From positions 1 through 58,612 of IMG/VR virus record IMGVR_UViG_3300027833_000058: DNA of 58,612 bases; one strand, given 5' to 3'. Below are positions 1 to 58,612 of the stretch, one piece after another (within the stretch, counting starts at the first letter, position 1; each line of letters opens with the position of its first letter). The position numbers were made by a program, and so were the translations under genes. The notes below the pieces were generated by a model. That model was not told the origin of the DNA, made no database searches, and worked only from the letters and a program-made list of their open reading frames with translations. The stretch is from a virus (Duplodnaviria; Caudoviricetes).

Positions 1-78
1 CTGAGTGGTGTCATAGTACCATGCACCAGCACCACCCAGAGCTAAAAGAATCATTCCTACATATACGAAAGAAGGCAT
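1..78 (-). CDS. Partial CDS running off the window; N-terminal membrane anchor, possibly an i-spanin
   Basis: Manual translation MPSFVYVGMILLALGGAGAWYYDTTQ; lies near the endolysin. Confidence 0.45.
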   Translation of the reverse strand, partial: MPSFVYVGMILLALGGAGAWYYDTTQ

Positions 79-97
79 AAGATTACTAGACTAAGAC

Positions 98-343
98 TTA
101 CTCGTCTTCGTCATCATCCTCGTCTTCGTCATCAGCTTTTTTCTTCTTTGCTTTTGGCGATTCGTCTTCGTCATCTTCTTCATCTTCGTCTTCATCTTCG
201 TCAGCTTCTTTTGCTTCCATCATTTCGATGTACTTTTCTTCAAGCTTAAGTTGAATACGAGTTTGAATTTCTTCTCCGAACGCTTCTTTCATTTCAAGCG
301 GACGACCTGCCATTGCTTCTGCAACTATTTTTTCTAAAGACAT
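98..343 (-). CDS. Prohead core protein, T4 gp67-like
   Basis: 81 aa, helical N-terminus followed by a long D/E tail as in gp67; late promoter upstream. Confidence 0.7.
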   Translation of the reverse strand: MSLEKIVAEAMAGRPLEMKEAFGEEIQTRIQLKLEEKYIEMMEAKEADEDEDEDEEDDEDESPKAKKKKADDEDEDDDEDE

Positions 344-377
344 GTTAATCTCCTTTATGTTATTTGATATTGTATTC

Positions 378-385
378 TATTTATA
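378..385 (-). promoter_or_regulatory. T4-type late promoter TATAAATA
   Basis: Exact motif upstream of the gp67-like gene; gp55 and gp33 are encoded in the window. Confidence 0.75.
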
Positions 386-386
386 A

Positions 387-1235
387 TTATCCGTACATCT
401 TAGCTTGAGTTGCAGCACCAACAATACCGTCTGCTACTAAGCCATTAAGTTTTTGCCACTTTTTAACAGATGTTTGTGTACCAAAACCAAAGTCACCATC
501 TGCTGATATGCCGAGAGCTTTTTGCATTTTTGCTACATCGTCACCCTTCATACCTTTACGGAGTGTTCTTGAACCGCTTGATTTAGTTGGTGCTTTTGGA
601 ATATCCTTACCACCAAGAATAGCTTTAGCAGCTTTGTAACGTTTATTGCGATCTTCTAATCCAATAGTACCACCATTAATTTTCTTAGTTAGTCCTAAGT
701 TATCGTCTGCATCTGCAAAACGTTCTAATTTGTTTGTTGCCCAAAACCAGCAAGCTGATTCAATCGCGCCCTTAGGAGTAGCTACGTATTCTGCTGCTTC
801 TTCTGCTGACATTCCGACTGACTTTCCAAATGCTGTATAATTATTCCGGCCTGTAAGTTGCTTAATGCCACGACCCCTAAATCTCCACCCATCACCGGCA
901 TCGGTATTACCGAGTGCGCCTCGTTTAGAGCGGAATTCATCTTGGTAGACGTAGTTTGCAATCTCTTTAGGATTGCGCGCATAATCTTTCGCATTTCTTT
1001 TTCCTTTTCCAAAATAACGACCAAACACTGAGTTAAGTGCTTTTTCGCTATAGTTTAAATTCTCTTCAAGACGCGTAAAGTCAGCTGATTCGTGAGCACA
1101 TTGTGCCATAAATCCTGCAATGCGGTTAGGTGTATTAATTTCATATTCTTCAAATAATACTACTGCTGCATCAAACCATGCTTGTGTATCTTTATTACGT
1201 GGAATCATCGCGCCGAATTGTTCTAAAGTAATCAT
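387..1235 (-). CDS. Endolysin: glycoside hydrolase family 19 with C-terminal peptidoglycan-binding domain
   Basis: AQCAHES, ENLNYS, FRGRGIKQLTGRNNY, KINGG motifs; C-terminal LRKG..GDDV..MQ...ADGDFG...ADGIVG. Confidence 0.92.
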   Translation of the reverse strand: MITLEQFGAMIPRNKDTQAWFDAAVVLFEEYEINTPNRIAGFMAQCAHESADFTRLEENLNYSEKALNSVFGRYFGKGKRNAKDYARNPKEIANYVYQDEFRSKRGALGNTDAGDGWRFRGRGIKQLTGRNNYTAFGKSVGMSAEEAAEYVATPKGAIESACWFWATNKLERFADADDNLGLTKKINGGTIGLEDRNKRYKAAKAILGGKDIPKAPTKSSGSRTLRKGMKGDDVAKMQKALGISADGDFGFGTQTSVKKWQKLNGLVADGIVGAATQAKMYG

Positions 1236-1963
1236 TTTGTAGGTACTCCTATTACATCTCTTAATCTTTTCTTCTTGTCAGATTTATTTCCTGACGTCCA
1301 CTTCTTCTGTGCTGCTTTAGACATATGACCTGCGTCCATACCAGCAATACCGCCAGCACCAACAGAGTTAGCAGCCGGCTCTTCTTCTAGACTAGGTTTA
1401 GTATTAATCTTTTTTCTGAAAGACGATAAATCTTTTTTAGCAGTGTTTGCTCTTTTCTTGGCAGCATCGGCATCTTTTACGTTTTGAGAGTGAACTTTAT
1501 CTACGTCGTGCCCTTGCTTTGCAAGATTTTGTTTTAGTCTTGCTCTGCCAAAAGCTTCTTTAATTTCTTCATTTAAAGCCTTGACATCTGCGTTTTCTTT
1601 GATATAATTGACATATCGGTCATTAAATAATAATAAGCTTTCTTCAAGTTGTTCATCAGTTAAATCTTCATTAAGTATTGATTCATCACTGAATGCATTA
1701 TACTCTTTAATTAGGAATAGAGCAGCAGCATAACTGGCTAGTTTAGAACCACCACCAGGAACCTTTGCTAACAACTTCTTAATATTAGTAACCATAACAT
1801 CAAAGACACCAAATGCTTTCTTTTGAGTAGCATCTCTGTCTTTTTTCTTAATTAGTACATTACCTTTATCATCAATAATACCTTGCTTAAATGCATCCCA
1901 CTTATTAAATGGGGTAGCTAATCTGCGTATAAACTGATAGACTAAAAATAGATCGACGATCAT
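1232..1963 (-). CDS. Conserved T4-like phage protein, probably virion-associated
   Basis: N-terminal YQFIRRLATPFNKWDAFKQGIIDDKGN motif typical of marine T4-like phages. Confidence 0.6.
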   Translation of the reverse strand: MIVDLFLVYQFIRRLATPFNKWDAFKQGIIDDKGNVLIKKKDRDATQKKAFGVFDVMVTNIKKLLAKVPGGGSKLASYAAALFLIKEYNAFSDESILNEDLTDEQLEESLLLFNDRYVNYIKENADVKALNEEIKEAFGRARLKQNLAKQGHDVDKVHSQNVKDADAAKKRANTAKKDLSSFRKKINTKPSLEEEPAANSVGAGGIAGMDAGHMSKAAQKKWTSGNKSDKKKRLRDVIGVPTK

Positions 1964-1967
1964 TGCG

Positions 1968-2342
1968 TCATATTCCTTCGAGTAATTCTTTTATAATGCC
2001 GTCTGAATCAATATTATCTATGCTCAATGCAACATCATCGTATTGGATGATAAGAGGCATGTAGTTCAAATATTCCACAAAAGGCTTTAAACAATCATGA
2101 AACTCGTGAAGCTTCATAAAGAGCATGTTAGTTGCTTCCGGACCAAATACGTTGTAGATAATGATAAGATGATTCAAAATCAACCTTTCCTTTAAGTCTC
2201 CATCCTGTCGGTACCTACCAAATAATTTGCGCAGGTACTGGAATCGCTTTAAGTCCTCTTGAAACTCAGATATATCAGAGCATTGAGGATTATCATAATG
2301 TTTTGATGCAAACAACAGAAAGGTTGATTCTGTTAATATCAT
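1968..2342 (-). CDS. Conserved hypothetical protein of marine T4-like phages
   Basis: HYDNPQC...EDLKRF...ERLILNHLII.YNVFG motif. Confidence 0.7.
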   Translation of the reverse strand: MILTESTFLLFASKHYDNPQCSDISEFQEDLKRFQYLRKLFGRYRQDGDLKERLILNHLIIIYNVFGPEATNMLFMKLHEFHDCLKPFVEYLNYMPLIIQYDDVALSIDNIDSDGIIKELLEGI

Positions 2343-2362
2343 ATTATATATCTTCTTTTAAT

Positions 2363-2665
2363 TTATGCGTCAGCTACAATAGCGTCTTCAACTGCAGTAT
2401 CACCAGTAACACCCAAGTCGCCAGCAGCAACTGCGGTTACTTTCATTGGTACTAAACATTCAGCGTGGTGTCTTCCACCTGCTGTATGATATAACCACCA
2501 ACCTGGACCAGTAAGACCCTTAGCGCGGTTAGCAGGAATGCCAGCCTCTGTAAGGTCGACGAAGATTGCATTGTCGCGATCGTTTGATTTGTTTGTGTTA
2601 GTCGCAGCATCTTCTAACCAAGTTGGTACTGAAGCTAGTGCGTCTGTTTTTCCCCATAGTGCCAT
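2363..2665 (-). CDS. Putative virion structural protein
   Basis: MALWG start, PGWW.Y motif, GGAGA RBS, late promoter at 2699-2706. Confidence 0.6.
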   Translation of the reverse strand: MALWGKTDALASVPTWLEDAATNTNKSNDRDNAIFVDLTEAGIPANRAKGLTGPGWWLYHTAGGRHHAECLVPMKVTAVAAGDLGVTGDTAVEDAIVADA

Positions 2666-2698
2666 TGTTGTTCTCCTAATTAACGGGTTTATTAAATC

Positions 2699-2706
2699 TA
2701 TTTATA
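2699..2706 (-). promoter_or_regulatory. Late promoter TATAAATA
   Basis: Exact motif. Confidence 0.75.
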
Positions 2707-2711
2707 AGCTT

Positions 2712-4598
2712 TTATGCGGTTCCATTTGCCTTAGCATCGGTTCCATTTTTAGCGTCTCGTTGTTTCTTTTTGAGATCTGTAACACGCTGTTTGGCAGCTG
2801 TGATTCTTTCTCTATCTGCTGCTTTCTTTTCTGCAGCATCTGCTTTCTTTTCTGCAGCATCTGCTCTGCCTGAAGCTGAAACTCTATTAGCACCAGCTTT
2901 AGCAGCCTTTGCCGTTCCACCAACCGCTTTACCAGCAAGTCTAGCAGTACCTACAACAGCTTTAGCACCAAGTTTAAATGCTCCACCTATTGCTTTACCG
3001 ATGATCTCGTTAAGCTCTTCTTCAGTCATATCTTCGAGTTGATCTAAAGTAATATTGTTTTCATTAATATATAATGCAGTAATATCATCAATAGCAGCCT
3101 CATCTAATGACTCTTTAAAAGATTCATAGTTAGCTTGTAAGTTTTTATCATTTGCATTCTTCTTTAAGCCAGCAACATTAAGAAGTTTTTTCTTATCAGA
3201 ACCAGAAACTTTCTTCTTACTTGCATTTACACTACCACAACTGCCTTCATCTACAGTTGATTCGTTTTTAGAAACATGCTTACTTTGTATTGATCTTGGG
3301 TCAGATGCTTTATGCATATCACCAGCAGCAATAGCAGCGGCGTGGCCTTTTTTCAAAGCTTCACCAGTATTACGTGCTTTCACAGTATAACTTTTAGTTG
3401 ACTTTGTAGGATGCTGAATTTTCCAATCTGAAAATGCTTCTTCTACAGATTCTGAAGCGTCTTTAAAGTCTTGATCTGTAGGAGCACCTTTAGATCCTGG
3501 CTTCTTCATCTTTTCACCAGAACCATTTTTGATACGCTTACGTTTAGCGTGAATGTTAGCCCAAAGACCACCTTCTTCTAAATTTGTAAGATAATCATTT
3601 AATACAACACTGACTTCTTCTTTAACTTGCGACTCATGCATATGCTTTTTGTTCTTTTTTCTATAATCGCTTACTGCTTTGTTAGCGGCATGTTCGTTAC
3701 CGCCTCTACCTTTAAAGTAATGATCATGATAAGCTTGAGCTTCGCCAGCGGCATGCTCGGGCTTCTTATAAGATTTACCACCAAGATAAGAAGTCTTTCC
3801 TTCTTTATTCTTTAATTGTGCTCGGTGTCCGCCAAACTGAGATTTTTCAGAACCAGCTGTATAATCTTCTTTAACTGTTAAACTTTCAGCTCTATTTTTA
3901 TAAGGAGCTGGTTTGCCCGTCATAGAATTTGCTTTTGGATTTTTTCTTACAAGACCTTTTGGATCTTTTAAGTGAATATCAGAATCAGTTGTACGCTTAA
4001 TTTCTGAGCCAATACCTTTATGACGCTTATCAAATCTCTTTTGATGCTTGTCTTGAGCTGCCTTGGTTGCTGATCCATAATCTCCACCACCAGGCATTCT
4101 TTTATTAGCTGATTGCTTGTATTGCTTCGTAGCTTTTTTCTTATAGCTTTTTAAAGTAGCAGGAGATAACTCATCAAGTTGGTCTACAGCTTCATTCTTT
4201 GCAGCAGGATCGCCTTTAGTTACTGTGTGAGGTTTACCGTCAATGTGTACAATAGCATTACCATTTCGGTCTACATTACCATTGTAGGTACCACTTTTGA
4301 CCGCTTTACGAGCAGCCATAACCTTTGGATGTTTAGGATCAAATGTTTCATCTAAATCTAGATCTGCTTCTTCTTTAACTGAATTGCAGTTACAATGGTC
4401 GCAATCTGCGGGGCAAGGACAATCTTCTGCTTTCACATCAGAACCACAACATTCGTCTGAGCAATAAGCGTCGTTTGCTTCATTCTTTTCCCAAGGAGCT
4501 TTCTTCAATGTTACTGGCTTCTTAGGCTTTTGGGCGTCTGAAGCAAGAGCACGCTCGAGTGACTTATCTTCTGAGGTGTATTTCTTAAAACGTTTCAT
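2712..4598 (-). CDS. Internal head protein-like modular polyprotein
   Basis: MKRFKKYTSE N-terminus; basic modules separated by LDE/VKE/VEE-type sites resembling gp21 protease sites; Cys cluster. Confidence 0.6.
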   Translation of the reverse strand: MKRFKKYTSEDKSLERALASDAQKPKKPVTLKKAPWEKNEANDAYCSDECCGSDVKAEDCPCPADCDHCNCNSVKEEADLDLDETFDPKHPKVMAARKAVKSGTYNGNVDRNGNAIVHIDGKPHTVTKGDPAAKNEAVDQLDELSPATLKSYKKKATKQYKQSANKRMPGGGDYGSATKAAQDKHQKRFDKRHKGIGSEIKRTTDSDIHLKDPKGLVRKNPKANSMTGKPAPYKNRAESLTVKEDYTAGSEKSQFGGHRAQLKNKEGKTSYLGGKSYKKPEHAAGEAQAYHDHYFKGRGGNEHAANKAVSDYRKKNKKHMHESQVKEEVSVVLNDYLTNLEEGGLWANIHAKRKRIKNGSGEKMKKPGSKGAPTDQDFKDASESVEEAFSDWKIQHPTKSTKSYTVKARNTGEALKKGHAAAIAAGDMHKASDPRSIQSKHVSKNESTVDEGSCGSVNASKKKVSGSDKKKLLNVAGLKKNANDKNLQANYESFKESLDEAAIDDITALYINENNITLDQLEDMTEEELNEIIGKAIGGAFKLGAKAVVGTARLAGKAVGGTAKAAKAGANRVSASGRADAAEKKADAAEKKAADRERITAAKQRVTDLKKKQRDAKNGTDAKANGTA

Positions 4599-4655
4599 GT
4601 TAGACCTTTTAATTTATTGATGATTTACTAATATTTATTAAAAAAAGTGTTTACC

Positions 4656-5192
4656 TTACCACTTTTCTTTATCAGCCCAATATGCTGCTGACATTTTACC
4701 CTTGGCAATATTCTTGCCGTGACGTGCTTTAAATGACTTACGTTTAGCTTTCATTTTATCAGACTCACCTTTTTTAGGATCACCTGCAGTAGAAGCACCT
4801 TGCTCGCCAAAGCGAATAGTTTTAATCTTATCACCGTCTTTAGCAACAACGATGTGTGACTTAGTAGAGTGAGAAGGAGTACGTTTAGCTTTGTTAAAAC
4901 CTGAAACACCAGCGTTTGCTAAACGAGAATCTTTTTCTTCTTTTACATCATCGCCTTCTGACTTTAAATAATCTCTTGCAGTATCTAAGTAATCAGCAGC
5001 TTTAGTAATCTTTGATTGTACCCACTCAGGTAGGTTGTCATTATCGCCAATCATAGACATCATTTCTTTTGCTGCGTCACATGCAGTTTGAAGTTGACCT
5101 TTAGACATTCCAGCTTCGTCATTATATTCGGCGGAATCTTTATCTTCTACAACCGGTTCAGACTTCATTCTTAATTCTTTGTAACTTATCAT
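4656..5192 (-). CDS. Putative internal head protein (DUF6321-like C-terminus)
   Basis: LPEWVQSKIT.AADY and GFNKAKRTPSH..KSH.VVAK.GDK...IRFG..G...FKARH motifs. Confidence 0.55.
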   Translation of the reverse strand: MISYKELRMKSEPVVEDKDSAEYNDEAGMSKGQLQTACDAAKEMMSMIGDNDNLPEWVQSKITKAADYLDTARDYLKSEGDDVKEEKDSRLANAGVSGFNKAKRTPSHSTKSHIVVAKDGDKIKTIRFGEQGASTAGDPKKGESDKMKAKRKSFKARHGKNIAKGKMSAAYWADKEKW

Positions 5193-5193
5193 T

Positions 5194-5763
5194 TTAGTAT
5201 TCCTTGATCTTTTTTTCGATTGCAGTCATGATCTTATTGTGAGTTTTACTTAAGTATCTATCTTTTCTAAGGCGAGCTAATGCGACTCTTGTTTGATCAG
5301 CATATCTTTTCTGAAATTCAGGAGGTCTTGTATCAATATCTTGTACGTTGGCAAGACGATCTGCAAGCTTAACTACTAATGCCCAGCTAGACATCTTAGC
5401 CATTTTACCAGCAATATATTCACCTTTACCGACGGCGTCTGATGCTGCTTTATCTGTAGTTAATTGCTGAACCATATCTGCTACTAACGCACCAAATTGT
5501 TTAACTAAATCGGAGTATGTGGTATCAGTATCTTCTAGTGTATCATGCAAATAAGCTGCTTGGATCATAGCAGTAAGGTTATTTGATTTTTTGAATTTAG
5601 CAACAAACCTAGCAACTTCTTTAGGATGTTCAATGTACTGCCCACCACTTTTTCTAGATTGGCCAGAATGCGCTGCCGTTGCAACTCTTAGTGCTTTGAG
5701 TGCACTTTCATTCATAGATTGATCGTTAACGCCTTCACTAATGAAAGTCTTAAAATTAAGCAT
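5194..5763 (-). CDS. HD-domain small alarmone ((p)ppGpp) hydrolase-like protein, SpoT/Mesh1 type
   Basis: HSGQ.RKSG..YI.HP..VA, LHDTLEDT, VKLADRL.N. Confidence 0.85.
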   Translation of the reverse strand: MLNFKTFISEGVNDQSMNESALKALRVATAAHSGQSRKSGGQYIEHPKEVARFVAKFKKSNNLTAMIQAAYLHDTLEDTDTTYSDLVKQFGALVADMVQQLTTDKAASDAVGKGEYIAGKMAKMSSWALVVKLADRLANVQDIDTRPPEFQKRYADQTRVALARLRKDRYLSKTHNKIMTAIEKKIKEY

Positions 5764-7339
5764 TTGGAGTATCTTTTTTAAACTTATTAACTAACTCATC
5801 AGTGCCTTCTTCGCCAGCACCAGATTCTTTTTTCATAGCAATTAATTCAGAAGGTTTATGATTCATTGTCTTTTTACCAACACCAACCTTAACACTATCT
5901 TTAGTAACACTCAGAACTGTACCAATTCCGCCGTGCTTCATTTTAACTTTAGATCCTTCAGGAAACTGAGATGCCATTTGCGCAATTTGCTTGCGTAGAT
6001 TCTCATCTAGGTTCTCTTCTTTTTTAGCATTAAGCTTATCTCTTAAAGCTGCAATATCTTTTTTGATTGAATCTTTTTGTGGTTTAAAATGTTTGCTTAA
6101 AGGATTATCTTTCTTTACATCATTTGCTTCTTCAGTTGATTCTATTAAATCAAATATTTCTTGACTAACATCTTCAGTAACATGCTTTTTCTTAAACATT
6201 TTGAAACGTGCATCTAATTTTGGTTTATTATTTTTATCTAATAACATGTGTGGTTTTTTTAAAACTCTTTGATCTTTAATAGATGCTTCGTTAATATCTT
6301 CTTTCTTAACTACTGATGAAGAAGATCCACCGCTCATCATTGACTTACGACGCTCACGTTCTTTTTGTTTAACTACGGGTAATAATTTACGAGCAATTTG
6401 TTCTATACGCTTCTTATTAAGTTTAGAGATACGCTTATCAATTACTTCTTTTTCACCAGCCGATAGGTCAGCATAACGTCTGCTCTTTGAAAACTTTTTC
6501 TTAAATATATTAATAGCAGCTTTACGTGCTCTTCCTTTTAATACTTCTTGAGAAGCTGTTCTTTTCTTAGCTTTTTCTCTGCCACGTTTAATCTTAAAAC
6601 GGGCTTTCCTCATAGCAAGACCACGTTTACGTCTTTGCATACGGTTTAAAACTTCTGATATATCATTTGTTTCTTCTGTCATATTCATACCTTTACGTAC
6701 TGCTGTCATAATAGCTTTAGCAGATGATCTTAGCTTTTTAGGTAAACCTTTTGTAAACTGTAGAATATCGTTTTCAACGGCTAATGCTCTCATTTTAGAA
6801 GCAGACATTCCATCTACATTATCTGAGTCTGGATCTCTAGCACCAGCAGAAACTACTGCAATCGAATCAAAAGAATAATCTTTACCATTGTAATCATTTA
6901 ATAATTGTTTGAATTGATTAACTCTATCTGATCCAACAACCATTATAAGATTATCAAATTTCTCAACAGCTTGTAATACCTTAACGATAGTATTTGCCGG
7001 AGACTTTTGAACGATAGGACCAAATGCTTTTTGCGCAAACTTTACCTTATCGTTATACTGTAACGGGTTTTTCTTTTTGTCATTAGAATGAGTTAAGAAT
7101 ACCATAGGAGTTGCTTTATATTTTTTAGCAACCGTTATCATTCTTTGTACTAACAACTCGTGGCCAGCAGTAATAGGATTCATTCTTGCAAATGTAATTA
7201 CTACAGTACTACCTGCAGCTTCCTTTATTCCACGTCCACGATCATGATCGTCAAGCTCAGGTTCTATGTTGATAAATTTACTTCCATCAAACTCTTTAAA
7301 ACCTTTTACTTTTTTCTTTTTATCTTCTGGCTGGGCCAT
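5756..7339 (-). CDS. Cytidylyltransferase-like (HIGH superfamily) nucleotidyltransferase with basic C-terminal extension
   Basis: FARMNPITAGH, KNPL, VVGSDR, SAGARDPD, MSASKMR. Confidence 0.8.
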   Translation of the reverse strand: MAQPEDKKKKVKGFKEFDGSKFINIEPELDDHDRGRGIKEAAGSTVVITFARMNPITAGHELLVQRMITVAKKYKATPMVFLTHSNDKKKNPLQYNDKVKFAQKAFGPIVQKSPANTIVKVLQAVEKFDNLIMVVGSDRVNQFKQLLNDYNGKDYSFDSIAVVSAGARDPDSDNVDGMSASKMRALAVENDILQFTKGLPKKLRSSAKAIMTAVRKGMNMTEETNDISEVLNRMQRRKRGLAMRKARFKIKRGREKAKKRTASQEVLKGRARKAAINIFKKKFSKSRRYADLSAGEKEVIDKRISKLNKKRIEQIARKLLPVVKQKERERRKSMMSGGSSSSVVKKEDINEASIKDQRVLKKPHMLLDKNNKPKLDARFKMFKKKHVTEDVSQEIFDLIESTEEANDVKKDNPLSKHFKPQKDSIKKDIAALRDKLNAKKEENLDENLRKQIAQMASQFPEGSKVKMKHGGIGTVLSVTKDSVKVGVGKKTMNHKPSELIAMKKESGAGEEGTDELVNKFKKDTPNA

Positions 7340-7376
7340 AGTTAAATCCTAAGATGTAATTTGAGTCAATATTGCT

Positions 7377-8060
7377 TTATTTATAAAATCTTTGAAAAGA
7401 AGGTATAAAATTATAATTTCTGGCTGCTGAATCTGTCCAAATAGTTGATTTTCTTAACCATCCCATTGCTGGTGTAGGAGATGCTATTGATAATGGAACA
7501 ACTGTTCTTCTTTGATTTAATATGAAGTAATCGTTATCAACGGCGCTTCTTACACCCTTTTCAAGTAATTCATCTATTAATATTTGTGCAGTTTTTTTAG
7601 TCATAGCATAAGCATGTGCACCTTCGTGACCTGCTATTTTAATAAGTTCTGTTGGTGGTCCTGCAGATGTTGAATCATATCTGCTAGGATCTTGCAACTT
7701 GTATCCAAGTGTTACAATTTCATTGTCTGGTATATTTATTGTTATTGGGTGTAGCATTATAGCATCGTGCTCAAGTATCACTCCAACCTCATCTGGCCCA
7801 TCTGCGATGGCTTTCCAGATAGCAAAGTGTCCTGCAGTACAGCACATCGCTTTATCAGCAGGACTAGGAGATTCAATGTATTGATATTCTTCAACAACGC
7901 TGGTTCTAAGTCCAATTTTCCTAAATGCCATTCTACCAGACATGTTCTGAAAACCATTAACTACTACATATTCTAAATTTACTTTACGGCAAGACTCAGC
8001 ACATATGCTAGCATACTCGTTTGATACAGGAGTATCTATTTTTAAAATGTAAGCTTTCAT
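7377..8060 (-). CDS. Glycosyltransferase family 25-like
   Basis: C..GH..IW, ILEHDA, GAHAY motifs. Confidence 0.75.
   Translation of the reverse strand: MKAYILKIDTPVSNEYASICAESCRKVNLEYVVVNGFQNMSGRMAFRKIGLRTSVVEEYQYIESPSPADKAMCCTAGHFAIWKAIADGPDEVGVILEHDAIMLHPITINIPDNEIVTLGYKLQDPSRYDSTSAGPPTELIKIAGHEGAHAYAMTKKTAQILIDELLEKGVRSAVDNDYFILNQRRTVVPLSIASPTPAMGWLRKSTIWTDSAARNYNFIPSFQRFYK
7378..7385 (-). promoter_or_regulatory. Late promoter TATAAATA
   Basis: Exact motif upstream of the nucleotidyltransferase/HD operon. Confidence 0.7.
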
Positions 8061-8714
8061 TTAAGTGCCTTCGCTATAGCCTTTAATCTGCAAGCCTGCA
8101 CCAGTTGAGCCGAAATATTGTTCAGCATATACTTTTCCTGGACCGTCATATCTAGTATTAGATCCGTACCATTGTGGTATTAGAGTATACGAAGGCCAAA
8201 TAGTAACTGAGTTACCAATATAAGGAAGCAAGAATTTAGATAAGAAAAAGTTACCAGTTGAAATATAAGGGTGATCACTTAACTGGTTTGGTCTTAATCT
8301 ACTTAGGTGATCAATAATAGCACCTGTTACTACATTACCTGCATTAGCAGCAAGAATAGGAGAACAATATCCTGGCTTTGCTTTTTCACTTTCATAGACT
8401 GTATATGCATGATTAGCAGGACTACTAAATAATTCATCACATCTTTCTAAACATACTGAGTCTGCGGCTGGCCAAAACCCGCCTTGTTCGTGTATCAATT
8501 CATAACGAATTAAATCGTGTGCACCTGCGTACTTTTGTCTTCTGTAATATTCTTCAATTAAAGCTTGATTTTTCCATTTACGAGCCCATAACATTTCATC
8601 AGTGAATACACTATATTCCCAATCCGGATGTTTGTCTCGCCAAGTATTCATCCACTTCAATGGCGCTGGTTTAGGGCCAATCCATATGTGGGTCATTTTC
8701 TTTTCAATATTCAT
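8061..8714 (-). CDS. Glycosyltransferase, GT32/OCH1-like
   Basis: HIWIG, HPDWEY, DLIRYELI..GG; the DxD position reads AAD; TG motif. Confidence 0.75.
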   Translation of the reverse strand: MNIEKKMTHIWIGPKPAPLKWMNTWRDKHPDWEYSVFTDEMLWARKWKNQALIEEYYRRQKYAGAHDLIRYELIHEQGGFWPAADSVCLERCDELFSSPANHAYTVYESEKAKPGYCSPILAANAGNVVTGAIIDHLSRLRPNQLSDHPYISTGNFFLSKFLLPYIGNSVTIWPSYTLIPQWYGSNTRYDGPGKVYAEQYFGSTGAGLQIKGYSEGT

Positions 8715-8760
8715 TATATACCTCTTAATACAAAAAAAGGTAGACTTTCGCCTACCTCTT

Positions 8761-8768
8761 TATTTATA
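8761..8768 (-). promoter_or_regulatory. Late promoter TATAAATA
   Basis: Exact motif. Confidence 0.65.
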
Positions 8769-8841
8769 TTATTTTAGTGAAACTACTTACCGCCTTTTTT
8801 CTTCTCACCTTTAGGCTTTACATAAGTGTGGTCTGGATCTA

Positions 8842-9282
8842 TCATAGGTCAGCCAGTACGATTAACGCTTTAAGCTTTTTCTTTGATTTACCTTTTACTT
8901 TAACATCTTTTAAACGATCCTTGGCTTCACCATCTGGTTTACCTACAACAACAATTGCAATCATGCCCATAGACTTATGCGGTGAACATTGATATAGATA
9001 CACACCTGGTACATCAAATGTAATTGCAACTTCTTTGTTTAGCTTTGATTTCTTTGGTGCTTTCCAACCGTCTGGGCCAGAGATAAACTCTACGTTATGG
9101 CCTTTTGATGTTGGTACCCAAGTAATAGTCTCGCCTACTTCGATACGTGTAATGTCTTCTGAGTAAACCATTTTGGCTCCATCATCACGTTTGTTTAACA
9201 TTTCAACTGTTACGTCGGCGTGTGCTGCAGTCACGGTAAATACTGCTGCGAAAATTGCTAGATAAAAGTATAAAGTGTTCAT
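8842..9282 (-). CDS. Pseudoazurin (blue copper protein) with signal peptide
   Basis: Signal peptide ending AHA; VEMLN; GHNVEF; Y.C.PH..MGM copper ligands. Confidence 0.9.
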   Translation of the reverse strand: MNTLYFYLAIFAAVFTVTAAHADVTVEMLNKRDDGAKMVYSEDITRIEVGETITWVPTSKGHNVEFISGPDGWKAPKKSKLNKEVAITFDVPGVYLYQCSPHKSMGMIAIVVVGKPDGEAKDRLKDVKVKGKSKKKLKALIVLADL

Positions 9283-9290
9283 TGTATATC

Positions 9291-9425
9291 CTAACTTGTT
9301 TTGTACATGTTGTGTTTGAATTCTGAGATTTCATTGGCTTTATCATTCATGCCCATATCTCTTAACTGTTTAATACTCATACAGTAACTACGATATTCCA
9401 TTAGTTTTAAAAATCTTGTAAACAT
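9291..9425 (-). CDS. Small hypothetical protein (44 aa)
   Basis: Manual translation MFTRFLKLMEYRSYCMSIKQLRDMG...; GAGG RBS; fills the operon gap. Confidence 0.6.
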   Translation of the reverse strand: MFTRFLKLMEYRSYCMSIKQLRDMGMNDKANEISEFKHNMYKTS

Positions 9426-9440
9426 TGCGTTTCCTCTTTC

Positions 9441-9662
9441 TTACATCTTTTTACAGTCAAAGACTGATTTTTCTAATTGTACTGGTACACCGCCTTTTGC
9501 GATACATACCTCTTTCCAGTTTGGCTCATTAAACTTTTGAATTACTGCATAGAACCCGAATGCTGTACATATTAATAATAATGAAGTCATTACCACAAAC
9601 ATATAGAAGCCTAACTTCTGTACGACTTGGGCTGATATTTCAATATGTTGATCGCCTACCAT
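9441..9662 (-). CDS. Small membrane protein
   Basis: One TM helix followed by C..KGG...C; translationally coupled to atpE. Confidence 0.6.
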   Translation of the reverse strand: MVGDQHIEISAQVVQKLGFYMFVVMTSLLLICTAFGFYAVIQKFNEPNWKEVCIAKGGVPVQLEKSVFDCKKM

Positions 9663-9886
9663 TAGATGGCAAACATTAATAAGAGTGCTACTAAGAATGC
9701 AAAGATTCCTAATGCTTCTGCAAATGCAACTCCTACAAACATTGTGCCAGTATCTGGCTTCTTAGGCATTACCTTTAGTACACTACCTACAATTATTCCT
9801 ACGCCGATGGCTGCGCCACCCATACCAATTGTTGCTAACCCTGCGCCAATTAAGGCACCCATTGTTGCTATATCACCTGTAATCAT
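9662..9886 (-). CDS. atpE: F0 ATP synthase subunit c homolog with divergent loop
   Basis: [16 protein letters not shown] Gly-rich helix; [22 protein letters not shown] with the proton-binding Glu. Confidence 0.9.
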
Positions 9887-10092
9887 TATTTGCTCTCCAC
9901 CATTAATCTTCTTGCTTCTTCTACATACCCTTGACGGTATAACTCACTAGCAGCTCTTGCTCGACCTGCTGATTCACCAAACGCCCATAGGAACATTCCT
10001 GTTGCTACGATTGCTTTACTTAATATTTTTAAAGTTGTTTTTAAAGTTGTTTTTAAAGGATTGCTTACATATTCTGCATTTGCTAATTCCAT
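9886..10092 (-). CDS. Hypothetical protein
   Basis: Coupled ORF in operon; [15 protein letters not shown] motif. Confidence 0.6.
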
Positions 10093-10370
10093 TATACGAA
10101 ACCTCTTAAGTTAGGATTCCTACGTACTGGAGATCTATCACGAAGATTATTATCTTCCCAAGTATCATTAGCAATAGAACGAATATCACCACGGCTAATG
10201 CCGATGTCGTTGAGTTCTCTGTCTGTTAGTTTGTGGAGGGATTTAAATGTTTCGCGCTGTTCTTTCCATTTAGCAATTGCTGCTGAACGATTTTCAAAGA
10301 ACATTACAACCTTGTAGGCTGCAACTGCGAGAATGGATGACTGTGATGAAATGTTGTTAATGTGTAACAC
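10092..10370 (-). CDS. DUF1127 (YjiS-like) small protein
   Basis: L.KLTDRELNDIGISRGDI signature. Confidence 0.85.
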   Translation of the reverse strand: MLHINNISSQSSILAVAAYKVVMFFENRSAAIAKWKEQRETFKSLHKLTDRELNDIGISRGDIRSIANDTWEDNNLRDRSPVRRNPNLRGFV

Positions 10371-10532
10371 GGAATTCCCTTTCCTAATAAATGTTTCATT
10401 GTTTTACAATAATATTTATTTAAGAAATAGGTAACTAAGGGTTACTCATTTTATATAGCCGGTAGTCACCTACGGAATATGTGACAAAGTGTCAATTTGA
10501 CATTTAAGAATATCCATTAACCTTAGTTATTT

Positions 10533-10724
10533 TTATTCATCTGGATCATCTAAATCTGGATACTGATCAGGGAATTGTTCTTTATGTGCTGCAAGCATTA
10601 ATGCCTCAGTATCAAACTCCTGTACAGTAGCGTCATCACGATACGATACAACATTAGATTCACTTAATGAAATTGCTCCATCGTTGATAATAAAATAGCC
10701 TTCTGTTTTAGTTAATATAGCCAT
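10533..10724 (-). CDS. Hypothetical protein, probable start at ATG 10724
   Basis: ATG overlaps the stop of the upstream gene. Confidence 0.55.
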   Translation of the reverse strand: MAILTKTEGYFIINDGAISLSESNVVSYRDDATVQEFDTEALMLAAHKEQFPDQYPDLDDPDE

Positions 10725-12412
10725 TACGCTGTTCCTCCATCTGAAATTGTCCATCCGTCTGTACTAATTAGATTAGCTCTTGCTGCTTCTGCAGCACCAC
10801 CTGCGGTGTATTGACTGTACCCAAAGTGAGCAGACAGACCATCAAATGGATCCTGAGCATCCCAGTTGATTAAAAGTGCATCATAACGTGCGGTGGGTAA
10901 TGTTACACTACTCATAAAGATATTCAAAGCATAGGTACTGTTAAGGGCTTCAATATTAAAGTTCTCAACGCCATTGATATCTGTGAGACTGGAGCAAGAT
11001 GTGAACATCATTGACATATTTGTAACAGATGATGTATTAAAACTACTTACATTGAGTGATGTGAGACCGGAGCAAACCATAAACATTTGACTTATATTTG
11101 TAACAGATGATGTATTAAAACCACTCACATCGAGTGATGTAAGACTTCGACAATTATAAAACATCACGCTCATATCTGCAACACTTGATGTATTAAAACC
11201 ACTCACATCGAGTGATGTAAGACTTCGACACTGTGTAAACATCCTGCTCATAGTTATAACTGATGAGGTATCAAAATTACTTACATCGAGTGATGTGAGA
11301 CTGAAGCAATTATAAAACATATTATTGAAATGGGTAGCAGATGATGTATTAAAGTTGCTCAAATCAAGAGACGTGAGATCATACATTCGATTAAACATAC
11401 CACCAAATCCAATGCCAGAAACAGATGAGGTATCAAAACTACTTACATCGAGTGATGTGAGACTTCCACAATCATAAAACATGTTGTACATAGTTATAAC
11501 AGATGAGGTATCAAAACTACTTACATCGAGTGATGTTAAATCTTTATTTTCATTGAACATATAGCTCATATCTGTAACAGATGAGGTATCAAAGTTACTC
11601 AAATCAAGCGTTGTTAAATCTCTACAAGCGTGGAACATTCGCAGCATATTTGTAACAGATGAGGTATCAAAACTACTTACATCAAGCGTTGTTAGTTTGA
11701 TCATAACGAACATATAGCTCATATCTGTAACAGATGAGGTATCAAAGTTACTCAAATCAAGCGTTGTTAGTAGATGAGGACCATTGAACATTCCATGCAT
11801 ATTTGTAACAGATGAGGTATCTGTAACACCAACATTAAAGCTAGTCATGTTACCACATGACTTAAATGCGTTTACAAAGCTTTGCCAGCCGACTGTACCA
11901 AGGTTAGTTACTGTGATGACTTTTCCAGCGTTTGTTGAATTGTTACCAAATTTGATATTAGGGAACGTACCACTGATACTGATTGAGTGATCTCCAGCCG
12001 ATGCGTAAGTATGTGCTAGATTAGAATCATTATATGTTGTAACTGTAGATGATGAACCATCACCCCAATCAACAGTTGCGTTAAATGTTCCTACATTGTC
12101 ACAAGGTATGGTAAATGTCTCGCTGGCTGCTGTAGTCCTAACGGTCATGTCAAATGATGTACTTACATCATCCTCATCACCTCTTGCGTCCCAAAAGGAT
12201 TTACTTAATTCACCTCTGCTTGTATCAGCAGTATCACCAACTCTACGAACTTTAATATAAGTTAGTTGAACACTACCACCGGTAGGTGTAAATGTTCTAA
12301 TACCTGATACACATGATCCGTTTGCACCAACACAATCTGCTGACGTGGCCATATCATCATATTCCCAATCAGGGCTATTTGGAATTGCTACCCATGTCAT
12401 TATTTCATCCAC
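10724..12412 (-). CDS. BspA/DUF285-type leucine-rich-repeat protein with PKD-like domain
   Basis: VDWGDG PKD motif; about 11 repeats of LTSLDVSSFDTSSVTxMxxMF. Confidence 0.85.
   Translation of the reverse strand: MDEIMTWVAIPNSPDWEYDDMATSADCVGANGSCVSGIRTFTPTGGSVQLTYIKVRRVGDTADTSRGELSKSFWDARGDEDDVSTSFDMTVRTTAASETFTIPCDNVGTFNATVDWGDGSSSTVTTYNDSNLAHTYASAGDHSISISGTFPNIKFGNNSTNAGKVITVTNLGTVGWQSFVNAFKSCGNMTSFNVGVTDTSSVTNMHGMFNGPHLLTTLDLSNFDTSSVTDMSYMFVMIKLTTLDVSSFDTSSVTNMLRMFHACRDLTTLDLSNFDTSSVTDMSYMFNENKDLTSLDVSSFDTSSVITMYNMFYDCGSLTSLDVSSFDTSSVSGIGFGGMFNRMYDLTSLDLSNFNTSSATHFNNMFYNCFSLTSLDVSNFDTSSVITMSRMFTQCRSLTSLDVSGFNTSSVADMSVMFYNCRSLTSLDVSGFNTSSVTNISQMFMVCSGLTSLNVSSFNTSSVTNMSMMFTSCSSLTDINGVENFNIEALNSTYALNIFMSSVTLPTARYDALLINWDAQDPFDGLSAHFGYSQYTAGGAAEAARANLISTDGWTISDGGTA
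10990..11830. repeat. Tandem coding repeats of about 75-78 bp (LRR units)
   Basis: Recurrent gtaacagatgaggtatcaaa and catcgagtgatgt blocks. Confidence 0.85.
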
Positions 12413-13635
12413 CCTTTAATGTATTTGTCTGAAAAGTTTGCGTTACTAAATTCAAGTCTATCAATTAATTTAACTGCGTTCTTACCCATCTTATCGATAG
12501 CAACAAATCCTTCTTGGGATGTTACTTGGTAACCGTCTGCAGTTCTAAGTAGTGTGCCAACTTGCTTTGCTTTATCTAATTTTTGAATTACTTTATGTTT
12601 AGCATCAATGATTAGATTATATAATTCGAATACTGCTACTAATTGAGCAGGTTTTGTTTTTCTAAAATATTCTAACGTAGCATCTCTTTTACCACGTTGT
12701 GCTACTTTACCTTTTTCAGATTTACGTTTCTCTTCTTCGTTCTTATAGAATCGAGTAATGTAGTTCTGTAAATCTCTTACGAATGCTTTTGGATTCTTAA
12801 TTCTTTCGCCAGCACGGATTTTAGTGTTAACGAATACTTTTGTTTTTGCAAGAGTATCTGGTTCTAATGCAATACCGTCAAGTGTTTCTTTACGGATTGT
12901 TCTAAATAATTTACCAGCAGAAGATAGAATCTTGTTAAGCTCTTCTGTTTCTTTCTTTGTAAAGTTTGCTGTACCTGATATATCTTGGTAAGATGCGTCT
13001 ACTGACCAGACCGATTTTGTTCTCTTAAGATCAGAAGCAATCTCCTCTCCAAAACTTGCAGACATTTCTTCAAAGCTTGATCCTCTGTAGACTGTGTGCC
13101 ATACCACACCGACCTTGGATCCGAGAATTTGTTTGCCGAGTTCTGAGTTCTTAGGTACCGCGTAAACAATCGTATTAGGATGGAAAGTAATGTGCGGTTC
13201 ACCTTCAATATCCACCACCTTGAGATCAGCCTTATCATATAAAAAATCACCTTGTACTACGCCCTTGATACCGAGTTTTGAAAACTCAGCCAGTGCTAGC
13301 TTTAATTTAGAATTTAAACTATCTTTGCCTACTGTATCAGCATCGATATCTGCATTAGTCTTATATACCATTGGGTTCTTATTAAAGATACCCTTCTTAG
13401 CAACGAAGAACTTACCATCTGATGGATCAGTTCCACAAAATATAGCAGGAGCTCCGTCCCATTTAACCGAAACATTAACTTTGGATTTAGCAGTGCCGGC
13501 TAACATATCTCTCAACGAACGTAAGAAATTGATAGCGTCTCTTGTGCCATTTACACCGTGATTCAATATAGAATCTTCAAGATGTTCCATATGCGTGTTT
13601 TTATTTTCAGTAATATACTGTTTGAAGCCGTGCAT
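12400..13635 (-). CDS. Conserved T4-like protein (DUF6267-like) with ligase-type nucleotidyltransferase motifs
   Basis: KNTHMEHLED, KWDGAPA, QGDF, EGFV, VKLIDR; capsid-targeting-like N-terminus MHGFKQYITE. Confidence 0.7.
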   Translation of the reverse strand: MHGFKQYITENKNTHMEHLEDSILNHGVNGTRDAINFLRSLRDMLAGTAKSKVNVSVKWDGAPAIFCGTDPSDGKFFVAKKGIFNKNPMVYKTNADIDADTVGKDSLNSKLKLALAEFSKLGIKGVVQGDFLYDKADLKVVDIEGEPHITFHPNTIVYAVPKNSELGKQILGSKVGVVWHTVYRGSSFEEMSASFGEEIASDLKRTKSVWSVDASYQDISGTANFTKKETEELNKILSSAGKLFRTIRKETLDGIALEPDTLAKTKVFVNTKIRAGERIKNPKAFVRDLQNYITRFYKNEEEKRKSEKGKVAQRGKRDATLEYFRKTKPAQLVAVFELYNLIIDAKHKVIQKLDKAKQVGTLLRTADGYQVTSQEGFVAIDKMGKNAVKLIDRLEFSNANFSDKYIKGWMK

Positions 13636-14961
13636 TTAATTAGTTACCTTCATTTTAAAACCTAACTTATTCTTAGCTGCATATCCTGCCCAACCAAATT
13701 GGAAGTCAGCATCTTTAAAGTAGTTATGTTTAATCTTAATTGCTGTTTTTGATACGTTAACATTAACCTGTATTAACGTAACCTGTCTTGCCACTCTTGT
13801 AAGTGAATCTTGAATCGCTTTATCGGCGTTTAAAACTTTCCATATGTTTTCTCCTAATGGTGATAACACAAGTCTTAAAGCATCATTCTCGTCATTCTTA
13901 ATTCTATCTGTAAGAACCGTATTCATTGAGCGCCAAAATGGTTCTAGTTTTCTTATAAGATCTTCACGTGGTGTATTATCAGTAAAGTTTAGTACAGTAT
14001 CCAAATTAATATTTGGAACTCTTACACCCATAATTCCAGCAAGTAATCTTACCGGCTCTGTATCCATATATTTATGGAGTTCAAACATCTGCTCTTTCAT
14101 AGGGTATTTATTAACGATATTAAATATGGCCAATGATGGTTCACTAGCCATATCGCTTCTATCAGCAGATTTAGCCCTACGCTGAATTGCATCAATAATG
14201 TTTTGTATAGTAACTTTACCGCCACCGCCAGATTTTACTGATATTGGATATTTGATTCCAAAGCGAATTGCATAGAAGTCAATAAGTCTTTCGTTACTTG
14301 CTTTTGGAAAATGAGCTTCTTTAAATCTTAAGTTAGATATAGTCCAAATAGCAGAAAGTATTTCACCAAAGTCTGCAGATACTTTTGCAAGATCTTTAAC
14401 AGAAAAATTGTTTTCGTTTCGTATATCGTTACCAGCACCTGCTGCTCGCCACATCATATCATTAAGTTGTTTAGCAGTTGCAGGATCGTATTTCCTACGT
14501 AGTTGTCCACCAACAGTTTGAATTATATTCGGTATAGTAAGAGTCTTACCGGCAATGCCTAAATTATCTGGTGATAACGCTTTGTTAGCAAACAGTTGTG
14601 CTCCTTTAACAGAAGCTGAAGGAGCATTGTTTACCCAAGGTATTGATGAGCCACGTGGTAGCTTTGGAGATAATTGTTTAGTAGCAACTAATAGAACAGT
14701 AGGATACTTATCAGAAATTGGTGTAGGCGAGTACTCACGTACTTCGATGCCATACTTCTTTAGAAGTTTTCTATGTTCAGCCTCGTCACCTGGAACAGGA
14801 AAACGAATGTGAAAGGCACCTCTTGAAGACTGTGTAAACTTAATCTGCGGGAAAGACCTACGAATATAAGCTTTGAATTCTATTTGCTGCTGTCTCAACG
14901 TAGCCTCTATTAAATAAGATGTAAATGATTGCACTTGCAATATTCCTGCGTTAATTACCAT
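13636..14961 (-). CDS. Hypothetical protein, possibly PD-(D/E)XK nuclease fold; start may be the GTG of VQSFTSYLIE
   Basis: DFGE...LIDF...ISVKS pattern; late promoter at 14969-14976. Confidence 0.5.
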   Translation of the reverse strand: MVINAGILQVQSFTSYLIEATLRQQQIEFKAYIRRSFPQIKFTQSSRGAFHIRFPVPGDEAEHRKLLKKYGIEVREYSPTPISDKYPTVLLVATKQLSPKLPRGSSIPWVNNAPSASVKGAQLFANKALSPDNLGIAGKTLTIPNIIQTVGGQLRRKYDPATAKQLNDMMWRAAGAGNDIRNENNFSVKDLAKVSADFGEILSAIWTISNLRFKEAHFPKASNERLIDFYAIRFGIKYPISVKSGGGGKVTIQNIIDAIQRRAKSADRSDMASEPSLAIFNIVNKYPMKEQMFELHKYMDTEPVRLLAGIMGVRVPNINLDTVLNFTDNTPREDLIRKLEPFWRSMNTVLTDRIKNDENDALRLVLSPLGENIWKVLNADKAIQDSLTRVARQVTLIQVNVNVSKTAIKIKHNYFKDADFQFGWAGYAAKNKLGFKMKVTN

Positions 14962-14968
14962 TTAACCT

Positions 14969-14976
14969 TATTTATA
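14969..14976 (-). promoter_or_regulatory. Late promoter TATAAATA
   Basis: Exact motif. Confidence 0.7.
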
Positions 14977-14980
14977 AAGC

Positions 14981-16402
14981 CTATGAAATACCACCTGCAC
15001 TAAACATTGTCTTCTTACTACTACCTTGGCCAAATGCTGTTTTGTCAAATGCTGCACCGTCATTAGATGGAGCAAAAGATGCAGTGTTAGCCGCACTTGT
15101 ACCACCAATACCACGTTGAGCACTTTCTTCAAGATCAAAGATTTGCATTTTAGATCGATCGATACCAACTACAAACCTACGATAATAACCAAGATCACCC
15201 CAACGATTTTTAAGTTGTTTGATCATTAACTGACCAAGATTGTCAAGTTCTTCAGTAGTTACAAGACCTAAGATACAATCGGCGGTGTGAGTAATACCCA
15301 TAGACTCAGAAGTATTTGTAAGATCTACATCTGAATTGCCATAACCATCACGGTTGAACTGAGATGATGAAACAACTGCACAATTATATTCCATAGCAAG
15401 ACCACGAATTTCTTCAGCAATAGATTTTACTAGAGTATAACTGTTTGCGGCTGCTGCACCTTTAATACGAGATGATGCACAAATATTAAGATAATCAATA
15501 AAGATTACGTCAGGAGTAAAGTTCTTCTTAAGTTTTAATTCATTAAGTAAGTGTCGGAAGTGACCAGCATGTGCAGAACCAGTAGGATATTCTTTAATGA
15601 CTAATTGACCAGTACACTTTGATTTGATACGATCCATACGTTTTTGATATACATCGCGTGGTAACAATTTCAATTCATCGAGTGTAACATCCATCATATT
15701 AGCATCAATACGCTCGGCTACACGTTCTTCAGCCATTTCCATAGTAATATAGAGGCAGTTCTTACCGGTCATTAGATAGCTTGCAGCAGCATGGCATTTA
15801 ACAAGAGATTTACCGCCACCTGTAGTAGCTAGCAATACTGTTAATGATTTACGAGGCAAACCACCTTTGGTAACTTTGTTGAGAAGATCAATATCGAACG
15901 GCATGCGTTCTTCTTTACGGTGGTAAAAATCATAACGATCAGCCGAGTCTTCAATGAAATCGTGACCTACCGAGCTATCAAAACTGATACCTAAAGAATC
16001 AGACAACAAATTTGGAATTGAACCCTTATCATTATCTTTGTCTTCACCATCCATAATTAGAATGGCTTTACGAATAGAATTAAATAAATCTTTATCTTGA
16101 CAGAACTTTTCAGTTTCTTTTACGAGAAAATCGAAGTTAGTATCATCATCACGTTGAAGATCATCAACCGTACCCATAACATTTTTATATGAGTCTTCGT
16201 TTAGATCTTTGCGTTTATCGAGAGATATTTTAAGAGCTTCGATTGAAGGAGGAGCTTTGTATTGCTCAACATATTCAGAATACGTCGAGAATATTTTCTT
16301 ATATGATTGATCATCAAAATACTCATCCTTAATGTAAGGATATACTTTGCGATAATATTCTTCATTAAATATAAGATTTGATAGTACAGTTGTTTCGATC
16401 AT
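14981..16402 (-). CDS. 41: Replicative DNA helicase, T4 gp41 / DnaB-like
   Basis: ATTGGGKS Walker A, MEMAEE, KEYPT, IDYLNI, KQLKNR. Confidence 0.95.
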   Translation of the reverse strand: MIETTVLSNLIFNEEYYRKVYPYIKDEYFDDQSYKKIFSTYSEYVEQYKAPPSIEALKISLDKRKDLNEDSYKNVMGTVDDLQRDDDTNFDFLVKETEKFCQDKDLFNSIRKAILIMDGEDKDNDKGSIPNLLSDSLGISFDSSVGHDFIEDSADRYDFYHRKEERMPFDIDLLNKVTKGGLPRKSLTVLLATTGGGKSLVKCHAAASYLMTGKNCLYITMEMAEERVAERIDANMMDVTLDELKLLPRDVYQKRMDRIKSKCTGQLVIKEYPTGSAHAGHFRHLLNELKLKKNFTPDVIFIDYLNICASSRIKGAAAANSYTLVKSIAEEIRGLAMEYNCAVVSSSQFNRDGYGNSDVDLTNTSESMGITHTADCILGLVTTEELDNLGQLMIKQLKNRWGDLGYYRRFVVGIDRSKMQIFDLEESAQRGIGGTSAANTASFAPSNDGAAFDKTAFGQGSSKKTMFSAGGIS

Positions 16403-16501
16403 TTAAATATCCAGTGTTTAAGTTGAAAACTGGCGAGAAACCCCGCCAGTCTTTTCAATTATTAAGTATATAATAACATACATTATATAGATTGTCAACT
16501 A

Positions 16502-17599
16502 TTAACTTGCAATCGCTGCATCATCGTTATCATCAATGACATCGTCAAGCTCTTCAACTGTGTCTTCTCGCATGATCGCGCCAGATGCACCAATAGTGTA
16601 AGCATTCTTGATATAGGTACTGAAGTCAGTTTTCTCAAACATCATCATCCAGAAGTCTTTGCTGTTTTGTACTTCCTTAGCACGCATTAACTTTTCAGAT
16701 AGAACTTCACCTGTTGCAGGATTAATAGCTTCATACCAACCAACTTTAGGCTTAGTAAGATAACCACCTTTCTCAGCAATATCCATCAATCCAGACCACT
16801 TAACAATGCCACCTTCCCAAGATACCGAGACTGGAATCTTAGACTTCTCTTTAACATGTCGAGATTTCTCAACGTTAATAATGAAGTGATAGCCTTGAAT
16901 TTCAGTACCAACCTTATCTTGTTGACGACCAATAATCCAGATAGCATCTGCTGAGTAGTAAATACCTGTACCACCAGAAACAACAGCCTTAGGGAACAAT
17001 CCAATTTCTTGATATGTGTGGTTAACAGCAATCAATGGAATATCTTTAAGGTTTAGATGTGGTGTTACAATACGGAACAGAGATTTAAGAGCCTTAGCTC
17101 GTGACATATCTGCTACTGATTTACCGTCGAGTGCGTCAGCAACTTCTTTCTTAGAAGCAAGGTTACCAATTGAATCAATAACAATAATTACTTTTTCAGC
17201 CTTAGTAATACTATCTAACTGATGGGCAATATCAAACTTAAGTTCTTCAACATTAGTAATTGGTGTATGAACTACGCGATCCATATCAATACCAAAGCTT
17301 TCGAAGTAAGCCTGAGGTGTACCAAATTCTGCATCATAGAATAACAATACAGCATCTTTGTTTTTTTGCATATAAGCACCTGCCATCAACAATGCGAATG
17401 CTGATTTAAAGTGCTTTGATGGACCTGCCAAGACGAGTAGTCCTGGAGAAACACCACCGTCAATACGACCCGATAGTGCAACGTTTACCATTGGCACATT
17501 AGTTGGTGCCATATCTTTTTTACCGTACACTTTAGATTCCATTAATGGTGCTGACATCTTAATTGTACTGTTTTTCACCAGCCTGTCTAATAGACTCAT
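16502..17599 (-). CDS. uvsX: RecA-like recombinase UvsX
   Basis: AGPSKHFKS, FYDAEFG, DSIGNLASKKE, DMSRAK. Confidence 0.95.
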   Translation of the reverse strand: MSLLDRLVKNSTIKMSAPLMESKVYGKKDMAPTNVPMVNVALSGRIDGGVSPGLLVLAGPSKHFKSAFALLMAGAYMQKNKDAVLLFYDAEFGTPQAYFESFGIDMDRVVHTPITNVEELKFDIAHQLDSITKAEKVIIVIDSIGNLASKKEVADALDGKSVADMSRAKALKSLFRIVTPHLNLKDIPLIAVNHTYQEIGLFPKAVVSGGTGIYYSADAIWIIGRQQDKVGTEIQGYHFIINVEKSRHVKEKSKIPVSVSWEGGIVKWSGLMDIAEKGGYLTKPKVGWYEAINPATGEVLSEKLMRAKEVQNSKDFWMMMFEKTDFSTYIKNAYTIGASGAIMREDTVEELDDVIDDNDDAAIAS

Positions 17600-17600
17600 A

Positions 17601-17927
17601 TCAATCTCCTTCTACGATTGTTAACAATTTAGCTTTATATCCCTGAATTTTAGTAACTCGGTCTGGCCAGTAAATTGTTGATTTATCTGGGTTCTTACAT
17701 AGATTATCTAAGAACGGTGTTATAGATTTGTAAAGGAGTTCCAACCTATATTCAAGGTCGTCAGCAGCGAGCTTTTGATCATTCAATTGATCTTGAATGG
17801 TCGCCTTCTCACTGCTAACTTTTTGAATAGCATCTTTGGCTTCAGCTTCTTTCTCTTGAATTTCTTCATCGATAAAGCTGAAACCAAAGTCAAAGTCTAG
17901 AACTTCTTCATAGACTTTGTTAGCCAT
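17601..17927 (-). CDS. Conserved hypothetical phage protein
   Basis: DFDFGFS...P.L.NL.KNPDK.TIYWPDR; operonic. Confidence 0.65.
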   Translation of the reverse strand: MANKVYEEVLDFDFGFSFIDEEIQEKEAEAKDAIQKVSSEKATIQDQLNDQKLAADDLEYRLELLYKSITPFLDNLCKNPDKSTIYWPDRVTKIQGYKAKLLTIVEGD

Positions 17928-18849
17928 TCGCTAGCTCCTTAAAGATTGATAGATCGTCGTCATCATCATCCATTGATAGAGATGTTGATGTTGGCGCTGG
18001 CATTGCTTCTGTTAGCGTTGGCTGTGGTGCTGCAGCTGTTGCATTACCCATAGAGCTTAGATCAAATTCATTATCTTGCTCTGCCGTAGCAGGTGTAGAA
18101 GCTTCTTCATCTAGCGCTAGTACACGATAGAGTTTCGCTTTCAATTCAGCATAAGACTTGAAGTTCTTTGGATCTACTAAATCTTGCAGTTTGTGTTCTG
18201 CATTGTAGATCTTTTCCAACTCTGCATCATCTTCTGATACTGCCGATGGGCCATCAAATTCTGATTTATCATAGTTAGGATAACCTTCAAACTTACGAAT
18301 TTTCAAACGGAAGTTAGCACCTTCCCATAGATCGAATGGGTTTACTGGAGTTTCATCTTCAAACTGAGGATTCATTAGATCATTCAATTTATCGAAGATT
18401 TTCTTACCAAACTGGTACATAAAGACTTTACCATCATTATCTGAGTTGGCTGAGTCTTTAACAACTAGTACGTTGGCAAAATATTTCAAGCGACGCTTTT
18501 GCTTACGTGCGAGTTCTTTATCAGATTCGAGACCTGAGTTCCACAACTTGCCGTTGTATTCCGAGACTGGATCGTCTTGGTTAATAGTAGTAAGGGAGTT
18601 TTCGATGTACCATTGTCCTGTTGGACCTTGGAAACCGTGATCCCATACGCGTACAAAAGGCATTTCTTCACCTTGTGCTGCTGGAAGGAAACGAATGATT
18701 GCAAAACCGTTACCTGCTTTATCGCGGGTTGGCTTCCACATTTTACCTTCATTGGGATCTGAGTAGCTCTTTTGAGTAATCTTTTCGAGCTGTGAGTTCA
18801 ATTTGTTTAAAGAACTTGAACGATTCTTTTTGAGTGCGTCAAATGACAT
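17920..18849 (-). CDS. 32: Single-stranded DNA-binding protein gp32
   Basis: DKAGNG.A.IRFLP, HGFQG..WYIENS, NYDKSEF, acidic tail. Confidence 0.95.
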   Translation of the reverse strand: MSFDALKKNRSSSLNKLNSQLEKITQKSYSDPNEGKMWKPTRDKAGNGFAIIRFLPAAQGEEMPFVRVWDHGFQGPTGQWYIENSLTTINQDDPVSEYNGKLWNSGLESDKELARKQKRRLKYFANVLVVKDSANSDNDGKVFMYQFGKKIFDKLNDLMNPQFEDETPVNPFDLWEGANFRLKIRKFEGYPNYDKSEFDGPSAVSEDDAELEKIYNAEHKLQDLVDPKNFKSYAELKAKLYRVLALDEEASTPATAEQDNEFDLSSMGNATAAAPQPTLTEAMPAPTSTSLSMDDDDDDLSIFKELANG

Positions 18850-18932
18850 ATGTACTTCTCCTAGTTTTGCTGTATATAGCGATTGTTTATATTGCGATGT
18901 ATGTGCAGGTTTGTACCTACCATCTATTTATA

Positions 18933-19535
18933 TCAGAAAAAACGATCACGGATCAAATCTTTGAACTTTTTTTCATCAATTTCTAAGAAAGGTTTATACT
19001 TTCTTATTAACCTTATTATATCACTTGCTACGATTTTGTCAACTATTTCTTTATCCCAATAGGGAAAAATATTAGCGATGTAACAAAGGATAGTAATAGT
19101 TTCCAAACTAATTTTCTTTTGCATATATAAAGTCATAAGCAACGGATGCTGCCCATTCACTGAAGTAAAATTAGCTTGGAAGTTGTCGTCAAGAAGATTA
19201 ATCTCGGTTTTGAATGTACGCGATAGAGTATCTATTCTACGCTGCCAATCAACATATCGATCTTCACCTTCTTGTTCGAGTATTTCACGGATCCATGCAT
19301 TAGGCTTTACTATCATATTAGATAGCATAAGCTTTTCTGGATCATCTCTTTGTGAAAGCTTTTCGAAAAAATATGCATCATTACGAGTTCTATACTTATC
19401 GTATGATGCTCTTATTTTTCCGTGGTATTTAATGTAGTCATAACCGTCAGAGGTAAAATGTTTCTTCATTGCAAGGTACTTTACGTACCATATGAAACTA
19501 CCTTCGTTAGCATAACTTAGTGAGGTCTTGATCAT
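18933..19535 (-). CDS. 59: Helicase loader gp59
   Basis: YLAMKKHF...YDY.KY.GK, RND.YFFEKL, ISLET; synteny gp33-gp59-gp32. Confidence 0.9.
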   Translation of the reverse strand: MIKTSLSYANEGSFIWYVKYLAMKKHFTSDGYDYIKYHGKIRASYDKYRTRNDAYFFEKLSQRDDPEKLMLSNMIVKPNAWIREILEQEGEDRYVDWQRRIDTLSRTFKTEINLLDDNFQANFTSVNGQHPLLMTLYMQKKISLETITILCYIANIFPYWDKEIVDKIVASDIIRLIRKYKPFLEIDEKKFKDLIRDRFF

Positions 19536-19767
19536 CTTTAATTACCAATTTTGCATCTACTGCTTCAGATCTTACTTTTTCTTTTAGAATAGAAGATTTC
19601 TTAACAATATTAGCTACTGTTTCAATTTCTAACTCGTTTACGCGAGCGTATTCACACAATGCATCTATATAACCTATACCACTTTTGAGCATGTATTGAA
19701 TATCATGATGTACCTTTTCAGGTGTTCTTGGTGCTACTAGTGCAGCTTCATTCATGTCTTTATCCAT
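19507..19767 (-). CDS. 33: Late transcription co-activator gp33
   Basis: YIDAL..Y.....EIE.......LKEKV..EA; synteny. Confidence 0.85.
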   Translation of the reverse strand: MDKDMNEAALVAPRTPEKVHHDIQYMLKSGIGYIDALCEYARVNELEIETVANIVKKSSILKEKVRSEAVDAKLVIKDDQDLTKLC

Positions 19768-19960
19768 TAAGTGTCTTTATCCCTGCAAGCCAATTTTCAG
19801 CTGCTGATTGAGCGAAGTGAATACTTTTACCTTCATAAACTTCCTCTTTAATAAAGTCGTTATTAATAAAGAAGCGAACGCCGGCACCGTTTTCTGTAGC
19901 GAAGTAGTCTACCTTTAGTGATTGACCATCCCTCTCAGATATTAATGTTTTACCTATCAT
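19760..19960 (-). CDS. Hypothetical protein
   Basis: KS.HFA.SAAENW..G motif common in T4-like phages; operonic. Confidence 0.6.
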   Translation of the reverse strand: MIGKTLISERDGQSLKVDYFATENGAGVRFFINNDFIKEEVYEGKSIHFAQSAAENWLAGIKTLNG

Positions 19961-20193
19961 TGTTTATTCTCCTTAATACTTGAAGTTGCTTTAACACTGC
20001 CACAATTGGCGCAATAAACAATTGTTGCAATAAACTGGTGTTTACCGATTTTAATGTTTCTTTTACCAGTTGATATATCTATTATATCACAACAGCCATT
20101 AACTGTCAACTGTTTATTTGAATTATTATTAACTCCTGATATCTTAGAGATAGGCTTAATTTCCAGTCCAAAATTACGTCTGTTAATCATCAT
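19957..20193 (-). CDS. Hypothetical protein with CC and CxxC (possible Zn ribbon)
   Basis: Operonic ORF. Confidence 0.45.
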   Translation of the reverse strand: MMINRRNFGLEIKPISKISGVNNNSNKQLTVNGCCDIIDISTGKRNIKIGKHQFIATIVYCANCGSVKATSSIKENKQ

Positions 20194-20872
20194 CTAGTTC
20201 CTCAAATAATACATTGTTAACATACTTTTCTTTATCTTCTTCTGATATTCCCATTGCTAAAATAGAACGGTGTAAGTGTGGATTAAGCTTTTGATTTTGA
20301 CAATACTTGTTTAGTAATGGTTTTATATTACGATGACTATCGAGAGCATTTGTATCTATGTTATCTAGGTAGTGATCTACTAAGTCAGTTGTTACTGCGA
20401 TAAACTGATTAAGCTCTTCGTCAGTCTTAATGTTACCGACTGCAAGCATGTCTTTTGAAAATATCTCTTGAGCCCACGGTGGTAATTCTCTAGGTTTGTT
20501 CCATTCTAAGTCTTTAACTCGCCTTTCCATATATTCATTATACGGATGCGGAAAACCACGCAAAGGACTGTAATCCATAAACGAACCTGTAATCTTTTTA
20601 GGTCCTGCTACAATATCAAATCCAAGTATAGGCAATTCGTAGCTTGGATCTGGAAACACATTCACATGCATTAGCCACAAACCTTTACCATCTGCCGGTA
20701 CAATTGTTTTTAAATGAGCTTTTGATACTTGATCAGAGTGCCAAAAAGTATCATTCCAATCTTTAAATTTAAGATCATCTGTATACTTTTCGTTATCATA
20801 ACGAGTAAAATGTTTATCGAAGCTTGCTGAAATATAATCAGCATAACCGTTTAATCTATCCCATAGTTCCAT
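20183..20872 (-). CDS. pcyX: Ferredoxin-dependent bilin reductase, PcyX/PcyA-like
   Basis: GLWLMH..VFP...PILGFDIVAG.KKITG.F.DYSP; RELPPWA.EIFS; YC.NQK.NPH; near heme oxygenase. Confidence 0.85.
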   Translation of the reverse strand: MELWDRLNGYADYISASFDKHFTRYDNEKYTDDLKFKDWNDTFWHSDQVSKAHLKTIVPADGKGLWLMHVNVFPDPSYELPILGFDIVAGPKKITGSFMDYSPLRGFPHPYNEYMERRVKDLEWNKPRELPPWAQEIFSKDMLAVGNIKTDEELNQFIAVTTDLVDHYLDNIDTNALDSHRNIKPLLNKYCQNQKLNPHLHRSILAMGISEEDKEKYVNNVLFEELDDD

Positions 20873-20884
20873 TATTCTTACCCT

Positions 20885-21058
20885 CTATATTACATCATCT
20901 TTTATTACTTTGGTTAATGTTGCGCTGAGATTGTCTTCACTTATACTCCACACAACATCATCACCAATATTAATATTGGACGCTAGTAATACAGAATCAG
21001 GGAGAACAATAAAATGCTCTCCCGTCTCAGATACTTGAACTTCAAGTTGATGATTCAT
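20885..21058 (-). CDS. Small AbrB/MazE-like protein (57 aa)
   Basis: Manual translation ...GEHFIVLPDSVL...IGDDVVW... Confidence 0.55.
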   Translation of the reverse strand: MNHQLEVQVSETGEHFIVLPDSVLLASNINIGDDVVWSISEDNLSATLTKVIKDDVI

Positions 21059-21243
21059 TTTTTCTTTTTAGCTCGCCGAGCTGCAGCATATTCGTTTTGC
21101 AGTAGCTGTTCGCGAACACTCTTTGTTTCTTGCCTACGGCTTCTAGCCGTTTCTGAACTAGCCATACGTTTTTGACGTTTTAAATCTTTTTCGATTCCAA
21201 AGTCAGTTTCAAATTCAATTTCATCTTGCATATTATTTTGCAT
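21055..21243 (-). CDS. Small basic hypothetical protein
   Basis: ORF with GGAG RBS. Confidence 0.55.
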   Translation of the reverse strand: MQNNMQDEIEFETDFGIEKDLKRQKRMASSETARSRRQETKSVREQLLQNEYAAARRAKKKK

Positions 21244-21286
21244 GAGATAGTCTCCTTTATTAACTGTTTGTTATGGTATAATTATA

Positions 21287-21856
21287 CTATGTAATAGTAG
21301 CTTTGTCAACCATTTCTTTTGAAAGTTCATCAAATAATTCTGAAGCAAAATCAAAACATATTTTTGCCTCATCAGCCATATCGTCTGATAACAATGTTCT
21401 AAACTGTTCAATAAGAACTTTAGTGTCACCTTCGAATTCGTACATCAAGCCATTGCCTGGAGTTTTCTTTTTGATAATTTGTCCACCGTGTAATTCACCA
21501 AAGTGGCGAACATACATATGCGCAAGTAAAGCTTCGTTATCATCAGCTTCTGCTAATCCATTAACATATGCTGCATACTTACTTACTGATGGAGGAAACA
21601 CGCCTGTAGGAGAGTAACCGAAGACTTCTTCTAGTTCTCTAATATCTTCAAAGATACGTCTATGACGTTTGATAGCGTGTAAGTTTGGGGGGATGATAGT
21701 GTGTCGTTCTAGTACTTCGTAATTCATGTACTGACAACATAGGAATTTGTGATACAAGGCTGTATCGATTTTTCCTGAAATAAGTTCTTTAGCAAATGCT
21801 CTTCGCTCAGCAGACTGATGGTGAGCCCAAGTTAATTCTTTCAATTTGTTTGACAT
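21287..21856 (-). CDS. hemO: Heme oxygenase
   Basis: LKELT...H..AE proximal His; AHMYVRHFGELHGGQII; EA..CF. Confidence 0.92.
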   Translation of the reverse strand: MSNKLKELTWAHHQSAERRAFAKELISGKIDTALYHKFLCCQYMNYEVLERHTIIPPNLHAIKRHRRIFEDIRELEEVFGYSPTGVFPPSVSKYAAYVNGLAEADDNEALLAHMYVRHFGELHGGQIIKKKTPGNGLMYEFEGDTKVLIEQFRTLLSDDMADEAKICFDFASELFDELSKEMVDKATIT

Positions 21857-21877
21857 AATATCCTCTTTAATAATTAA

Positions 21878-22170
21878 AGTGCCACTTTTCTGTTGCTAAG
21901 TAAGTGGCCAACTCCCTGTGATTATGCCGCTAGGGCTAATCCAGATGGTGCGAAATTTTCATTTGCATTTAGTTTAATTGATCTATGCGCGATCATCCGG
22001 TAAACTCCACTTCACTACAACACCTGTCGATCCTAGTTCAGCCCCATCAAAAACACACTACCCGCTTTATCAGATACGTTCCAGAATTAACTGGAATAGT
22101 GTGTTTTTGGTGGAGCTGTCGGGTACTGCCCCCGAGTCCAGCATGTTTTCACGTTGCTTCAACGTTTACA
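21878..22170 (-). ncRNA. ssrA: Permuted (two-piece) tmRNA; tag peptide ANENFAPSGLALAA
   Basis: Acceptor piece ends GGACTCGGGGGCAGTACCCGACAGCTCCACCA (22108); hairpin intervening segment; coding piece starts GGGGCTGAACTAGGATCGAC (22045); G3.U wobble; tag ORF 21966-21922. Outer ends approximate. Confidence 0.93.
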
Positions 22171-22174
22171 ATAT

Positions 22175-22210
22175 TATTTATATAATATACTAGTAACAGA
22201 CGCTTGTCAA
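22175..22210 (-). promoter_or_regulatory. Overlapping sigma70 (TTGACA-17-TATTAT) and late (TATAAATA) promoters for the tmRNA
   Basis: Both motifs read directly upstream of the acceptor piece. Confidence 0.7.
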
Positions 22211-22217
22211 CAGTTAT

Positions 22218-22490
22218 TTAATCATAACCTAAAACGGCAACTTTAGACATCTCTGCAATGCGTAATTCTGTTACACGATCTTCATATGCTACATCGAAAC
22301 CTTCTTCGGCATATTGGCATCTCTCGTGATTGCCCCATAATCTTTTAAAATAACTATCATAAAGGTATTCAACTACAGAGTCAGGTTCTGCTTTATCAAT
22401 TAGTTGACCTTTTACCATCCAATTCAAACGGTTGGCTTCTTTACGTACTTCTGGTGAGCACATGGTGGGACCTCCAAATATTAACTGCAT
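22218..22490 (-). CDS. Hypothetical protein, probable start MCSPEVR
   Basis: GGAGG RBS precedes the internal ATG. Confidence 0.6.
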   Translation of the reverse strand: MQLIFGGPTMCSPEVRKEANRLNWMVKGQLIDKAEPDSVVEYLYDSYFKRLWGNHERCQYAEEGFDVAYEDRVTELRIAEMSKVAVLGYD

Positions 22491-22507
22491 GATTTATTTA
22501 TGAGGTA

Positions 22508-22560
22508 TGTTACCGGCAATAGCAAACTGTTACCGGTAACACTTGTAACAAATTGTTACA
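22508..22560. promoter_or_regulatory. Operator-like palindromes (TGTTACCGGTAACA and variants)
   Basis: Perfect 14-bp palindrome at 22528-22541; imperfect copy at 22508-22521. Confidence 0.5.
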
Positions 22561-23515
22561 GTCCGTTGGGAACGATAACATAGTGGATCATAAGTACTAG
22601 AGCAACCGAAGCGCCTAGACCAATCATCATTTTCATAAAGTCTCTTCCAACTAATGGGAATACACTCTTGAACTTCATCTTGCCAGTAAACGATGCAATA
22701 GCAAGTTCACGTCCTGCAAGCATACCAACAAATACCCACGTTGTCGACATTGGAATGTCATTAAGTTCTTTAAAGAAGTATAGACACAACCAGTAGAATA
22801 AGTCAATCAATGTTGCAGATCTTACATATCTTGTATTGTGTTTCTCTAATACAATTTCTTGTATCTTACCTCCACGTTCTCTAAACATAAAGAACAATCC
22901 AATCACGAATACACCACTTACCATAATCATTAGATCTACTGGTACTTCTCTCGGAAGGAACACTGCAATGTTAGCCATATCGTGAGACAACCAAGTCCAC
23001 CATAAACCACCTGTTGCAAACCACTGAGCAATTCGCCAATAGTTTTTATGTTCTTCTTTAACTGGTGCTGCTTCATCAAGTGTTCTACTTATAACATACC
23101 ATGCTGCATAAGCAAACAAAGCTGCAATACCGTATCCCATAATAGATTTCATTAGCATTTTTTCCAACACAAAGGTTGAAGCAAACACAGATAATACTAA
23201 AAATGATGTTGAAACAGGTACACCAAAACGTGTTAATAATACAAGTATGCCTGGTGCGGCTGCATGATACCACTGGATTTCTTGCCACGGAATTTTGTTT
23301 AATCTACCGTATGATATATCACCGCCATTTACAACCCATCCATACCAAAGAGTTGCTAATAGTACTGCTGATGCAGCAATCCATAATGTTTTATAATTAT
23401 ATCTCTCATTGTTTGATGCCATCCAAGTACCGAGAGTCTGTACTGAATCGTTAGCAATAACTGCGTATGCAGCAAATAGGAACCCGACAAGGCTCCATAA
23501 AGTTAACATTTCCAT
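22556..23515 (-). CDS. PiT/PHO4-like inorganic phosphate (anion) transporter
   Basis: Multi-TM; duplicated signatures ANDSVQT/HDMAN and PVSTS/PMSTT. Confidence 0.7.
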   Translation of the reverse strand: MEMLTLWSLVGFLFAAYAVIANDSVQTLGTWMASNNERYNYKTLWIAASAVLLATLWYGWVVNGGDISYGRLNKIPWQEIQWYHAAAPGILVLLTRFGVPVSTSFLVLSVFASTFVLEKMLMKSIMGYGIAALFAYAAWYVISRTLDEAAPVKEEHKNYWRIAQWFATGGLWWTWLSHDMANIAVFLPREVPVDLMIMVSGVFVIGLFFMFRERGGKIQEIVLEKHNTRYVRSATLIDLFYWLCLYFFKELNDIPMSTTWVFVGMLAGRELAIASFTGKMKFKSVFPLVGRDFMKMMIGLGASVALVLMIHYVIVPNGL

Positions 23516-23601
23516 TTAATCTTCCTTTTCTTTATTGGTGCTTTTACCACACCGGTTAAGTAAATAAAAAGAGCTGGCTTTGACCACCAACTCTCCTTTA
23601 T

Positions 23602-23757
23602 TTATTCGTCACCTACCCACAAGTTGATAGTTATTAGGTTTTTGTCTTTTTTACTTATTGCATATTCTATATCTAAATCAAATAACGCTTTTCTTAATGC
23701 AATTAACTTATCGGGTTCTTTAGGTTTTATCCATTGTTTTATCGGATGTTCGTCCAT
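23602..23757 (-). CDS. Small hypothetical protein (51 aa)
   Basis: Manual translation MDEHPIKQWIKPKEPDKL...; coupled to the upstream stop. Confidence 0.55.
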   Translation of the reverse strand: MDEHPIKQWIKPKEPDKLIALRKALFDLDIEYAISKKDKNLITINLWVGDE

Positions 23758-24170
23758 TATAAAGCTTTCTCTAAATCACCGTGGTTACCTTCGTGAGATG
23801 GAGCTACCCAACCTTCAGGTTTAATCAAATCAGGCAACCCAAACGGATTCGGACGGCCTTCTTTAACGCCAACAGATTTTTCCATATTAGCGTTGTAAAC
23901 CCTTTGCCAAGCAGCAGTAGCATCAATACCAAAGACATCGAGAGTCCCAATAGCAAAAACACACATGTCGATAAGACCATCGACAATTTCTTCAGGGTCT
24001 CGAGCTTCGATTGCATCCATTGTTTCATCTAGTTCTTCCTTACACATTGAAAGTCGGAAACGCAAATACTTATCCATCAAGTCTTTGTTGTCTTTATTGG
24101 CTTCAAACCAATCTTTTACACCAAACTTGTGGTGCATGTCGTTAATGTCTTTAGACCAGTTATAGCTCAT
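23757..24170 (-). CDS. MazG-like / PRA-PH nucleotide pyrophosphohydrolase
   Basis: EELDE...EIVDGLID, V..ANM.K, KPEGW.AP. Confidence 0.85.
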   Translation of the reverse strand: MSYNWSKDINDMHHKFGVKDWFEANKDNKDLMDKYLRFRLSMCKEELDETMDAIEARDPEEIVDGLIDMCVFAIGTLDVFGIDATAAWQRVYNANMEKSVGVKEGRPNPFGLPDLIKPEGWVAPSHEGNHGDLEKAL

Positions 24171-24227
24171 AGTATACTCCTATTTCATTTAATTAATTAT
24201 AATACTGAATTGTGAAAATGTCAACAA

Positions 24228-24428
24228 TTAATCTTCAATTCGTCGTTGCCAATTTGCCGTAGGGTCTCTACTAATACCTCGAGTAGCAAGTTGGTCTCTA
24301 ACATTTAACTTTTCCACCTTTAGTTTTTTAACAAACTCTTCAGGTGCTTTTTCAGCTTCAGCAGCTTCAATTAGTGCATGAAGCTTTTCGTGCCGTGCTG
24401 CTAGTGCTTCTAGTTCTTCAATATTCAT
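24228..24428 (-). CDS. DUF465/YdcH-like small coiled-coil protein
   Basis: H..L...I...LK.EKL.VRDQL. Confidence 0.65.
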   Translation of the reverse strand: MNIEELEALAARHEKLHALIEAAEAEKAPEEFVKKLKVEKLNVRDQLATRGISRDPTANWQRRIED

Positions 24429-24437
24429 TTTGTACTC

Positions 24438-26981
24438 CTATACAAAGAAATCATCAAGTGTTGCAATTTTTACTGCAGACCAACCAACTGCTTCTAGGAT
24501 AGCTTCTAGAGGCGATAGGAATACTTTTTCAAATTGCTTTTCGTAGTCAATATAATCGTGTAAACCAAATTCTTTAGGAAGAACACCTGGAAACGAGATG
24601 ATGTTTTCTTTAATCGGGTTTGGTGTTTTTAGATAGCAGAATTTGATCTTGTCGCCACCTGATATAGATGTAAACTTTTTAGTTAGACCATTTTCATTTA
24701 GATAGTAATTAAACAAGATACAACCACGAACGTGCATTGGGCAACCTTTCTTATATAGATTACCACGATCGCGATACTTATCAATGTTATCAGTACCAGA
24801 GTTGCGGCCAATATCTTCTGGAGGAAGCTTATAGAATTCTTGTCTGAAGTCTTCGATAAACTTTTGAACTGCAGCTTCATCGCCATTCATAATAACTGAG
24901 AACGATTGCTTTAGTTTGTTACGACATACTTCTGGTGTAGAAGACCGTACAGACTCAAGACCTGTTACAGAAATCTTTGGTTCTTCGTAGTGAACACCTT
25001 CTGAGTTGAGAGTATTCATAATGTAACGCTTCTTAGCAATGAACACAGATTTATCAGTAATCTTTTCTCGTTTCATTACCATCGCTTGACGATAAGAACC
25101 CATCTTAGATGCAAGTTCGATATAACCATTTTCGATTACTTCTTCGATTTTAGAAGAGCAAACTTTATCAAGGAACTCTTCGCCTTGCTTACGGCTTATA
25201 TCTGTTGTACCGAAAGATGCTTTAACTAGTGGACCAAAGTCAACATAGATTGAATCGGTATCGATATATACGATATAGTCTTTGTCGTTTGTTTTGAGTA
25301 TCTTATTAAGATATGTGTTTACAGAGTTTTGTGCATATCGAATAGATAACTGACCTGATGTTGTAATAGCTTCGGCCATGTCATTAATATAATACAAGAA
25401 GTAAATATTAGCAGTAGCACCATAAAGAGAGTTCATAGCAATCTTGATAGCCATTTGCTGGTTATGTAGATTGTTTGCTTCACGTTTAAGAGCAGCTTTA
25501 TGAGTAGGATCAGTAGCATTCTCAAGTTCTTGTTCGACACCAAGCATCTTCTTCTTGATTACAGAACGGTTACCGTAATATTCATCAATGATTTCAGGAA
25601 TAACACCTTTGAATTCATTTGTAAAACATGCGCCGTTTGCTGCAACTGATACAGACTTATCATCATTTTGATAATTGCCGCCGAGTACCATATCTTGAGA
25701 TACGTATTCACGACGATCATCAATATAAGTTTCTGGTGACATATTATATTGTAACATTAAGTGTGGATACAGAGAGTTAAGATCGAATGATACAATCCAA
25801 GGATGCATACCAACCTTTGGACTTTTAACATAACCACCTACGAGTTCACCTGCTCGAGCACCAGGACCACCTTTAAGTGGTGGGACACGACCTTCTTCGA
25901 TAAGTTTACGATATAGAGTTGTTTCCCATATGCCAACTGTACCGAATGCATCATTAAAGTTTACACCGCCACCATAAGCAACAGTCATAACTAGAGATAA
26001 CAAACCAGTTTCATCTTCAAAGCGTTGAATAAGCCACGTGTCTTTAAGGTTATAATCGAGATATAGTTGTGGGTTTTGTTCATACAATTCAGTAAGTGTA
26101 CCATACTCTGAGTAATCAAGTTTCTTTTCACCGAGTACTACATTAGCAATATGGTCTAGCTTCCAGGATTCTTGTGGGCCATACTTATAACCAAACTTCT
26201 TGAATGCATCCATATAATCGACTACAGCAACACCAGATATTTCATATGTTTGCTGCATCTTACCAAAGAATTCACGACCTGTTTGACGAATAGATCGCCA
26301 AGGAGAAAGATCTCGTGCAAACTCTTCGCCGAATAGACGAGACATACGTGTTATAATATATTGAATATCGAAGTAAGCTACGTTCCAGCCGGTTACAATA
26401 TCAGGATAATCATTACACCACAATTGTCTGAACCTACGAAGCAATGCTTCTTCAGTATCAAACTTCATAAAGTGAATGTTATCTGGATCGATATCAAGTA
26501 ACGTTTGTGATTTGTCGTAGTCTTTACGACCGAGTAGATGGTAATCATCAGACTTAGAAGATTTAAAAGCAATCGATGTGATTTCTTTATCAGCAGAATT
26601 CATATCAGGATAGCCGTCAGCAATATCAACCTCGATATCGAAAGAAACAATGTTTACTTTAGAAACATCGTAATTGACTTTACCTGGATATTTTTGCTGA
26701 ATGAACTGTGCTACGTAATTAGTGGAACCACCAATTTCAAAGCCGTGAACATCTTTATACTGTTCAATCCAATCTTTAGCCTCTCGCATAGTATCCATAA
26801 CAACAGAAGTCATAGGACGACCAGTTGTAAGAGATTTATGTTGGCTGGTACCAGATTTATCGCCACCGACAAATAAGGTAGGTGAGAACTTTACTTTACG
26901 TTCAAATCGCTTGTTATTTTCATAACCGCGCCATAATATGTTGTTGCCGTATCGCTCGACAGATGTGTAAAAGCTAGACAT
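24438..26981 (-). CDS. 43: Family B DNA polymerase gp43
   Basis: FDIEV exonuclease motif, [25 protein letters not shown]. Confidence 0.97.
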
Positions 26982-27040
26982 GATATTCCTTGTGATTCAA
27001 TATAATTCATTATATAACAGTTTCTGTGATATGTACACAG

Positions 27041-27247
27041 TTATTTTCGTGGGTCTATCTGTGATTCGATTCCACCTTGCCTGTTGTCTTTAGCAATTAG
27101 CAAAGCCATTGATTGTATATCATCTAAGATATTTTGACAAGCACTCTCGTCAAAATCCGGGTGTTCATTTCTTTTACGATGAAGCTGCATAGCTTTATCA
27201 TGCATTACGTTTATTCGTTCTATAAGTTGCTCTATAGTATGGTTCAT
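27041..27247 (-). CDS. Hypothetical protein
   Basis: AGGAG RBS; operonic. Confidence 0.6.
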   Translation of the reverse strand: MNHTIEQLIERINVMHDKAMQLHRKRNEHPDFDESACQNILDDIQSMALLIAKDNRQGGIESQIDPRK

Positions 27248-27254
27248 TGTGCTC

Positions 27255-28967
27255 CTACGCTGCTATTTGTGAGAAGTTTTTAATCTTATCAAACTTAACG
27301 TGGGACATAAACTTGTCGCCAAACTGATGGCCACGGTGTGAGATAACAAAGATGTTATCATCGGAGTTAAGATTATGTAGTGTATCAATCAACATTTCGA
27401 TACCAACACCATCAAGTGCACCATCTAAAGTTTCGTCTAAGATTAAGAGGTTAGTTGAGACTGAGTTACGTAGCTTAGCAACTGCTCGCCAAGACAACAT
27501 AATAGCCAACGTGATACGTAGCTTCTCACCTTCTGAGAATGAAGCATAAGAAAATGCATCACGGAAACGAGACTTAATTACTTCGTTAAAGTTTTCATCA
27601 AGCCTAAAGTCTACAAACAAATCAAATGCTTGAAGATACTTATTAATTAACTTATTCATTACAGGAACATATTGTTTAATGATCTTGGCTTTGATACCAC
27701 CATCTTTAAGCATTTGTGCTGTAACACTATTTACTTCTTTTTCTGCAAATAGTTCTGTTTGACGAGCATTGATTTCATTTAGAGTGTTACTATATTCTAA
27801 CAACTTAGTCATATCAACTGCTTCAGCTTCTTCTTCAGCCATATCTAATTCATTCTTATATGAAACTAATGCATTCTTAGCAACCTTGATTGTTGCACGT
27901 TGATCACCAATACCAAGATTAATATTACGCATTTTATCTTCAAGTTTTGAGATATCACCAAGACGATCATCGTACTCTTTAGATTTTACAGCCAGTTTCT
28001 CAAGCCCATCCATCAACTCAGTTACTTTAATATCTTTATCTGATATGATCCCTGCTTTGAAAGCTTGCTCAATACCTTGCTTACATGTAGGACAATCATC
28101 GTGATCCTTATAGAAAGATAACTCTTTTTGATGTGAACGCATTTGGCTTTCGATATCACGACGTAATGACTTAGCTTTTTCTGACTTCTTTTGCATATCA
28201 GGTTTATCTTTAATATCATCTAATACAGCTTCAAGCTCAACATTCTGTGTCTCAATAACAGCTTTAGCATTCTCAATATCTTTAAGGTGAGCACCCATCT
28301 TATCACGAATCTTTTCAGCTTCAACTTCTTTCATCTCACGAATAGAGTCATTATGATCTTTAGCCGCTTCGATACGAGTTTCAACCATATCTTTTTGGTA
28401 TCCGTTTTCTTTTATGCTTTCTTTATTAGAACTCACAATATCTTTCAATAACGTATTCATTGTACTAAACACTTGGATATCAAGAAGATCTTCAATAATT
28501 TCACGACGACCGTGTGCTGGTAGCTCCATAAAAGGAACGTATGTAGCACTACCAAGGATAACGATCTGTGTAAATGATTTATAGTTAAGCTTAAGAATGT
28601 TTTGTTCTAAGTAAGATTGATAATCTCTAACTGCAGCATCTTGGTCAATCAACACATCATTAAGAGCAATCTCAAAGAAGTTTGGCTTTATTCCACGCCT
28701 AATCTTATAGTTCTTTGCACCAATGTTAAACTCAATTTCTGTTTCGAGTTCTTTCTGATTAATAGAATTAACAAGCTGTGGCTTTGTAATCTTACGAAAT
28801 GGTTTACCATATAAAGCAAATGTTATTGCATCAAGCAATGTAGATTTGCCACTACCGTTTGAACCACTAATTAAAGTGGTCTTACTTTTATCTAACAGGA
28901 TCTCAGTCCAAGCATTACCCGATGATAAAACGTTTTTATAACGTACTTTCTTAAAATGAATCTTCAT
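27255..28967 (-). CDS. 46: Recombination ATPase gp46 (SbcC/Rad50-like)
   Basis: GSNGSGKS, CPTC zinc hook, FSEGEK, LDE, ISH. Confidence 0.95.
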   Translation of the reverse strand: MKIHFKKVRYKNVLSSGNAWTEILLDKSKTTLISGSNGSGKSTLLDAITFALYGKPFRKITKPQLVNSINQKELETEIEFNIGAKNYKIRRGIKPNFFEIALNDVLIDQDAAVRDYQSYLEQNILKLNYKSFTQIVILGSATYVPFMELPAHGRREIIEDLLDIQVFSTMNTLLKDIVSSNKESIKENGYQKDMVETRIEAAKDHNDSIREMKEVEAEKIRDKMGAHLKDIENAKAVIETQNVELEAVLDDIKDKPDMQKKSEKAKSLRRDIESQMRSHQKELSFYKDHDDCPTCKQGIEQAFKAGIISDKDIKVTELMDGLEKLAVKSKEYDDRLGDISKLEDKMRNINLGIGDQRATIKVAKNALVSYKNELDMAEEEAEAVDMTKLLEYSNTLNEINARQTELFAEKEVNSVTAQMLKDGGIKAKIIKQYVPVMNKLINKYLQAFDLFVDFRLDENFNEVIKSRFRDAFSYASFSEGEKLRITLAIMLSWRAVAKLRNSVSTNLLILDETLDGALDGVGIEMLIDTLHNLNSDDNIFVISHRGHQFGDKFMSHVKFDKIKNFSQIAA

Positions 28968-30028
28968 TATATATTCTGTGCCTCTACATAAAGTTCGTCA
29001 ATTAATCGTTTAATTTGTATCTTATCAACTTTTGTTTCTAAAGAGTTAATATAGTCATGCAAGATATCTTTTGTATCTTTAGTTTCATCTAACATTTCAT
29101 CAAGACCTTCAGACTCTAAACTAAGAGAATCTTCGATAGCTTTAACATCGGCTGCACCAGCATCAGTCAACTTATTTAGGAACAAGTCATAGATGTATGG
29201 ATTAGTTCTGTTCTTAACAATAACTTTAATAAACGTATCTTTAAGAGCGCTTACATCCAAGTTAGCAATATCTTCGATAGTCATATCAGCATCATCATAT
29301 TCAATTTTATGGAAGATAACGTTAGGATTTAAAATCCATTCTAACTCACGGGTTTCTGTATCTAATACACGGAAGCCACGTTTGCCCTGATGATCTGACC
29401 AAGTCATTTCGTAAGGAGAACCAAGATATGAAATATTGTTATATGTAGATGGATGATGGAAGTGACCTGAGTACACCGCTTCAAAGTTTGTAAATACATC
29501 TCTTGTTAAACCGTGATCACACAAGTGGCCTTTATCCATTTCAAAGCCTTGAATAGAAAAGTGGCCCATACACATATCAGCATCAGACTCACGAATATCT
29601 TTCATCATATCTTTATAGTTACTATTATTAATCCAAGGAACCATCAAGAATTTTGTAGATCCAAGAGTAAGTTCTGCACATTTATCTTCGTAAATATTAA
29701 AATTGTTATACTCACGTAATAGCAAATTCATAGAGTTTACTTCATTCGTGTTTGTATAATATGTTGTATGATTACCTACTAGTGCATGATATTCAATACC
29801 GCGATTAGCGATTTGATCAAAGAAGAACTTCTTACCACGCTCTAGTGATACATAGTTGATAAACTTACGACGATCGAAAGTATCACCAAGATCAAATATG
29901 ATTTTAATATCATGTTCATCAATATAAGGAAAGAACACCTCTGAGAAGAAACGTTCTTGATGATCTAAAAATAATTTAGAATCACCACGAACACCGATAT
30001 GCATATCTGTTACAATTGCTATTTTCAA
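28967..30028 (-). CDS. 47: Recombination nuclease gp47 (SbcD/Mre11-like)
   Basis: TDMH.G, GDTFD, GNH, SGHFH. Confidence 0.95.
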   Translation of the reverse strand: MKIAIVTDMHIGVRGDSKLFLDHQERFFSEVFFPYIDEHDIKIIFDLGDTFDRRKFINYVSLERGKKFFFDQIANRGIEYHALVGNHTTYYTNTNEVNSMNLLLREYNNFNIYEDKCAELTLGSTKFLMVPWINNSNYKDMMKDIRESDADMCMGHFSIQGFEMDKGHLCDHGLTRDVFTNFEAVYSGHFHHPSTYNNISYLGSPYEMTWSDHQGKRGFRVLDTETRELEWILNPNVIFHKIEYDDADMTIEDIANLDVSALKDTFIKVIVKNRTNPYIYDLFLNKLTDAGAADVKAIEDSLSLESEGLDEMLDETKDTKDILHDYINSLETKVDKIQIKRLIDELYVEAQNI

Positions 30029-30037
30029 GATTTTATC

Positions 30038-30619
30038 CTATTTTGTTTTTGGGTCTGCATCTTTTTCTGTATTAGCGTCTTTTTCAATTTTATCAGCTTT
30101 TTTCTTAGCTTTGTCTCTTGCTAATTTATCTTCAAAGTCTTCAATAAAATCATTCATGTAATCTGCTGCTGTACTGAGATGAATATTAAGATCTTCACCA
30201 GAAGAGTATGTACCACCAGTAGTAATCATATGTTGAGAAGACTTGAAACGAATATACATTTGCTTCTTCTCTTTAGCGATTCTACGTAGGAAAGCATACC
30301 AGATAATTTGCGTAAAATATGCAAACGGATTCTGAGATTTTTCTTCATTAAAGTTCATTATATATAATAGACAGTTTTCGATACCGTCTGAGATCATATC
30401 TTCTTTATAAGAATATCCAGAGAAATTTGGTTTTGTTGCTAATCTTGTCGCTATCTGAAATATGCAAGTACCTATGTAATCTGGTACTCTTGGTCTTCCT
30501 TCACCTGCGTCTTCTGCTTCTCTGCAGAGTTGCTTGTATGCGACCAAAGCGTCAAGAAGGTCTCTGTTATTCACGTAATTGCGAGTGGCTCGTCTTTTTG
30601 CCATTGGAAATACCTCCAT
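30038..30619 (-). CDS. 55: Late sigma factor gp55
   Basis: NYVNN, PNFSGY...MI.DGIENC, NPFAYFTQI...AFLRRI.KEK. Confidence 0.95.
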   Translation of the reverse strand: MEVFPMAKRRATRNYVNNRDLLDALVAYKQLCREAEDAGEGRPRVPDYIGTCIFQIATRLATKPNFSGYSYKEDMISDGIENCLLYIMNFNEEKSQNPFAYFTQIIWYAFLRRIAKEKKQMYIRFKSSQHMITTGGTYSSGEDLNIHLSTAADYMNDFIEDFEDKLARDKAKKKADKIEKDANTEKDADPKTK

Positions 30620-30710
30620 TGATGTAGTTAAAATCTATTTAAATCTAATATAACACAGTTATGCACAGGTGTCAACTAGTTTGTTGAAAATAATTAATTT
30701 TAAAATAATT

Positions 30711-30750
30711 GAAAATAACAGTTGACAACCTTATCAAGTAGGTGTATAAT
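30711..30750 (+). promoter_or_regulatory. Consensus sigma70 promoter TTGACA-17-TATAAT, antisense to uvsW
   Basis: Perfect hexamers preceded by the phage's GAAAATAAC.G motif. Confidence 0.65.
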
Positions 30751-30786
30751 AGGATTATATCCTTTAAACCATTATAGTCCCAGTCA

Positions 30787-32304
30787 TTATATATCTACTG
30801 TGTAGACCTTAAAGTTAAACTGCTGGGTACCATATATCTCAATTCTCTTCTTAAAATGTTGTAAAGTATAGTTCTCGAATGATCCATGTGTCAAGTCATC
30901 AGTAATATCATATAGTGTAGCCTTATCGGCGTCGTTGCCCTTTCTTAGGGCACGACCAATTGATTGCAATACTTTGACTTCAGATTTAGAACCAGAAGCA
31001 AATATGATGTTATCAAGCTTCTTCAAATTTACACCTGTTGAGAATACTCCATAAGAAGCAAGGATGTTATGTTGTTTGATAGGATCATTTTCAATGAGAT
31101 GTCTGATGCGTTCTCGTTCATCACCCTTAGTAGCACCATATATGAAGTGCAGGTTTCTGCCTTCTTTTTGAAGCATAGGTTCTAAGATCTTTCCGTGTTT
31201 CTCAACAAGATCAAACAAGACTAAATTATTCTGTCCTTCGAGAGACCACAATAAATTTCTAATGAAAATATTTCTTTTGTCATTATTAACTAAGAATTCT
31301 CGCTCAGCAGGATAACGTTTCTGAGACTCTTTAATCTTCTTAAATTCTGTGTAAAAATTCTTACGAGCATCTTTACTATGTGAAAGAACAATTGCTTTAA
31401 TATTAAAATCAGCAACAGTACCAGCATCCATAAGATCTTTTGTAGTAACGTGACTACGAACAGAACCAAAACAACCCTCTAGAACAAGACGGTGTGTTTT
31501 ACTTTCTTCTGATTTTAAAGTACCGGTAAAGCCGTGACGATAATAACATTCATCAAGACCTTCCATAATTTTTTGAAGTGATTTAGCTTGGAATAAGTGT
31601 GCCTCATCTCCAAGCACAACTTTGAATTGGCTTAACCAATCTTTACCAACTTTCATTAGTGACTGCCAAGTTGATATAACTATAGGGGAAGATGTATTCT
31701 TATCAACACCACCTTGAATTTTATATATCATAGATGGGTCACAACCATAGTCCTGAAAATCACCGGCCATCTGATGCACCAACGAAATAGTTGGAACAAT
31801 AATCAATGTACGATGTTCAAATGCTCTATAGTAATGTTGTTGTATTAGATAGATAATTAATGATTTACCTGAAGATGTAGGAGATAATGATAATGATCTG
31901 TTATCTCTGATAGCATCTACGACATATTGATTTTGATAATCTCGTGGTGTGAATGGACAATTTACTTCTTTAGCCATCTCATATCCATAATCATCTGGAA
32001 CAGATTCACCATTCATTAAATGATCTGGAGCATTAAGCTGATAACCACGTTCTTCACAGAATTTTTTAAGGCGAGGAAATAGACCTACGTATAGAACAGG
32101 ACGCATTGGCTGATATAATCTAATTACACCATCCCACATACGATTCTTGTAAGCCGGGCTAAACTGATATCCAGCAGGTTTAAAAGAAAAGTAGTCTGAG
32201 AGTTCCATGCGAACACCAGAATCACCTGTCACAAGTAAGTGTACAGCATTCTTTTGTTCTACGTTTAGTACGTCTGGCATATGATCACCTTTATTCATTA
32301 TCAA
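30787..32304 (-). CDS. uvsW: RNA-DNA/DNA helicase UvsW
   Basis: SPTSSGKS, DEAH, TGT, QSIGR.LR. Confidence 0.95.
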   Translation of the reverse strand: MIMNKGDHMPDVLNVEQKNAVHLLVTGDSGVRMELSDYFSFKPAGYQFSPAYKNRMWDGVIRLYQPMRPVLYVGLFPRLKKFCEERGYQLNAPDHLMNGESVPDDYGYEMAKEVNCPFTPRDYQNQYVVDAIRDNRSLSLSPTSSGKSLIIYLIQQHYYRAFEHRTLIIVPTISLVHQMAGDFQDYGCDPSMIYKIQGGVDKNTSSPIVISTWQSLMKVGKDWLSQFKVVLGDEAHLFQAKSLQKIMEGLDECYYRHGFTGTLKSEESKTHRLVLEGCFGSVRSHVTTKDLMDAGTVADFNIKAIVLSHSKDARKNFYTEFKKIKESQKRYPAEREFLVNNDKRNIFIRNLLWSLEGQNNLVLFDLVEKHGKILEPMLQKEGRNLHFIYGATKGDERERIRHLIENDPIKQHNILASYGVFSTGVNLKKLDNIIFASGSKSEVKVLQSIGRALRKGNDADKATLYDITDDLTHGSFENYTLQHFKKRIEIYGTQQFNFKVYTVDI

Positions 32305-32321
32305 CTATATACTACTATTTA

Positions 32322-32780
32322 TTAGTATTCGCCATGTTGAAATTTCAGTATGGCAATCATGTTATTGATAATGAAGTTTCTGCTGTGGATAGTTTTTACA
32401 ATATCCTCTAGGAAATCAGCATTTGCTGTATGAAAATCAATTTTAAGACTCAGACGGATAATATCAGCATCTGCTTGTAAATGCTTATCGAGATCTTGTC
32501 TAATGATTTTCTTTTGCTGCGGTTTCCATCCACGATCACGTAGATCTTCTTCAGCCATAGAACCATCAAGCCACTCACGTTTAGCAAGCTCAAGTTCTTT
32601 GTAATCATAACGAAGCTTCTTTACTTTCAAAGCTTCCTTATAATACATACCATAATACTTGTTGTGTAAGATGGGAATTTTCTTAGCTTCCCCACCGAGA
32701 TTTGATTCGTCGATCTTAACATCTTCAGCCCAGATCGCGCTAATTTCTTCAGTACTCATTATAACTATTCCTCTATTCAC
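32322..32780 (-). CDS. uvsY: Recombination mediator UvsY
   Basis: W.ED.KID, IP.LH.KY, R.F.I.N.I...KF..G; adjacent to uvsW. Confidence 0.88.
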   Translation of the reverse strand: MNRGIVIMSTEEISAIWAEDVKIDESNLGGEAKKIPILHNKYYGMYYKEALKVKKLRYDYKELELAKREWLDGSMAEEDLRDRGWKPQQKKIIRQDLDKHLQADADIIRLSLKIDFHTANADFLEDIVKTIHSRNFIINNMIAILKFQHGEY

Positions 32781-32820
32781 GTCACTTTATAATATATTAT
32801 AACACAGGAATGCACTAATG

Positions 32821-33309
32821 TCAAGGCATTTTTTCAAAGCTCATATTTGTATATCTGAAAGTAACGTTAACTTCTGGGTATTGAACATCAGTATTCGTTA
32901 CGTCTAGAGGAACACCACTGATGGATGTTGGAAAGGCTTCTGTGAAAGTAAATTTAAGATTTCCAATTCTAGCACTATTCTCAATTATGACTGATATATC
33001 AGATCTCTCGCCTGCCTTACTAGCTTGTAGGTCAGCTCTTTGTTTGGTATTTTCAGGAGTACCCATTCCTTCCATCCACCTTAAAATCTCTTCATAATTA
33101 GACATGTTCTCATCTGCTATAAAGGAGAGGTCAAGATCTGCGTATTCCACGCGATCCGGTGTTTGATAAATACGATGAATAGGGGATTGCTGCTCTGGAG
33201 CATTCATACTAAGACTAGGCAAAGTTACCCTTTGTGTAAAAAATTCTACATGAGGGAGCCTATCTATAACGATCTTAAATGAGATCGGTGACAAATAATT
33301 TGTAATCAT
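32821..33309 (-). CDS. Tail completion / tube terminator protein, gp3-like
   Basis: NYLSP..FK..I.RLP.VEFF.Q...LP, F..DENM.NY.EI..W, F..AFP.S.S. Confidence 0.8.
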   Translation of the reverse strand: MITNYLSPISFKIVIDRLPHVEFFTQRVTLPSLSMNAPEQQSPIHRIYQTPDRVEYADLDLSFIADENMSNYEEILRWMEGMGTPENTKQRADLQASKAGERSDISVIIENSARIGNLKFTFTEAFPTSISGVPLDVTNTDVQYPEVNVTFRYTNMSFEKMP

Positions 33310-33347
33310 TCTAAATTTCCTATTGACATTATGTTAAGCTTATGGTA

Positions 33348-33359
33348 TATTTATAAATA
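33348..33359. promoter_or_regulatory. Palindromic bidirectional late promoter TATTTATAAATA
   Basis: TATAAATA on both strands between divergent units. Confidence 0.65.
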
Positions 33360-33387
33360 CAACACCTGATCAATGGTAGGAAAGCAC

Positions 33388-33459
33388 ATGTCTGACGAAA
33401 AACCAATAGGTTATGATGACCCTTTTGATGACTGTACACATTGGCTGGGTAAAATATAA
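33388..33459 (+). CDS. Putative 23-aa peptide MSDEKPIGYDDPFDDCTHWLGKI
   Basis: AGGAAAG RBS; downstream of a late and a sigma70-like promoter. Confidence 0.4.
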   Translation: MSDEKPIGYDDPFDDCTHWLGKI

Positions 33460-33492
33460 TATAAAGGAATATATATAATGATGAAATTAAAT

Positions 33493-33532
33493 GAAAATAA
33501 CTGTTGACATTACTGTGTCTATGGTATAGAAT
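33493..33532 (+). promoter_or_regulatory. Early sigma70 promoter TTGACA-17-TAGAAT
   Basis: Preceded by GAAAATAACTG. Confidence 0.75.
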
Positions 33533-33560
33533 GGCTATATAAATTAATGGAGATTAAGCT

Positions 33561-35393
33561 TTGAGTGAAGATTTTAGAATATTAACTGCACGACAACACG
33601 TCAGAGAACGTATTGGAATGTATATGGGTTCAAGCTCTAAAGAAGATATTGAACGTTTTGTTATGGGCGAGTGGAAAACATCTTACTATGTTCCTGCCTT
33701 ATCTAAAATGGTAGATGAAATTCTTGATAACGCAATTGATGAAGCAATCCGTACTAACTTCAAGTTTGCTAATAAAATTGACGTGTCTGTTAAGAATGGT
33801 GTGGTTGTTGTAACAGACAATGGCCGTGGTATTCCACAGGATGAAATCTTTGACGAAGCTTCAGGCGATAAAATTCTTCGCCCAGTTGCTGCTTGGACAC
33901 GAGTTAATGCCGGTACATCGTTCGATGATGAACGAGTAACTATTGGTACTAACGGCGTTGGTTCAGCAGCTACTAACTTCTTATCTTCTAAGTTTGTTGG
34001 TAAAACTTGGTGTAAAGGTAAGCGAGTTGAAGTTCGTTGTAAAGATGGTGGTGACTCTATTGATGTACAAGTAAAAACTGGTATTGATGGAAGCGGTACT
34101 GAAGTTTCTTTTGTACCAGATTATTCTCTCTTTGAAGTAGAAGATTTAGATGCTCTTGATACAGTATCTCTTATCGAAGATCGTATGATCAGTCTTCAAA
34201 TGGCATTCCCTGAAATTGCATTCTCATTTAATAAGCGTCGTATTAAGGTAAATGATCTTAAGAAATATGCTAAGTTATTTGTAGGTGAAGAAGGTGAATT
34301 CATTATAGAAAAAACTGAGAACCTTTCATTCTTCTATGCTTCTTCTGAAGATGGCTTCCGTTCTAATTCATTCGTTAATGGCGTTAACACTCGTCAAGGC
34401 GGTACATATGTTGACTTCCTTACTAACGGCGTATTAGACGAACTTGGTACAATGATTAAACGTAAGCATAAGATTGAAGTTGCTAAGTCGACTATTAAGA
34501 ATGGTCTTACGTTTGTAATGTTTGCAAGAAACTTTACTAATCCAAAATTTGATTCACAAACAAAAGAACGTTTAACGAATCCAATGACTAACGTTCGTGA
34601 GCATACTATTCAAGCAGGTATTAAAGATGCTGCTTCTATTGCTCGTAAAATTCTTAACACACCATCAATCATTGATCCTATTGTTGAAGCACAACTTGCA
34701 AAGAAAATTGCTGCTGATCGTAGGGCTGCTACTCTTGCACAGAAAAAGCTTCGTAAAGTTAAAGTAGCAAAACATATCTCAGCAAACCGTGATGATGCCA
34801 CTCTTAAAATTGTAGAGGGCGATTCAGCGATGGGATTCCTGCTGAAGGTACGTGATCCTAATAAGGTTGGTGCTTACCCATTACGTGGAGTTATCATGAA
34901 CACCTGGGACATGAAACCAGCAGATGTTCTAAAGAATAAAGAATTATCAGAATTAGTATCAGTTCTTGGATTAGATATTACTGATCCAAATAGCATTGAC
35001 GATATGACATATAAACATATTGCAATTCTAACTGACGCCGATCACGATGGTATTGGACACATTAGTCCTTTGCTTATCGCTTTCTTTTACAAGTTTTGGC
35101 CACGGCTATTACTCGAAAAGAAAGTTAAGATCACTCGAACTCCGATTATGATTTCTACTAAAGCTAAATTAGTTAAGTGGTTCTATGCATACGAGGAAGC
35201 AAGTGAATTTAAGTCTAACCAATCTGGATGGAAGCATCGATATATTAAAGGACTGGGTAGTTTACAAGAAGAAGAATATTCAACCATCATCAATCAACCT
35301 GTATATGATACGGTTACAGTTGACGACGCTAAAACATTCGAAATGATGTTTGGCAAAGAAAGTCAACTCCGTAAAGATTACATGATGGCATAG
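33561..35393 (+). CDS. 39: DNA topoisomerase II large subunit (gp39+gp60 fused)
   Basis: EILDNAIDE, DNGRGIP, GTNGVG, EGDSA, PLRG, DADHDG, YIKGLG. Confidence 0.95.
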   Translation: MSEDFRILTARQHVRERIGMYMGSSSKEDIERFVMGEWKTSYYVPALSKMVDEILDNAIDEAIRTNFKFANKIDVSVKNGVVVVTDNGRGIPQDEIFDEASGDKILRPVAAWTRVNAGTSFDDERVTIGTNGVGSAATNFLSSKFVGKTWCKGKRVEVRCKDGGDSIDVQVKTGIDGSGTEVSFVPDYSLFEVEDLDALDTVSLIEDRMISLQMAFPEIAFSFNKRRIKVNDLKKYAKLFVGEEGEFIIEKTENLSFFYASSEDGFRSNSFVNGVNTRQGGTYVDFLTNGVLDELGTMIKRKHKIEVAKSTIKNGLTFVMFARNFTNPKFDSQTKERLTNPMTNVREHTIQAGIKDAASIARKILNTPSIIDPIVEAQLAKKIAADRRAATLAQKKLRKVKVAKHISANRDDATLKIVEGDSAMGFLLKVRDPNKVGAYPLRGVIMNTWDMKPADVLKNKELSELVSVLGLDITDPNSIDDMTYKHIAILTDADHDGIGHISPLLIAFFYKFWPRLLLEKKVKITRTPIMISTKAKLVKWFYAYEEASEFKSNQSGWKHRYIKGLGSLQEEEYSTIINQPVYDTVTVDDAKTFEMMFGKESQLRKDYMMA

Positions 35394-35411
35394 TAAAAAG
35401 GGAAACAAAAG

Positions 35412-35618
35412 ATGACGTTACGCGAACAAATTCTAGAATCACTGAAATCTCATGCTGTTGGACATATCAATAAGCATAAGATGAATGTTGAAATCTATCT
35501 AACCAATCCAGCCGGTATTGGTGAACACCCAGATGTTCTAGAAGCTATTGAAGCAGAACTCAAAGTTATTGCAGAATACGAAGATCAACTGCAATTGATT
35601 GACAAATATTTCAAATAA
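35412..35618 (+). CDS. Conserved hypothetical protein of marine T4-like phages
   Basis: NVEIYL.NPAGIGEHPD motif. Confidence 0.7.
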   Translation: MTLREQILESLKSHAVGHINKHKMNVEIYLTNPAGIGEHPDVLEAIEAELKVIAEYEDQLQLIDKYFK

Positions 35619-35621
35619 GTT

Positions 35622-35661
35622 GAAATTAACTGTTGACAAACACGTAGAACTAGTATAGAAT
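35622..35661 (+). promoter_or_regulatory. Early sigma70 promoter TTGACA-17-TAGAAT
   Basis: Preceded by GAAATTAACTG. Confidence 0.75.
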
Positions 35662-35687
35662 AGTACTATATTAAATAAGGAACCAAT

Positions 35688-37043
35688 ATGAGTTTAGATC
35701 AGTTCATATCACAAGAAGACAATAAGACCTCTCTAGGTGAATACCCTATAAGTAAGGTAGCCTCGAACGAGTGGAAATCTTTCGCAATGTATACTGTGGA
35801 ATCTAGAGCGATTCCTAATATGATAGATGGATTAAAACCAGTTCAACGCTTTTATCTTTACTCGTCACTTATCAACTCAAAGCGAGACTTCAAGAAAGTG
35901 TCCGCTGTAGCTGGTATCATTAGTGACTATGGATATAACCACGGAGAGGCTAGCGCAGCAGGGGCGGGTCAGTTGATGGCCGCAACGTGGAATAATAACA
36001 TTTGCTTAGTCGAAGGCCGTGGTTCCTTTGGTACTCGACTAATTCAAGAAGCAGGTGCACCACGTTATGTATATACAAGGCTCAGTGAAAACTTTGAGAA
36101 GTATATCCGGGATATCGATCTCGCCCCTGCTCACGACGATCCTGAGCATGAACCACCATCGTTCTATGTACCTGTGATACCTCTAGTGTTAGCTAATGGT
36201 ACTAAGGGTATTGCTACTGGGTTTGCTACAAACATCCTTCCACGAAGCCAGAAATCACTCTCACGTGCTGTTAGTGAATATTTGTCAAGTGGTACTATTA
36301 AGAAGCGTATTCCAATTACTTTCCCAGACTTTAAAGGTAAAGTTGTATGGGATACTGCTAACGATCGCTATAGCATTCTTGGTGTTTATGAAAAGAAATC
36401 CAAGACTGTTATGGAAATTACTGAAGTACCATACGGATATGATCGAGAGTCTTATGTTAAGATCCTTGATAAACTAGAAGACGATGGTGATATAGTATCC
36501 TATGATGATCTATGTGACAAAGCTGGTTTCTCTTTTGAGATTAAGCTTAAGCAAAATACTAGTGCTAACTGGGATAATGAAAAGATCATTCGTAAATTCA
36601 AGCTAAGTAAACCTGCATCTGAGAATATTACTGTTATTGATTATGATGGTAAGCTTCGTGAGTATGATGATGAACGTGAGCTTGTTAAACACTTCTGTGA
36701 TTATCGTCTTGGTATACTACATAAGCGTATTGAACTTCGTCAAGCAGAAGCCTCAGAATTAGCTCGTTGGTTGAAGATTAAGATGGAATTTATCCAATCT
36801 GTCCTTGATGATAAAATCATTTTCAAGAATCGTAAGAAAGCAGATGTCGGTAAACAGATCTTAGATAATACCGATGCTATTGATTCAGATGTGGATAAGT
36901 TACTACGTGTTAACATTATGAGCCTCACAGATGAAATGGTAAGGGAACTATCCAAGGAAATTAAATCAGCTCAAGCAGAACGTACGTTTTGGAGTAAAGA
37001 AACACCTAAAAACCAGTTTACAACAGATTTAGAAGGATTATAG
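35688..37043 (+). CDS. 52: DNA topoisomerase II medium subunit gp52
   Basis: RAIP..IDGLKPVQR, Y.HGE, G.FG, APRY catalytic Tyr, GIATGF. Confidence 0.95.
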   Translation: MSLDQFISQEDNKTSLGEYPISKVASNEWKSFAMYTVESRAIPNMIDGLKPVQRFYLYSSLINSKRDFKKVSAVAGIISDYGYNHGEASAAGAGQLMAATWNNNICLVEGRGSFGTRLIQEAGAPRYVYTRLSENFEKYIRDIDLAPAHDDPEHEPPSFYVPVIPLVLANGTKGIATGFATNILPRSQKSLSRAVSEYLSSGTIKKRIPITFPDFKGKVVWDTANDRYSILGVYEKKSKTVMEITEVPYGYDRESYVKILDKLEDDGDIVSYDDLCDKAGFSFEIKLKQNTSANWDNEKIIRKFKLSKPASENITVIDYDGKLREYDDERELVKHFCDYRLGILHKRIELRQAEASELARWLKIKMEFIQSVLDDKIIFKNRKKADVGKQILDNTDAIDSDVDKLLRVNIMSLTDEMVRELSKEIKSAQAERTFWSKETPKNQFTTDLEGL

Positions 37044-37046
37044 CCT

Positions 37047-37208
37047 ATGAAATATCGATTGTATATGTTTGCATACGATCAACATCAGCGTCGCAGAGAT
37101 AAGAAATTAAATCTAGCTTGGTTGGTTAATTTATTCTATAGGAATAATCCAGATTATTGTCTTGAAGTTTGGGTAGAAAGAACTCTATCCAGTAAGCGGG
37201 TAACATGA
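37047..37208 (+). CDS. Small hypothetical protein (53 aa)
   Basis: Manual translation MKYRLYMFAYDQHQRR...; ATGA overlap with the next gene. Confidence 0.5.
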   Translation: MKYRLYMFAYDQHQRRRDKKLNLAWLVNLFYRNNPDYCLEVWVERTLSSKRVT

Positions 37209-37594
37209 AAATTGAAGTTACTGATCTCGACGTTAGTTTAACAGAAAACTTTATCAATTTTTGTTGTGATGATCTAGGTGTATATCCTGATTTAATTACC
37301 GTAGAAGGATGGGACGAAAAGTTTCCAAGTGGTGCTACTGGTCTTTGCTATGAGGTAGACTTTAAAGAAGAATATATTATTATGGTATCAAAAGAAGGTC
37401 GTAATACAACAGAGATATATGATACCATTGCACATGAAATGATTCACGTTAAGCAGTTCATGGTAGATAATCTAAGTAAGAATTTATGTCAAGAATCACG
37501 CCCACATTATACTGAACGTTGGTGGGAAATAGAAGCTAAAGAAAATAGTTTTGATATGGTGAAAAAATATGTTGACATTCTAATGAACGTGTGA
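37205..37594 (+). CDS. Zincin-like metallopeptidase
   Basis: TIAHEMIHVKQ, Y....WE.EA. Confidence 0.75.
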   Translation: MKIEVTDLDVSLTENFINFCCDDLGVYPDLITVEGWDEKFPSGATGLCYEVDFKEEYIIMVSKEGRNTTEIYDTIAHEMIHVKQFMVDNLSKNLCQESRPHYTERWWEIEAKENSFDMVKKYVDILMNV

Positions 37595-37619
37595 TAGTAT
37601 AAACTATAAGGTGGAAATA

Positions 37620-37741
37620 ATGCAAGACTTAATAACAGCAAATATATTATTCTGGATTTTTTGGGGATTTATTTCCTACCTTCCATATATGATTTTTCAA
37701 TCAGCCATAGACTCATATGGTATTGAAGATGATGAAGATTA

Positions 37742-37742
<1 letters not shown>
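37620..37742 (+). CDS. Small membrane peptide (40 aa)
   Basis: AAGGTGG RBS, one TM segment, sigma70-like promoter upstream. Confidence 0.5.
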
Positions 37743-37818
<76 letters not shown>

Positions 37819-37976
37819 GAAAACCCTCACAAGGGGTTAATCTTATCTTCCGATTGTACACGGTTTAGATAAGTGGGTATATCATCTGGTACCGACGGAA
37901 ACCCAGGCGCTTCTATTGGCGGGACAATAGATAAGGGGAGGGGCAAGCTGCAGCAAACCCCTCCCTTGATTATTAA

Positions 37977-38054
37977 TGGATCGTAGCACAGCCTGGTAGT
38001 TGCGCCTGTCCCTGCGGCAGGAGGTCGTAGGTTCGAATCCTATCGATCCAGCCA
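37977..38054 (+). tRNA. tRNA-Gln(CTG)-like with aberrant anticodon loop
   Basis: Acceptor TGGATCG/CGATCCA, G73, CCA, canonical T arm; loop CCCTGCG. Confidence 0.7.
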
Positions 38055-38076
38055 ATTAAATTTTAAGAGGAAAATT

Positions 38077-38343
38077 ATGAAAGATAATGACGTAGTAACA
38101 GTTGTAGCACCTACTGGCGAATATGTAGGTAGGATGCTTAAGTTTGATGAAACCGGTATTGTATTACAAAATCCCAGAATGATTACTTATTCAGAAGATG
38201 GTATGGGATTCGCAGCAGGTATTGCAGCAACAGGTAATCCAGATCCAAAAGAAGTAACTATTATGAATATTGTATTTGTTACTGAGTGTAATGTTGAGAT
38301 TGTTAAAGCTTGGCATCAAGCAACATCAGGAATTATCTTGTAG
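38077..38343 (+). CDS. Hypothetical protein, possibly Sm-like beta fold
   Basis: GE.VG...L.NP.. pattern; C-terminal TSGIIL. Confidence 0.6.
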   Translation: MKDNDVVTVVAPTGEYVGRMLKFDETGIVLQNPRMITYSEDGMGFAAGIAATGNPDPKEVTIMNIVFVTECNVEIVKAWHQATSGIIL

Positions 38344-38345
38344 TA

Positions 38346-38522
38346 ATGTGGGTTTTAGTTTTTATATATTTCTATGAAACCATGCCATTTGTAGAAAAAG
38401 TAACTGTTGCTGATACAATGGAAAATTGTTTTCTAGCAAGAGAAGCTCTTTCAATGGATGTTGGTAAAGGAGATGGATATTTTATTGAAGGCCAACAAGC
38501 AGTTTGTATTAAAATAGAATAG
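38346..38522 (+). CDS. Small hypothetical protein, probable start MWVLVFI
   Basis: Hydrophobic N-terminus and a Cys pair. Confidence 0.55.
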   Translation: MWVLVFIYFYETMPFVEKVTVADTMENCFLAREALSMDVGKGDGYFIEGQQAVCIKIE

Positions 38523-38523
38523 T

Positions 38524-38607
38524 GCCCGCGTGGTGGAATGGTAGACACTACAGACTTAAAATCTGTTGCTTTACAGCGTACCGGTTCGAGTCCGGTCGCG
38601 GGTACCA
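38524..38607 (+). tRNA. tRNA-Leu(TAA)
   Basis: Cloverleaf with long variable arm, loop CTTAAAA, CCA. Confidence 0.95.
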
Positions 38608-38612
38608 AAAGG

Positions 38613-38689
38613 ACTCCTCTAGCTCAACTGGTTAGAGCTGAGCGCTCATAACGCTTAGGTTACAGGTTCGAGTCCTGTGGGGAGTACCA
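38613..38689 (+). tRNA. tRNA with CAT anticodon (elongator Met or Ile2)
   Basis: Cloverleaf, loop CTCATAA, paired 1:72 so not an initiator, CCA. Confidence 0.9.
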
Positions 38690-38867
38690 AATAAACGGTT
38701 CTATTCCCGTTCTAAAACAATTGAATAGATGGTGCCCAGGAGACCTAAGCAGGTCAGGAAACTGCTTATAAATATATTTAAGGATGATGTTCTACGTATC
38801 AAGTGGTACGTACCATAGTAGTGGAAAGGAACCCACAGCCGGAAATACTATAAATGAGGGATTTAAT

Positions 38868-39074
38868 ATGCATAAGCTATTTGCATTAATGACCGTAGTT
38901 TTATTAGTTGGTTGTAATACCGTAGATTCTGTCATTGGCGGAACTAAAAGTATTGTTGGTGGAGTTGCTTCAGATGTTGTTGGAGTTACTGCGGGCACTT
39001 TAGATGTTGTATCTGGTACAATCAAAATTGCTGCTGATAAGACTGGTGTTGAAACTAAAAACACTGCCGAGTAA
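38868..39074 (+). CDS. Small lipoprotein, entericidin-like
   Basis: Lipobox LVGC followed by NTV; GAGG RBS; late promoter at 38767-38774. Confidence 0.65.
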   Translation: MHKLFALMTVVLLVGCNTVDSVIGGTKSIVGGVASDVVGVTAGTLDVVSGTIKIAADKTGVETKNTAE

Positions 39075-39103
39075 AGTTTTAGGAGCTAGCTTGCCACGGA
39101 TGG

Positions 39104-39682
39104 CTACTCTTTACTTTCTCTAATTATCTGTCTGATATTTGCATTTATTATAAACTTTTCTGTTACTCTTCTAATGCTTAATACAGAACTTGCAGGAAAA
39201 GCTTTTAAATTTACTGCATTGTTTTGATTACCACCAAGGATGTTATACATCTTAGTTCCATTAGCAGATATACTTGTGCTTGAATAGAACCCAACATGTC
39301 CTTGCCATTCTGAATTTCCTCTTGGTAAAACTACAATGTCACCTTGTTGTGGCTCAGTTACTTCTTCACCATATTTTAAAAAACTTCTGGCTAAAAGATA
39401 ATTGCTTGATACTGATTCTGATGTCGGTAAACGTTCTTCTAATAAAACCATATTAACAAACGCAGCACACCACTCAGTTGTTACAGGATCTACTCCCATA
39501 ATTTGTTTAATAAGCTCTCTATCACGAGCTTCATTTAAACCGTAATAGTAATACGCTTTGTGTGTTAAAGTTGTTTTAAGAGGAACCATTCGTTCTTTTG
39601 GATTTATCTGTTCTATTGCAGAACATCCCAATAGTAGAACGAACATCACAGAAAAAATAATATATTTCATAAGGCCTATCAT
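39104..39682 (-). CDS. TIGR02594-family NlpC/P60/CHAP-like peptidase, lipoprotein
   Basis: LLGC lipobox; WCAAFVN, ARS, GHVGF, LGGNQ; late promoter at 39702-39709. Confidence 0.85.
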   Translation of the reverse strand: MIGLMKYIIFSVMFVLLLGCSAIEQINPKERMVPLKTTLTHKAYYYYGLNEARDRELIKQIMGVDPVTTEWCAAFVNMVLLEERLPTSESVSSNYLLARSFLKYGEEVTEPQQGDIVVLPRGNSEWQGHVGFYSSTSISANGTKMYNILGGNQNNAVNLKAFPASSVLSIRRVTEKFIINANIRQIIRESKE

Positions 39683-39766
39683 TATTATTAATTTTACCTT
39701 TTATTTATATGTTGACATTACGCTAAATACATGTTATAATATAAACTAATATTACAGGAGATTACA

Positions 39767-40651
39767 ATGGCAAAAGTTCTAGTAACGGGTGCAACAGGCT
39801 ACATCGGCAGTCACGTTTGCAAACTCTTAAAATTAAATATGCACGAAGTAGAAGCTTGGGATACTAACATCCACGGCGAATATAATGAGATATCAGAATA
39901 TGTAGATCGATTTGAGAAAATTGATATTACTAATATTCCATATGCTTATGCTCACTTTGATGCAGTAGTTCATCTAGCAGGTCGTAGTGTTGTACCACAG
40001 AGTCTAAAAGAACCAACAGAATACTATAGAGTTAATGCTATGGGTACTTCACATATTCTTGATAAGGTAGCAACACCAAATTTCATTTTCGCTTCTACAT
40101 CTAGTGCTTGGGAAATGGCTTCGCCATATGCAAAAAGTAAAGTAGCAGCAGAAGATATTATTAAGGAAAAAGCAGATGGGCACACTATTTTTAGGTTTTT
40201 TAATGTATCTGGTACTGACGGTACTAATAGGCAACTTGGCCCTCCCAGTCATCTTATCCGTGTTGCTGCTATGGCTAGTCTTGACAAATCTCCCTCAATT
40301 AATATCTTTGGCAATGACTATACTACTCGCGATGGTACTTGCGTCCGGGATTACATTCATGTTCTCGATCTTGCTACTGCTATAGTACAAGCTGTAGAGA
40401 ATGGTCCACGTAACACAGATTACGAATGTCTTGGTAGTTACCAAGGTTTCACTGTTCTAGAGGTTCTAGATATGATGGAGAAAGTAACTGGTGTTAAGTT
40501 GGAAAGAAATATTTCTGGCAGAAGAGAAGGTGATGCTGTATCTTCTGTAGTTGACGAGTTATCAGAGTATGCAGTACTTACTAAAACTCTAGAAGATATG
40601 TGCAGAGATCAATTTAATTTAGAAAAAGGGTTGACAAACACCCAGAACTAA
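39767..40651 (+). CDS. galE: UDP-glucose 4-epimerase-like NAD-dependent epimerase
   Basis: GATGYIG, SPYAKSK, RFFNV, DGTCVRDYIHV. Confidence 0.9.
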   Translation: MAKVLVTGATGYIGSHVCKLLKLNMHEVEAWDTNIHGEYNEISEYVDRFEKIDITNIPYAYAHFDAVVHLAGRSVVPQSLKEPTEYYRVNAMGTSHILDKVATPNFIFASTSSAWEMASPYAKSKVAAEDIIKEKADGHTIFRFFNVSGTDGTNRQLGPPSHLIRVAAMASLDKSPSINIFGNDYTTRDGTCVRDYIHVLDLATAIVQAVENGPRNTDYECLGSYQGFTVLEVLDMMEKVTGVKLERNISGRREGDAVSSVVDELSEYAVLTKTLEDMCRDQFNLEKGLTNTQN

Positions 40652-40659
40652 GTTATAAT
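40631..40659 (+). promoter_or_regulatory. Consensus sigma70 promoter TTGACA-17-TATAAT
   Basis: Perfect hexamers. Confidence 0.8.
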
Positions 40660-40665
40660 GGCTAT

Positions 40666-40763
40666 ATTAAGTTAATGGTATGGAACGAGACGGCGAGAAG
40701 TTATGTAAGTGGTTTTCCCCAGCAACTTTTAGGACCCACGATGTATACCGCCATTAACTTAAT
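40666..40763 (+). ncRNA. Candidate rod-shaped small RNA
   Basis: 13-bp terminal inverted repeat ATTAAGTTAATGG/CCATTAACTTAAT beginning at the predicted start site. Confidence 0.55.
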
Positions 40764-40775
40764 TTTAATTATATT

Positions 40776-41000
40776 ATGAGTACAAAGATTATGAAGTGGT
40801 TAGCTACAGCATTATTCTTAACAGCAGGCACCCTACTATCTCTCAACATTGAGATATCCCGTTTTGGTTTTTTGTTGTTCTTATCCGGACACGTCTTATT
40901 AAGTTATTACTTTTATAAGCAGAAGGATTGGGCAATGACTACTCAAAACGGGTTTTTTCTGTTCATTGATGGTCTAGGAATTTACCGATGGTTTTTCTAA
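40776..41000 (+). CDS. Small membrane protein (about 3 TM)
   Basis: Hydrophobic; ends GIYRW. Confidence 0.65.
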   Translation: MSTKIMKWLATALFLTAGTLLSLNIEISRFGFLLFLSGHVLLSYYFYKQKDWAMTTQNGFFLFIDGLGIYRWFF

Positions 41001-41012
41001 GAGGAAAGGATT

Positions 41013-41153
41013 ATGGCAGTTAAATTTGCATCTACTGTAAATATAGTAAAGAACAACAAGAAAACTTCACAAGGCGATAAGAATGTAAAGATGGCTTCAA
41101 TGAATAAGTCAAAGAAACGTTCTTTTAAGAAGTATAGAGGGCAGGGAAAGTAA
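41013..41153 (+). CDS. Small basic protein (46 aa) ending KKYRGQGK
   Basis: Manual translation; AAGGA RBS; C-terminal motif common in marine phages. Confidence 0.7.
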   Translation: MAVKFASTVNIVKNNKKTSQGDKNVKMASMNKSKKRSFKKYRGQGK

Positions 41154-41263
41154 GTAGGAAAATGGTCGGCGCTTTAGGAGTTAAGGGTAGCGAATCCTAA
41201 CTCCAAGGTGGCCGACCCACCTACGCCTAGCTCATCGGCCCAAAACGGCTAACGGTCCTAGGT
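41154..41263. ncRNA. Candidate GC-rich structured RNA
   Basis: Stems GTAGG/CCTAC, GGTCGGC/GCCGACC, GGAGTTA/TAACTCC, GCCTAG/CTAGGT. Confidence 0.45.
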
Positions 41264-41267
41264 GATT

Positions 41268-41426
41268 CTACGCTTCAGGCTTCCATATAGTCCAAGCACC
41301 GTAAGCAATCATAACGTAAGCTACTAAAGCAACAGGTGCTAGTAACATCATTACTCCACCACCAATAAGCATTGCTCCATCAGCGGATGTTCTTTCTTTT
41401 AGTCTGTTTTTAATAAAATTTATCAT
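41268..41426 (-). CDS. Small membrane protein (52 aa), holin-like
   Basis: Manual translation MINFIKNRLKERTSADGAMLIGGG...YGAWTIWKPEA; AGGAG RBS. Confidence 0.6.
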   Translation of the reverse strand: MINFIKNRLKERTSADGAMLIGGGVMMLLAPVALVAYVMIAYGAWTIWKPEA

Positions 41427-41428
41427 GT

Positions 41429-41764
41429 CTATGTCTCCTTTTTTTGACGAATTATTTTAGCCTTTTTTCCATTCTCTAACGACTTAATTCTCAATTCAAG
41501 TACATTGATATCTGACACAAGACCGTCGATTTTTTTAGTTACTTTAGGATAACGCTTGCGCCACGCTTCTGGGTCGTCTTGTAACCAAGTCCAACCCCAC
41601 CGAACAGCGAGATAATCTAAACAGTTGTCAAATTTCCCCATTGCCCATAATGCCATATTTGTATTTCGAAACCATGCTAGAAATGCTGCACCAAGAATAG
41701 ATCCGGCGATTGCGGTATAAATCCACAGTGTATCTCCGAACATTGCATTAAGTGTATCAATCAT
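41429..41764 (-). CDS. Membrane-anchored hypothetical protein
   Basis: N-terminal TM segment; operonic. Confidence 0.65.
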   Translation of the reverse strand: MIDTLNAMFGDTLWIYTAIAGSILGAAFLAWFRNTNMALWAMGKFDNCLDYLAVRWGWTWLQDDPEAWRKRYPKVTKKIDGLVSDINVLELRIKSLENGKKAKIIRQKKET

Positions 41765-42464
41765 TTAGTTTCTCCGTATGCTTAACATAGTTTTGCATTC
41801 CGTGATCTTCAGCGCCGTCGAGAATACCAGATCTCCAACCACGCCATTTATCTTTTATCATCTGCCAAGTAGTAAGCTTTCTAATATTACCATAGAAGTT
41901 AATATATTGTTGATCACCGTGATGCTTATATCCCATTATGAATAACGGAACTTTTGTCACTAGATCATTATTATTAACGAATCTTTTATGTGGTGTAGAA
42001 ATAGCTTTAACAAACTTTCGTGTGCCAACTCTTGGAGATCCGAATGTTGTTAGTGATTCTACTTCGGTATATTCTTCCATACGTGAAGTACATATAGTTG
42101 CCATTGCAGCACCTAAAGAATGTCCTGTAATATGTAAGGTTTTCTTTTCATGTGTTAATTGATGCTTTGATATAACGCTCCACAGCTTATCACATTCATT
42201 TCTAAATCCTGAATGAACTAAACCGTGAGTCATTGCTCCACGAGGAATTGCATTTAAATCTGCTAATAAGTCAGATAACTCTGAAGGCTCGGTACCTCTA
42301 AAAGCTAATACATATTCTGTTTTATTCCAAAATGCATGGCACTGAGCACCGTCATCTTCGAAAAATTTATGTCCTGTGTAACCTAATTTCTTTTTGAATG
42401 CTTTGGCTTCCTTGCTATCGAGATACGCAATCTCTGCAAGTTGAGCCATTTTATTACTCCACAT
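41757..42464 (-). CDS. Class 3 lipase
   Basis: AFRGT, VHSGF, GHSLG, TFGSPRVG, D.V..VP. Confidence 0.9.
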   Translation of the reverse strand: MWSNKMAQLAEIAYLDSKEAKAFKKKLGYTGHKFFEDDGAQCHAFWNKTEYVLAFRGTEPSELSDLLADLNAIPRGAMTHGLVHSGFRNECDKLWSVISKHQLTHEKKTLHITGHSLGAAMATICTSRMEEYTEVESLTTFGSPRVGTRKFVKAISTPHKRFVNNNDLVTKVPLFIMGYKHHGDQQYINFYGNIRKLTTWQMIKDKWRGWRSGILDGAEDHGMQNYVKHTEKLND

Positions 42465-42478
42465 TTTAACTTCTCCGT

Positions 42479-42625
42479 TTAGGGTATTATATCATATTTA
42501 TTAGGATTCATTGTCTGGTCCATATTAGGTCCGACCTCTTCCCAATACTGTTCACTTCTTTCTGCTGCTATTTGCATGGATATAAGAAGTATCAAAATTC
42601 CAGCCGCCCATATTAACTTACTCAT
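42479..42625 (-). CDS. Small exported or membrane peptide (48 aa)
   Basis: Manual translation MSKLIWAAGILILLISMQIAAE... Confidence 0.5.
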   Translation of the reverse strand: MSKLIWAAGILILLISMQIAAERSEQYWEEVGPNMDQTMNPNKYDIIP

Positions 42626-43007
42626 ATCTATTATCCCAAGGGGCGTTTTCGTTACATCCTGCTGGCAAATGATCTTTATACCAAACGGAAGCTGTCATTC
42701 CACTGGCATTAACAGATATTGTACTTTTTTCAAATGGCATTTCTCTAGGTTTACCCCAGCACCGGTTCATGCTTTGTCCAGGATACAAATATCTTGGATT
42801 GGCCTTTATAAAGCTTTGATATTCTATAAGCTTTTTATTATTGTCAACATCTTTCCAGTCGAAATAACAAGACGCAGCAGCGTTATAATCCCCAGCATTT
42901 TCTAAATTACATTGTCCTATTACTTTGTTATTTTCCGACTGTACGTTTGCGCTAGTAGCAGTCGCTATAAACAGTGGCAAAGCAATTATTCTAATTAGTT
43001 TTCTCAT
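42618..43007 (-). CDS. Exported Cys-containing protein, probable start MRKLIRII
   Basis: Signal peptide at the internal ATG; two Cys pairs. Confidence 0.6.
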   Translation of the reverse strand: MRKLIRIIALPLFIATATSANVQSENNKVIGQCNLENAGDYNAAASCYFDWKDVDNNKKLIEYQSFIKANPRYLYPGQSMNRCWGKPREMPFEKSTISVNASGMTASVWYKDHLPAGCNENAPWDNRYE

Positions 43008-43119
43008 CGTCTTTACACTCACACTTTGTACATACATCATTAACACATTTAGAACAGTCTGTAGCATAGCAGTGACATCGGTGGCCACAACTTTTACAAT
43101 ATCTTTCTGTTCCTTGCAA
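42991..43119 (-). CDS. Metallothionein-like Cys-rich peptide (42 aa, TTG start)
   Basis: MQGTERYCKSCGHRCHCYATDCSKCVNDVCTKCECKDDEKTN; 9 Cys, 2 His; AAAGGT RBS. Confidence 0.7.
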   Translation of the reverse strand: MQGTERYCKSCGHRCHCYATDCSKCVNDVCTKCECKDDEKTN

Positions 43120-43130
43120 TAAATCTACCT

Positions 43131-43772
43131 TTAATTTGCTAAAGGATTGTCGAGAGCACGCTGCAATGTTTTATTTAGAGCAGCATCTAGTTCATCCATT
43201 TTACGTTGTAAAGAAGATCGTAACGCTTCGTTGTCTCGCTCAACCTTGCTTTCTAAATCGGTCATGCGCGAATTATTAGAGTCTCTTAAAGCGTTAGCCT
43301 TTGTGTCATAATCATTTTGCAATGCATCTCTTTTGTTTTCAAAACGTTCTTCAGCATTTTGAATTACTGCACGATTATCTTCTTCTTGTTCTCTAACTTT
43401 ATCATCCATACGATCTACTTGTTTTTCAATTCCAAGTATATCATCTCGTAAACCTGACTTAATATCCCGTGTATATTCTATAGCTTCGTCGATTCTTAAC
43501 ATAGCATCATTAAGTTTAACAATAACTTTGTCGTTTTCTACTTGTATAGCTTCTACATCTATGTTTTGTACAATCTCTTTCATTGCCATATAATCATCAT
43601 ATACTTTAAATGATCCATATAAACCACCGAGGATTGTACTGATCAAGGCAAACAACATACCGATTGTCGTTGGCGTCATAGTGATACCAAAGATTTTCAT
43701 CTTTGTATTCTTTAAATTCTCTATTTCTGCTTCGAAGTTTTCTATGCCTTCGCCTAAATCTTTTTTTGCCAT
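43131..43772 (-). CDS. Membrane-anchored coiled-coil protein
   Basis: Single TM then long heptad region ending LDNPLAN. Confidence 0.7.
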   Translation of the reverse strand: MAKKDLGEGIENFEAEIENLKNTKMKIFGITMTPTTIGMLFALISTILGGLYGSFKVYDDYMAMKEIVQNIDVEAIQVENDKVIVKLNDAMLRIDEAIEYTRDIKSGLRDDILGIEKQVDRMDDKVREQEEDNRAVIQNAEERFENKRDALQNDYDTKANALRDSNNSRMTDLESKVERDNEALRSSLQRKMDELDAALNKTLQRALDNPLAN

Positions 43773-43784
43773 CTGATTATCCTG

Positions 43785-44219
43785 TTAGTTTTCAAACTCT
43801 GCGCTTGTACCTGAGGCATTCAAACGTTTTAAAGCTTCCAGTTCTTGTTGTAGTTTAAGAACTTCTAAACGTTTCTTTCTCAACTCTAATTGGTATAGCG
43901 AATTACAATTAATTCTTTCTTTTGGTTTATCGAGTGGTATAGTAATCCTCGCATAAACACCTATATCTTTTTCTGTATTACCAAAGGGGTCTGAATTATT
44001 TCCTCCAAACGGCGATTGATAATTATCAATAACTCCTGTCACACCAAATTCTAGATTAGTCGCGCCACCAATAGAGTTTTTACAATCTAAGTCTCCTGCA
44101 CGAATACTGTCTTGGCCATATGTACCGCTCATTCCTGGTAATGATATACCTACGCCACTACTTTGGGCATAAGATATACTAGGCACAGAAAGTAAAAGTA
44201 CTAATATCAACTTTTTCAT
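43785..44219 (-). CDS. Exported protein with amphipathic beta-hairpin and C-terminal coiled coil
   Basis: Signal peptide; C...LEFGVTG...GVYARITIPL...C. Confidence 0.65.
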   Translation of the reverse strand: MKKLILVLLLSVPSISYAQSSGVGISLPGMSGTYGQDSIRAGDLDCKNSIGGATNLEFGVTGVIDNYQSPFGGNNSDPFGNTEKDIGVYARITIPLDKPKERINCNSLYQLELRKKRLEVLKLQQELEALKRLNASGTSAEFEN

Positions 44220-44231
44220 TTTATAACCTTT

Positions 44232-44624
44232 TTATTTTACACGCGAACAGATTCTTGACTTTATTGCTGTTCTCGTAATTTCTTTTTTCCTTAATTTGGA
44301 CATTGAGCAAATATAAGTTATTCTTTTCTTATCTTCGTTTCTTATATAGATCTCAACTGATACTGTGCTTAAATACGGTATTTTATAAATTTTGTAATTA
44401 GACACAAATGGAATAGGTTTCCAGTCCTTGGTAAACACTCCTAATTCGTAATATTCTACTTCTGCTCGTTTATTAAAAATTGTCATAGTAGTCTTCTGTA
44501 ACCCATCAATATGTGATATTGAAAGCTCCGGATAAGTTGGAACCATCTCGTGCGAGTAGGCTACAGAAGATATTGTTAATACCATAGCAGCTATAATGTA
44601 TTTCATTTTAGTCATAAATCTCAA
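44232..44624 (-). CDS. Exported beta-rich protein, possibly pilus-chaperone/Ig-like
   Basis: Signal peptide; P..P.L, T.TIFN, alternating strands, Cys pair. Confidence 0.55.
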   Translation of the reverse strand: MRFMTKMKYIIAAMVLTISSVAYSHEMVPTYPELSISHIDGLQKTTMTIFNKRAEVEYYELGVFTKDWKPIPFVSNYKIYKIPYLSTVSVEIYIRNEDKKRITYICSMSKLRKKEITRTAIKSRICSRVK

Positions 44625-44632
44625 TCTTTTAA

Positions 44633-45157
44633 TTATTTAGCTATGCAATCAGCCTGTACTAATGCTGTATAGTTACCACCTGGGAATGCTTTGTTGCCGC
44701 CCATAGTAGCTACTGAACTTGTTTGGAACCAAGTTGAACCAGTTGCTGTTAGGTCATAACGATCCATCATACCTAATTCTATTTTACTTGATTCATAAGC
44801 ACCCATTGTTGTAGCATCTGATACAGTTTTTACAGTTGTATCTCCAGTCCACGTTACTTGATCTGGCAATGTTGGTGATGTGCTAAATTCTTGCGGTCCA
44901 GTAATCTCTGCATAGTATGAATCAGCCAAAGTAACATCAATACGAATTACTGACTGCTCACCACCATCTGAAGATGATGTTGTAAGTGTGTAAGCATTCG
45001 GGTTACCAAAAGTACCTGACGTATCTGTTTGAATAATGCAACGAGATTGTACTGTACCGTTGATTGGTGTTTCATCTGCTTGTGCTATTCCAGCGGGTGC
45101 GGCTAATAAAAACCCCATAAATGCAGTCGCTGTAATCATATTTTTATTGTTAAACAT
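44633..45157 (-). CDS. Exported fimbrial/Csu (SCPU)-like subunit
   Basis: Signal peptide ending AQA; I.GTV...C.I N-terminus; PGG.Y.A.V...C C-terminus; Thr/Ser-rich. Confidence 0.55.
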   Translation of the reverse strand: MFNNKNMITATAFMGFLLAAPAGIAQADETPINGTVQSRCIIQTDTSGTFGNPNAYTLTTSSSDGGEQSVIRIDVTLADSYYAEITGPQEFSTSPTLPDQVTWTGDTTVKTVSDATTMGAYESSKIELGMMDRYDLTATGSTWFQTSSVATMGGNKAFPGGNYTALVQADCIAK

Positions 45158-45172
45158 ATTAGTGTCTCCTAA

Positions 45173-46090
45173 TTATTTTGTAGTTAAATTGTATTGCATG
45201 TCAACCATTTGTTTGTGTAGCAATTGTTGCGCTAATCCATTACGTAAACCACTTTTTCCATCAGGTATATCACCACCAGCCATTACTACCGTTTCATTGT
45301 ATTCACCACCTGGTATATTTACAGGAAAGTAATTACTTATAATAGCAGCTTGTGCAGTACTGTTCATTCTATTTATCGTTTGGTTTTCAGCAAATAGTGC
45401 TGCAGTATCTCCAACCGACATTGCTTTTTCTAAGCGGTATTTTCTATCTTCTTCTTCTTGCGCTTCTAACTCTGCAAGTTCTTCATCTGTTAAACCATCT
45501 TGCTCATTATATTCATCATTAGGATCCCATTCAGCTTGACTTGAATCCCCTTCTTCAACAGCATCATAAATCTTATAATCTATATCCGGTATAACTGGAA
45601 CCGGAGTCTTATAGTTAGGACAATTAGAGTCGAACTGTGGATCGAAACAAGGTGTTACTTTATATGTGTATACAACACTTGCTTCATCAACTGATCCATT
45701 ACCGTCAACTTGTATGCTTCCGTCGCCCCATAAGGCACGTGGAATATTTCCTACTGGTATTGCTCTTTGAATTCTAGTTCCACCTAATGATCCAGGTTTC
45801 CAGTCATCACGTGATCTGAAAACATAACCTTCTCCATTAGCTAATTCATTTTGAACATATACTGTAACCCACTCACCTGTTTCTTTTTGAATACGATAAC
45901 CGTATATTACGTTCTGTATATCCAATCCTGGATTATCAGGCAGAATGTTACCCATTGTCCATTTCAATGCTTGGTCGGCAACTGCATTGCCAGTGTAGCC
46001 GTAATATGGCGTTATGCTTTTACTTTCCTCAGAGGAAGAGTAAGAAGGCCAAAATCCCAGCGCCAATAGCAGGAGCAGCTTTTTCTGCAT
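45173..46090 (-). CDS. Exported hypothetical protein
   Basis: Signal peptide; beta-rich domain; CFDPQFDSNCP; acidic linker; AQQLLH..MV..QY end. Confidence 0.65.
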   Translation of the reverse strand: MQKKLLLLLALGFWPSYSSSEESKSITPYYGYTGNAVADQALKWTMGNILPDNPGLDIQNVIYGYRIQKETGEWVTVYVQNELANGEGYVFRSRDDWKPGSLGGTRIQRAIPVGNIPRALWGDGSIQVDGNGSVDEASVVYTYKVTPCFDPQFDSNCPNYKTPVPVIPDIDYKIYDAVEEGDSSQAEWDPNDEYNEQDGLTDEELAELEAQEEEDRKYRLEKAMSVGDTAALFAENQTINRMNSTAQAAIISNYFPVNIPGGEYNETVVMAGGDIPDGKSGLRNGLAQQLLHKQMVDMQYNLTTK

Positions 46091-46601
46091 CTATAGGTCC
46101 CATTCCTTTTAATTCTTTTTCAGTAGTCTCAACATGTGATTCCCAGCCAAGTTTAGCAGCCTCACCAATTTGCCCATCGTACGGACACGGAGTGCCTGCT
46201 TGCATCATAGCATCGAATACGCCTCTATCTTGGCACATCACAGATACTGCTGCAACTTTCATTCCCATATCGTATAATACTTTTGCGTTCTTTAGTCGTT
46301 GGCAGTTTTCCTCGGTGAATGTACCACCCCCGGAAATACCAAGAATTTGTGTTTGCACAGCAGCAGATACTCCGATCGTACAAAGATCGCTGTTGTTTCC
46401 TGAATTAAATTGTGGTGCAATCGCGCTTGGCGGTGTTTGTTTGATAGTCGTTGTCATACTACCAGACGAAGTAACATTGCTGTCAGTTCCTGAATACGTA
46501 CAAACATAACCTTCTGGACAGTCAATAGTTTCTTGAGCAAGTCCAACATTAGCGAATATCAATAACATCCCGGCGATCGCAGCCATTAGTGTATATCTCA
46601 T
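46029..46601 (-). CDS. Exported Cys-rich protein with beta-hairpin and hydrophobic C-terminus
   Basis: Signal peptide; PPSAIAP, C..GVS.AVQTQILGISGG.....NC.RLK, AAVSVMCQD, GTPCP. Confidence 0.7.
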   Translation of the reverse strand: MRYTLMAAIAGMLLIFANVGLAQETIDCPEGYVCTYSGTDSNVTSSGSMTTTIKQTPPSAIAPQFNSGNNSDLCTIGVSAAVQTQILGISGGGTFTEENCQRLKNAKVLYDMGMKVAAVSVMCQDRGVFDAMMQAGTPCPYDGQIGEAAKLGWESHVETTEKELKGMGPIDAEKAAPAIGAGILAFLLFL

Positions 46602-46652
46602 TTCATTCTTCTCCAGTATACTTCATCATTTTACATTACTACTTACAGTTAT

Positions 46653-46660
46653 TATTTATA
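46653..46660 (-). promoter_or_regulatory. Late promoter TATAAATA heading the exported-protein operon
   Basis: Exact motif about 50 nt upstream of the first ATG. Confidence 0.7.
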
Positions 46661-46738
46661 AACAAAAAGTATTGGTAATAATAAATAAGTTAATTATACA
46701 TATACGTGTAATTAAACAATCACTCAAGGATTATTAAA

Positions 46739-47251
46739 ATGAACACTAACGAATATGACGTCAAAGTACTTAAGGTAGTTGATGGAGATACAATAGACGT
46801 AGATATCGATCTTGGATTCGGTATTACATTAACAGATGAACGAGTAAGAATTATGGGTATTGATACTCCTGAATCTCGTACATCTGATAGAGTAGAAGAT
46901 CTGTTTGGAGAAGCGGCTAAGCTTAGATTAAAGCAGCTTATGAAGAACGGCGGCAAGCTTATCACCACTGAAGACAGAAAAGGTGAGGATATGAAAGGCA
47001 AATTTGGTCGTGTTCTTGGCGATTTCAAGGTAGAGTATAACGGTGAAATGAAAAAAGTAACTGAAATAATGGCTGAAGAAGGCCACTGCGTACCATACTT
47101 TGGCGGATCTAAAGAAGAAACCCAAGCTGCTCATATAGTAAACCGAGTAAGATTACTCAAAGAAGGCCTTGTTACTCAGGCTAAATACGACAAAGCTGTC
47201 ATACAGATGGAAAAAAAGGCTGCAAAAGAGGCTAAAAAGGCTGCAAAATAG
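46739..47251 (+). CDS. Thermonuclease (SNase-like)
   Basis: VVDGDTID, RVRIMGIDTPE, GKFGRVLG. Confidence 0.9.
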   Translation: MNTNEYDVKVLKVVDGDTIDVDIDLGFGITLTDERVRIMGIDTPESRTSDRVEDLFGEAAKLRLKQLMKNGGKLITTEDRKGEDMKGKFGRVLGDFKVEYNGEMKKVTEIMAEEGHCVPYFGGSKEETQAAHIVNRVRLLKEGLVTQAKYDKAVIQMEKKAAKEAKKAAK

Positions 47252-47365
47252 TTATAAGAGTGGTCTTCTTTATAACAAAATGATCTAAGAAGTACTCAAA
47301 ATTAGTGTACTTTTGTTCTGAAATGATGTATAATATACCTATATTAAACAATAGAGATATACATT

Positions 47366-47905
47366 ATGGATCGGATCACAATGAAGAAGAAGGCTGCTCT
47401 AGGTTACTTTGATACCAATGCCAATGATGATGTTTGGCGTAAAATAGGTAGCTTCTCTAAGCTTGCTGTTTGGGTTGACGATTCTGATGAAGGTTATCTT
47501 GACGTTGAAGTGGTAGATAACAGTGTATCTCATAAAAGAAGCCCACAGCGTGTGAAGAGAGTGCTTAGAGTGCAGCTATCTGTTGGCAGTTTCAAGAATG
47601 CTTTCCATATTGATATGACTCAACTCGATCACAGATATGGTGGCCGTGGTATTGCTGCTAAGGCATACCGTTATATCATTAAGAAGTTAGGACTTACAAT
47701 ACAAGCTGGTACTGCTCAATCAAAAGGTGGCCGTAAAGTTTGGTTTGATCTTGCACAAATTAATGATTTGAATGTCTATGTTCAATCAAAGTATAGCAAA
47801 AAATATGTTGTTGGTATCGATACAGAAGAGCGTGAAGTATGGCATCCAATGAAAGAAATATATGACGGAGAAAAAGAAATGTATGTCTTTGCTACCGCAG
47901 CATAA
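47366..47905 (+). CDS. GNAT-like acetyltransferase fold protein
   Basis: YGGRGIA..AY motif A; QS.GG..VW. Confidence 0.55.
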   Translation: MDRITMKKKAALGYFDTNANDDVWRKIGSFSKLAVWVDDSDEGYLDVEVVDNSVSHKRSPQRVKRVLRVQLSVGSFKNAFHIDMTQLDHRYGGRGIAAKAYRYIIKKLGLTIQAGTAQSKGGRKVWFDLAQINDLNVYVQSKYSKKYVVGIDTEEREVWHPMKEIYDGEKEMYVFATAA

Positions 47906-47916
47906 TAAATAGTATT

Positions 47917-48243
47917 ATGGCTATTACATTATCAGCTGCTGCTGAAAAACATATTATCAGAAATCTATCTGAGCGAAAGCAAGGTGTGGGTGTCCGTCTT
48001 GGTGTTAAAACTACGGGATGCTCTGGTCTTGCTTATGTGATAGAATTTGTAGATACTGCTGAAGAACAAGACATTCTTTATAAGTGCGGCGAAATAGATG
48101 TGTTTGTTGATCCTAAAAGTAATGTGTATTTAAACGGAACTCAATTAGATTTTGTTAGAGAAGGTTTAAACGAAGGATTCATATTTAAAAATCCTAATGT
48201 AAGTGCTGAATGCGGATGTGGTGAAAGTTTTACAGTAAACTGA
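47917..48243 (+). CDS. iscA: Fe-S cluster assembly A-type carrier IscA
   Basis: GCSGLAY, F.NPN...CGCGESF. Confidence 0.93.
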   Translation: MAITLSAAAEKHIIRNLSERKQGVGVRLGVKTTGCSGLAYVIEFVDTAEEQDILYKCGEIDVFVDPKSNVYLNGTQLDFVREGLNEGFIFKNPNVSAECGCGESFTVN

Positions 48244-48281
48244 AATTAACTGTTGACAACCACTTTAAACTGTGATATAAT
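48242..48281 (+). promoter_or_regulatory. Early sigma70 promoter TTGACA-17-TATAAT
   Basis: Preceded by GAAATTAACTG. Confidence 0.8.
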
Positions 48282-48309
48282 ATATACATAATGATTAAGG
48301 AAGTTACTT

Positions 48310-48741
48310 ATGAATTTTGTTGAAGTTACTGGCGGTAAAGCTAAAGAGAGACAACTAGTTGAAGAAGTAACGTGTTGGTGTGTAAACAATATGCTACCTC
48401 GATACAGAACTTTAAATATAGAAGTTAATCTCGGTAATCTTAAAGATAGAGCAATGGGATATTGTTTAGAAGGCGATCATAATAGAGAGTTTAGAATAGA
48501 CATAAGAAAAGGTCTAGGTCTTTATGATCTAATAAGCACAGTGTGCCACGAGATGGTTCATGTTAAGCAATACGTAAAAGGTCAACTTAAGCATAGAACA
48601 GACGGTAGTCAAATGTGGAAAACCGAGCCTGATCTATCACAGGAAACTAACTACGAAGATACTCCTTGGGAACTTGAAGCTTTTGCTTTAGAGGAAGAAC
48701 TCGCTAAGCAATGTTTTAAAGAATTAAAATTCAACTTTTAA
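48310..48741 (+). CDS. Zincin-like metallopeptidase, second copy
   Basis: TVCHEMVHVKQ, Y...PWE.EA. Confidence 0.75.
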   Translation: MNFVEVTGGKAKERQLVEEVTCWCVNNMLPRYRTLNIEVNLGNLKDRAMGYCLEGDHNREFRIDIRKGLGLYDLISTVCHEMVHVKQYVKGQLKHRTDGSQMWKTEPDLSQETNYEDTPWELEAFALEEELAKQCFKELKFNF

Positions 48742-48797
48742 TGGTTGACAATTATAAATAAACATGTTATAATATATTTAAATAAGGAATTAAACGA

Positions 48798-49094
48798 ATG
48801 CCAGAAAATGTGCAAACACTATCATTGACAAGAATCAATGAGTTAATGGTAGAAGCTGGACACGAAACAATTGAGATACTAACTGCTACTTTTGTGGAAG
48901 TCAATGCCTCTAACGAAGCTCAGTACCAAGTAACTCATTTTAGTCCAGTAACAAGTGGCAATGTCCAAAATCACGTATTTGTAGATATTGATTTGCAAGG
49001 TGATACGAGACTGTTGTTTAATCCTATAGAAGAAGGTGAATTGTGGTTGCGACGTACTGAAGAAGAAATCGCTGCTGACAACGAAACAGAATAA
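48798..49094 (+). CDS. Hypothetical acidic protein
   Basis: AAGGA RBS; promoters upstream. Confidence 0.6.
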   Translation: MPENVQTLSLTRINELMVEAGHETIEILTATFVEVNASNEAQYQVTHFSPVTSGNVQNHVFVDIDLQGDTRLLFNPIEEGELWLRRTEEEIAADNETE

Positions 49095-49099
49095 CTATT

Positions 49100-49283
49100 C
49101 TCTGCGACCAGCCTTGAGCCAAATTATATTCGGGCCAAGCGCAAATTACGCAGAGCGGTAAAAGCAATATAGGCTGTTTATTGCTTTATATCGTAACCTA
49201 GGTAACAGCCTATACCTGTATTGCCCGTCGGTACAGGATTAAATCAAATCAGGGAGACCAGATAGTCACTTGATAGGGCGGGC
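49100..49283 (+). ncRNA. Candidate pseudoknotted RNA upstream of the co-chaperonin gene
   Basis: Multiple stems whose loops are complementary to downstream segments. Confidence 0.5.
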
Positions 49284-49314
49284 CAAATTCAAATACACTT
49301 TATTATGGAGACTT

Positions 49315-49575
49315 ATGAAGCCCACAAAACGTAACATACTGGTAGTAGATGCTGGTGAAGATACGAAAACCACTGCAGGTGGTATTATACTACAAACAAC
49401 TCTTGACACAGGATCTAAACCTGGATTTGTATTGGCAGTTGGTCCTTTAGCCGATCACATTAAACCTAAAGATAAGGTTGCACTAGATTGGAGCAAAGGA
49501 ATGCCTATAACAGTAAAGGGTGAAAAAGCTATACTGATAAATGAAGATTTTATTTTAGGTGTTTATAACGAGTAA
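49315..49575 (+). CDS. groES: Co-chaperonin, GroES/gp31-like (ATG at 49315)
   Basis: MKP....LV, TTAGGIIL mobile loop, G.VLAVGP, E..ILGV; GGAG RBS. Confidence 0.85.
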   Translation: MKPTKRNILVVDAGEDTKTTAGGIILQTTLDTGSKPGFVLAVGPLADHIKPKDKVALDWSKGMPITVKGEKAILINEDFILGVYNE

Positions 49576-49585
49576 AATGTTAAAG

Positions 49586-49625
49586 AATAGGGAGAGTCAT
49601 TATTTGGCTTTCCCTATTTTTTTAT
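49586..49625. terminator. Intrinsic terminator between convergent genes
   Basis: AATAGGGAGAGTCA...TGGCTTTCCCTATT followed by a T run. Confidence 0.75.
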
Positions 49626-49627
49626 TC

Positions 49628-49957
49628 TTAATTCTTGTTCTTGATTGCGTCAGCACCAAAGAATGCTGCAACTAAAGCTGAGATAGCGATAAAGTATGTC
49701 GGAGCAATATTTCCTACAATACCTGCTGCTTCATCTAAACCTAAGAATGATGTTGCCACGATGGCGAACGGATATAGTAACATGCCGAATAAAGCAAACC
49801 AAGTCATTTTACGCATGGCATCACGTTGAGCATCAGCGTCTTCCATTTCTTTGCGTTTAAACTCTAGGTGCATTGACATTTCTTCGGCTGAAATATGCCC
49901 GTCATTGTTTGCATCCATACCTTCAACTGCTGCGGCGTCGATTGTTTTCTTTGCCAT
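49628..49957 (-). CDS. Two-TM membrane protein with an EF-hand-like loop
   Basis: DANNDGHISAEE; two C-terminal TM helices. Confidence 0.7.
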   Translation of the reverse strand: MAKKTIDAAAVEGMDANNDGHISAEEMSMHLEFKRKEMEDADAQRDAMRKMTWFALFGMLLYPFAIVATSFLGLDEAAGIVGNIAPTYFIAISALVAAFFGADAIKNKN

Positions 49958-50012
49958 TAGTAATTCTCCTAATATAATTTAAATTCACATAACAAAGATC
50001 GACTCAATGTAG

Positions 50013-50024
50013 TATTTATAAATA
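50013..50024. promoter_or_regulatory. Palindromic bidirectional late promoter TATTTATAAATA
   Basis: Between divergent genes. Confidence 0.7.
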
Positions 50025-50067
50025 GAATTAACACCCCCGCTAATAGTCAATTTAAGGAGAGACGAAG

Positions 50068-50259
50068 ATGGCAATTAAAATAGCTAATCAAACAATAATC
50101 AGTGATGCACGTGAGTTGCAAAATATTGCGTCAACAGACGTAGATACACGAAATGCAATTAATAACGCGATTGCTTTACAAAGTAATGTTCTTACAATTT
50201 ATGATTCTTTAGGCAGCCCTGTTAGAGTGTTTTACGCAGCCAACGCCGTTATAACTTAA
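50068..50259 (+). CDS. Small virion/fibre-associated protein
   Basis: MAIKI....II.D.R.L.NI motif; late promoter; strong RBS. Confidence 0.6.
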   Translation: MAIKIANQTIISDARELQNIASTDVDTRNAINNAIALQSNVLTIYDSLGSPVRVFYAANAVIT

Positions 50260-50284
50260 ATCATTAATATGTGAGGAATAAAAA

Positions 50285-52468
50285 ATGGCGATAAGAAGAC
50301 CAGTATATTTGTTTGCTGACCCTACGCTGACCCCAATAACATCAGATTTTTATGAATATAACGATAGCTTTATGGCAGATATTCTGGCATTTGCTTCTTA
50401 CGTTCACGCACAAGATCCTGGACCAAAACTAGAAGTTAATACTTCAAACGGCACTCAGATGCCGAATCAAGGGTTTACAGATACTTATTATATTGCAGGT
50501 GCATCAACAACTCGAACAGAAAGATTTTCTACTGCAGCTGAAACACCTAATGTTTCTATGTCAACTGACACATATAATAGAATACGTATTGTTAATAATC
50601 AAGGTACGCTTCCAACAACGGATGCAAACAACTTAGAATATCCTTTGTATCTAACTGATGATACACCTAGACAATTACGAGCAATGACTCGACAAGATTT
50701 TCTGGATACATTTGTTACACCTGCTTTAGATAATTGGCTTGGTACAGTTGCAAACGAACAAGGTGGTACTTATTTCTTAACAACATCTGCTAACCCAGCA
50801 AATGCTACTATTGTTGGATCTGTTCCTGCCGCAGTAAACTCTGTTGCTAACTTAAGTGCATATTCATCTGGTGGTATTGGAGAAGCGGTCAAGCAAACAA
50901 CTGATATAAATTATTGGCTTGCTAAAGTAGATTATTCAGAAGTTGATTTTGATCCTATGGAAGACTCATTACCAATGTATTTCGACGCCGGTACTGAAAC
51001 AATCAGAATGCATACTCTCGCCAGTTGGACTGCTTTATTAGGTCCTTTCTTAAGATACTATCTTGGAGGCGGTTCTCCAACTCATACTATTTCATATAAC
51101 ATTAATGGAAGTGGTACAACACAAGGCTCAATCTTTACAGATTCTCGCCGTACTCCAACAGGTACTGGTTATACTACACGATATGTTAATGTAGACGATT
51201 ATAGAACTCAAGAATTTCCTACTGGTACAGAATCTACGATAGCAGGAACTGAGAAAAGATTAAAAATGCAAATTGGAGTGACTGAATCTATTGCTCTACT
51301 TGGTTCGTCTGCTACTCCACAAGAGTTCGACAGCTCTGGTCCTATAGATGATGGTGGATGGAAAGCACAAAACGGATTTACATTTACATCTTCAGGTAAT
51401 ATCGAAGAAAAAGATTATTTTTATGACGGAGCACAACAAACATTTAGTACTAGCGAATGGTGCAATGTTACTCCAACGGGTAATTACTGGATAAGATTTA
51501 CTGATGACACTGCTGCAACATCTGGTGGAACATCTCGTGTCCCTGCTACAGGTCAGAATTTCACAGAAACTGGTTCAACTGCAACGTATTGGAGAATATT
51601 ACAAGATTTCTTTGGTGTTTGGACAGATCTTAGTATAGTTGATAACGGTACACAGGTTTACTATCAACGATTCACGGGTCCAGACCGTCAAACTAATGCG
51701 GCGGCGGTTACATCGAAATACGTAGGTGCTAAGCAGTACTTCAGAGGAACAGTCGGGTCGTCTTACTCTTACACTGTAAATTATGGTATTTACTATACAC
51801 AACAGACCTCAACACGTGTTACTGCTAATGCTGGCTCTTCGTTTGGTACTTGGCTTGCTATGACTTCTGATAGAAGCATTTACTGGAACGATACGTCGGC
51901 GGCAGGTGCTTATGCCAGTCGTTTTATGCAAGTTAAAGTAGAAATTTCTGATGACGCAGCCGGTTCTAATATTTTAGACACTGGATATTATCGAACATCC
52001 TGGCATGGTGACCAAGCTGTAGAAGTACAGTTACCTTCTGCAATGAGTGCGGTCGCAGAAAGCAACGGCTTAAGCGGTTCCTGTAGTGCTTATATAGAGT
52101 GGAATCCATCCGGCACTACCGGTACCGCATTGGTGACTGGACTTGGTAATCCAGGCAGCGGTACTGGAACAGTTAGTTGGCTTAGTGCCGGTGCTACTGC
52201 TAGTGATTACGAAGTAAGATTTAGTTATACAGAATCTTTAACTGGTGGTGGTAGTACAACAGGATATACAAACACCACAAGCAACACCGGAATACCTACA
52301 ACAGGAGCTTGGTATGCTGCAGAGTCTCAACATCAATGGAAAGTCATCGATTCAGGGACACCATCGACAAACAGTAGCATAATCGGAACTGTTCAAATTA
52401 GACAACAATCTACTGGTACAGTACTAGCAACATCAAATGTCTCGCTTTCAGCGAATAACGACCCGTAA
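50285..52468 (+). CDS. Virion structural protein, fibre/baseplate-like
   Basis: Thr/Gly/Ser-rich, MA.RRP start, DDYR.QEFP.G motif; late operon. Confidence 0.65.
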   Translation: MAIRRPVYLFADPTLTPITSDFYEYNDSFMADILAFASYVHAQDPGPKLEVNTSNGTQMPNQGFTDTYYIAGASTTRTERFSTAAETPNVSMSTDTYNRIRIVNNQGTLPTTDANNLEYPLYLTDDTPRQLRAMTRQDFLDTFVTPALDNWLGTVANEQGGTYFLTTSANPANATIVGSVPAAVNSVANLSAYSSGGIGEAVKQTTDINYWLAKVDYSEVDFDPMEDSLPMYFDAGTETIRMHTLASWTALLGPFLRYYLGGGSPTHTISYNINGSGTTQGSIFTDSRRTPTGTGYTTRYVNVDDYRTQEFPTGTESTIAGTEKRLKMQIGVTESIALLGSSATPQEFDSSGPIDDGGWKAQNGFTFTSSGNIEEKDYFYDGAQQTFSTSEWCNVTPTGNYWIRFTDDTAATSGGTSRVPATGQNFTETGSTATYWRILQDFFGVWTDLSIVDNGTQVYYQRFTGPDRQTNAAAVTSKYVGAKQYFRGTVGSSYSYTVNYGIYYTQQTSTRVTANAGSSFGTWLAMTSDRSIYWNDTSAAGAYASRFMQVKVEISDDAAGSNILDTGYYRTSWHGDQAVEVQLPSAMSAVAESNGLSGSCSAYIEWNPSGTTGTALVTGLGNPGSGTGTVSWLSAGATASDYEVRFSYTESLTGGGSTTGYTNTTSNTGIPTTGAWYAAESQHQWKVIDSGTPSTNSSIIGTVQIRQQSTGTVLATSNVSLSANNDP

Positions 52469-52483
52469 ACAAGGAAATGAATA

Positions 52484-53065
52484 ATGGCAATTTTTAGTGA
52501 CAAAATAATAAATGCGGTTTACGCAAATCCTGAATATACTTTGATTAAAATCAGATACGAAGATGATGATGGCAATGTTTGCCCTCACGTGATAGACGTT
52601 GATCCAAACCATTCTGACTTTAAGGCTTTAGAAGCTGAGGGTTGGAACACTGAAAAATTAATTGATGAAACCGCAGAATTTCTTCGTGCACAATCTGCTG
52701 CTTGGAATACAGAAGTTAACGCAGCGGCACAGCAAATTGCACAAGAAATGATTGGTACAACTGTGCTTATAAAAGAAAAAAGTGAATTGGACGTAAAAGT
52801 TAAAGACGCTAAGATTGCTCTTGATAAGAGTCAAGAAAAGCTTGATAAACTTGGCAGTCAAGAGTTTGACACGATTCAACGTTCCAAGAATGCTATTTTC
52901 CAATTCTTGTGGGATGCAGATGATAACAAAGATGAGCTATTTAAATTTAAGCTTTGGGCGTTAGAGCTAGACTTTGTTAAGAGCGCAGATAAGTCTGTTA
53001 AATCATCTCTACGTAAAGCAAAAACAATTATTGATGGTTTAGTAATTTTAAAATCCATTAAATAA
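52484..53065 (+). CDS. Hypothetical protein
   Basis: Operonic; ELFKFKL.ALE...VK motif. Confidence 0.6.
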   Translation: MAIFSDKIINAVYANPEYTLIKIRYEDDDGNVCPHVIDVDPNHSDFKALEAEGWNTEKLIDETAEFLRAQSAAWNTEVNAAAQQIAQEMIGTTVLIKEKSELDVKVKDAKIALDKSQEKLDKLGSQEFDTIQRSKNAIFQFLWDADDNKDELFKFKLWALELDFVKSADKSVKSSLRKAKTIIDGLVILKSIK

Positions 53066-53066
53066 A

Positions 53067-54137
53067 ATGTGGTTTAATAATTATGAACGTGGTAAGCTCA
53101 CGTTAGATATAGAGCTTACCACAAATTGCAACGCGAAGTGCCCTCAATGTACTCGTACAGATACTGATAATAACCTTAATAGAATGTCGTGGCTAAAACT
53201 TAACCAAGTTTCAATCGACGATTTTAAGTCGTGGTTTACTCTGTCAGAAATCCAAAAAATTAAGCAATTCCATTTCTCAGGCACGTATGGTGATCCTGGA
53301 ATGTGCAAAGACTTGTACTTGATAGTAGAACATATTATTAATAATTCAAATGCGCATGTTTCTATTAACACCAACGGTGGTATGCGAGATGCTGACTTTT
53401 GGTTTGATTTGGGTGCTATTGGCCAAAAGCGTTTATCATTAATATTTGATGTTGATGGTATTAATCAGGAAATGCATCAGTTTTATAGAAGAGGTGTTAA
53501 ACTTGAAAAGGTATTAGAAAACCTCGAAGCTGCAGCAATGACCCCTGCTAAAATTGAAGTGCTTACTGTGTTATTTAAACATAACGAAGACTACCTTAAT
53601 GAAATACAAGAAATGTGCAGAGACTTAGGCGCAACTCACTTTGATAGTGTTGAAGGTAATAACTTTAAAGCTGGTCCAATATATAAATTTAATAATGAAC
53701 AAGGTAAGCCTGAACAACTAGAACAAATTATTAAAATAGAAAGCCATCAAGACGCAGCCAGACTTGACCGTAGAGTAAGAGATCATAGGCACGAAGCTGT
53801 TGCTAAAAATATTAAATGTGCGGCAGCCGAAAACTTTAATTTAAAAATTAATAGCGATGGAATGATTACACCGTGTTGTTATGTTTCAACAGCATTGGGA
53901 TGGGCATCAGGTATGCGAGACACTCATCCCATAGATGGTTATATAACTGATAGCGGAAATCATGGCGATGATATTAATCCGTTAATGAAAGAGTTTGTTG
54001 ATAGACGTGATGATTTTACATTAGGTAAAACTCAATTTGAAACAATTTTAAAAGATTCGTGGTTTTCTAAACAATTAGAAGAATCATTTAAATCTAGACC
54101 AGCGTTTGCTTGTAAAAAGGTGTGTAGTATATGTTAG
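53067..54137 (+). CDS. Radical SAM protein with SPASM/twitch-like C-terminus
   Basis: CNAKCPQC, G.YGDP, TNGG, C...G...PCC...C..VC. Confidence 0.9.
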   Translation: MWFNNYERGKLTLDIELTTNCNAKCPQCTRTDTDNNLNRMSWLKLNQVSIDDFKSWFTLSEIQKIKQFHFSGTYGDPGMCKDLYLIVEHIINNSNAHVSINTNGGMRDADFWFDLGAIGQKRLSLIFDVDGINQEMHQFYRRGVKLEKVLENLEAAAMTPAKIEVLTVLFKHNEDYLNEIQEMCRDLGATHFDSVEGNNFKAGPIYKFNNEQGKPEQLEQIIKIESHQDAARLDRRVRDHRHEAVAKNIKCAAAENFNLKINSDGMITPCCYVSTALGWASGMRDTHPIDGYITDSGNHGDDINPLMKEFVDRRDDFTLGKTQFETILKDSWFSKQLEESFKSRPAFACKKVCSIC

Positions 54138-55255
54138 CAGCTTGGGACTCAAATGACATTAGTGTCTTTATGGATATATCAACATATTGTAATGCTGGGT
54201 GTCCACAATGTCATAGGACAGATAACAACGGCTTGGGTAAAGTTGATTGGTTACCATTAGTACAATGGACAATTGATCAATTTAAAACTGCGTTCTCTGC
54301 AAAAACTATGAGTCATATTAAAAGATTTCATTTCTGTGGTACGTGGGGCGATCCCATTATGGTTAAAGATATTTTAAAAATTGTTAAGTACATTATTCAA
54401 TATAGCAATGCTCGAGTATCATTTGATACTAACGGAAGTATGCGTAGCGAAGAATTTTGGTGGGACCTCGGAGTATCTGGTGGTGATAGATTAACGTTGC
54501 GCTTTGATGTTGACGGTATTAATCAAGAGATGCATCAACACTATCGTAGATTTACAGACTTAAGTAAAGTTCTTAATCATATGAGTATTGCTTCACAAAC
54601 AAATTGTAAAGTTGCTGCTCAAACTATTTTGTTTAAACATAACGAAGATTATAAAAATGAGATTAAATCTTTATGCGAAAAGCATGGATCTAAAGCTCAC
54701 GTATTTGTATCAAGCGACAGATTTAAACCCGGCCAAAACGCAACACAGCACACAGATGAAAACGGTAATGCTTTTATACTCGAAAAAGCCGGTACTAAAG
54801 TTATAGCAACGGACAATATAATACCTGTTAAATCAATTAAAGAACAACCAAAAAATATTGTAATACCTGTTAAGCCAGCACCAGTTAAAGAACAACCAAA
54901 GGTATCTGCAGCAGTAACTCAACCAAAACATGATATTGAGTGTGCTTGGGCTAAACCTCGTAATGAAATTATAGTAAGCTATGACGGTCAGGTGTTACCT
55001 TGTTGTTATCACCAAAACAATTATCATACAAATAGAAATTACTTTATAGACAGAGATCCATTATATACAGAATACGAAGATAATAAATTAAAATATAATG
55101 TTTTGCACGAACCTTTAAAAGATATTATAGATAGCAAATGGTGGAGCGGCACACTTGTTGATAGCATAGCAAACAATCCCATAAGAACTTGTATTGTAAA
55201 CTGTGCTAAGAAAACAGGTAATGCTAAAAACCAAAAAAGAGTACATATGAAATGA
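54131..55255 (+). CDS. Radical SAM protein with SPASM/twitch-like C-terminus (paralog)
   Basis: CNAGCPQC, GTWGDP, TNGS, PCC. Confidence 0.9.
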   Translation: MLAAWDSNDISVFMDISTYCNAGCPQCHRTDNNGLGKVDWLPLVQWTIDQFKTAFSAKTMSHIKRFHFCGTWGDPIMVKDILKIVKYIIQYSNARVSFDTNGSMRSEEFWWDLGVSGGDRLTLRFDVDGINQEMHQHYRRFTDLSKVLNHMSIASQTNCKVAAQTILFKHNEDYKNEIKSLCEKHGSKAHVFVSSDRFKPGQNATQHTDENGNAFILEKAGTKVIATDNIIPVKSIKEQPKNIVIPVKPAPVKEQPKVSAAVTQPKHDIECAWAKPRNEIIVSYDGQVLPCCYHQNNYHTNRNYFIDRDPLYTEYEDNKLKYNVLHEPLKDIIDSKWWSGTLVDSIANNPIRTCIVNCAKKTGNAKNQKRVHMK

Positions 55256-55872
55256 ATATTATTTTTGTCAAGCACGGTGATAAGTATAGTGCAGAACACG
55301 TGAATAAGTTGTACCATCAACTAATGCAATATTATCCAGATGCAGATTATCTATGTTACACAGACGATCCAACCGACGTTTGTATTCCTTGTATGCCGGT
55401 TTTAACTAAACCAACTCTAAAGTTCTGGTGGAATAAGCTTGCTTTATTTAGCGAGGATCTTGTTCTTGCTGGCATTAAAGGTAAGTGTTTATATTTTGAT
55501 TTGGATATGGATATTAAAGAAGATCCAACTAATTTTATTAAGTGGGGTGGGCTTAACATACTTGACGCGTATTGGAAAGCTGATATGTATATACCCAAAC
55601 ATGCTTACGACGTTCGTATAAATAGTTCTGTAATCACTTGGACTGTCGGTGAACAAAATCATATCTGGGATCACTTTCTGTCTAACAAAGACTACTTTAT
55701 GAGAAAGTATGCTGGGATTGATAGATTCTTAGTACACGAAAACATAGAATTTAATACTCACTACGATGGCATTGTAAACAGTGTTGCGAATGAATTTAAA
55801 AATGCACCAATTGATATGTATAATGGAATAAAATATGACGTTGAAAGAAACACTATACAAGAATGCTCTTAA
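55252..55872 (+). CDS. Glycosyltransferase, GT-A fold
   Basis: K.G.KY, C.TDD, WWNKL.LF, YFDLD, NSSV. Confidence 0.75.
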   Translation: MNIIFVKHGDKYSAEHVNKLYHQLMQYYPDADYLCYTDDPTDVCIPCMPVLTKPTLKFWWNKLALFSEDLVLAGIKGKCLYFDLDMDIKEDPTNFIKWGGLNILDAYWKADMYIPKHAYDVRINSSVITWTVGEQNHIWDHFLSNKDYFMRKYAGIDRFLVHENIEFNTHYDGIVNSVANEFKNAPIDMYNGIKYDVERNTIQECS

Positions 55873-56479
55873 AGCAATAGAAGAAATATACGTTAACTCA
55901 AAGTATGATCCTAACGTAGATTTGTATCGTAGCTTTGATATAATCAATTCTGTAAACGAAAATCAAATCAAAAACAAAGAATGGTTAGTAGATACTTTGC
56001 TGCCATACATTGACCAAGATAAGCTCAAGCACGTAGTAATACTTGGCAGCTGGTACGGCTTGCTATCAGTAATGTTACAACCAAAACTATCACCTGATAT
56101 TGAAATACGTAATGTTGATTCCGACAAACAAACACTTATGTTTGGAAGAAAGTTAATACAAGATATGGATTTTAATAATATTGTATTTGAAGAGGATGAT
56201 GCTGGAGAATACTTTTTTGAAAAGTCTGATAAATTCCAACTCATTATAAACACTAGCTGCGAGCACATGGAACAAGATGATTTATCTCTTATAATATCTA
56301 TGAAACCTAGAGATACATTAATATGTTTTCAAGGCAATAACTATGATAGCATACAAAGCCATATTAATACACACGATAGTTTAGAAAGCTTTGTTGACTC
56401 ACTGGGGTTATATAAAGTTTATCACAGTGAAACTCTCGAGATGGAAAACTACAATAGATACATGGTGATTGGTATATGA
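55835..56479 (+). CDS. Class I SAM-dependent methyltransferase-like protein
   Basis: ILGSWYG, VD.D, INTSCEHM. Confidence 0.7.
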   Translation: MTLKETLYKNALKAIEEIYVNSKYDPNVDLYRSFDIINSVNENQIKNKEWLVDTLLPYIDQDKLKHVVILGSWYGLLSVMLQPKLSPDIEIRNVDSDKQTLMFGRKLIQDMDFNNIVFEEDDAGEYFFEKSDKFQLIINTSCEHMEQDDLSLIISMKPRDTLICFQGNNYDSIQSHINTHDSLESFVDSLGLYKVYHSETLEMENYNRYMVIGI

Positions 56480-58179
56480 AAAGAATTATATTTACTATAT
56501 TTGATGATATTGATTCTGGCACAGATCGGTGGGGTGTTGCAGACGCTGCGAAACATATGCATAACGAGTACTTTGACAAACTTGTGGCAAACAAAGAAGA
56601 GTATGCTAATAGCTTAATTAATGTAGAATTTAAATTATATCATAACACAATGAATGATTTTGATGTTGCTGGCGAGTTAGAGTTTACTAAAGTTAATCTA
56701 TATAAACACCATCTTATGGCTAAGTTGGCTGAAGAATATGACGAAGTAATGTATGTTGATATGGATGTTCTTTTTAATACAGACGAAAACGTGTTTGACG
56801 AATTAGATTTAAATAACGGCATTCATATTATAGACCAGGACGACGCAGTTGAAAATAAAAATGTTGATGAAGTAATATTTAAAATGATTGGGCTGAGAAA
56901 TCCAACGTTAAAGTACCACATTACAAAAGATTTATTGAATGGTAAAGAAAATCATGTAATGAACACTGGTATTGTGATCGGTAAAAGCGAACATATCAAA
57001 CAAATTAAGTTTATTGAACGTCTTCCAGGTATTATCGAAAAGATTAATAAGCTTAAAGAATCACATACTGTTTATTTAAGAGCACATTATTATCCAAACA
57101 ATGAATCAGTATTTTCGTATATAATGGAAGAATATAATATACCATATGTTATTATGGATAAAGAATGGAATTATATTGTAGACCACTATCCAAACGAAAT
57201 AGATCCTAACGCAAAGATATATCACTTCATAAATAAAAAGTTTAATGCATTCTTTAAAGATAAGACTCAAGCAATCTTTTCTATATACATTGATATTCCC
57301 GATGAAGATTTAGACTCTCCTTCTGATTTTAAAGATGATGAGGTACCTAAAAGTAAACGCACAAAAGAAAGATTCGCAAAATATAAAGACCGATTGGAAA
57401 ACAACCATAAAGAATATGCTAATGCAATTAATGCTGAATATTTAATATTCGGTAGAGATAAACAATACGAAGATTTTAAATCTAGGTTTCCTATGTTATC
57501 CGAGTATGATGTTATTAATTTATATAAGATATACTTGTTAGATAAGTTAGTTAACGAATATGATTTAGTTATGTATATTGATATGGATGTTTATTTCAGA
57601 CGTAATATTAATGTATTCAATTACGTTCCATGCGAAAGCATTTGGTGTTGTATGTATGAAACACCGGAAGCTGCTGGTGTTATGTTTAATAGTAGTGCGT
57701 ATTTGAAATGGTACAGGCATGACTTTAGAAATCCAGAGTCTAAGTTTTGGAATGCACATGCTCTTTTAACTGAAGAAGATTTAGATACTAATGATTTAGT
57801 TATCTTTAATACCGGTGTTATAATGTCGAGTAAAAGAGTAATGGATAAGATTGATTACTTTTCTGATATTGACAAAGTTATTGAAACAATGACTGAAGTA
57901 AAAGAATACTCTATGTATACTGATAAAATTAGAGATTCATTTGGATATGATAACGAAACTATTATGTCATACAAGGTTTGTAAAAATGAAGTACCAATAT
58001 ATGATATGCCAAAATGGTGGCATCATAAAAATCATTATTGGAGCAAGAAATCTTTTGATCCAACTCACAGAGATTACACATTAGCAAAACACGAATATGA
58101 TTCGAAAACAAAACAAGCAAATTCTGTTATAATACATTTTATCTCTAAACATTTTGAGTTAGCTTTTGATGAAAACTAA
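56476..58179 (+). CDS. Tandem-domain glycosyltransferase (GT-A)
   Basis: Two copies of Y.DMDV...RNP..K...NTG...NE.V/I.SY...HFI. Confidence 0.7.
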   Translation: MKRIIFTIFDDIDSGTDRWGVADAAKHMHNEYFDKLVANKEEYANSLINVEFKLYHNTMNDFDVAGELEFTKVNLYKHHLMAKLAEEYDEVMYVDMDVLFNTDENVFDELDLNNGIHIIDQDDAVENKNVDEVIFKMIGLRNPTLKYHITKDLLNGKENHVMNTGIVIGKSEHIKQIKFIERLPGIIEKINKLKESHTVYLRAHYYPNNESVFSYIMEEYNIPYVIMDKEWNYIVDHYPNEIDPNAKIYHFINKKFNAFFKDKTQAIFSIYIDIPDEDLDSPSDFKDDEVPKSKRTKERFAKYKDRLENNHKEYANAINAEYLIFGRDKQYEDFKSRFPMLSEYDVINLYKIYLLDKLVNEYDLVMYIDMDVYFRRNINVFNYVPCESIWCCMYETPEAAGVMFNSSAYLKWYRHDFRNPESKFWNAHALLTEEDLDTNDLVIFNTGVIMSSKRVMDKIDYFSDIDKVIETMTEVKEYSMYTDKIRDSFGYDNETIMSYKVCKNEVPIYDMPKWWHHKNHYWSKKSFDPTHRDYTLAKHEYDSKTKQANSVIIHFISKHFELAFDEN

Positions 58180-58612
58180 ATTCACATTATGGTTTAACCC
58201 AAAAGTAAATGTTACTGATAGTTTGTTTTGTAATGTATTAAAAAAATATGACTTAGACTTACTTGGTGTTGAAATAAAACAACTCTTCTCGCATAGCAAG
58301 GTTGACTCTGCTCACACTAATCTATACATGATATCTGTAGTAAGCAAATATTATAGTCGTACTCGAAGTATAGATGAATTTGATTTTACAGGCGATGAAA
58401 CCTTTATTGATATGGCTACTAATAAAGGAATACGATGTATCATTGATTATTCGTGGGAAGCATCTAGCGTTAAGGCTATAACTAGCTATAAGTTTTGGAA
58501 ACGCAACGAACGAATAATACAAGATTATGATATTCAATTTTTGAGTAATACATCATCTGATATTAATCATAAACTAAATTCTGGGAAAGACTTCTTCCTA
58601 AACTTTCCAATG
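58169..58612 (+). CDS. Partial CDS, hypothetical
   Basis: Frame from ATG 58169 (MKTKFTLWFNPK...) is open to the window end. Confidence 0.65.
   Translation, partial: MKTKFTLWFNPKVNVTDSLFCNVLKKYDLDLLGVEIKQLFSHSKVDSAHTNLYMISVVSKYYSRTRSIDEFDFTGDETFIDMATNKGIRCIIDYSWEASSVKAITSYKFWKRNERIIQDYDIQFLSNTSSDINHKLNSGKDFFLNFPM

Follow-up and report, generated by a model that had tools for sequence, protein, structure and literature searches.

Auxiliary genes of phages are commonly taken for spare parts that sustain host metabolism. [quoted passage not shown] Small effectors of ATP synthase are also on record, such as cyanobacterial AtpTheta, which is reported to inhibit hydrolysis by the intact enzyme (PMC11707872, PMC12648545). 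For mitochondria there is a published, debated model in which purified c rings conduct ions and F1 gates them shut (PMC9433415).

Our subject is a six-gene cassette in IMG/VR record IMGVR_UViG_3300027833_000058 (the window, i.e. the whole stretch of 58,612 nt that was analysed), which brings together an altered c subunit, a pseudoazurin-like protein, a DUF1127 protein and three further small proteins. A literature search returned no description of a phage c subunit and no paper on a phage pseudoazurin. One literature match for K02110 concerned community transcripts and not a viral gene. The best explanation of the region, to which we give a probability of about 0.5 as a whole, is one compact operon made of three separable layers.

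Phage, host and cassette architecture

The source is an uncultured marine T4-like myovirus, with homologues of UvsX, gp32, the gp43 polymerase, gp46/47, gp59 and UvsY; its gp43 polymerase is only 44% identical to those of cyanomyophages. The host is most likely a member of Rhodobacteraceae, to judge from the relatives of three cassette proteins. The nearest named relatives of g3 are c subunits of Amylibacter, Neptunicoccus and Paracoccaceae (~63-66% identity), while the nearest genuinely bacterial relatives of g6 are pseudoazurins of Ascidiaceihabitans/Rhodobacteraceae (65-67%), and the genomes carrying these have a c subunit of their own that is 66% identical to g3. DUF1127 matches among cultured phages came to 22 records, all from phages of Alphaproteobacteria; among GenBank phages there was no relative of g3 and none of g2.

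The original prediction described six co-oriented small genes, the first four joined by TAATG stop/start overlaps, and all six ORFs were confirmed on the minus strand (Table 1). The three overlaps (CATTA on the plus strand, TAATG on the coding strand) lie at 10090-10094 (g1/g2), 9884-9888 (g2/g3) and 9660-9664 (g3/g4), with spacers of 15 nt at g4/g5 and 8 nt at g5/g6. The family calls for g1 (DUF1127), g3 (ATP-synt_C) and g6 (Copper-bind/pseudoazurin) were likewise borne out, by the profile scores given below. Each of the six proteins is conserved in related phage contigs, g1, g2 and g4 down to 35-45% identity, so none of them is a chance ORF. Co-orientation is not special to the cassette: between 387 and 33309, all ORFs of 90 aa or more that are not nested in a longer ORF lie on the minus strand. 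Tight gene packing is a common feature of this phage. The endolysin, at 387-1235, is not adjacent to the cassette.

Table 1. Features of the cassette and its flanks, in window coordinates
Feature	Position	Strand	Description
non-coding region upstream of g1	10371-10532	-	holds SD-like, ATAAATA and TTGACA motifs
g1	10092-10370	-	92 aa, GTG start; DUF1127 protein
g2	9886-10092	-	68 aa, small helical protein
g3	9662-9886	-	74 aa, F-type ATP synthase c subunit variant
g4	9441-9662	-	73 aa, single-pass membrane protein
g5	9291-9425	-	44 aa, basic small protein
g6	8842-9282	-	146 aa, pseudoazurin-like blue copper protein
intrinsic-terminator-like hairpin closing the cassette	8734-8768	-	12-bp stem and T run

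The terminator proper is placed at 8734-8761. A perfect TATAAATA directly precedes the closing hairpin, and the RBS of the next gene comes after it. The terminator scan found 4 sites against 1.0 expected, and gave one weak terminator-like site within g1. At the other end, an SD-like GGAAAGGG occupies 10377-10384, 7 nt upstream of the g1 start codon, followed outward by ATAAATA, which resembles a T4 late promoter (10413-10419), and TTGACA (10490-10495). About 130 nt upstream of g1 are kept in position and sequence in many related loci, and the ATAAATA is conserved among relatives. Within the window, this heptamer is not enriched (21 occurrences on the minus strand and 9 on the plus strand, which is chance frequency), so we make no claim on expression timing. 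A sigma-70 promoter scan did no better than shuffles (6 found, 7.6 expected), and no Rfam family matched between 8600 and 10800.

At each of the gene junctions there are bridging contigs from marine RNA libraries (four runs); DNA carry-over is possible in such libraries, and the contigs are compatible with expression and no proof of one transcript. In relatives, the g6 interval is exactly what such contigs leave out. No RNA-run contig covers 10428-10600, which says nothing about where a transcript starts.

Linkage across related phages

Gene linkage was counted in 58 distinct related phage c-subunit neighbourhoods, with denominators of 50-53 per gene. Upstream of the c subunit, g1 is present in 51/51 and g2 in 49/51, and g4 follows g3 in all 53, so that the order DUF1127, g2, c subunit, g4 is nearly universal; the same order holds in the other loop classes described below. 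After g4, g5 occurs in 21 of 50 neighbourhoods and the pseudoazurin in 6 of 50. Counted from the pseudoazurin side, 26 of 49 neighbourhoods have none of g1-g5 upstream, and the full six-gene order appears in 7 of the 49 distinct ones. Linkage in related phages had been named as the check on the original prediction, and it divides the cassette: the DUF1127-g2-c subunit-g4 part is found in essentially every relative, and the pseudoazurin is not bound to it. The cassette is composite, not one obligate module.

Individual relatives add detail. Among 39 distinct pairs, the g3/g4 junction is a 1-nt stop/start overlap in 32, and without exception the two genes lie within 1 nt of each other. One near relative (L073; g5 93% and g7 86% identical) has g1-g2-g5-g6 without g3-g4, which argues that the g3-g4 pair moves as a unit, and in another (L013) the slot after g5 is taken by a different ORF of 194 aa. 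A CheckV-complete 221-kb relative has a single c subunit along with a single DUF1127 gene, and lacks the a subunit, the alpha/beta subunits and any copper protein. The a subunit (PF00119) was absent from 4/4 related phage records, that genome included, in a search that covered these relatives and not the window's own record; PF00006 gave no match over its cut-off in 5/5 records, including the window's and the complete genome, the one weak match (12.7 bits, relative G002) being under the 29.5-bit cut-off.

The small proteins g1, g2 and g5

Protein g1 scores 46.1 bits against PF06568 (DUF1127; cut-off 23.3) over residues 30-64, and also matches phrog_26566. It shares with the small DUF1127 proteins (CcaF1, the SDPs, YjiS) this domain, with a score over the cut-off, and its moderately hydrophobic N-terminal segment recalls the amphipathic helix proposed for YjiS. 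Unlike them, it reaches 92 aa, ends in a conserved tail (N-x-N-L-[RK]-G-[WFS]-V) and is encoded by a phage, with g2 invariably the next gene. For g2, there was no match among Pfam, PHROG or NCBIfam profiles. It carries the invariant motif G-R-A-R-A-A-x-E-L-x-R-x-G-x-x-x-E-A, and its family, large and unnamed, counts 2066 proteins; the AlphaFold model of g2 has helices at 12-53 and 57-65 (pLDDT 72). The g5 protein is conserved, in 26 distinct forms of which 20 were aligned, and its motif resembles the C-terminal half of g2 (hhalign 75%, E 2.5e-5). Descent of g2 and g5 from DUF1127 was considered and rejected, the profile comparison giving probabilities of 1.6% and 0.4%.

These three are probably older phage small proteins, acting as cytoplasmic or membrane-peripheral regulators, and by analogy with described DUF1127 proteins post-transcriptional control by g1 is possible. 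As small non-catalytic proteins that might alter a host enzyme, g2, g5 and the membrane protein g4 may also be compared with ATP-synthase regulators such as AtpTheta, to which they have no sequence relation; here the agent would instead be an altered rotor subunit.

An altered c subunit and its membrane partner

Protein g3 passes PF00137 (ATP-synt_C) with 49.2 bits (cut-off 24; 48.6 bits in the genome search), and scores 66.9 bits against NF005733, under the equivalog cut-off of 85, whereas a Neptunicoccus host c subunit used as a control (P0080) reaches 104.7 bits. We aligned g3 to host c subunits and to that of Paracoccus denitrificans (PDB 5dn6). Like the AtpE proteins of Rhodobacterales/Paracoccaceae, it is a two-helix hairpin that keeps both membrane helices: TM1 has the glycine packing motif G-x-G-x-G-x-G, and TM2 has AFAEALGIF with the ion-binding Glu57 and is 88% identical to the host type. 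Glu57 does not vary in two of the alignments, and of 121 sequences the only one without it is truncated. Unlike these relatives, g3 has a cytoplasmic loop that replaces the host ALRNPAAAAGQTAT, is 5 residues shorter and lacks the R-N/Q-P of the stalk-contact loop; it also comes from a phage in which no other atp gene was found, and without exception a novel protein with one helix comes after it.

Loop classes were drawn from 121 sequences, i.e. that of the window and its best 120 matches: 42 have R-N/Q-P, 38 have M-P-K and 41 have other loops. Mean pairwise identity in the loop is 0.82 among R-N-P sequences, 0.34 among the non-R-N-P ones and 0.20 between the two, while the corresponding values for TM2 are 0.94, 0.93 and 0.88. 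The outer helix is as constrained in the phages as in hosts, and the F1-facing loop is not. The third position of the phage loop varies (P, A, S, T or G). Inside the window's own clade M-P-K-K is conserved, so a new specific partner fits as well as loss of function; HMMER can pair the K-K-P of the phage loop with the R-N-P of Paracoccus, so g3 may retain some contact to the stalk. On sequence evidence, g3 is a Rhodobacterales-type c subunit of host origin without the F1-docking loop. The atpE assignment therefore keeps its family and loses the sense of an ordinary F0 rotor gene: the replaced loop and the sub-cut-off NF005733 score make supply of the F0 rotor the less likely reading.

The partner, g4, has a single hydrophobic span (about residues 18-42) and the invariant residues G18, F22, M25, L28, C32, G36, F37, A39, V40 and C53. 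It forms an orphan family of 72 unnamed proteins, with 8 representative clusters in 1.84 billion proteins, and finds nothing in Pfam, PHROGs or NCBIfam. As to remote relatives, all that came from the Atlas were unnamed clusters below 0.9, and the full profile search gave 8 clusters, all of its own family. By these searches and the linkage counts, g4 is a phage-only, obligate partner of g3. A complex prediction of g4 with three copies of g3 (score 0.01, mark 0.32) favours neither side.

A mobile pseudoazurin gene

Protein g6 scores 58.2 bits against PF00127 (Copper-bind), and its best NCBIfam match is pseudoazurin (TIGR02375) with 103.9 bits, narrowly under the curated cut-off of 109.85; other families score far lower (amicyanin 46.3, plastocyanin 33.8), and the best PDB matches are pseudoazurins only. 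In the alignment, GHNV ... CSPHKSMGM of g6 falls on GHN ... C-x-P-H-x-x-M-G-M of 3tu6 and 1bqk, and the aligned His, Cys, His and Met are what we take to be the four type-1 copper ligands. A hydrophobic N-terminal segment spans residues 4-26, and residue 1 of mature 1bqk stands opposite residue 22 of g6, which suggests a putative periplasmic signal peptide of about 21-22 residues. Thus g6 resembles the known pseudoazurins (TIGR02375; PDB 3tu6, 1bqk, 1adw) in its full-length match, ligand pattern, signal peptide and C-terminal extension, and departs from them in a score just under the cut-off. Cyanophage PetE offers an analogy of role, both proteins being phage-encoded, soluble carriers of electrons that derive from the host; g6 belongs to a phage of heterotrophs among the Alphaproteobacteria, PetE to phages of cyanobacteria. 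Its sequence and distribution mark g6 as a separately mobile, optional gene for a putative periplasmic electron carrier.

Proposed mechanism and alternatives

We propose the following for the three layers. The oldest would be the phage pair g1 and g2, together with the g2-like g5. Into this an inseparable pair would have been inserted, with g3 captured from a Rhodobacterales host and g4 made in step with it through the stop/start overlap. The captured subunit keeps the helices that build the ring and carry protons, and lacks the R-N-P loop for docking to the gamma/epsilon stalk of F1. With g4 helping or holding it, it would enter the host membrane, and there join host c subunits or make up a separate ring facing the host a subunit; F0 rotors that arise in this way would grip F1 poorly or not at all, altering the coupling of proton flow and ATP turnover in the infected cell. 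The third layer, a periplasmic pseudoazurin, might feed electrons to host terminal enzymes, in analogy to cyanophage plastocyanin. Cooperation among the three layers is conceivable on this scheme.

For the inserted pair, then, we favour the reading in which the c variant and g4 would enter host F0 and loosen or break rotor-F1 coupling. In its sharpest form g3 and g4 would act as a dominant-negative rotor, g4-escorted g3 sitting in host F0 rings that are not driven by F1 or cannot drive it; this we put forward tentatively. The benefit of uncoupling to the phage is not obvious. Alternatively, g3 and g4 could build a membrane complex of their own that does not involve host F0, such as a c ring free of F1 that leaks ions and depolarises the cell for lysis timing or phage exclusion. 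Such a ring would account for a g4 that is obligate, phage-only and absent from hosts, for the phage records searched having no a subunit or F1 genes, and for a lost F1 loop, which suits a ring meant to stay uncapped. We consider it rather unlikely, since TM2, at 88% identity to the host helix, is as conserved as in hosts, although a self-contained pore should be under less constraint, and since the cassette is not beside the endolysin. To our knowledge, the only protein partner of TM2 is the a subunit. The mitochondrial leak model offers a parallel, in that a c ring without F1 is proposed to conduct and g3 is without the docking loop (PMC9433415), but that model is eukaryotic and debated.

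Should g3 instead be an ordinary auxiliary metabolic gene, replacing or supplementing host c subunits for ATP synthesis in the way that phage psbA keeps photosystem II running during infection, one would expect the intact helices, the G-x-G-x-G-x-G packing motif, Glu57, the pass in PF00137 and a K-K-P that can be aligned to R-N-P. The same reading has to face a loop that is shortened by 5 residues, only 20% identical to those of hosts, unconserved at its third position and replaced by entirely different loops in other phage lineages, together with a score below the equivalog cut-off that the host protein passes; and the novel partner seen in 53/53 cases would be needless, all of which makes it improbable. 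Least credible is the integrated module of the original prediction, in which electron transfer, the F0 rotor and RNA control act together. The genes are real and coupled, several of them touch energy conversion, they are packed in one terminator-bounded unit, and their six-gene order recurs in 7/49 pseudoazurin neighbourhoods. Yet the pseudoazurin follows the c subunit in only 6/50 neighbourhoods and stands without g1-g5 in 26/49, a different 194-aa ORF follows g5 in L013, the complete relative has no copper protein, and the RNA-run contigs of relatives skip exactly g6; the counts largely refute a single bioenergetics module, and we regard it as very unlikely.

Implications

The g3 protein combines a membrane part under strong constraint with a stripped ATP-synthesis-linking surface and a newly gained obligate partner. 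The phage pseudoazurin would extend the theme of plastocyanin-type electron carriers from cyanophages to phages of heterotrophs. If the dominant-negative rotor is true, the phage would control whether proton flow makes ATP, leaks, or avoids ATP-wasting reversal, and many marine roseobacter phages would share a new type of host subversion directed at ATP synthase. Should host F0 be what g3 acts on, this would be the first viral factor known to target the ATP-synthase rotor and a natural tool for studies of c-ring assembly and F1-F0 coupling, and energy processing would be affected in infected Rhodobacteraceae, a major marine group.

Composition of the gene row

All six small co-oriented genes of the original prediction are present on the minus strand, and the labels given to g1, g3 and g6 were upheld by family searches (table). 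The raw plus-strand sequence reads CATTA at 10090-10094, 9884-9888 and 9660-9664. This confirms the TAATG stop/start overlaps claimed for the first four genes; the other two junctions are gaps of 15 nt (g4/g5) and 8 nt (g5/g6). A 162-nt non-coding stretch precedes g1, with an SD-like GGAAAGGG 7 nt 5' of the GTG; more distant relatives (such as L040, L043, L049 and L060) have a conserved coding region directly before g1, where the window is non-coding. At the other end of the row, a perfect T4-late-type TATAAATA lies immediately 5' of a terminator-like hairpin and the ribosome-binding site of the next gene, so that from sequence the terminator and the following gene's promoter seem to be packed together.

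Coordinates of the gene row and of other features in the window
Feature	Coordinates	Strand	Description
g1	10092-10370	minus	92 aa, GTG start; DUF1127 (PF06568, 46.1 bits)
g2	9886-10092	minus	68 aa; no match in family searches
g3	9662-9886	minus	74 aa; ATP-synt_C (PF00137, 49.2 bits)
g4	9441-9662	minus	73 aa; no match in family searches
g5	9291-9425	minus	44 aa; no match in family searches
g6	8842-9282	minus	146 aa; plastocyanin/azurin-type copper protein (PF00127, 58.2 bits)
Intrinsic-terminator-like hairpin	8761-8734	coding strand	12-bp stem and T run, between g6 and next gene
T4-late-type motif, hairpin and RBS	8734-8768		
Glycosyltransferase	8061-8714		gene after g6
Downstream genes	5756-8714		directly downstream of cassette; cytidylyltransferase-like gene, two glycosyltransferases (Gly_transf_sug, Glyco_transf_25)
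Repeat protein	10724-12412		just upstream of cassette; 562 aa, DUF285/leucine-rich-type repeats (PF03382, 201.8 bits)
Heme oxygenase and bilin reductase	20186-21856	minus	PF01126 and ferredoxin-dependent PF05996; about 400 nt apart, two small ORFs between
Metabolic-looking genes	39767-58179		NAD-dependent epimerase, class 3 lipase, SNase, Fe-S cluster assembly (PF01521), Cpn10, two radical SAM proteins

Linkage among related phages

Profiles of the six proteins were used to scan 227 loci from viral contigs, collected around g3 and g6 relatives; merging DNA-identical neighbourhoods left 58 distinct c-subunit neighbourhoods. Given enough flank, g1 was found upstream of the c subunit in 51/51, g2 in 49/51 (missing in L150 and L219), and g4 directly downstream in 53/53. 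The small g5 followed g4 in 21/50, and g6 lay within 2.2 kb of the c subunit in 6/50, a class that is if anything over-sampled, since one of the four locus collections was seeded with g6. The count was also made from the pseudoazurin side, on the best 80 of 338 viral relatives. Of the 49 distinct neighbourhoods with upstream room, 26 had none of g1-g5 upstream, seven the full set, seven g1-g2 only, six g1-g2-g5, and three g1 only. One near relative, locus L073 (g5 93% identical; the downstream gene g7, 86%), carries g1-g2-g5-g6 without g3-g4. In a close relative, locus L013 (3355-3939), the position after g5, which the window fills with pseudoazurin, is taken by an unrelated 194-aa ORF; varying cargo seems to occupy this slot. 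One c subunit and one DUF1127 gene were found in a 221-kb relative rated complete by CheckV, but no copper protein. These patterns make the row a composite, in which an inseparable g3-g4 pair was inserted into an old g1-g2(-g5) frame that also carries a variable cargo slot, here filled by pseudoazurin. Linkage in related phages, as originally predicted, thus stands for g1, g2 and g4 with the c subunit but not for pseudoazurin. The genes directly downstream (5756-8714) adjoin the cassette in many relatives too, as g7 and g8.

The c subunit variant and its partner

In alignments to host proteins, the glycine packing motif of TM1 is retained in g3, and TM2 matches the host sequence almost letter for letter, ion-binding Glu57 included; in the cytoplasmic loop of g3 the host ALRNPAAAAGQTAT is replaced, and the loop is five residues shorter. 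Comparison with the solved structure of the c subunit from Paracoccus denitrificans (5dn6) shows this loop change as well. A survey of 121 sequences (the window's and the best 120 of 744 matches) gave 42 loops of R-N/Q-P type, 38 of M-P-K and 41 others, such as ATIVKDSNKQQGN and ALPHRSAEQNAN, and the Glu was kept in all except one truncated sequence. M-P-K-K is conserved within the window's own clade, and the g1-(g2)-g3-g4 order also occurs on viral contigs with two of the other loop classes. Mean pairwise identity in the loop was 0.82 within the R-N-P type, 0.34 within the non-R-N-P type and 0.20 between them; for TM2 the values were 0.94, 0.93 and 0.88. By these region identities, the membrane part is as constrained as in cellular c subunits, while the F1-facing surface has been freed from its universal constraint and rebuilt several times.

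The g4 protein has one hydrophobic span and ten invariant residues, two of them cysteines. Its family is a tiny orphan: a word-indexed search gave 72 proteins, all unnamed, from contigs no longer than 286 kb, and when 1.84 billion representatives were searched in full by HMM, 8 clusters matched. The g3 and g4 genes overlap by 1 nt in 32/39 distinct pairs, and in none of the 39 are they more than 1 nt apart, which argues for coupled, stoichiometric synthesis.

Pseudoazurin and the small frame proteins

Against the pseudoazurin model TIGR02375, g6 scores 103.9 bits, just below the 109.85 cut-off and far above its amicyanin and plastocyanin scores. Its best PDB matches are all pseudoazurins, to which it aligns at its His...Cys-x-x-His-x-x-x-Met positions; residue 22, after a hydrophobic leader, lies opposite the start of mature 1bqk. 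The protein is best interpreted as an exported carrier of electrons, analogous to PetE (phrog_515) of cyanophages.

With 2066 proteins, the unnamed family of g2 is large. The predicted fold of g2 is one long and one short helix; its invariant R-A-A-x-E-L-x-R-x-G-x-x-x-E-A motif is found again in g5 (hhalign 75%, E 2.5e-5). Neither has a detectable relation to DUF1127 proteins. A 12-nt tandem duplication in g2 (about 10027-10050, LKTT LKTT) is missing in relatives, and their contigs from RNA runs leave out 12 nt at 10026/10027. As a DUF1127 protein g1 is long, and its conserved C-terminal motif, N-x-N-L-[RK]-G-[WFS]-V (10095-10118), terminates almost all phage g1 proteins regardless of the preceding linker length. 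The characterised DUF1127 protein CcaF1 reportedly binds RNA; characterised members are also described, in excerpted accounts, as binding the sensor kinase PhoR and associating with the inner membrane.

Phage, host and expression

The window is a 58.6-kb piece of an IMG/VR virus record (CheckV 28%) with genes for T4-type replication and recombination: DnaB-like helicase, UvsX, gp32, gp43 polymerase, gp46/47, topoisomerase II, gp59, UvsY and late-transcription coactivator. By polymerase, the closest deposited phages are cyanomyophages at only ~44% identity, and the lineage is uncultured. Its heme oxygenase and bilin reductase pair looks like the hemO and PcyX/PcyA-type cassette of aquatic phages, as excerpted from PMC11480375.

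Several lines point to a probable Rhodobacteraceae host. Among named proteins, g3 is closest to the c subunits of Amylibacter, Neptunicoccus and Paracoccaceae; the closest genuinely bacterial g6 relatives, 65-67% identical, are in Ascidiaceihabitans and other Rhodobacteraceae assemblies (47-49% GC), with none of g1-g5 found alongside, and these genomes have their own c subunit, 66% identical to g3. Cultured phages with a g1 relative (22 records) are all on Alphaproteobacteria (Sinorhizobium, Roseobacter-group, Lentibacter, Celeribacter). A 43-kb contig of 34% GC filed in a Rhodobacteraceae bin (L229) bears g4-g5-g6 at up to 83% identity, in an assembly holding further phage c subunit fragments; it seems to be phage DNA sorted into a bacterial bin, a weak hint at best of host association.

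Contigs at least 88% alike from four marine/seawater RNA libraries (four studies) cover the cassette. They bridge the g6/g5/g4/g3 junctions (run X2 record 20, 9100-9709), g4/g3 (X1 record 2), g4/g3/g2 (X12 record 12; X4 record 30), g3/g2/g1 (X2 record 22) and g2/g1 (X12 record 14). RNA libraries may contain DNA and a contig bridging genes is not a single transcript; these contigs are compatible with cassette expression, no more. Two contigs omit 8845-9297 and 8855-9247, the g6 interval, and derive from relatives without pseudoazurin.

Possible role of g3 and g4

No g3 relative was found in deposited phage genomes (50,697 records). Neither a phage-encoded c subunit nor a phage pseudoazurin was described in the main texts of the literature searched; supplementary AMG tables could list the KEGG term uncommented.

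The polar loop lost in g3 is, in an excerpt of PMC3542316, the contact to the gamma/epsilon stalk. The host-identical helix is the one that faces the a subunit and the adjacent c subunits. Four related records, the complete genome among them, were searched for an a subunit and gave none; in these and the window's record no alpha or beta subunit scored above cut-off. With the stalk contact lost, the helix host-like and no phage a subunit or F1 found, the most economical reading, at a probability of about 0.5, is that g3 together with g4 would join the host F0, yielding rotors that F1 could not grip properly. That the pair instead makes a free-standing ring or channel, for which the debated c-ring leak model (excerpted from PMC9433415) offers a comparison, we consider unlikely. 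More doubtful still is g3 as a true spare part: on the alphaproteobacterial equivalog model it scores 66.9 bits, below the 85-bit cut-off (a Neptunicoccus protein, 104.7). Least probable is the integrated six-gene module for reprogramming host bioenergetics originally proposed; g1, g2 and g4 do accompany the c subunit, and pseudoazurin seldom does. If g3 and g4 do enter the host F0, the phage could gain from a controlled leak, from preventing ATP-wasting reversal, or in some other way.

Follow-up and report, generated by a model that had tools for sequence, protein, structure and literature searches.

What kind of structure is encoded by an operon in which a T4-like phage appears to place exported proteins behind a late-promoter motif? 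The question is raised by a 58.6-kb fragment of an uncultured marine T4-like phage, estimated to cover 28% of the complete genome; this whole stretch of DNA is referred to below as the window. Six minus-strand ORFs, named g1 to g6, were found at the coordinates given in an earlier sequence-only reading (Table 1). Adjacent genes from g2 to g6 are separated by 8-15 nt, and the last 62 nt of g1 overlap the start of g2. The T4-type late-promoter motif TATAAATA lies ahead of g1, whose start codon is preceded by GGAG, and the claimed layout of one such motif in front of six packed co-oriented genes was thus confirmed. The motif occurs 16 times in the window, compared with 9.48 expected copies (1 of 100 shuffles reached 16), and by our reading at least 10 of the 16 copies sit 20-80 nt 5' of a co-oriented ORF. 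In 19 of 37 distinct related loci it is also present no more than 150 nt upstream of g1. The co-oriented run extends past position 43131 to 41268, with small gaps and six more ORFs; the lipase and the 111-aa protein encoded there are placed between g2 and g6 in one related locus (L048), and adjoin the module in many other loci too. The metatranscriptome signal consists of short contigs of low depth, for which DNA carry-over is possible.

Table 1. Features of the operon and of its co-oriented continuation in the window.
Feature	Position	Strand	Description
Late-promoter motif TATAAATA	46653..46660	-	T4-type; 52 nt upstream of g1 ATG
g1, 190 aa	46029..46601	-	Exported (heuristic), Cys-rich; core module
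g2, 305 aa	45173..46090	-	Exported (heuristic), two-domain; core module
g3, 174 aa	44633..45157	-	Putative exported Ig-like beta-sandwich subunit
g4, 130 aa	44232..44624	-	Exported (heuristic), single-domain PapD-like chaperone candidate
g5, 144 aa	43785..44219	-	Exported (heuristic); third member of the g3-g4-g5 trio
g6, 213 aa	43131..43772	-	One membrane segment and long helical region; core module
42-aa 9-Cys peptide	42991-43119	-	Continuation of the block
Exported 4-Cys protein	42618 to about 43007	-	Continuation of the block
48-aa membrane peptide	42479-42625	-	Continuation of the block
Lipase_3 protein	41757-42464	-	Continuation of the block
111-aa membrane protein, charged tail	41429-41764	-	Continuation of the block
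52-aa membrane peptide	41268-41426	-	Continuation of the block

The N-termini of g1 to g5 carry a hydrophobic segment followed by a small-residue cleavage-type site, as called by a heuristic. In all aligned homologues the sequence of these segments varies and their hydrophobicity is kept, with conservation starting directly after them. The number of cysteines is even throughout (six in g1, two each in g2, g3, g4 and g5, and none in g6), in agreement with the claim that five of the genes combine signal peptides with paired cysteines. No lipobox was found in g1-g5, hence no o-spanin-like lipoprotein is present among these five. The more general proposal, that exported proteins of a non-virion type lie behind the late-promoter motif, is supported at the sequence level, export being assigned by heuristics.

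In order to describe the conservation of the operon, we surveyed 106 related viral loci, of which 26 had been found with g3 and 80 were further loci. The order g1-g5 is kept in all 26 loci, as far as the contig reaches. In the 80 further loci, g3, g4 and g5 are present in 46, 45 and 42 cases, respectively, always between g2 and g6; g1 is present in 72 and g6 in 75, and 34 loci contain g1, g2 and g6 without g3-g5. Gene order in relatives had been proposed as a check on the sequence-only reading, and it is kept across the surveyed loci. These data show that the six genes form two modules, a core of g1, g2 and g6 and a trio of g3, g4 and g5, and not one indivisible apparatus. The core is also found in pelagiphages. 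The trio is found in the same order and without g1, g2 or g6 as gp077-079 of the Vibrio T5-like phage pVp-1 (HMM E-values of 1.5e-9, 8.5e-8 and 3.6e-12; hhalign probability of 95.7% for g3 and 68% for g4). It is dispensable, being absent from the 34 loci mentioned above and represented in Vibrio phage VF16 by just a g5-like piece. Bacterial homologues of the operon genes were not found.

The absence of a classical usher had been part of the sequence-only reading, and it held: the block and its flanks contain no ORF of the expected size (~800 aa) and no Pfam match to an usher in the 28% of the genome in hand, and no usher lies beside the module in the 106 related loci. Neither the operon and its flanks nor the related loci contain a recognisable outer-membrane barrel. 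The pVp-1 proteins gp075 and gp076 (835 and 861 aa) were considered as usher candidates and rejected; both lack a signal peptide, and gp076 is without a Pfam match.

The AlphaFold2 (AF2) model of g3 (pLDDT 88.1) is an all-beta protein folded as a beta-sandwich. The motifs noted earlier at its start (NGTVQSRCII) and end (GGNYTALV) are both present and conserved in the alignment, in which, over 19 sequences, Cys40 and Cys171 are invariant. An N-terminal extension (residues 28-39) leads up to the first of these cysteines; I32, V36, S38, R39 and C40 are invariant and G34 is nearly so in the same 19 sequences, and the extension lies outside both the modelled core and the named interface with g4. 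Foldseek matched g3 to FimF, FimG, the PapG pilin domain, CfaB, Caf1 and AggA with probabilities of 0.91-0.99 and weak E-values of 7e-3 to 4e-2. In VIA-align, the top rows were MSCRAMM adhesin domains and carbohydrate-binding modules (Z 7.4-7.6), and chaperone-usher systems were represented by two entries only, 9fx8_C (Z 5.6), the chaperone chain from a type 1 pilus complex with bound FimI, and the pilin domain of PapG (Z 5.5). Relatives of g3 are abundant: of 8000 candidates that were scored, 3074 proteins fall at E<=0.01.

Membership of g3 in the SCPU/Csu family (PF05229) was considered and rejected, as the family profile was not matched. The 19 g3 homologues gave no SCPU match in hmmscan at E<=10, and neither did a six-frame search of the window record at the same cut-off. 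The hhalign comparison of the g3 profile with seven bacterial SCPU sequences reached a probability of 1.6% over 22 columns, covering the N-terminal motif only. Of the 103 proteins retrieved from 1.84 billion representatives, none could be tied to SCPU, and 0 of the 10 scanned gave an SCPU match. The sole positive was a language-model lead to an SCPU-named cluster (rank 23, score 0.95), 15% of whose members carry the family. No sequence link was found between g3 and any Pfam or NCBIfam family. Of the proposed pilin likeness, the Ig-like sandwich is therefore retained in the model; the matches to pilin folds are weak, and the SCPU family is not detectable.

For g4, the AF2 model (pLDDT 84.4) is a single PapD-like Ig domain, which agrees with the small beta-sandwich expected for this protein. 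In the Foldseek search of the PDB, the first 27 rows were all chaperones of chaperone-usher systems, aligned over domain 1 with a probability of 1.00, including FaeE (E 4e-4, TMq 0.52), DraB, SafB, PapD, FimC and Caf1M. VIA-align, run against 48,161 chains, gave SafB (Z 9.2, 95 aligned residues, rmsd 2.9), FimC (9.2), YadV (8.7), PapD (8.6), FaeE (8.5), CfaA (8.0), CupB2 (7.9) and CsuC (7.6); these chaperones were intermixed with MSP domains of the same superfamily, and an unrelated Ig domain was at the top (Z 9.8). The models thus support the assignment of g4 to the domain 1 fold of chaperone-usher chaperones, at the level of fold only, and are consistent with the proposed presence of a chaperone in the operon. 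In Pfam, g4 reaches the cut-off of no family, and PapD families are missing from its matches at E<=1. Mature g4 begins at the invariant His25 and comprises one domain of 106 aa, which rules out a two-domain boomerang chaperone (PapD_N plus PapD_C). Cys106 and Cys126 are invariant, as are S123, I125, C126 and S127 of the putative donor stretch. The true start may be at 44606, because homologues begin at MKY, corresponding to Met7.

Co-folding of g3 and g4 gave an ipSAE of 0.78 (0.79, 0.78 and 0.77 in the individual runs) versus 0.03 for the best of three controls; in the calibration of the tool, 58 of 80 solved complexes and 2 of 110 mismatched pairs attained this mark. The model contains about 116 contacts at a partner pLDDT of 88-89, and the runs agree in at least 97% of them. 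The tightest pairs join g3 residues 166-173 to g4 residues 120-127 at a constant offset of 46, which indicates parallel strands, and g3 residue 42 contacts g4 residues 123 and 125, so that in the model the g4 strand is flanked by the first strand of g3 on one side and by the last on the other. In Pap and Fim complexes, such a placement is the geometry of chaperone G1-strand donation. Modelling of a pilin-chaperone pair, suggested earlier as a check, hence supports a predicted binding of g3 to g4 through parallel strand insertion resembling donor-strand complementation. The score expresses the confidence of the model, and may mirror likeness to solved chaperone-subunit complexes and not real binding. 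In the predicted complex, the invariant Cys40 and Cys171 of g3 are on opposite sides of the g4 strand, and a simple Cys40-Cys171 disulfide is therefore hard to square with the model.

The third trio member, g5, corresponds to PHROG 37374 (function unknown; E 7.5e-8) and has matches in 180 Vibrio phage records; of 8000 candidates that were scored for it, 5525 proteins reached E<=0.01. Two conserved beta-type stretches lie between its Cys46 and Cys105, with a Leu-rich C-terminal helix after them. Amphipathic Cys-bracketed hairpins had been proposed for both g5 and g1. The bracket in g5 stands, with one marginal strand (beta-amphipathicity 3.04 versus a shuffle 95th percentile of 3.01), and the g1 hairpin is not above chance (2.08 versus a shuffle median of 2.28).

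As for the core, g1 has, besides its six cysteines, an N-terminal signal-like segment and a hydrophobic C-terminal tail (174-190); it belongs to PHROG 20531 (function unknown; E 8.9e-14) and has homologues in 14 phage records, pelagiphages and roseophages among them. The C-terminus of g2, GLRNGLAQQLLHxxMVDMQY, is invariant; it is preceded by an acidic linker and, before that, by an aromatic-rich N-terminal beta-type region that ends in PCxDPQFDxxCPxY. Relatives include long forms (500-940 aa), in which CxxxPLYDxxCPGY units are repeated, and no match to g2 was found in Pfam, PDB or Atlas. The g6 protein has a short cytoplasmic N-terminus, a lone hydrophobic segment (34-54) and a long charged helical region of variable length (relatives are proteins of 111-221 aa), and its C-terminal LQRALDNPLA[ND] is invariant; homologues include HTVC115P gp49 (E 1.8e-27), ctXG6705 and CRP-810 gp51. 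It had been described as a membrane-anchored long coiled coil. The membrane segment and the long helical tail were found, but the heptad score, a crude measure, stays within the shuffles (maximum 1.40 versus a 95th percentile of 1.54), and g6 is therefore better called a long helix.

As in the Pap, Fim, Caf1 and Csu pili, g3 would be a Sec-exported Ig-like subunit, with export assigned heuristically. Further features shared with chaperone-usher pili are a candidate periplasmic chaperone of predicted PapD-like fold, a last g4 strand modelled parallel to the last and next to the first strand of g3, and a conserved N-terminal extension of g3 in which small and hydrophobic residues alternate. Unlike in those pili, mature g4 is a single domain of 106 aa where the known chaperones comprise two domains and about 200 aa, an usher is absent, neither g3 nor g4 is related to their components at the Pfam level, the g3 cysteine pair links the first and last strands (with the difficulty noted above for a simple disulfide), and the genes are carried by lytic phages, follow a late-promoter motif and are accompanied by the exported g5. 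Archaeal threads and cannulae are described as usher-free donor-strand filaments (10.1101/2022.04.26.489512, 10.1101/2024.12.30.630787), and to the extent of these descriptions donor-strand polymers can skip the full bacterial machinery. Compared by description and by one cannula chain, which is in the g3 VIA-align list at Z 5.6, they differ from g3-g4 in being archaeal cell appendages that assemble without a chaperone.

We give about even odds to the explanation that g3 and g4 are a stripped-down chaperone-usher-like pair within an envelope module. Late in infection, several phage proteins would reach the host envelope by Sec-dependent export. There, g3 would act as an Ig-like subunit with a gap in its sandwich, flanked by its first and last strands, and the one-domain g4 would cap this open edge with its own C-terminal strand, as modelled. 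The g3 extension (I32-x-G34-x-V36-x-S38-x-C40) would then take the place of g4's strand in the adjacent subunit, so that short fibres form. The g5 protein, which accompanies g3 and g4 in two phage lineages that are unrelated, would work with them at the outer membrane. The trio would be nested inside the separate and more widespread three-protein core, in which g6 may be an inner-membrane-anchored helical stalk presenting its invariant C-terminal peptide, g2 an exported protein of adhesin-like character whose C-terminal domain is invariant, and g1 a Cys-rich partner. Our best guess is that the operon makes a fibre of the envelope or surface, which would belong to the infected cell and not to the virion and could serve receptor masking, adhesion or aggregation; this purpose is the weakest step of the explanation.

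The same block could be read as a lysis module, which we consider rather unlikely. The g6 protein would be i-spanin-like or T-type holin-like, g1 and g2 would act on the outer-membrane side with g3-g5 as accessories, and the lipase, the small membrane proteins and a nearby lipoprotein CHAP hydrolase would finish envelope breakdown. The topology of g6, whose invariant C-terminal peptide is carried by a spacer that varies in length, resembles that of spanins (Rz/Rz1, PseT.3/PseT.2) and of the T4 holin T, and gene overlap, as between g1 and g2, is seen in many spanin pairs; however, an o-spanin-like lipoprotein partner is absent from g1-g5, no Pfam match to spanin or holin families was found, and g1 and g2 are much larger than spanins and Cys-rich. 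The relatives of g2, with up to 940 aa, several beta-domains and Cys repeats, are far beyond the complexity of any spanin. Also in favour of lysis, in podovirus ctXG6705 the order is g1, a gene at the g2 position, a g6-like gene, one ORF and a PF00959 lysozyme; in HTVC202P and Baldr the module lies directly ahead of the large terminase gene, where lambdoid lysis cassettes are also located; and the pVp-1 trio is ~0.6 kb upstream of a holin and an endolysin. The module is common to phage families infecting related hosts, and the window holds the Lipase_3 gene, holin-like small membrane proteins and, no more than 4 kb away, a late-promoter-preceded lipoprotein with a CHAP match. Against this, pVp-1 and VF16 have annotated Rz-like spanins, a holin and an endolysin besides the trio genes, and a chaperone-subunit pair has no known place in a lysis module.

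Two further alternatives concern the fate of g3. It may never polymerise, being a stable periplasmic heterodimer with g4 or a capped monomer that binds a component of the host envelope and blocks a receptor, a defence or uptake, thereby excluding superinfection or protecting progeny from debris; we regard this as improbable. In its favour, no usher is present in the block, flanks and related loci, and the best fold matches of g3 are ligand-binding adhesin domains and carbohydrate-binding domains. Furthermore, the pVp-1 trio directly follows gp075 and gp076, large fibre-like proteins without signal peptides, and VF16 lacks g3, g4 and those fibre-like genes together; in T5, the gene of the receptor-blocking lipoprotein adjoins that of the receptor-binding protein, an arrangement that the pVp-1 locus recalls. 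Nevertheless, the g3 extension is invariant outside the core and the named g4 interface, which strand exchange fits better than a dead-end dimer does. T5 Llp and T4 Sp and Imm are small, single, early-expressed exclusion proteins with signal sequences, which act in the envelope and are not part of the virion; g1-g5 resemble them as signal-bearing, non-virion phage proteins with a proposed action in the host envelope, but form a multi-gene module with a chaperone-subunit pair. Their late-promoter motif would also be odd timing for exclusion, since the exclusion functions of T4 are expressed early. It is highly improbable that the phage subunit and chaperone are fed into a host-encoded usher, by which host fimbriae would be decorated or poisoned. 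SCPU-type fimbrial genes do occur in 5 of 61 sampled genomes, one set of likely host relatives from the family Rhodobacteraceae, and the alphaproteobacterial-type tmRNA of the phage hints at such hosts. However, g3 has no sequence relation to those SCPU proteins, g4 is single-domain while usher recognition normally requires a two-domain chaperone, and the trio is also present in Vibrio phages, whose hosts are quite different.

The reading of g3-g4 as a chaperone-usher-like pair can be extended, tentatively and with more doubt than confidence, to a self-sufficient usher-free donor-strand fibre in lytic marine phages. It would be built late, on the dying cell, from a one-domain chaperone, a strand-exchange subunit and a 125-aa outer-membrane g5, nested in an envelope-spanning g1-g2-g6 core, and the four invariant cysteines, which lie clustered where g3 and g4 are predicted to meet, would possibly lock its g3 polymer. 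To our knowledge, fimbrial subunit and chaperone machinery is so far known from bacteria and not from lytic phages. If this explanation is true, no smaller chaperone-dependent pilus machinery would be known, and the operon would be the first viral example of one.

The arrangement claimed in the sequence-only reading, six minus-strand ORFs (g1 to g6) behind a late promoter, was recovered (see the table). Gaps of 8-15 nt separate the genes, except that g1 runs 62 nt into g2; in the related loci that were checked, this overlap is kept at 62-71 nt. Upstream of g1, at a distance of 52 nt, stands the T4-type late-promoter motif TATAAATA. In the whole window 16 copies of it were observed against 9.48 expected, a number reached in 1 of 100 shuffles, and most copies are located 20-80 nt ahead of a co-oriented ORF. 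Among 37 distinct related loci, 19 carry the motif as well, no more than 150 nt ahead of g1. Each of g1 to g5 begins with a hydrophobic segment whose sequence varies among homologues, and conservation starts just past a small-residue site that follows it. Cysteine counts are even across the six proteins. A single membrane segment (residues 34-54) and a long charged helical part make up g6; the latter had been described as a coiled coil, for which a crude heptad score was not above shuffles. Amphipathic beta-hairpins had been proposed in g1 and g5, and crude amphipathicity exceeded shuffles for one marginal g5 strand only, not for the remaining strands.

The co-oriented block runs on past g6 to position 41268 and includes genes for a 9-Cys peptide, a further exported protein, a Lipase_3 protein (E 1.8e-20) and three small membrane proteins. 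Short contigs of two metatranscriptome studies align to the block in scattered places (90-99% identity, low depth). As evidence of expression they are weak and could be DNA; they are uninformative on operon structure, and the uncovered parts prove nothing.

Positions of g1 to g6, of other features in the window and of regions in related loci
Feature	Locus	Positions	Strand	Remark
Small ORF	window	38784-39074	+	internal Met, then lipobox-like LLVGC, Gly/Val-rich tail
TATAAATA	window	38767-38774	+	ahead of small ORF
192-aa protein	window	39104-39682	-	lipoprotein-type N-terminus (LLLGC), CHAP-domain match
TATAAATA	window	39702-39709	-	directly ahead of 192-aa ORF
NAD-dependent epimerase	window	39767-40651	+	PF01370
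46-aa very basic peptide	window	41013-41153	+	C-terminal end KRSFKKYRGQGK
g6	window	43131-43772	-	
g5	window	43785-44219	-	
g4	window	44232-44624	-	
g3	window	44633-45157	-	
g2	window	45173-46090	-	
g1	window	46029-46601	-	
g1 C-terminal hydrophobic tail and g2 signal peptide	window	46029-46090	-	same nucleotides, two frames; 62 nt
TATAAATA	window	46653-46660	-	ahead of g1
Nuclease	window	46739-47251	+	PHROG 452
Fe-S cluster assembly protein	window	47917-48243	+	PF01521
GroES homologue	window	49270-49575	+	PF00166
Permuted tmRNA, alphaproteobacterial type	window	21878-22225	-	RF01849 115 bits, E 1.9e-32; RF04321 108 bits
Four tRNA genes (Arg, Gln, Leu, Met)	window	37742-38689	+	
Slot between long g2 and g6	L034	10250-11541		
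Slot between long g2 and g6	L037	10778-11107		
Slot between long g2 and g6	L043	9400-10148		
Slot between long g2 and g6	L063	9665-10275		
186-aa ORF	L120 (VF16)	6734-7294		
Region compared with VF16	L123 (pVp-1)	4369-11015		

A search with g3 gave 26 IMG/VR loci (59-82% identity), and the conserved gene order expected in relatives was found: g1-g2-g3-g4-g5 in all 26, as far as each contig extends. In these loci g6 mostly follows g5 directly; in two (L008, L009) it stands behind the lipase. A search for g2 relatives, limited to longer proteins, identified 13 of 592-868 aa with an invariant C-terminus and repeated CxxxPLYDxxCPGY units. With one of these as query, 78 additional viral loci were gained, which together with two phage-like contigs of one metagenome-assembled genome form an 80-locus set. 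Profile searches of this set detected g1 in 72 loci, g2 in 72, g6 in 75, g3 in 46, g4 in 45 and g5 in 42. Two architectures can be observed: one consists of g1, a short g2, g3, g4, g5 and g6; the other (34 of the 80 loci) has g1, a long g2, variable other small exported or membrane proteins and then g6, without g3 to g5. The slot between the long g2 and g6 is filled in L034, L037, L043 and L063 by other small envelope proteins, among them a 108-aa protein with an aromatic last residue, a second helical protein with a membrane anchor, LxGC-box lipoproteins and tail-anchored peptides. Judged by flanking genes, all these loci come from relatives of the same T4-like clade, and the neighbourhood of the module shifts.

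The two sets of genes also recur separately in other phages. Homologues of g1 were found in 14 phage records, including six pelagiphages and two roseophages. By profile search, pelagiphage HTVC115P encodes homologues of g1 (gp54) and g6 (gp49, E 1.8e-27), roseophage CRP-810 likewise (gp53 and gp51, respectively), and podovirus ctXG6705 has g1 and a g6-like gene, with a PF00959 lysozyme two ORFs further on. HTVC115P gp53 occupies the g2 position and resembles g2 at its C-terminal end, and all g6 relatives terminate in NPL plus a small residue. In pVp-1, a T5-like Vibrio phage, gp077-079 keep the order g3-g4-g5 (HMM E-values 1.5e-9, 8.5e-8 and 3.6e-12; hhalign probability 95.7% for g3 and 68% for g4) and lie between two large fibre-like proteins lacking signal peptides, on the upstream side, and a holin and an endolysin, on the downstream side. 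From its relative VF16 the two fibre-like genes are missing along with g3 and g4; only a g5-like piece is kept, and spanins, holin and endolysin are annotated. In the 186-aa ORF of VF16, the N-terminus of a pVp-1 gp074 homologue is joined to this g5-like C-terminus; compared with pVp-1, it looks like a natural deletion of the two fibre-like genes and the g3/g4 homologues. Given the two architectures and the separate recurrence in other phages, g1-g6 form two modules: a core of g1, g2 and g6, and a mobile trio of g3, g4 and g5.

Sequence families gave little for these proteins. None of g1 to g6 reached the cut-off of a Pfam or NCBIfam family or matched a named PHROGs family (g1 and g5 match only families of unknown function), PDB sequence-profile searches with g1 to g5 returned nothing meaningful, and g2 had no usable match in the ESM Atlas. 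When the phage collection was searched at nucleotide and protein level, g2 and g3 had no match, g4 had one weak match (E 0.2), and tblastn with g6 matched HTVC115P only. The annotations "OmpA family" and "tonB" carried by phage relatives of g1 and g2 are unsupported by Pfam.

The fold of g4 was more informative. Its model (24 sequences, pLDDT 84.4) retrieved chaperone-usher chaperones in the first 27 Foldseek rows, aligned over domain one, and VIA-align matched SafB, FimC, YadV, PapD, FaeE, CfaA, CupB2 and CsuC at Z 7.6-9.2; a BFVD fold search returned generic Ig-like viral proteins only. On these chaperone matches, g4 is predicted to be a single PapD-like domain. A copper-binding His brace at its N-terminal His was considered and dropped: this His is missing from the pVp-1 homologue, and the structural matches are to chaperones, with PCuA and AmoB only low in the lists. 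Mature g3 (29-174) and g4 (25-130) were then modelled together in three runs, which gave ipSAE values of 0.79, 0.78 and 0.77, against 0.03 for the best of three controls; when the tool was calibrated, 58 of 80 solved complexes reached this mark, as did 2 of 110 mismatched pairs. The tightest predicted contacts are those between g3 166-173 and g4 120-127; their offset is constant, and the strands are therefore modelled as parallel. Residue 42 of g3 contacts g4 123 and 125, and g4 residues 25-31 share in the interface, where four invariant cysteines (g3 40 and 171; g4 106 and 126) cluster. Cys40 and Cys171 of g3 flank the g4 strand on opposite sides, an arrangement difficult to reconcile with a simple disulfide between them. 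Donor-strand complementation has an established geometry in Pap, Fim and Caf complexes, and the predicted g3-g4 geometry corresponds to it, with the caveat that a model can also produce such a complex by having memorised its type.

The assignment of g3 is less specific. Its model (23 sequences, pLDDT 88.1) is all-beta and had no PDB match by Foldseek at E<=0.001; chaperone-usher pilins or pilin domains appeared at E 7e-3 to 4e-2 (TM 0.35-0.5). With VIA-align, MSCRAMM adhesin domains and carbohydrate-binding modules ranked first (Z 7.4-7.6), and the sole chaperone-usher entries were a FimC-type chaperone chain (9fx8_C, Z 5.6) and the PapG pilin domain (Z 5.5). From the weak pilin matches and these top rows, g3 is modelled as an Ig-like sandwich that is not specifically pilin by fold. 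The proposed pair of subunit and chaperone is supported by prediction, through the g4 fold and the g3-g4 complex, and a pilin-specific fold of g3 is not. The pore, stalk and pilus of the same proposal are hypothetical parts. The start and end motifs on which g3 had been likened to SCPU subunits are real; membership in that family (PF05229) is not supported, as none of 19 homologues matched at E<=10 and the g3 profile, compared with a profile of seven bacterial SCPU sequences, gave a probability of 1.6%. Also against membership, HMMER returned no more than 103 proteins from 1.84 billion representatives, and most of these are pieces of the same viral family. In its favour, a language-model search placed an SCPU-named cluster at rank 23. 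Four long repeat proteins (P0209, P0216, P0218 and P0220) share only a WF...YG.G.AF motif with the g3 profile and were set aside as chance or motif matches. In the N-terminal extension of g3 alternating positions are invariant, as expected of a donor strand, and we infer that g3 may polymerise through it.

A serious rival reading gives the core a lysis-related role. No spanins are annotated in the examined records of the pelagiphages and the roseophage that share g1-g2-g6, and none of the papers found on pelagiphages and spanins deals with this module, as judged by title or abstract. An exported endolysin was dropped as a reading of g2 because its N-terminal domain has no invariant acidic, His or Ser residue. 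The core, common to cultured pelagiphages and a roseophage, is put forward as an unannotated candidate for an envelope function, possibly lysis. Elsewhere in the window, the CHAP match of the 192-aa protein is slightly below the Pfam cut-off (25.1 vs 26 bits, E 2.4e-5), and this protein may be an exported peptidoglycan hydrolase; the small ORF at the other late-promoter copy is a possible small late lipoprotein. The tail of the 46-aa peptide, which we presume may be ribosomal-protein-like, is nearly identical to that of HTVC115P gp50, located within the g1-g6 module of that phage.

The window, a 58.6 kb fragment of a virus record with an estimated completeness of 28%, has replication genes of T4 type, namely those for DNA polymerase, a gp46-like nuclease subunit, topoisomerase II and a helicase. 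The polymerase shares no more than 43.9% identity with any of the 2684 phage records that match it, cyanomyophages being the top ones, and the g1-g6 block has no nucleotide match in the phage collection. The permuted tmRNA, with tag peptide ANENFAPSGLALAA (ARAGORN), hints at an alphaproteobacterial host, since it is of alphaproteobacterial type. Scanning 185,579 species genomes with g2 yielded only two loci, both on phage-like contigs of one metagenome-assembled genome (G001), and among 401 sampled genomes of the phylum of G001 a single one contained g4, on four contigs of this same bin. Bacterial homologues were thus not found in the genomes searched with g2 and g4, which does not amount to a claim of absence. 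Contigs of this phage clade, at least four to six of them (L029, L030, L124-L127), are binned together in G001, which suggests mis-binning or co-occurrence and does not prove a host.

PapD-like chaperones that act by donor-strand complementation are characteristic of bacterial fimbriae. Judged by titles and abstracts, none of the papers found describes a PapD-like chaperone or a donor-strand system encoded by a phage, and passages of a pelagiphage preprint (10.1101/2019.12.14.876532) do not mention these genes. If the prediction is true, a functioning one-domain chaperone would define the minimum needed for donor-strand chemistry, and lytic phages would remodel the envelope or surface of the infected cell using fibre-type proteins of their own. 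Phage pVp-1 and its natural deletion relative VF16 provide a cultivable handle on the trio. Any effect on aggregation, debris adsorption or superinfection could matter for marine phage ecology, because the genes are abundant in ocean metagenomes (thousands of 90%-identity clusters, some labelled Tara).
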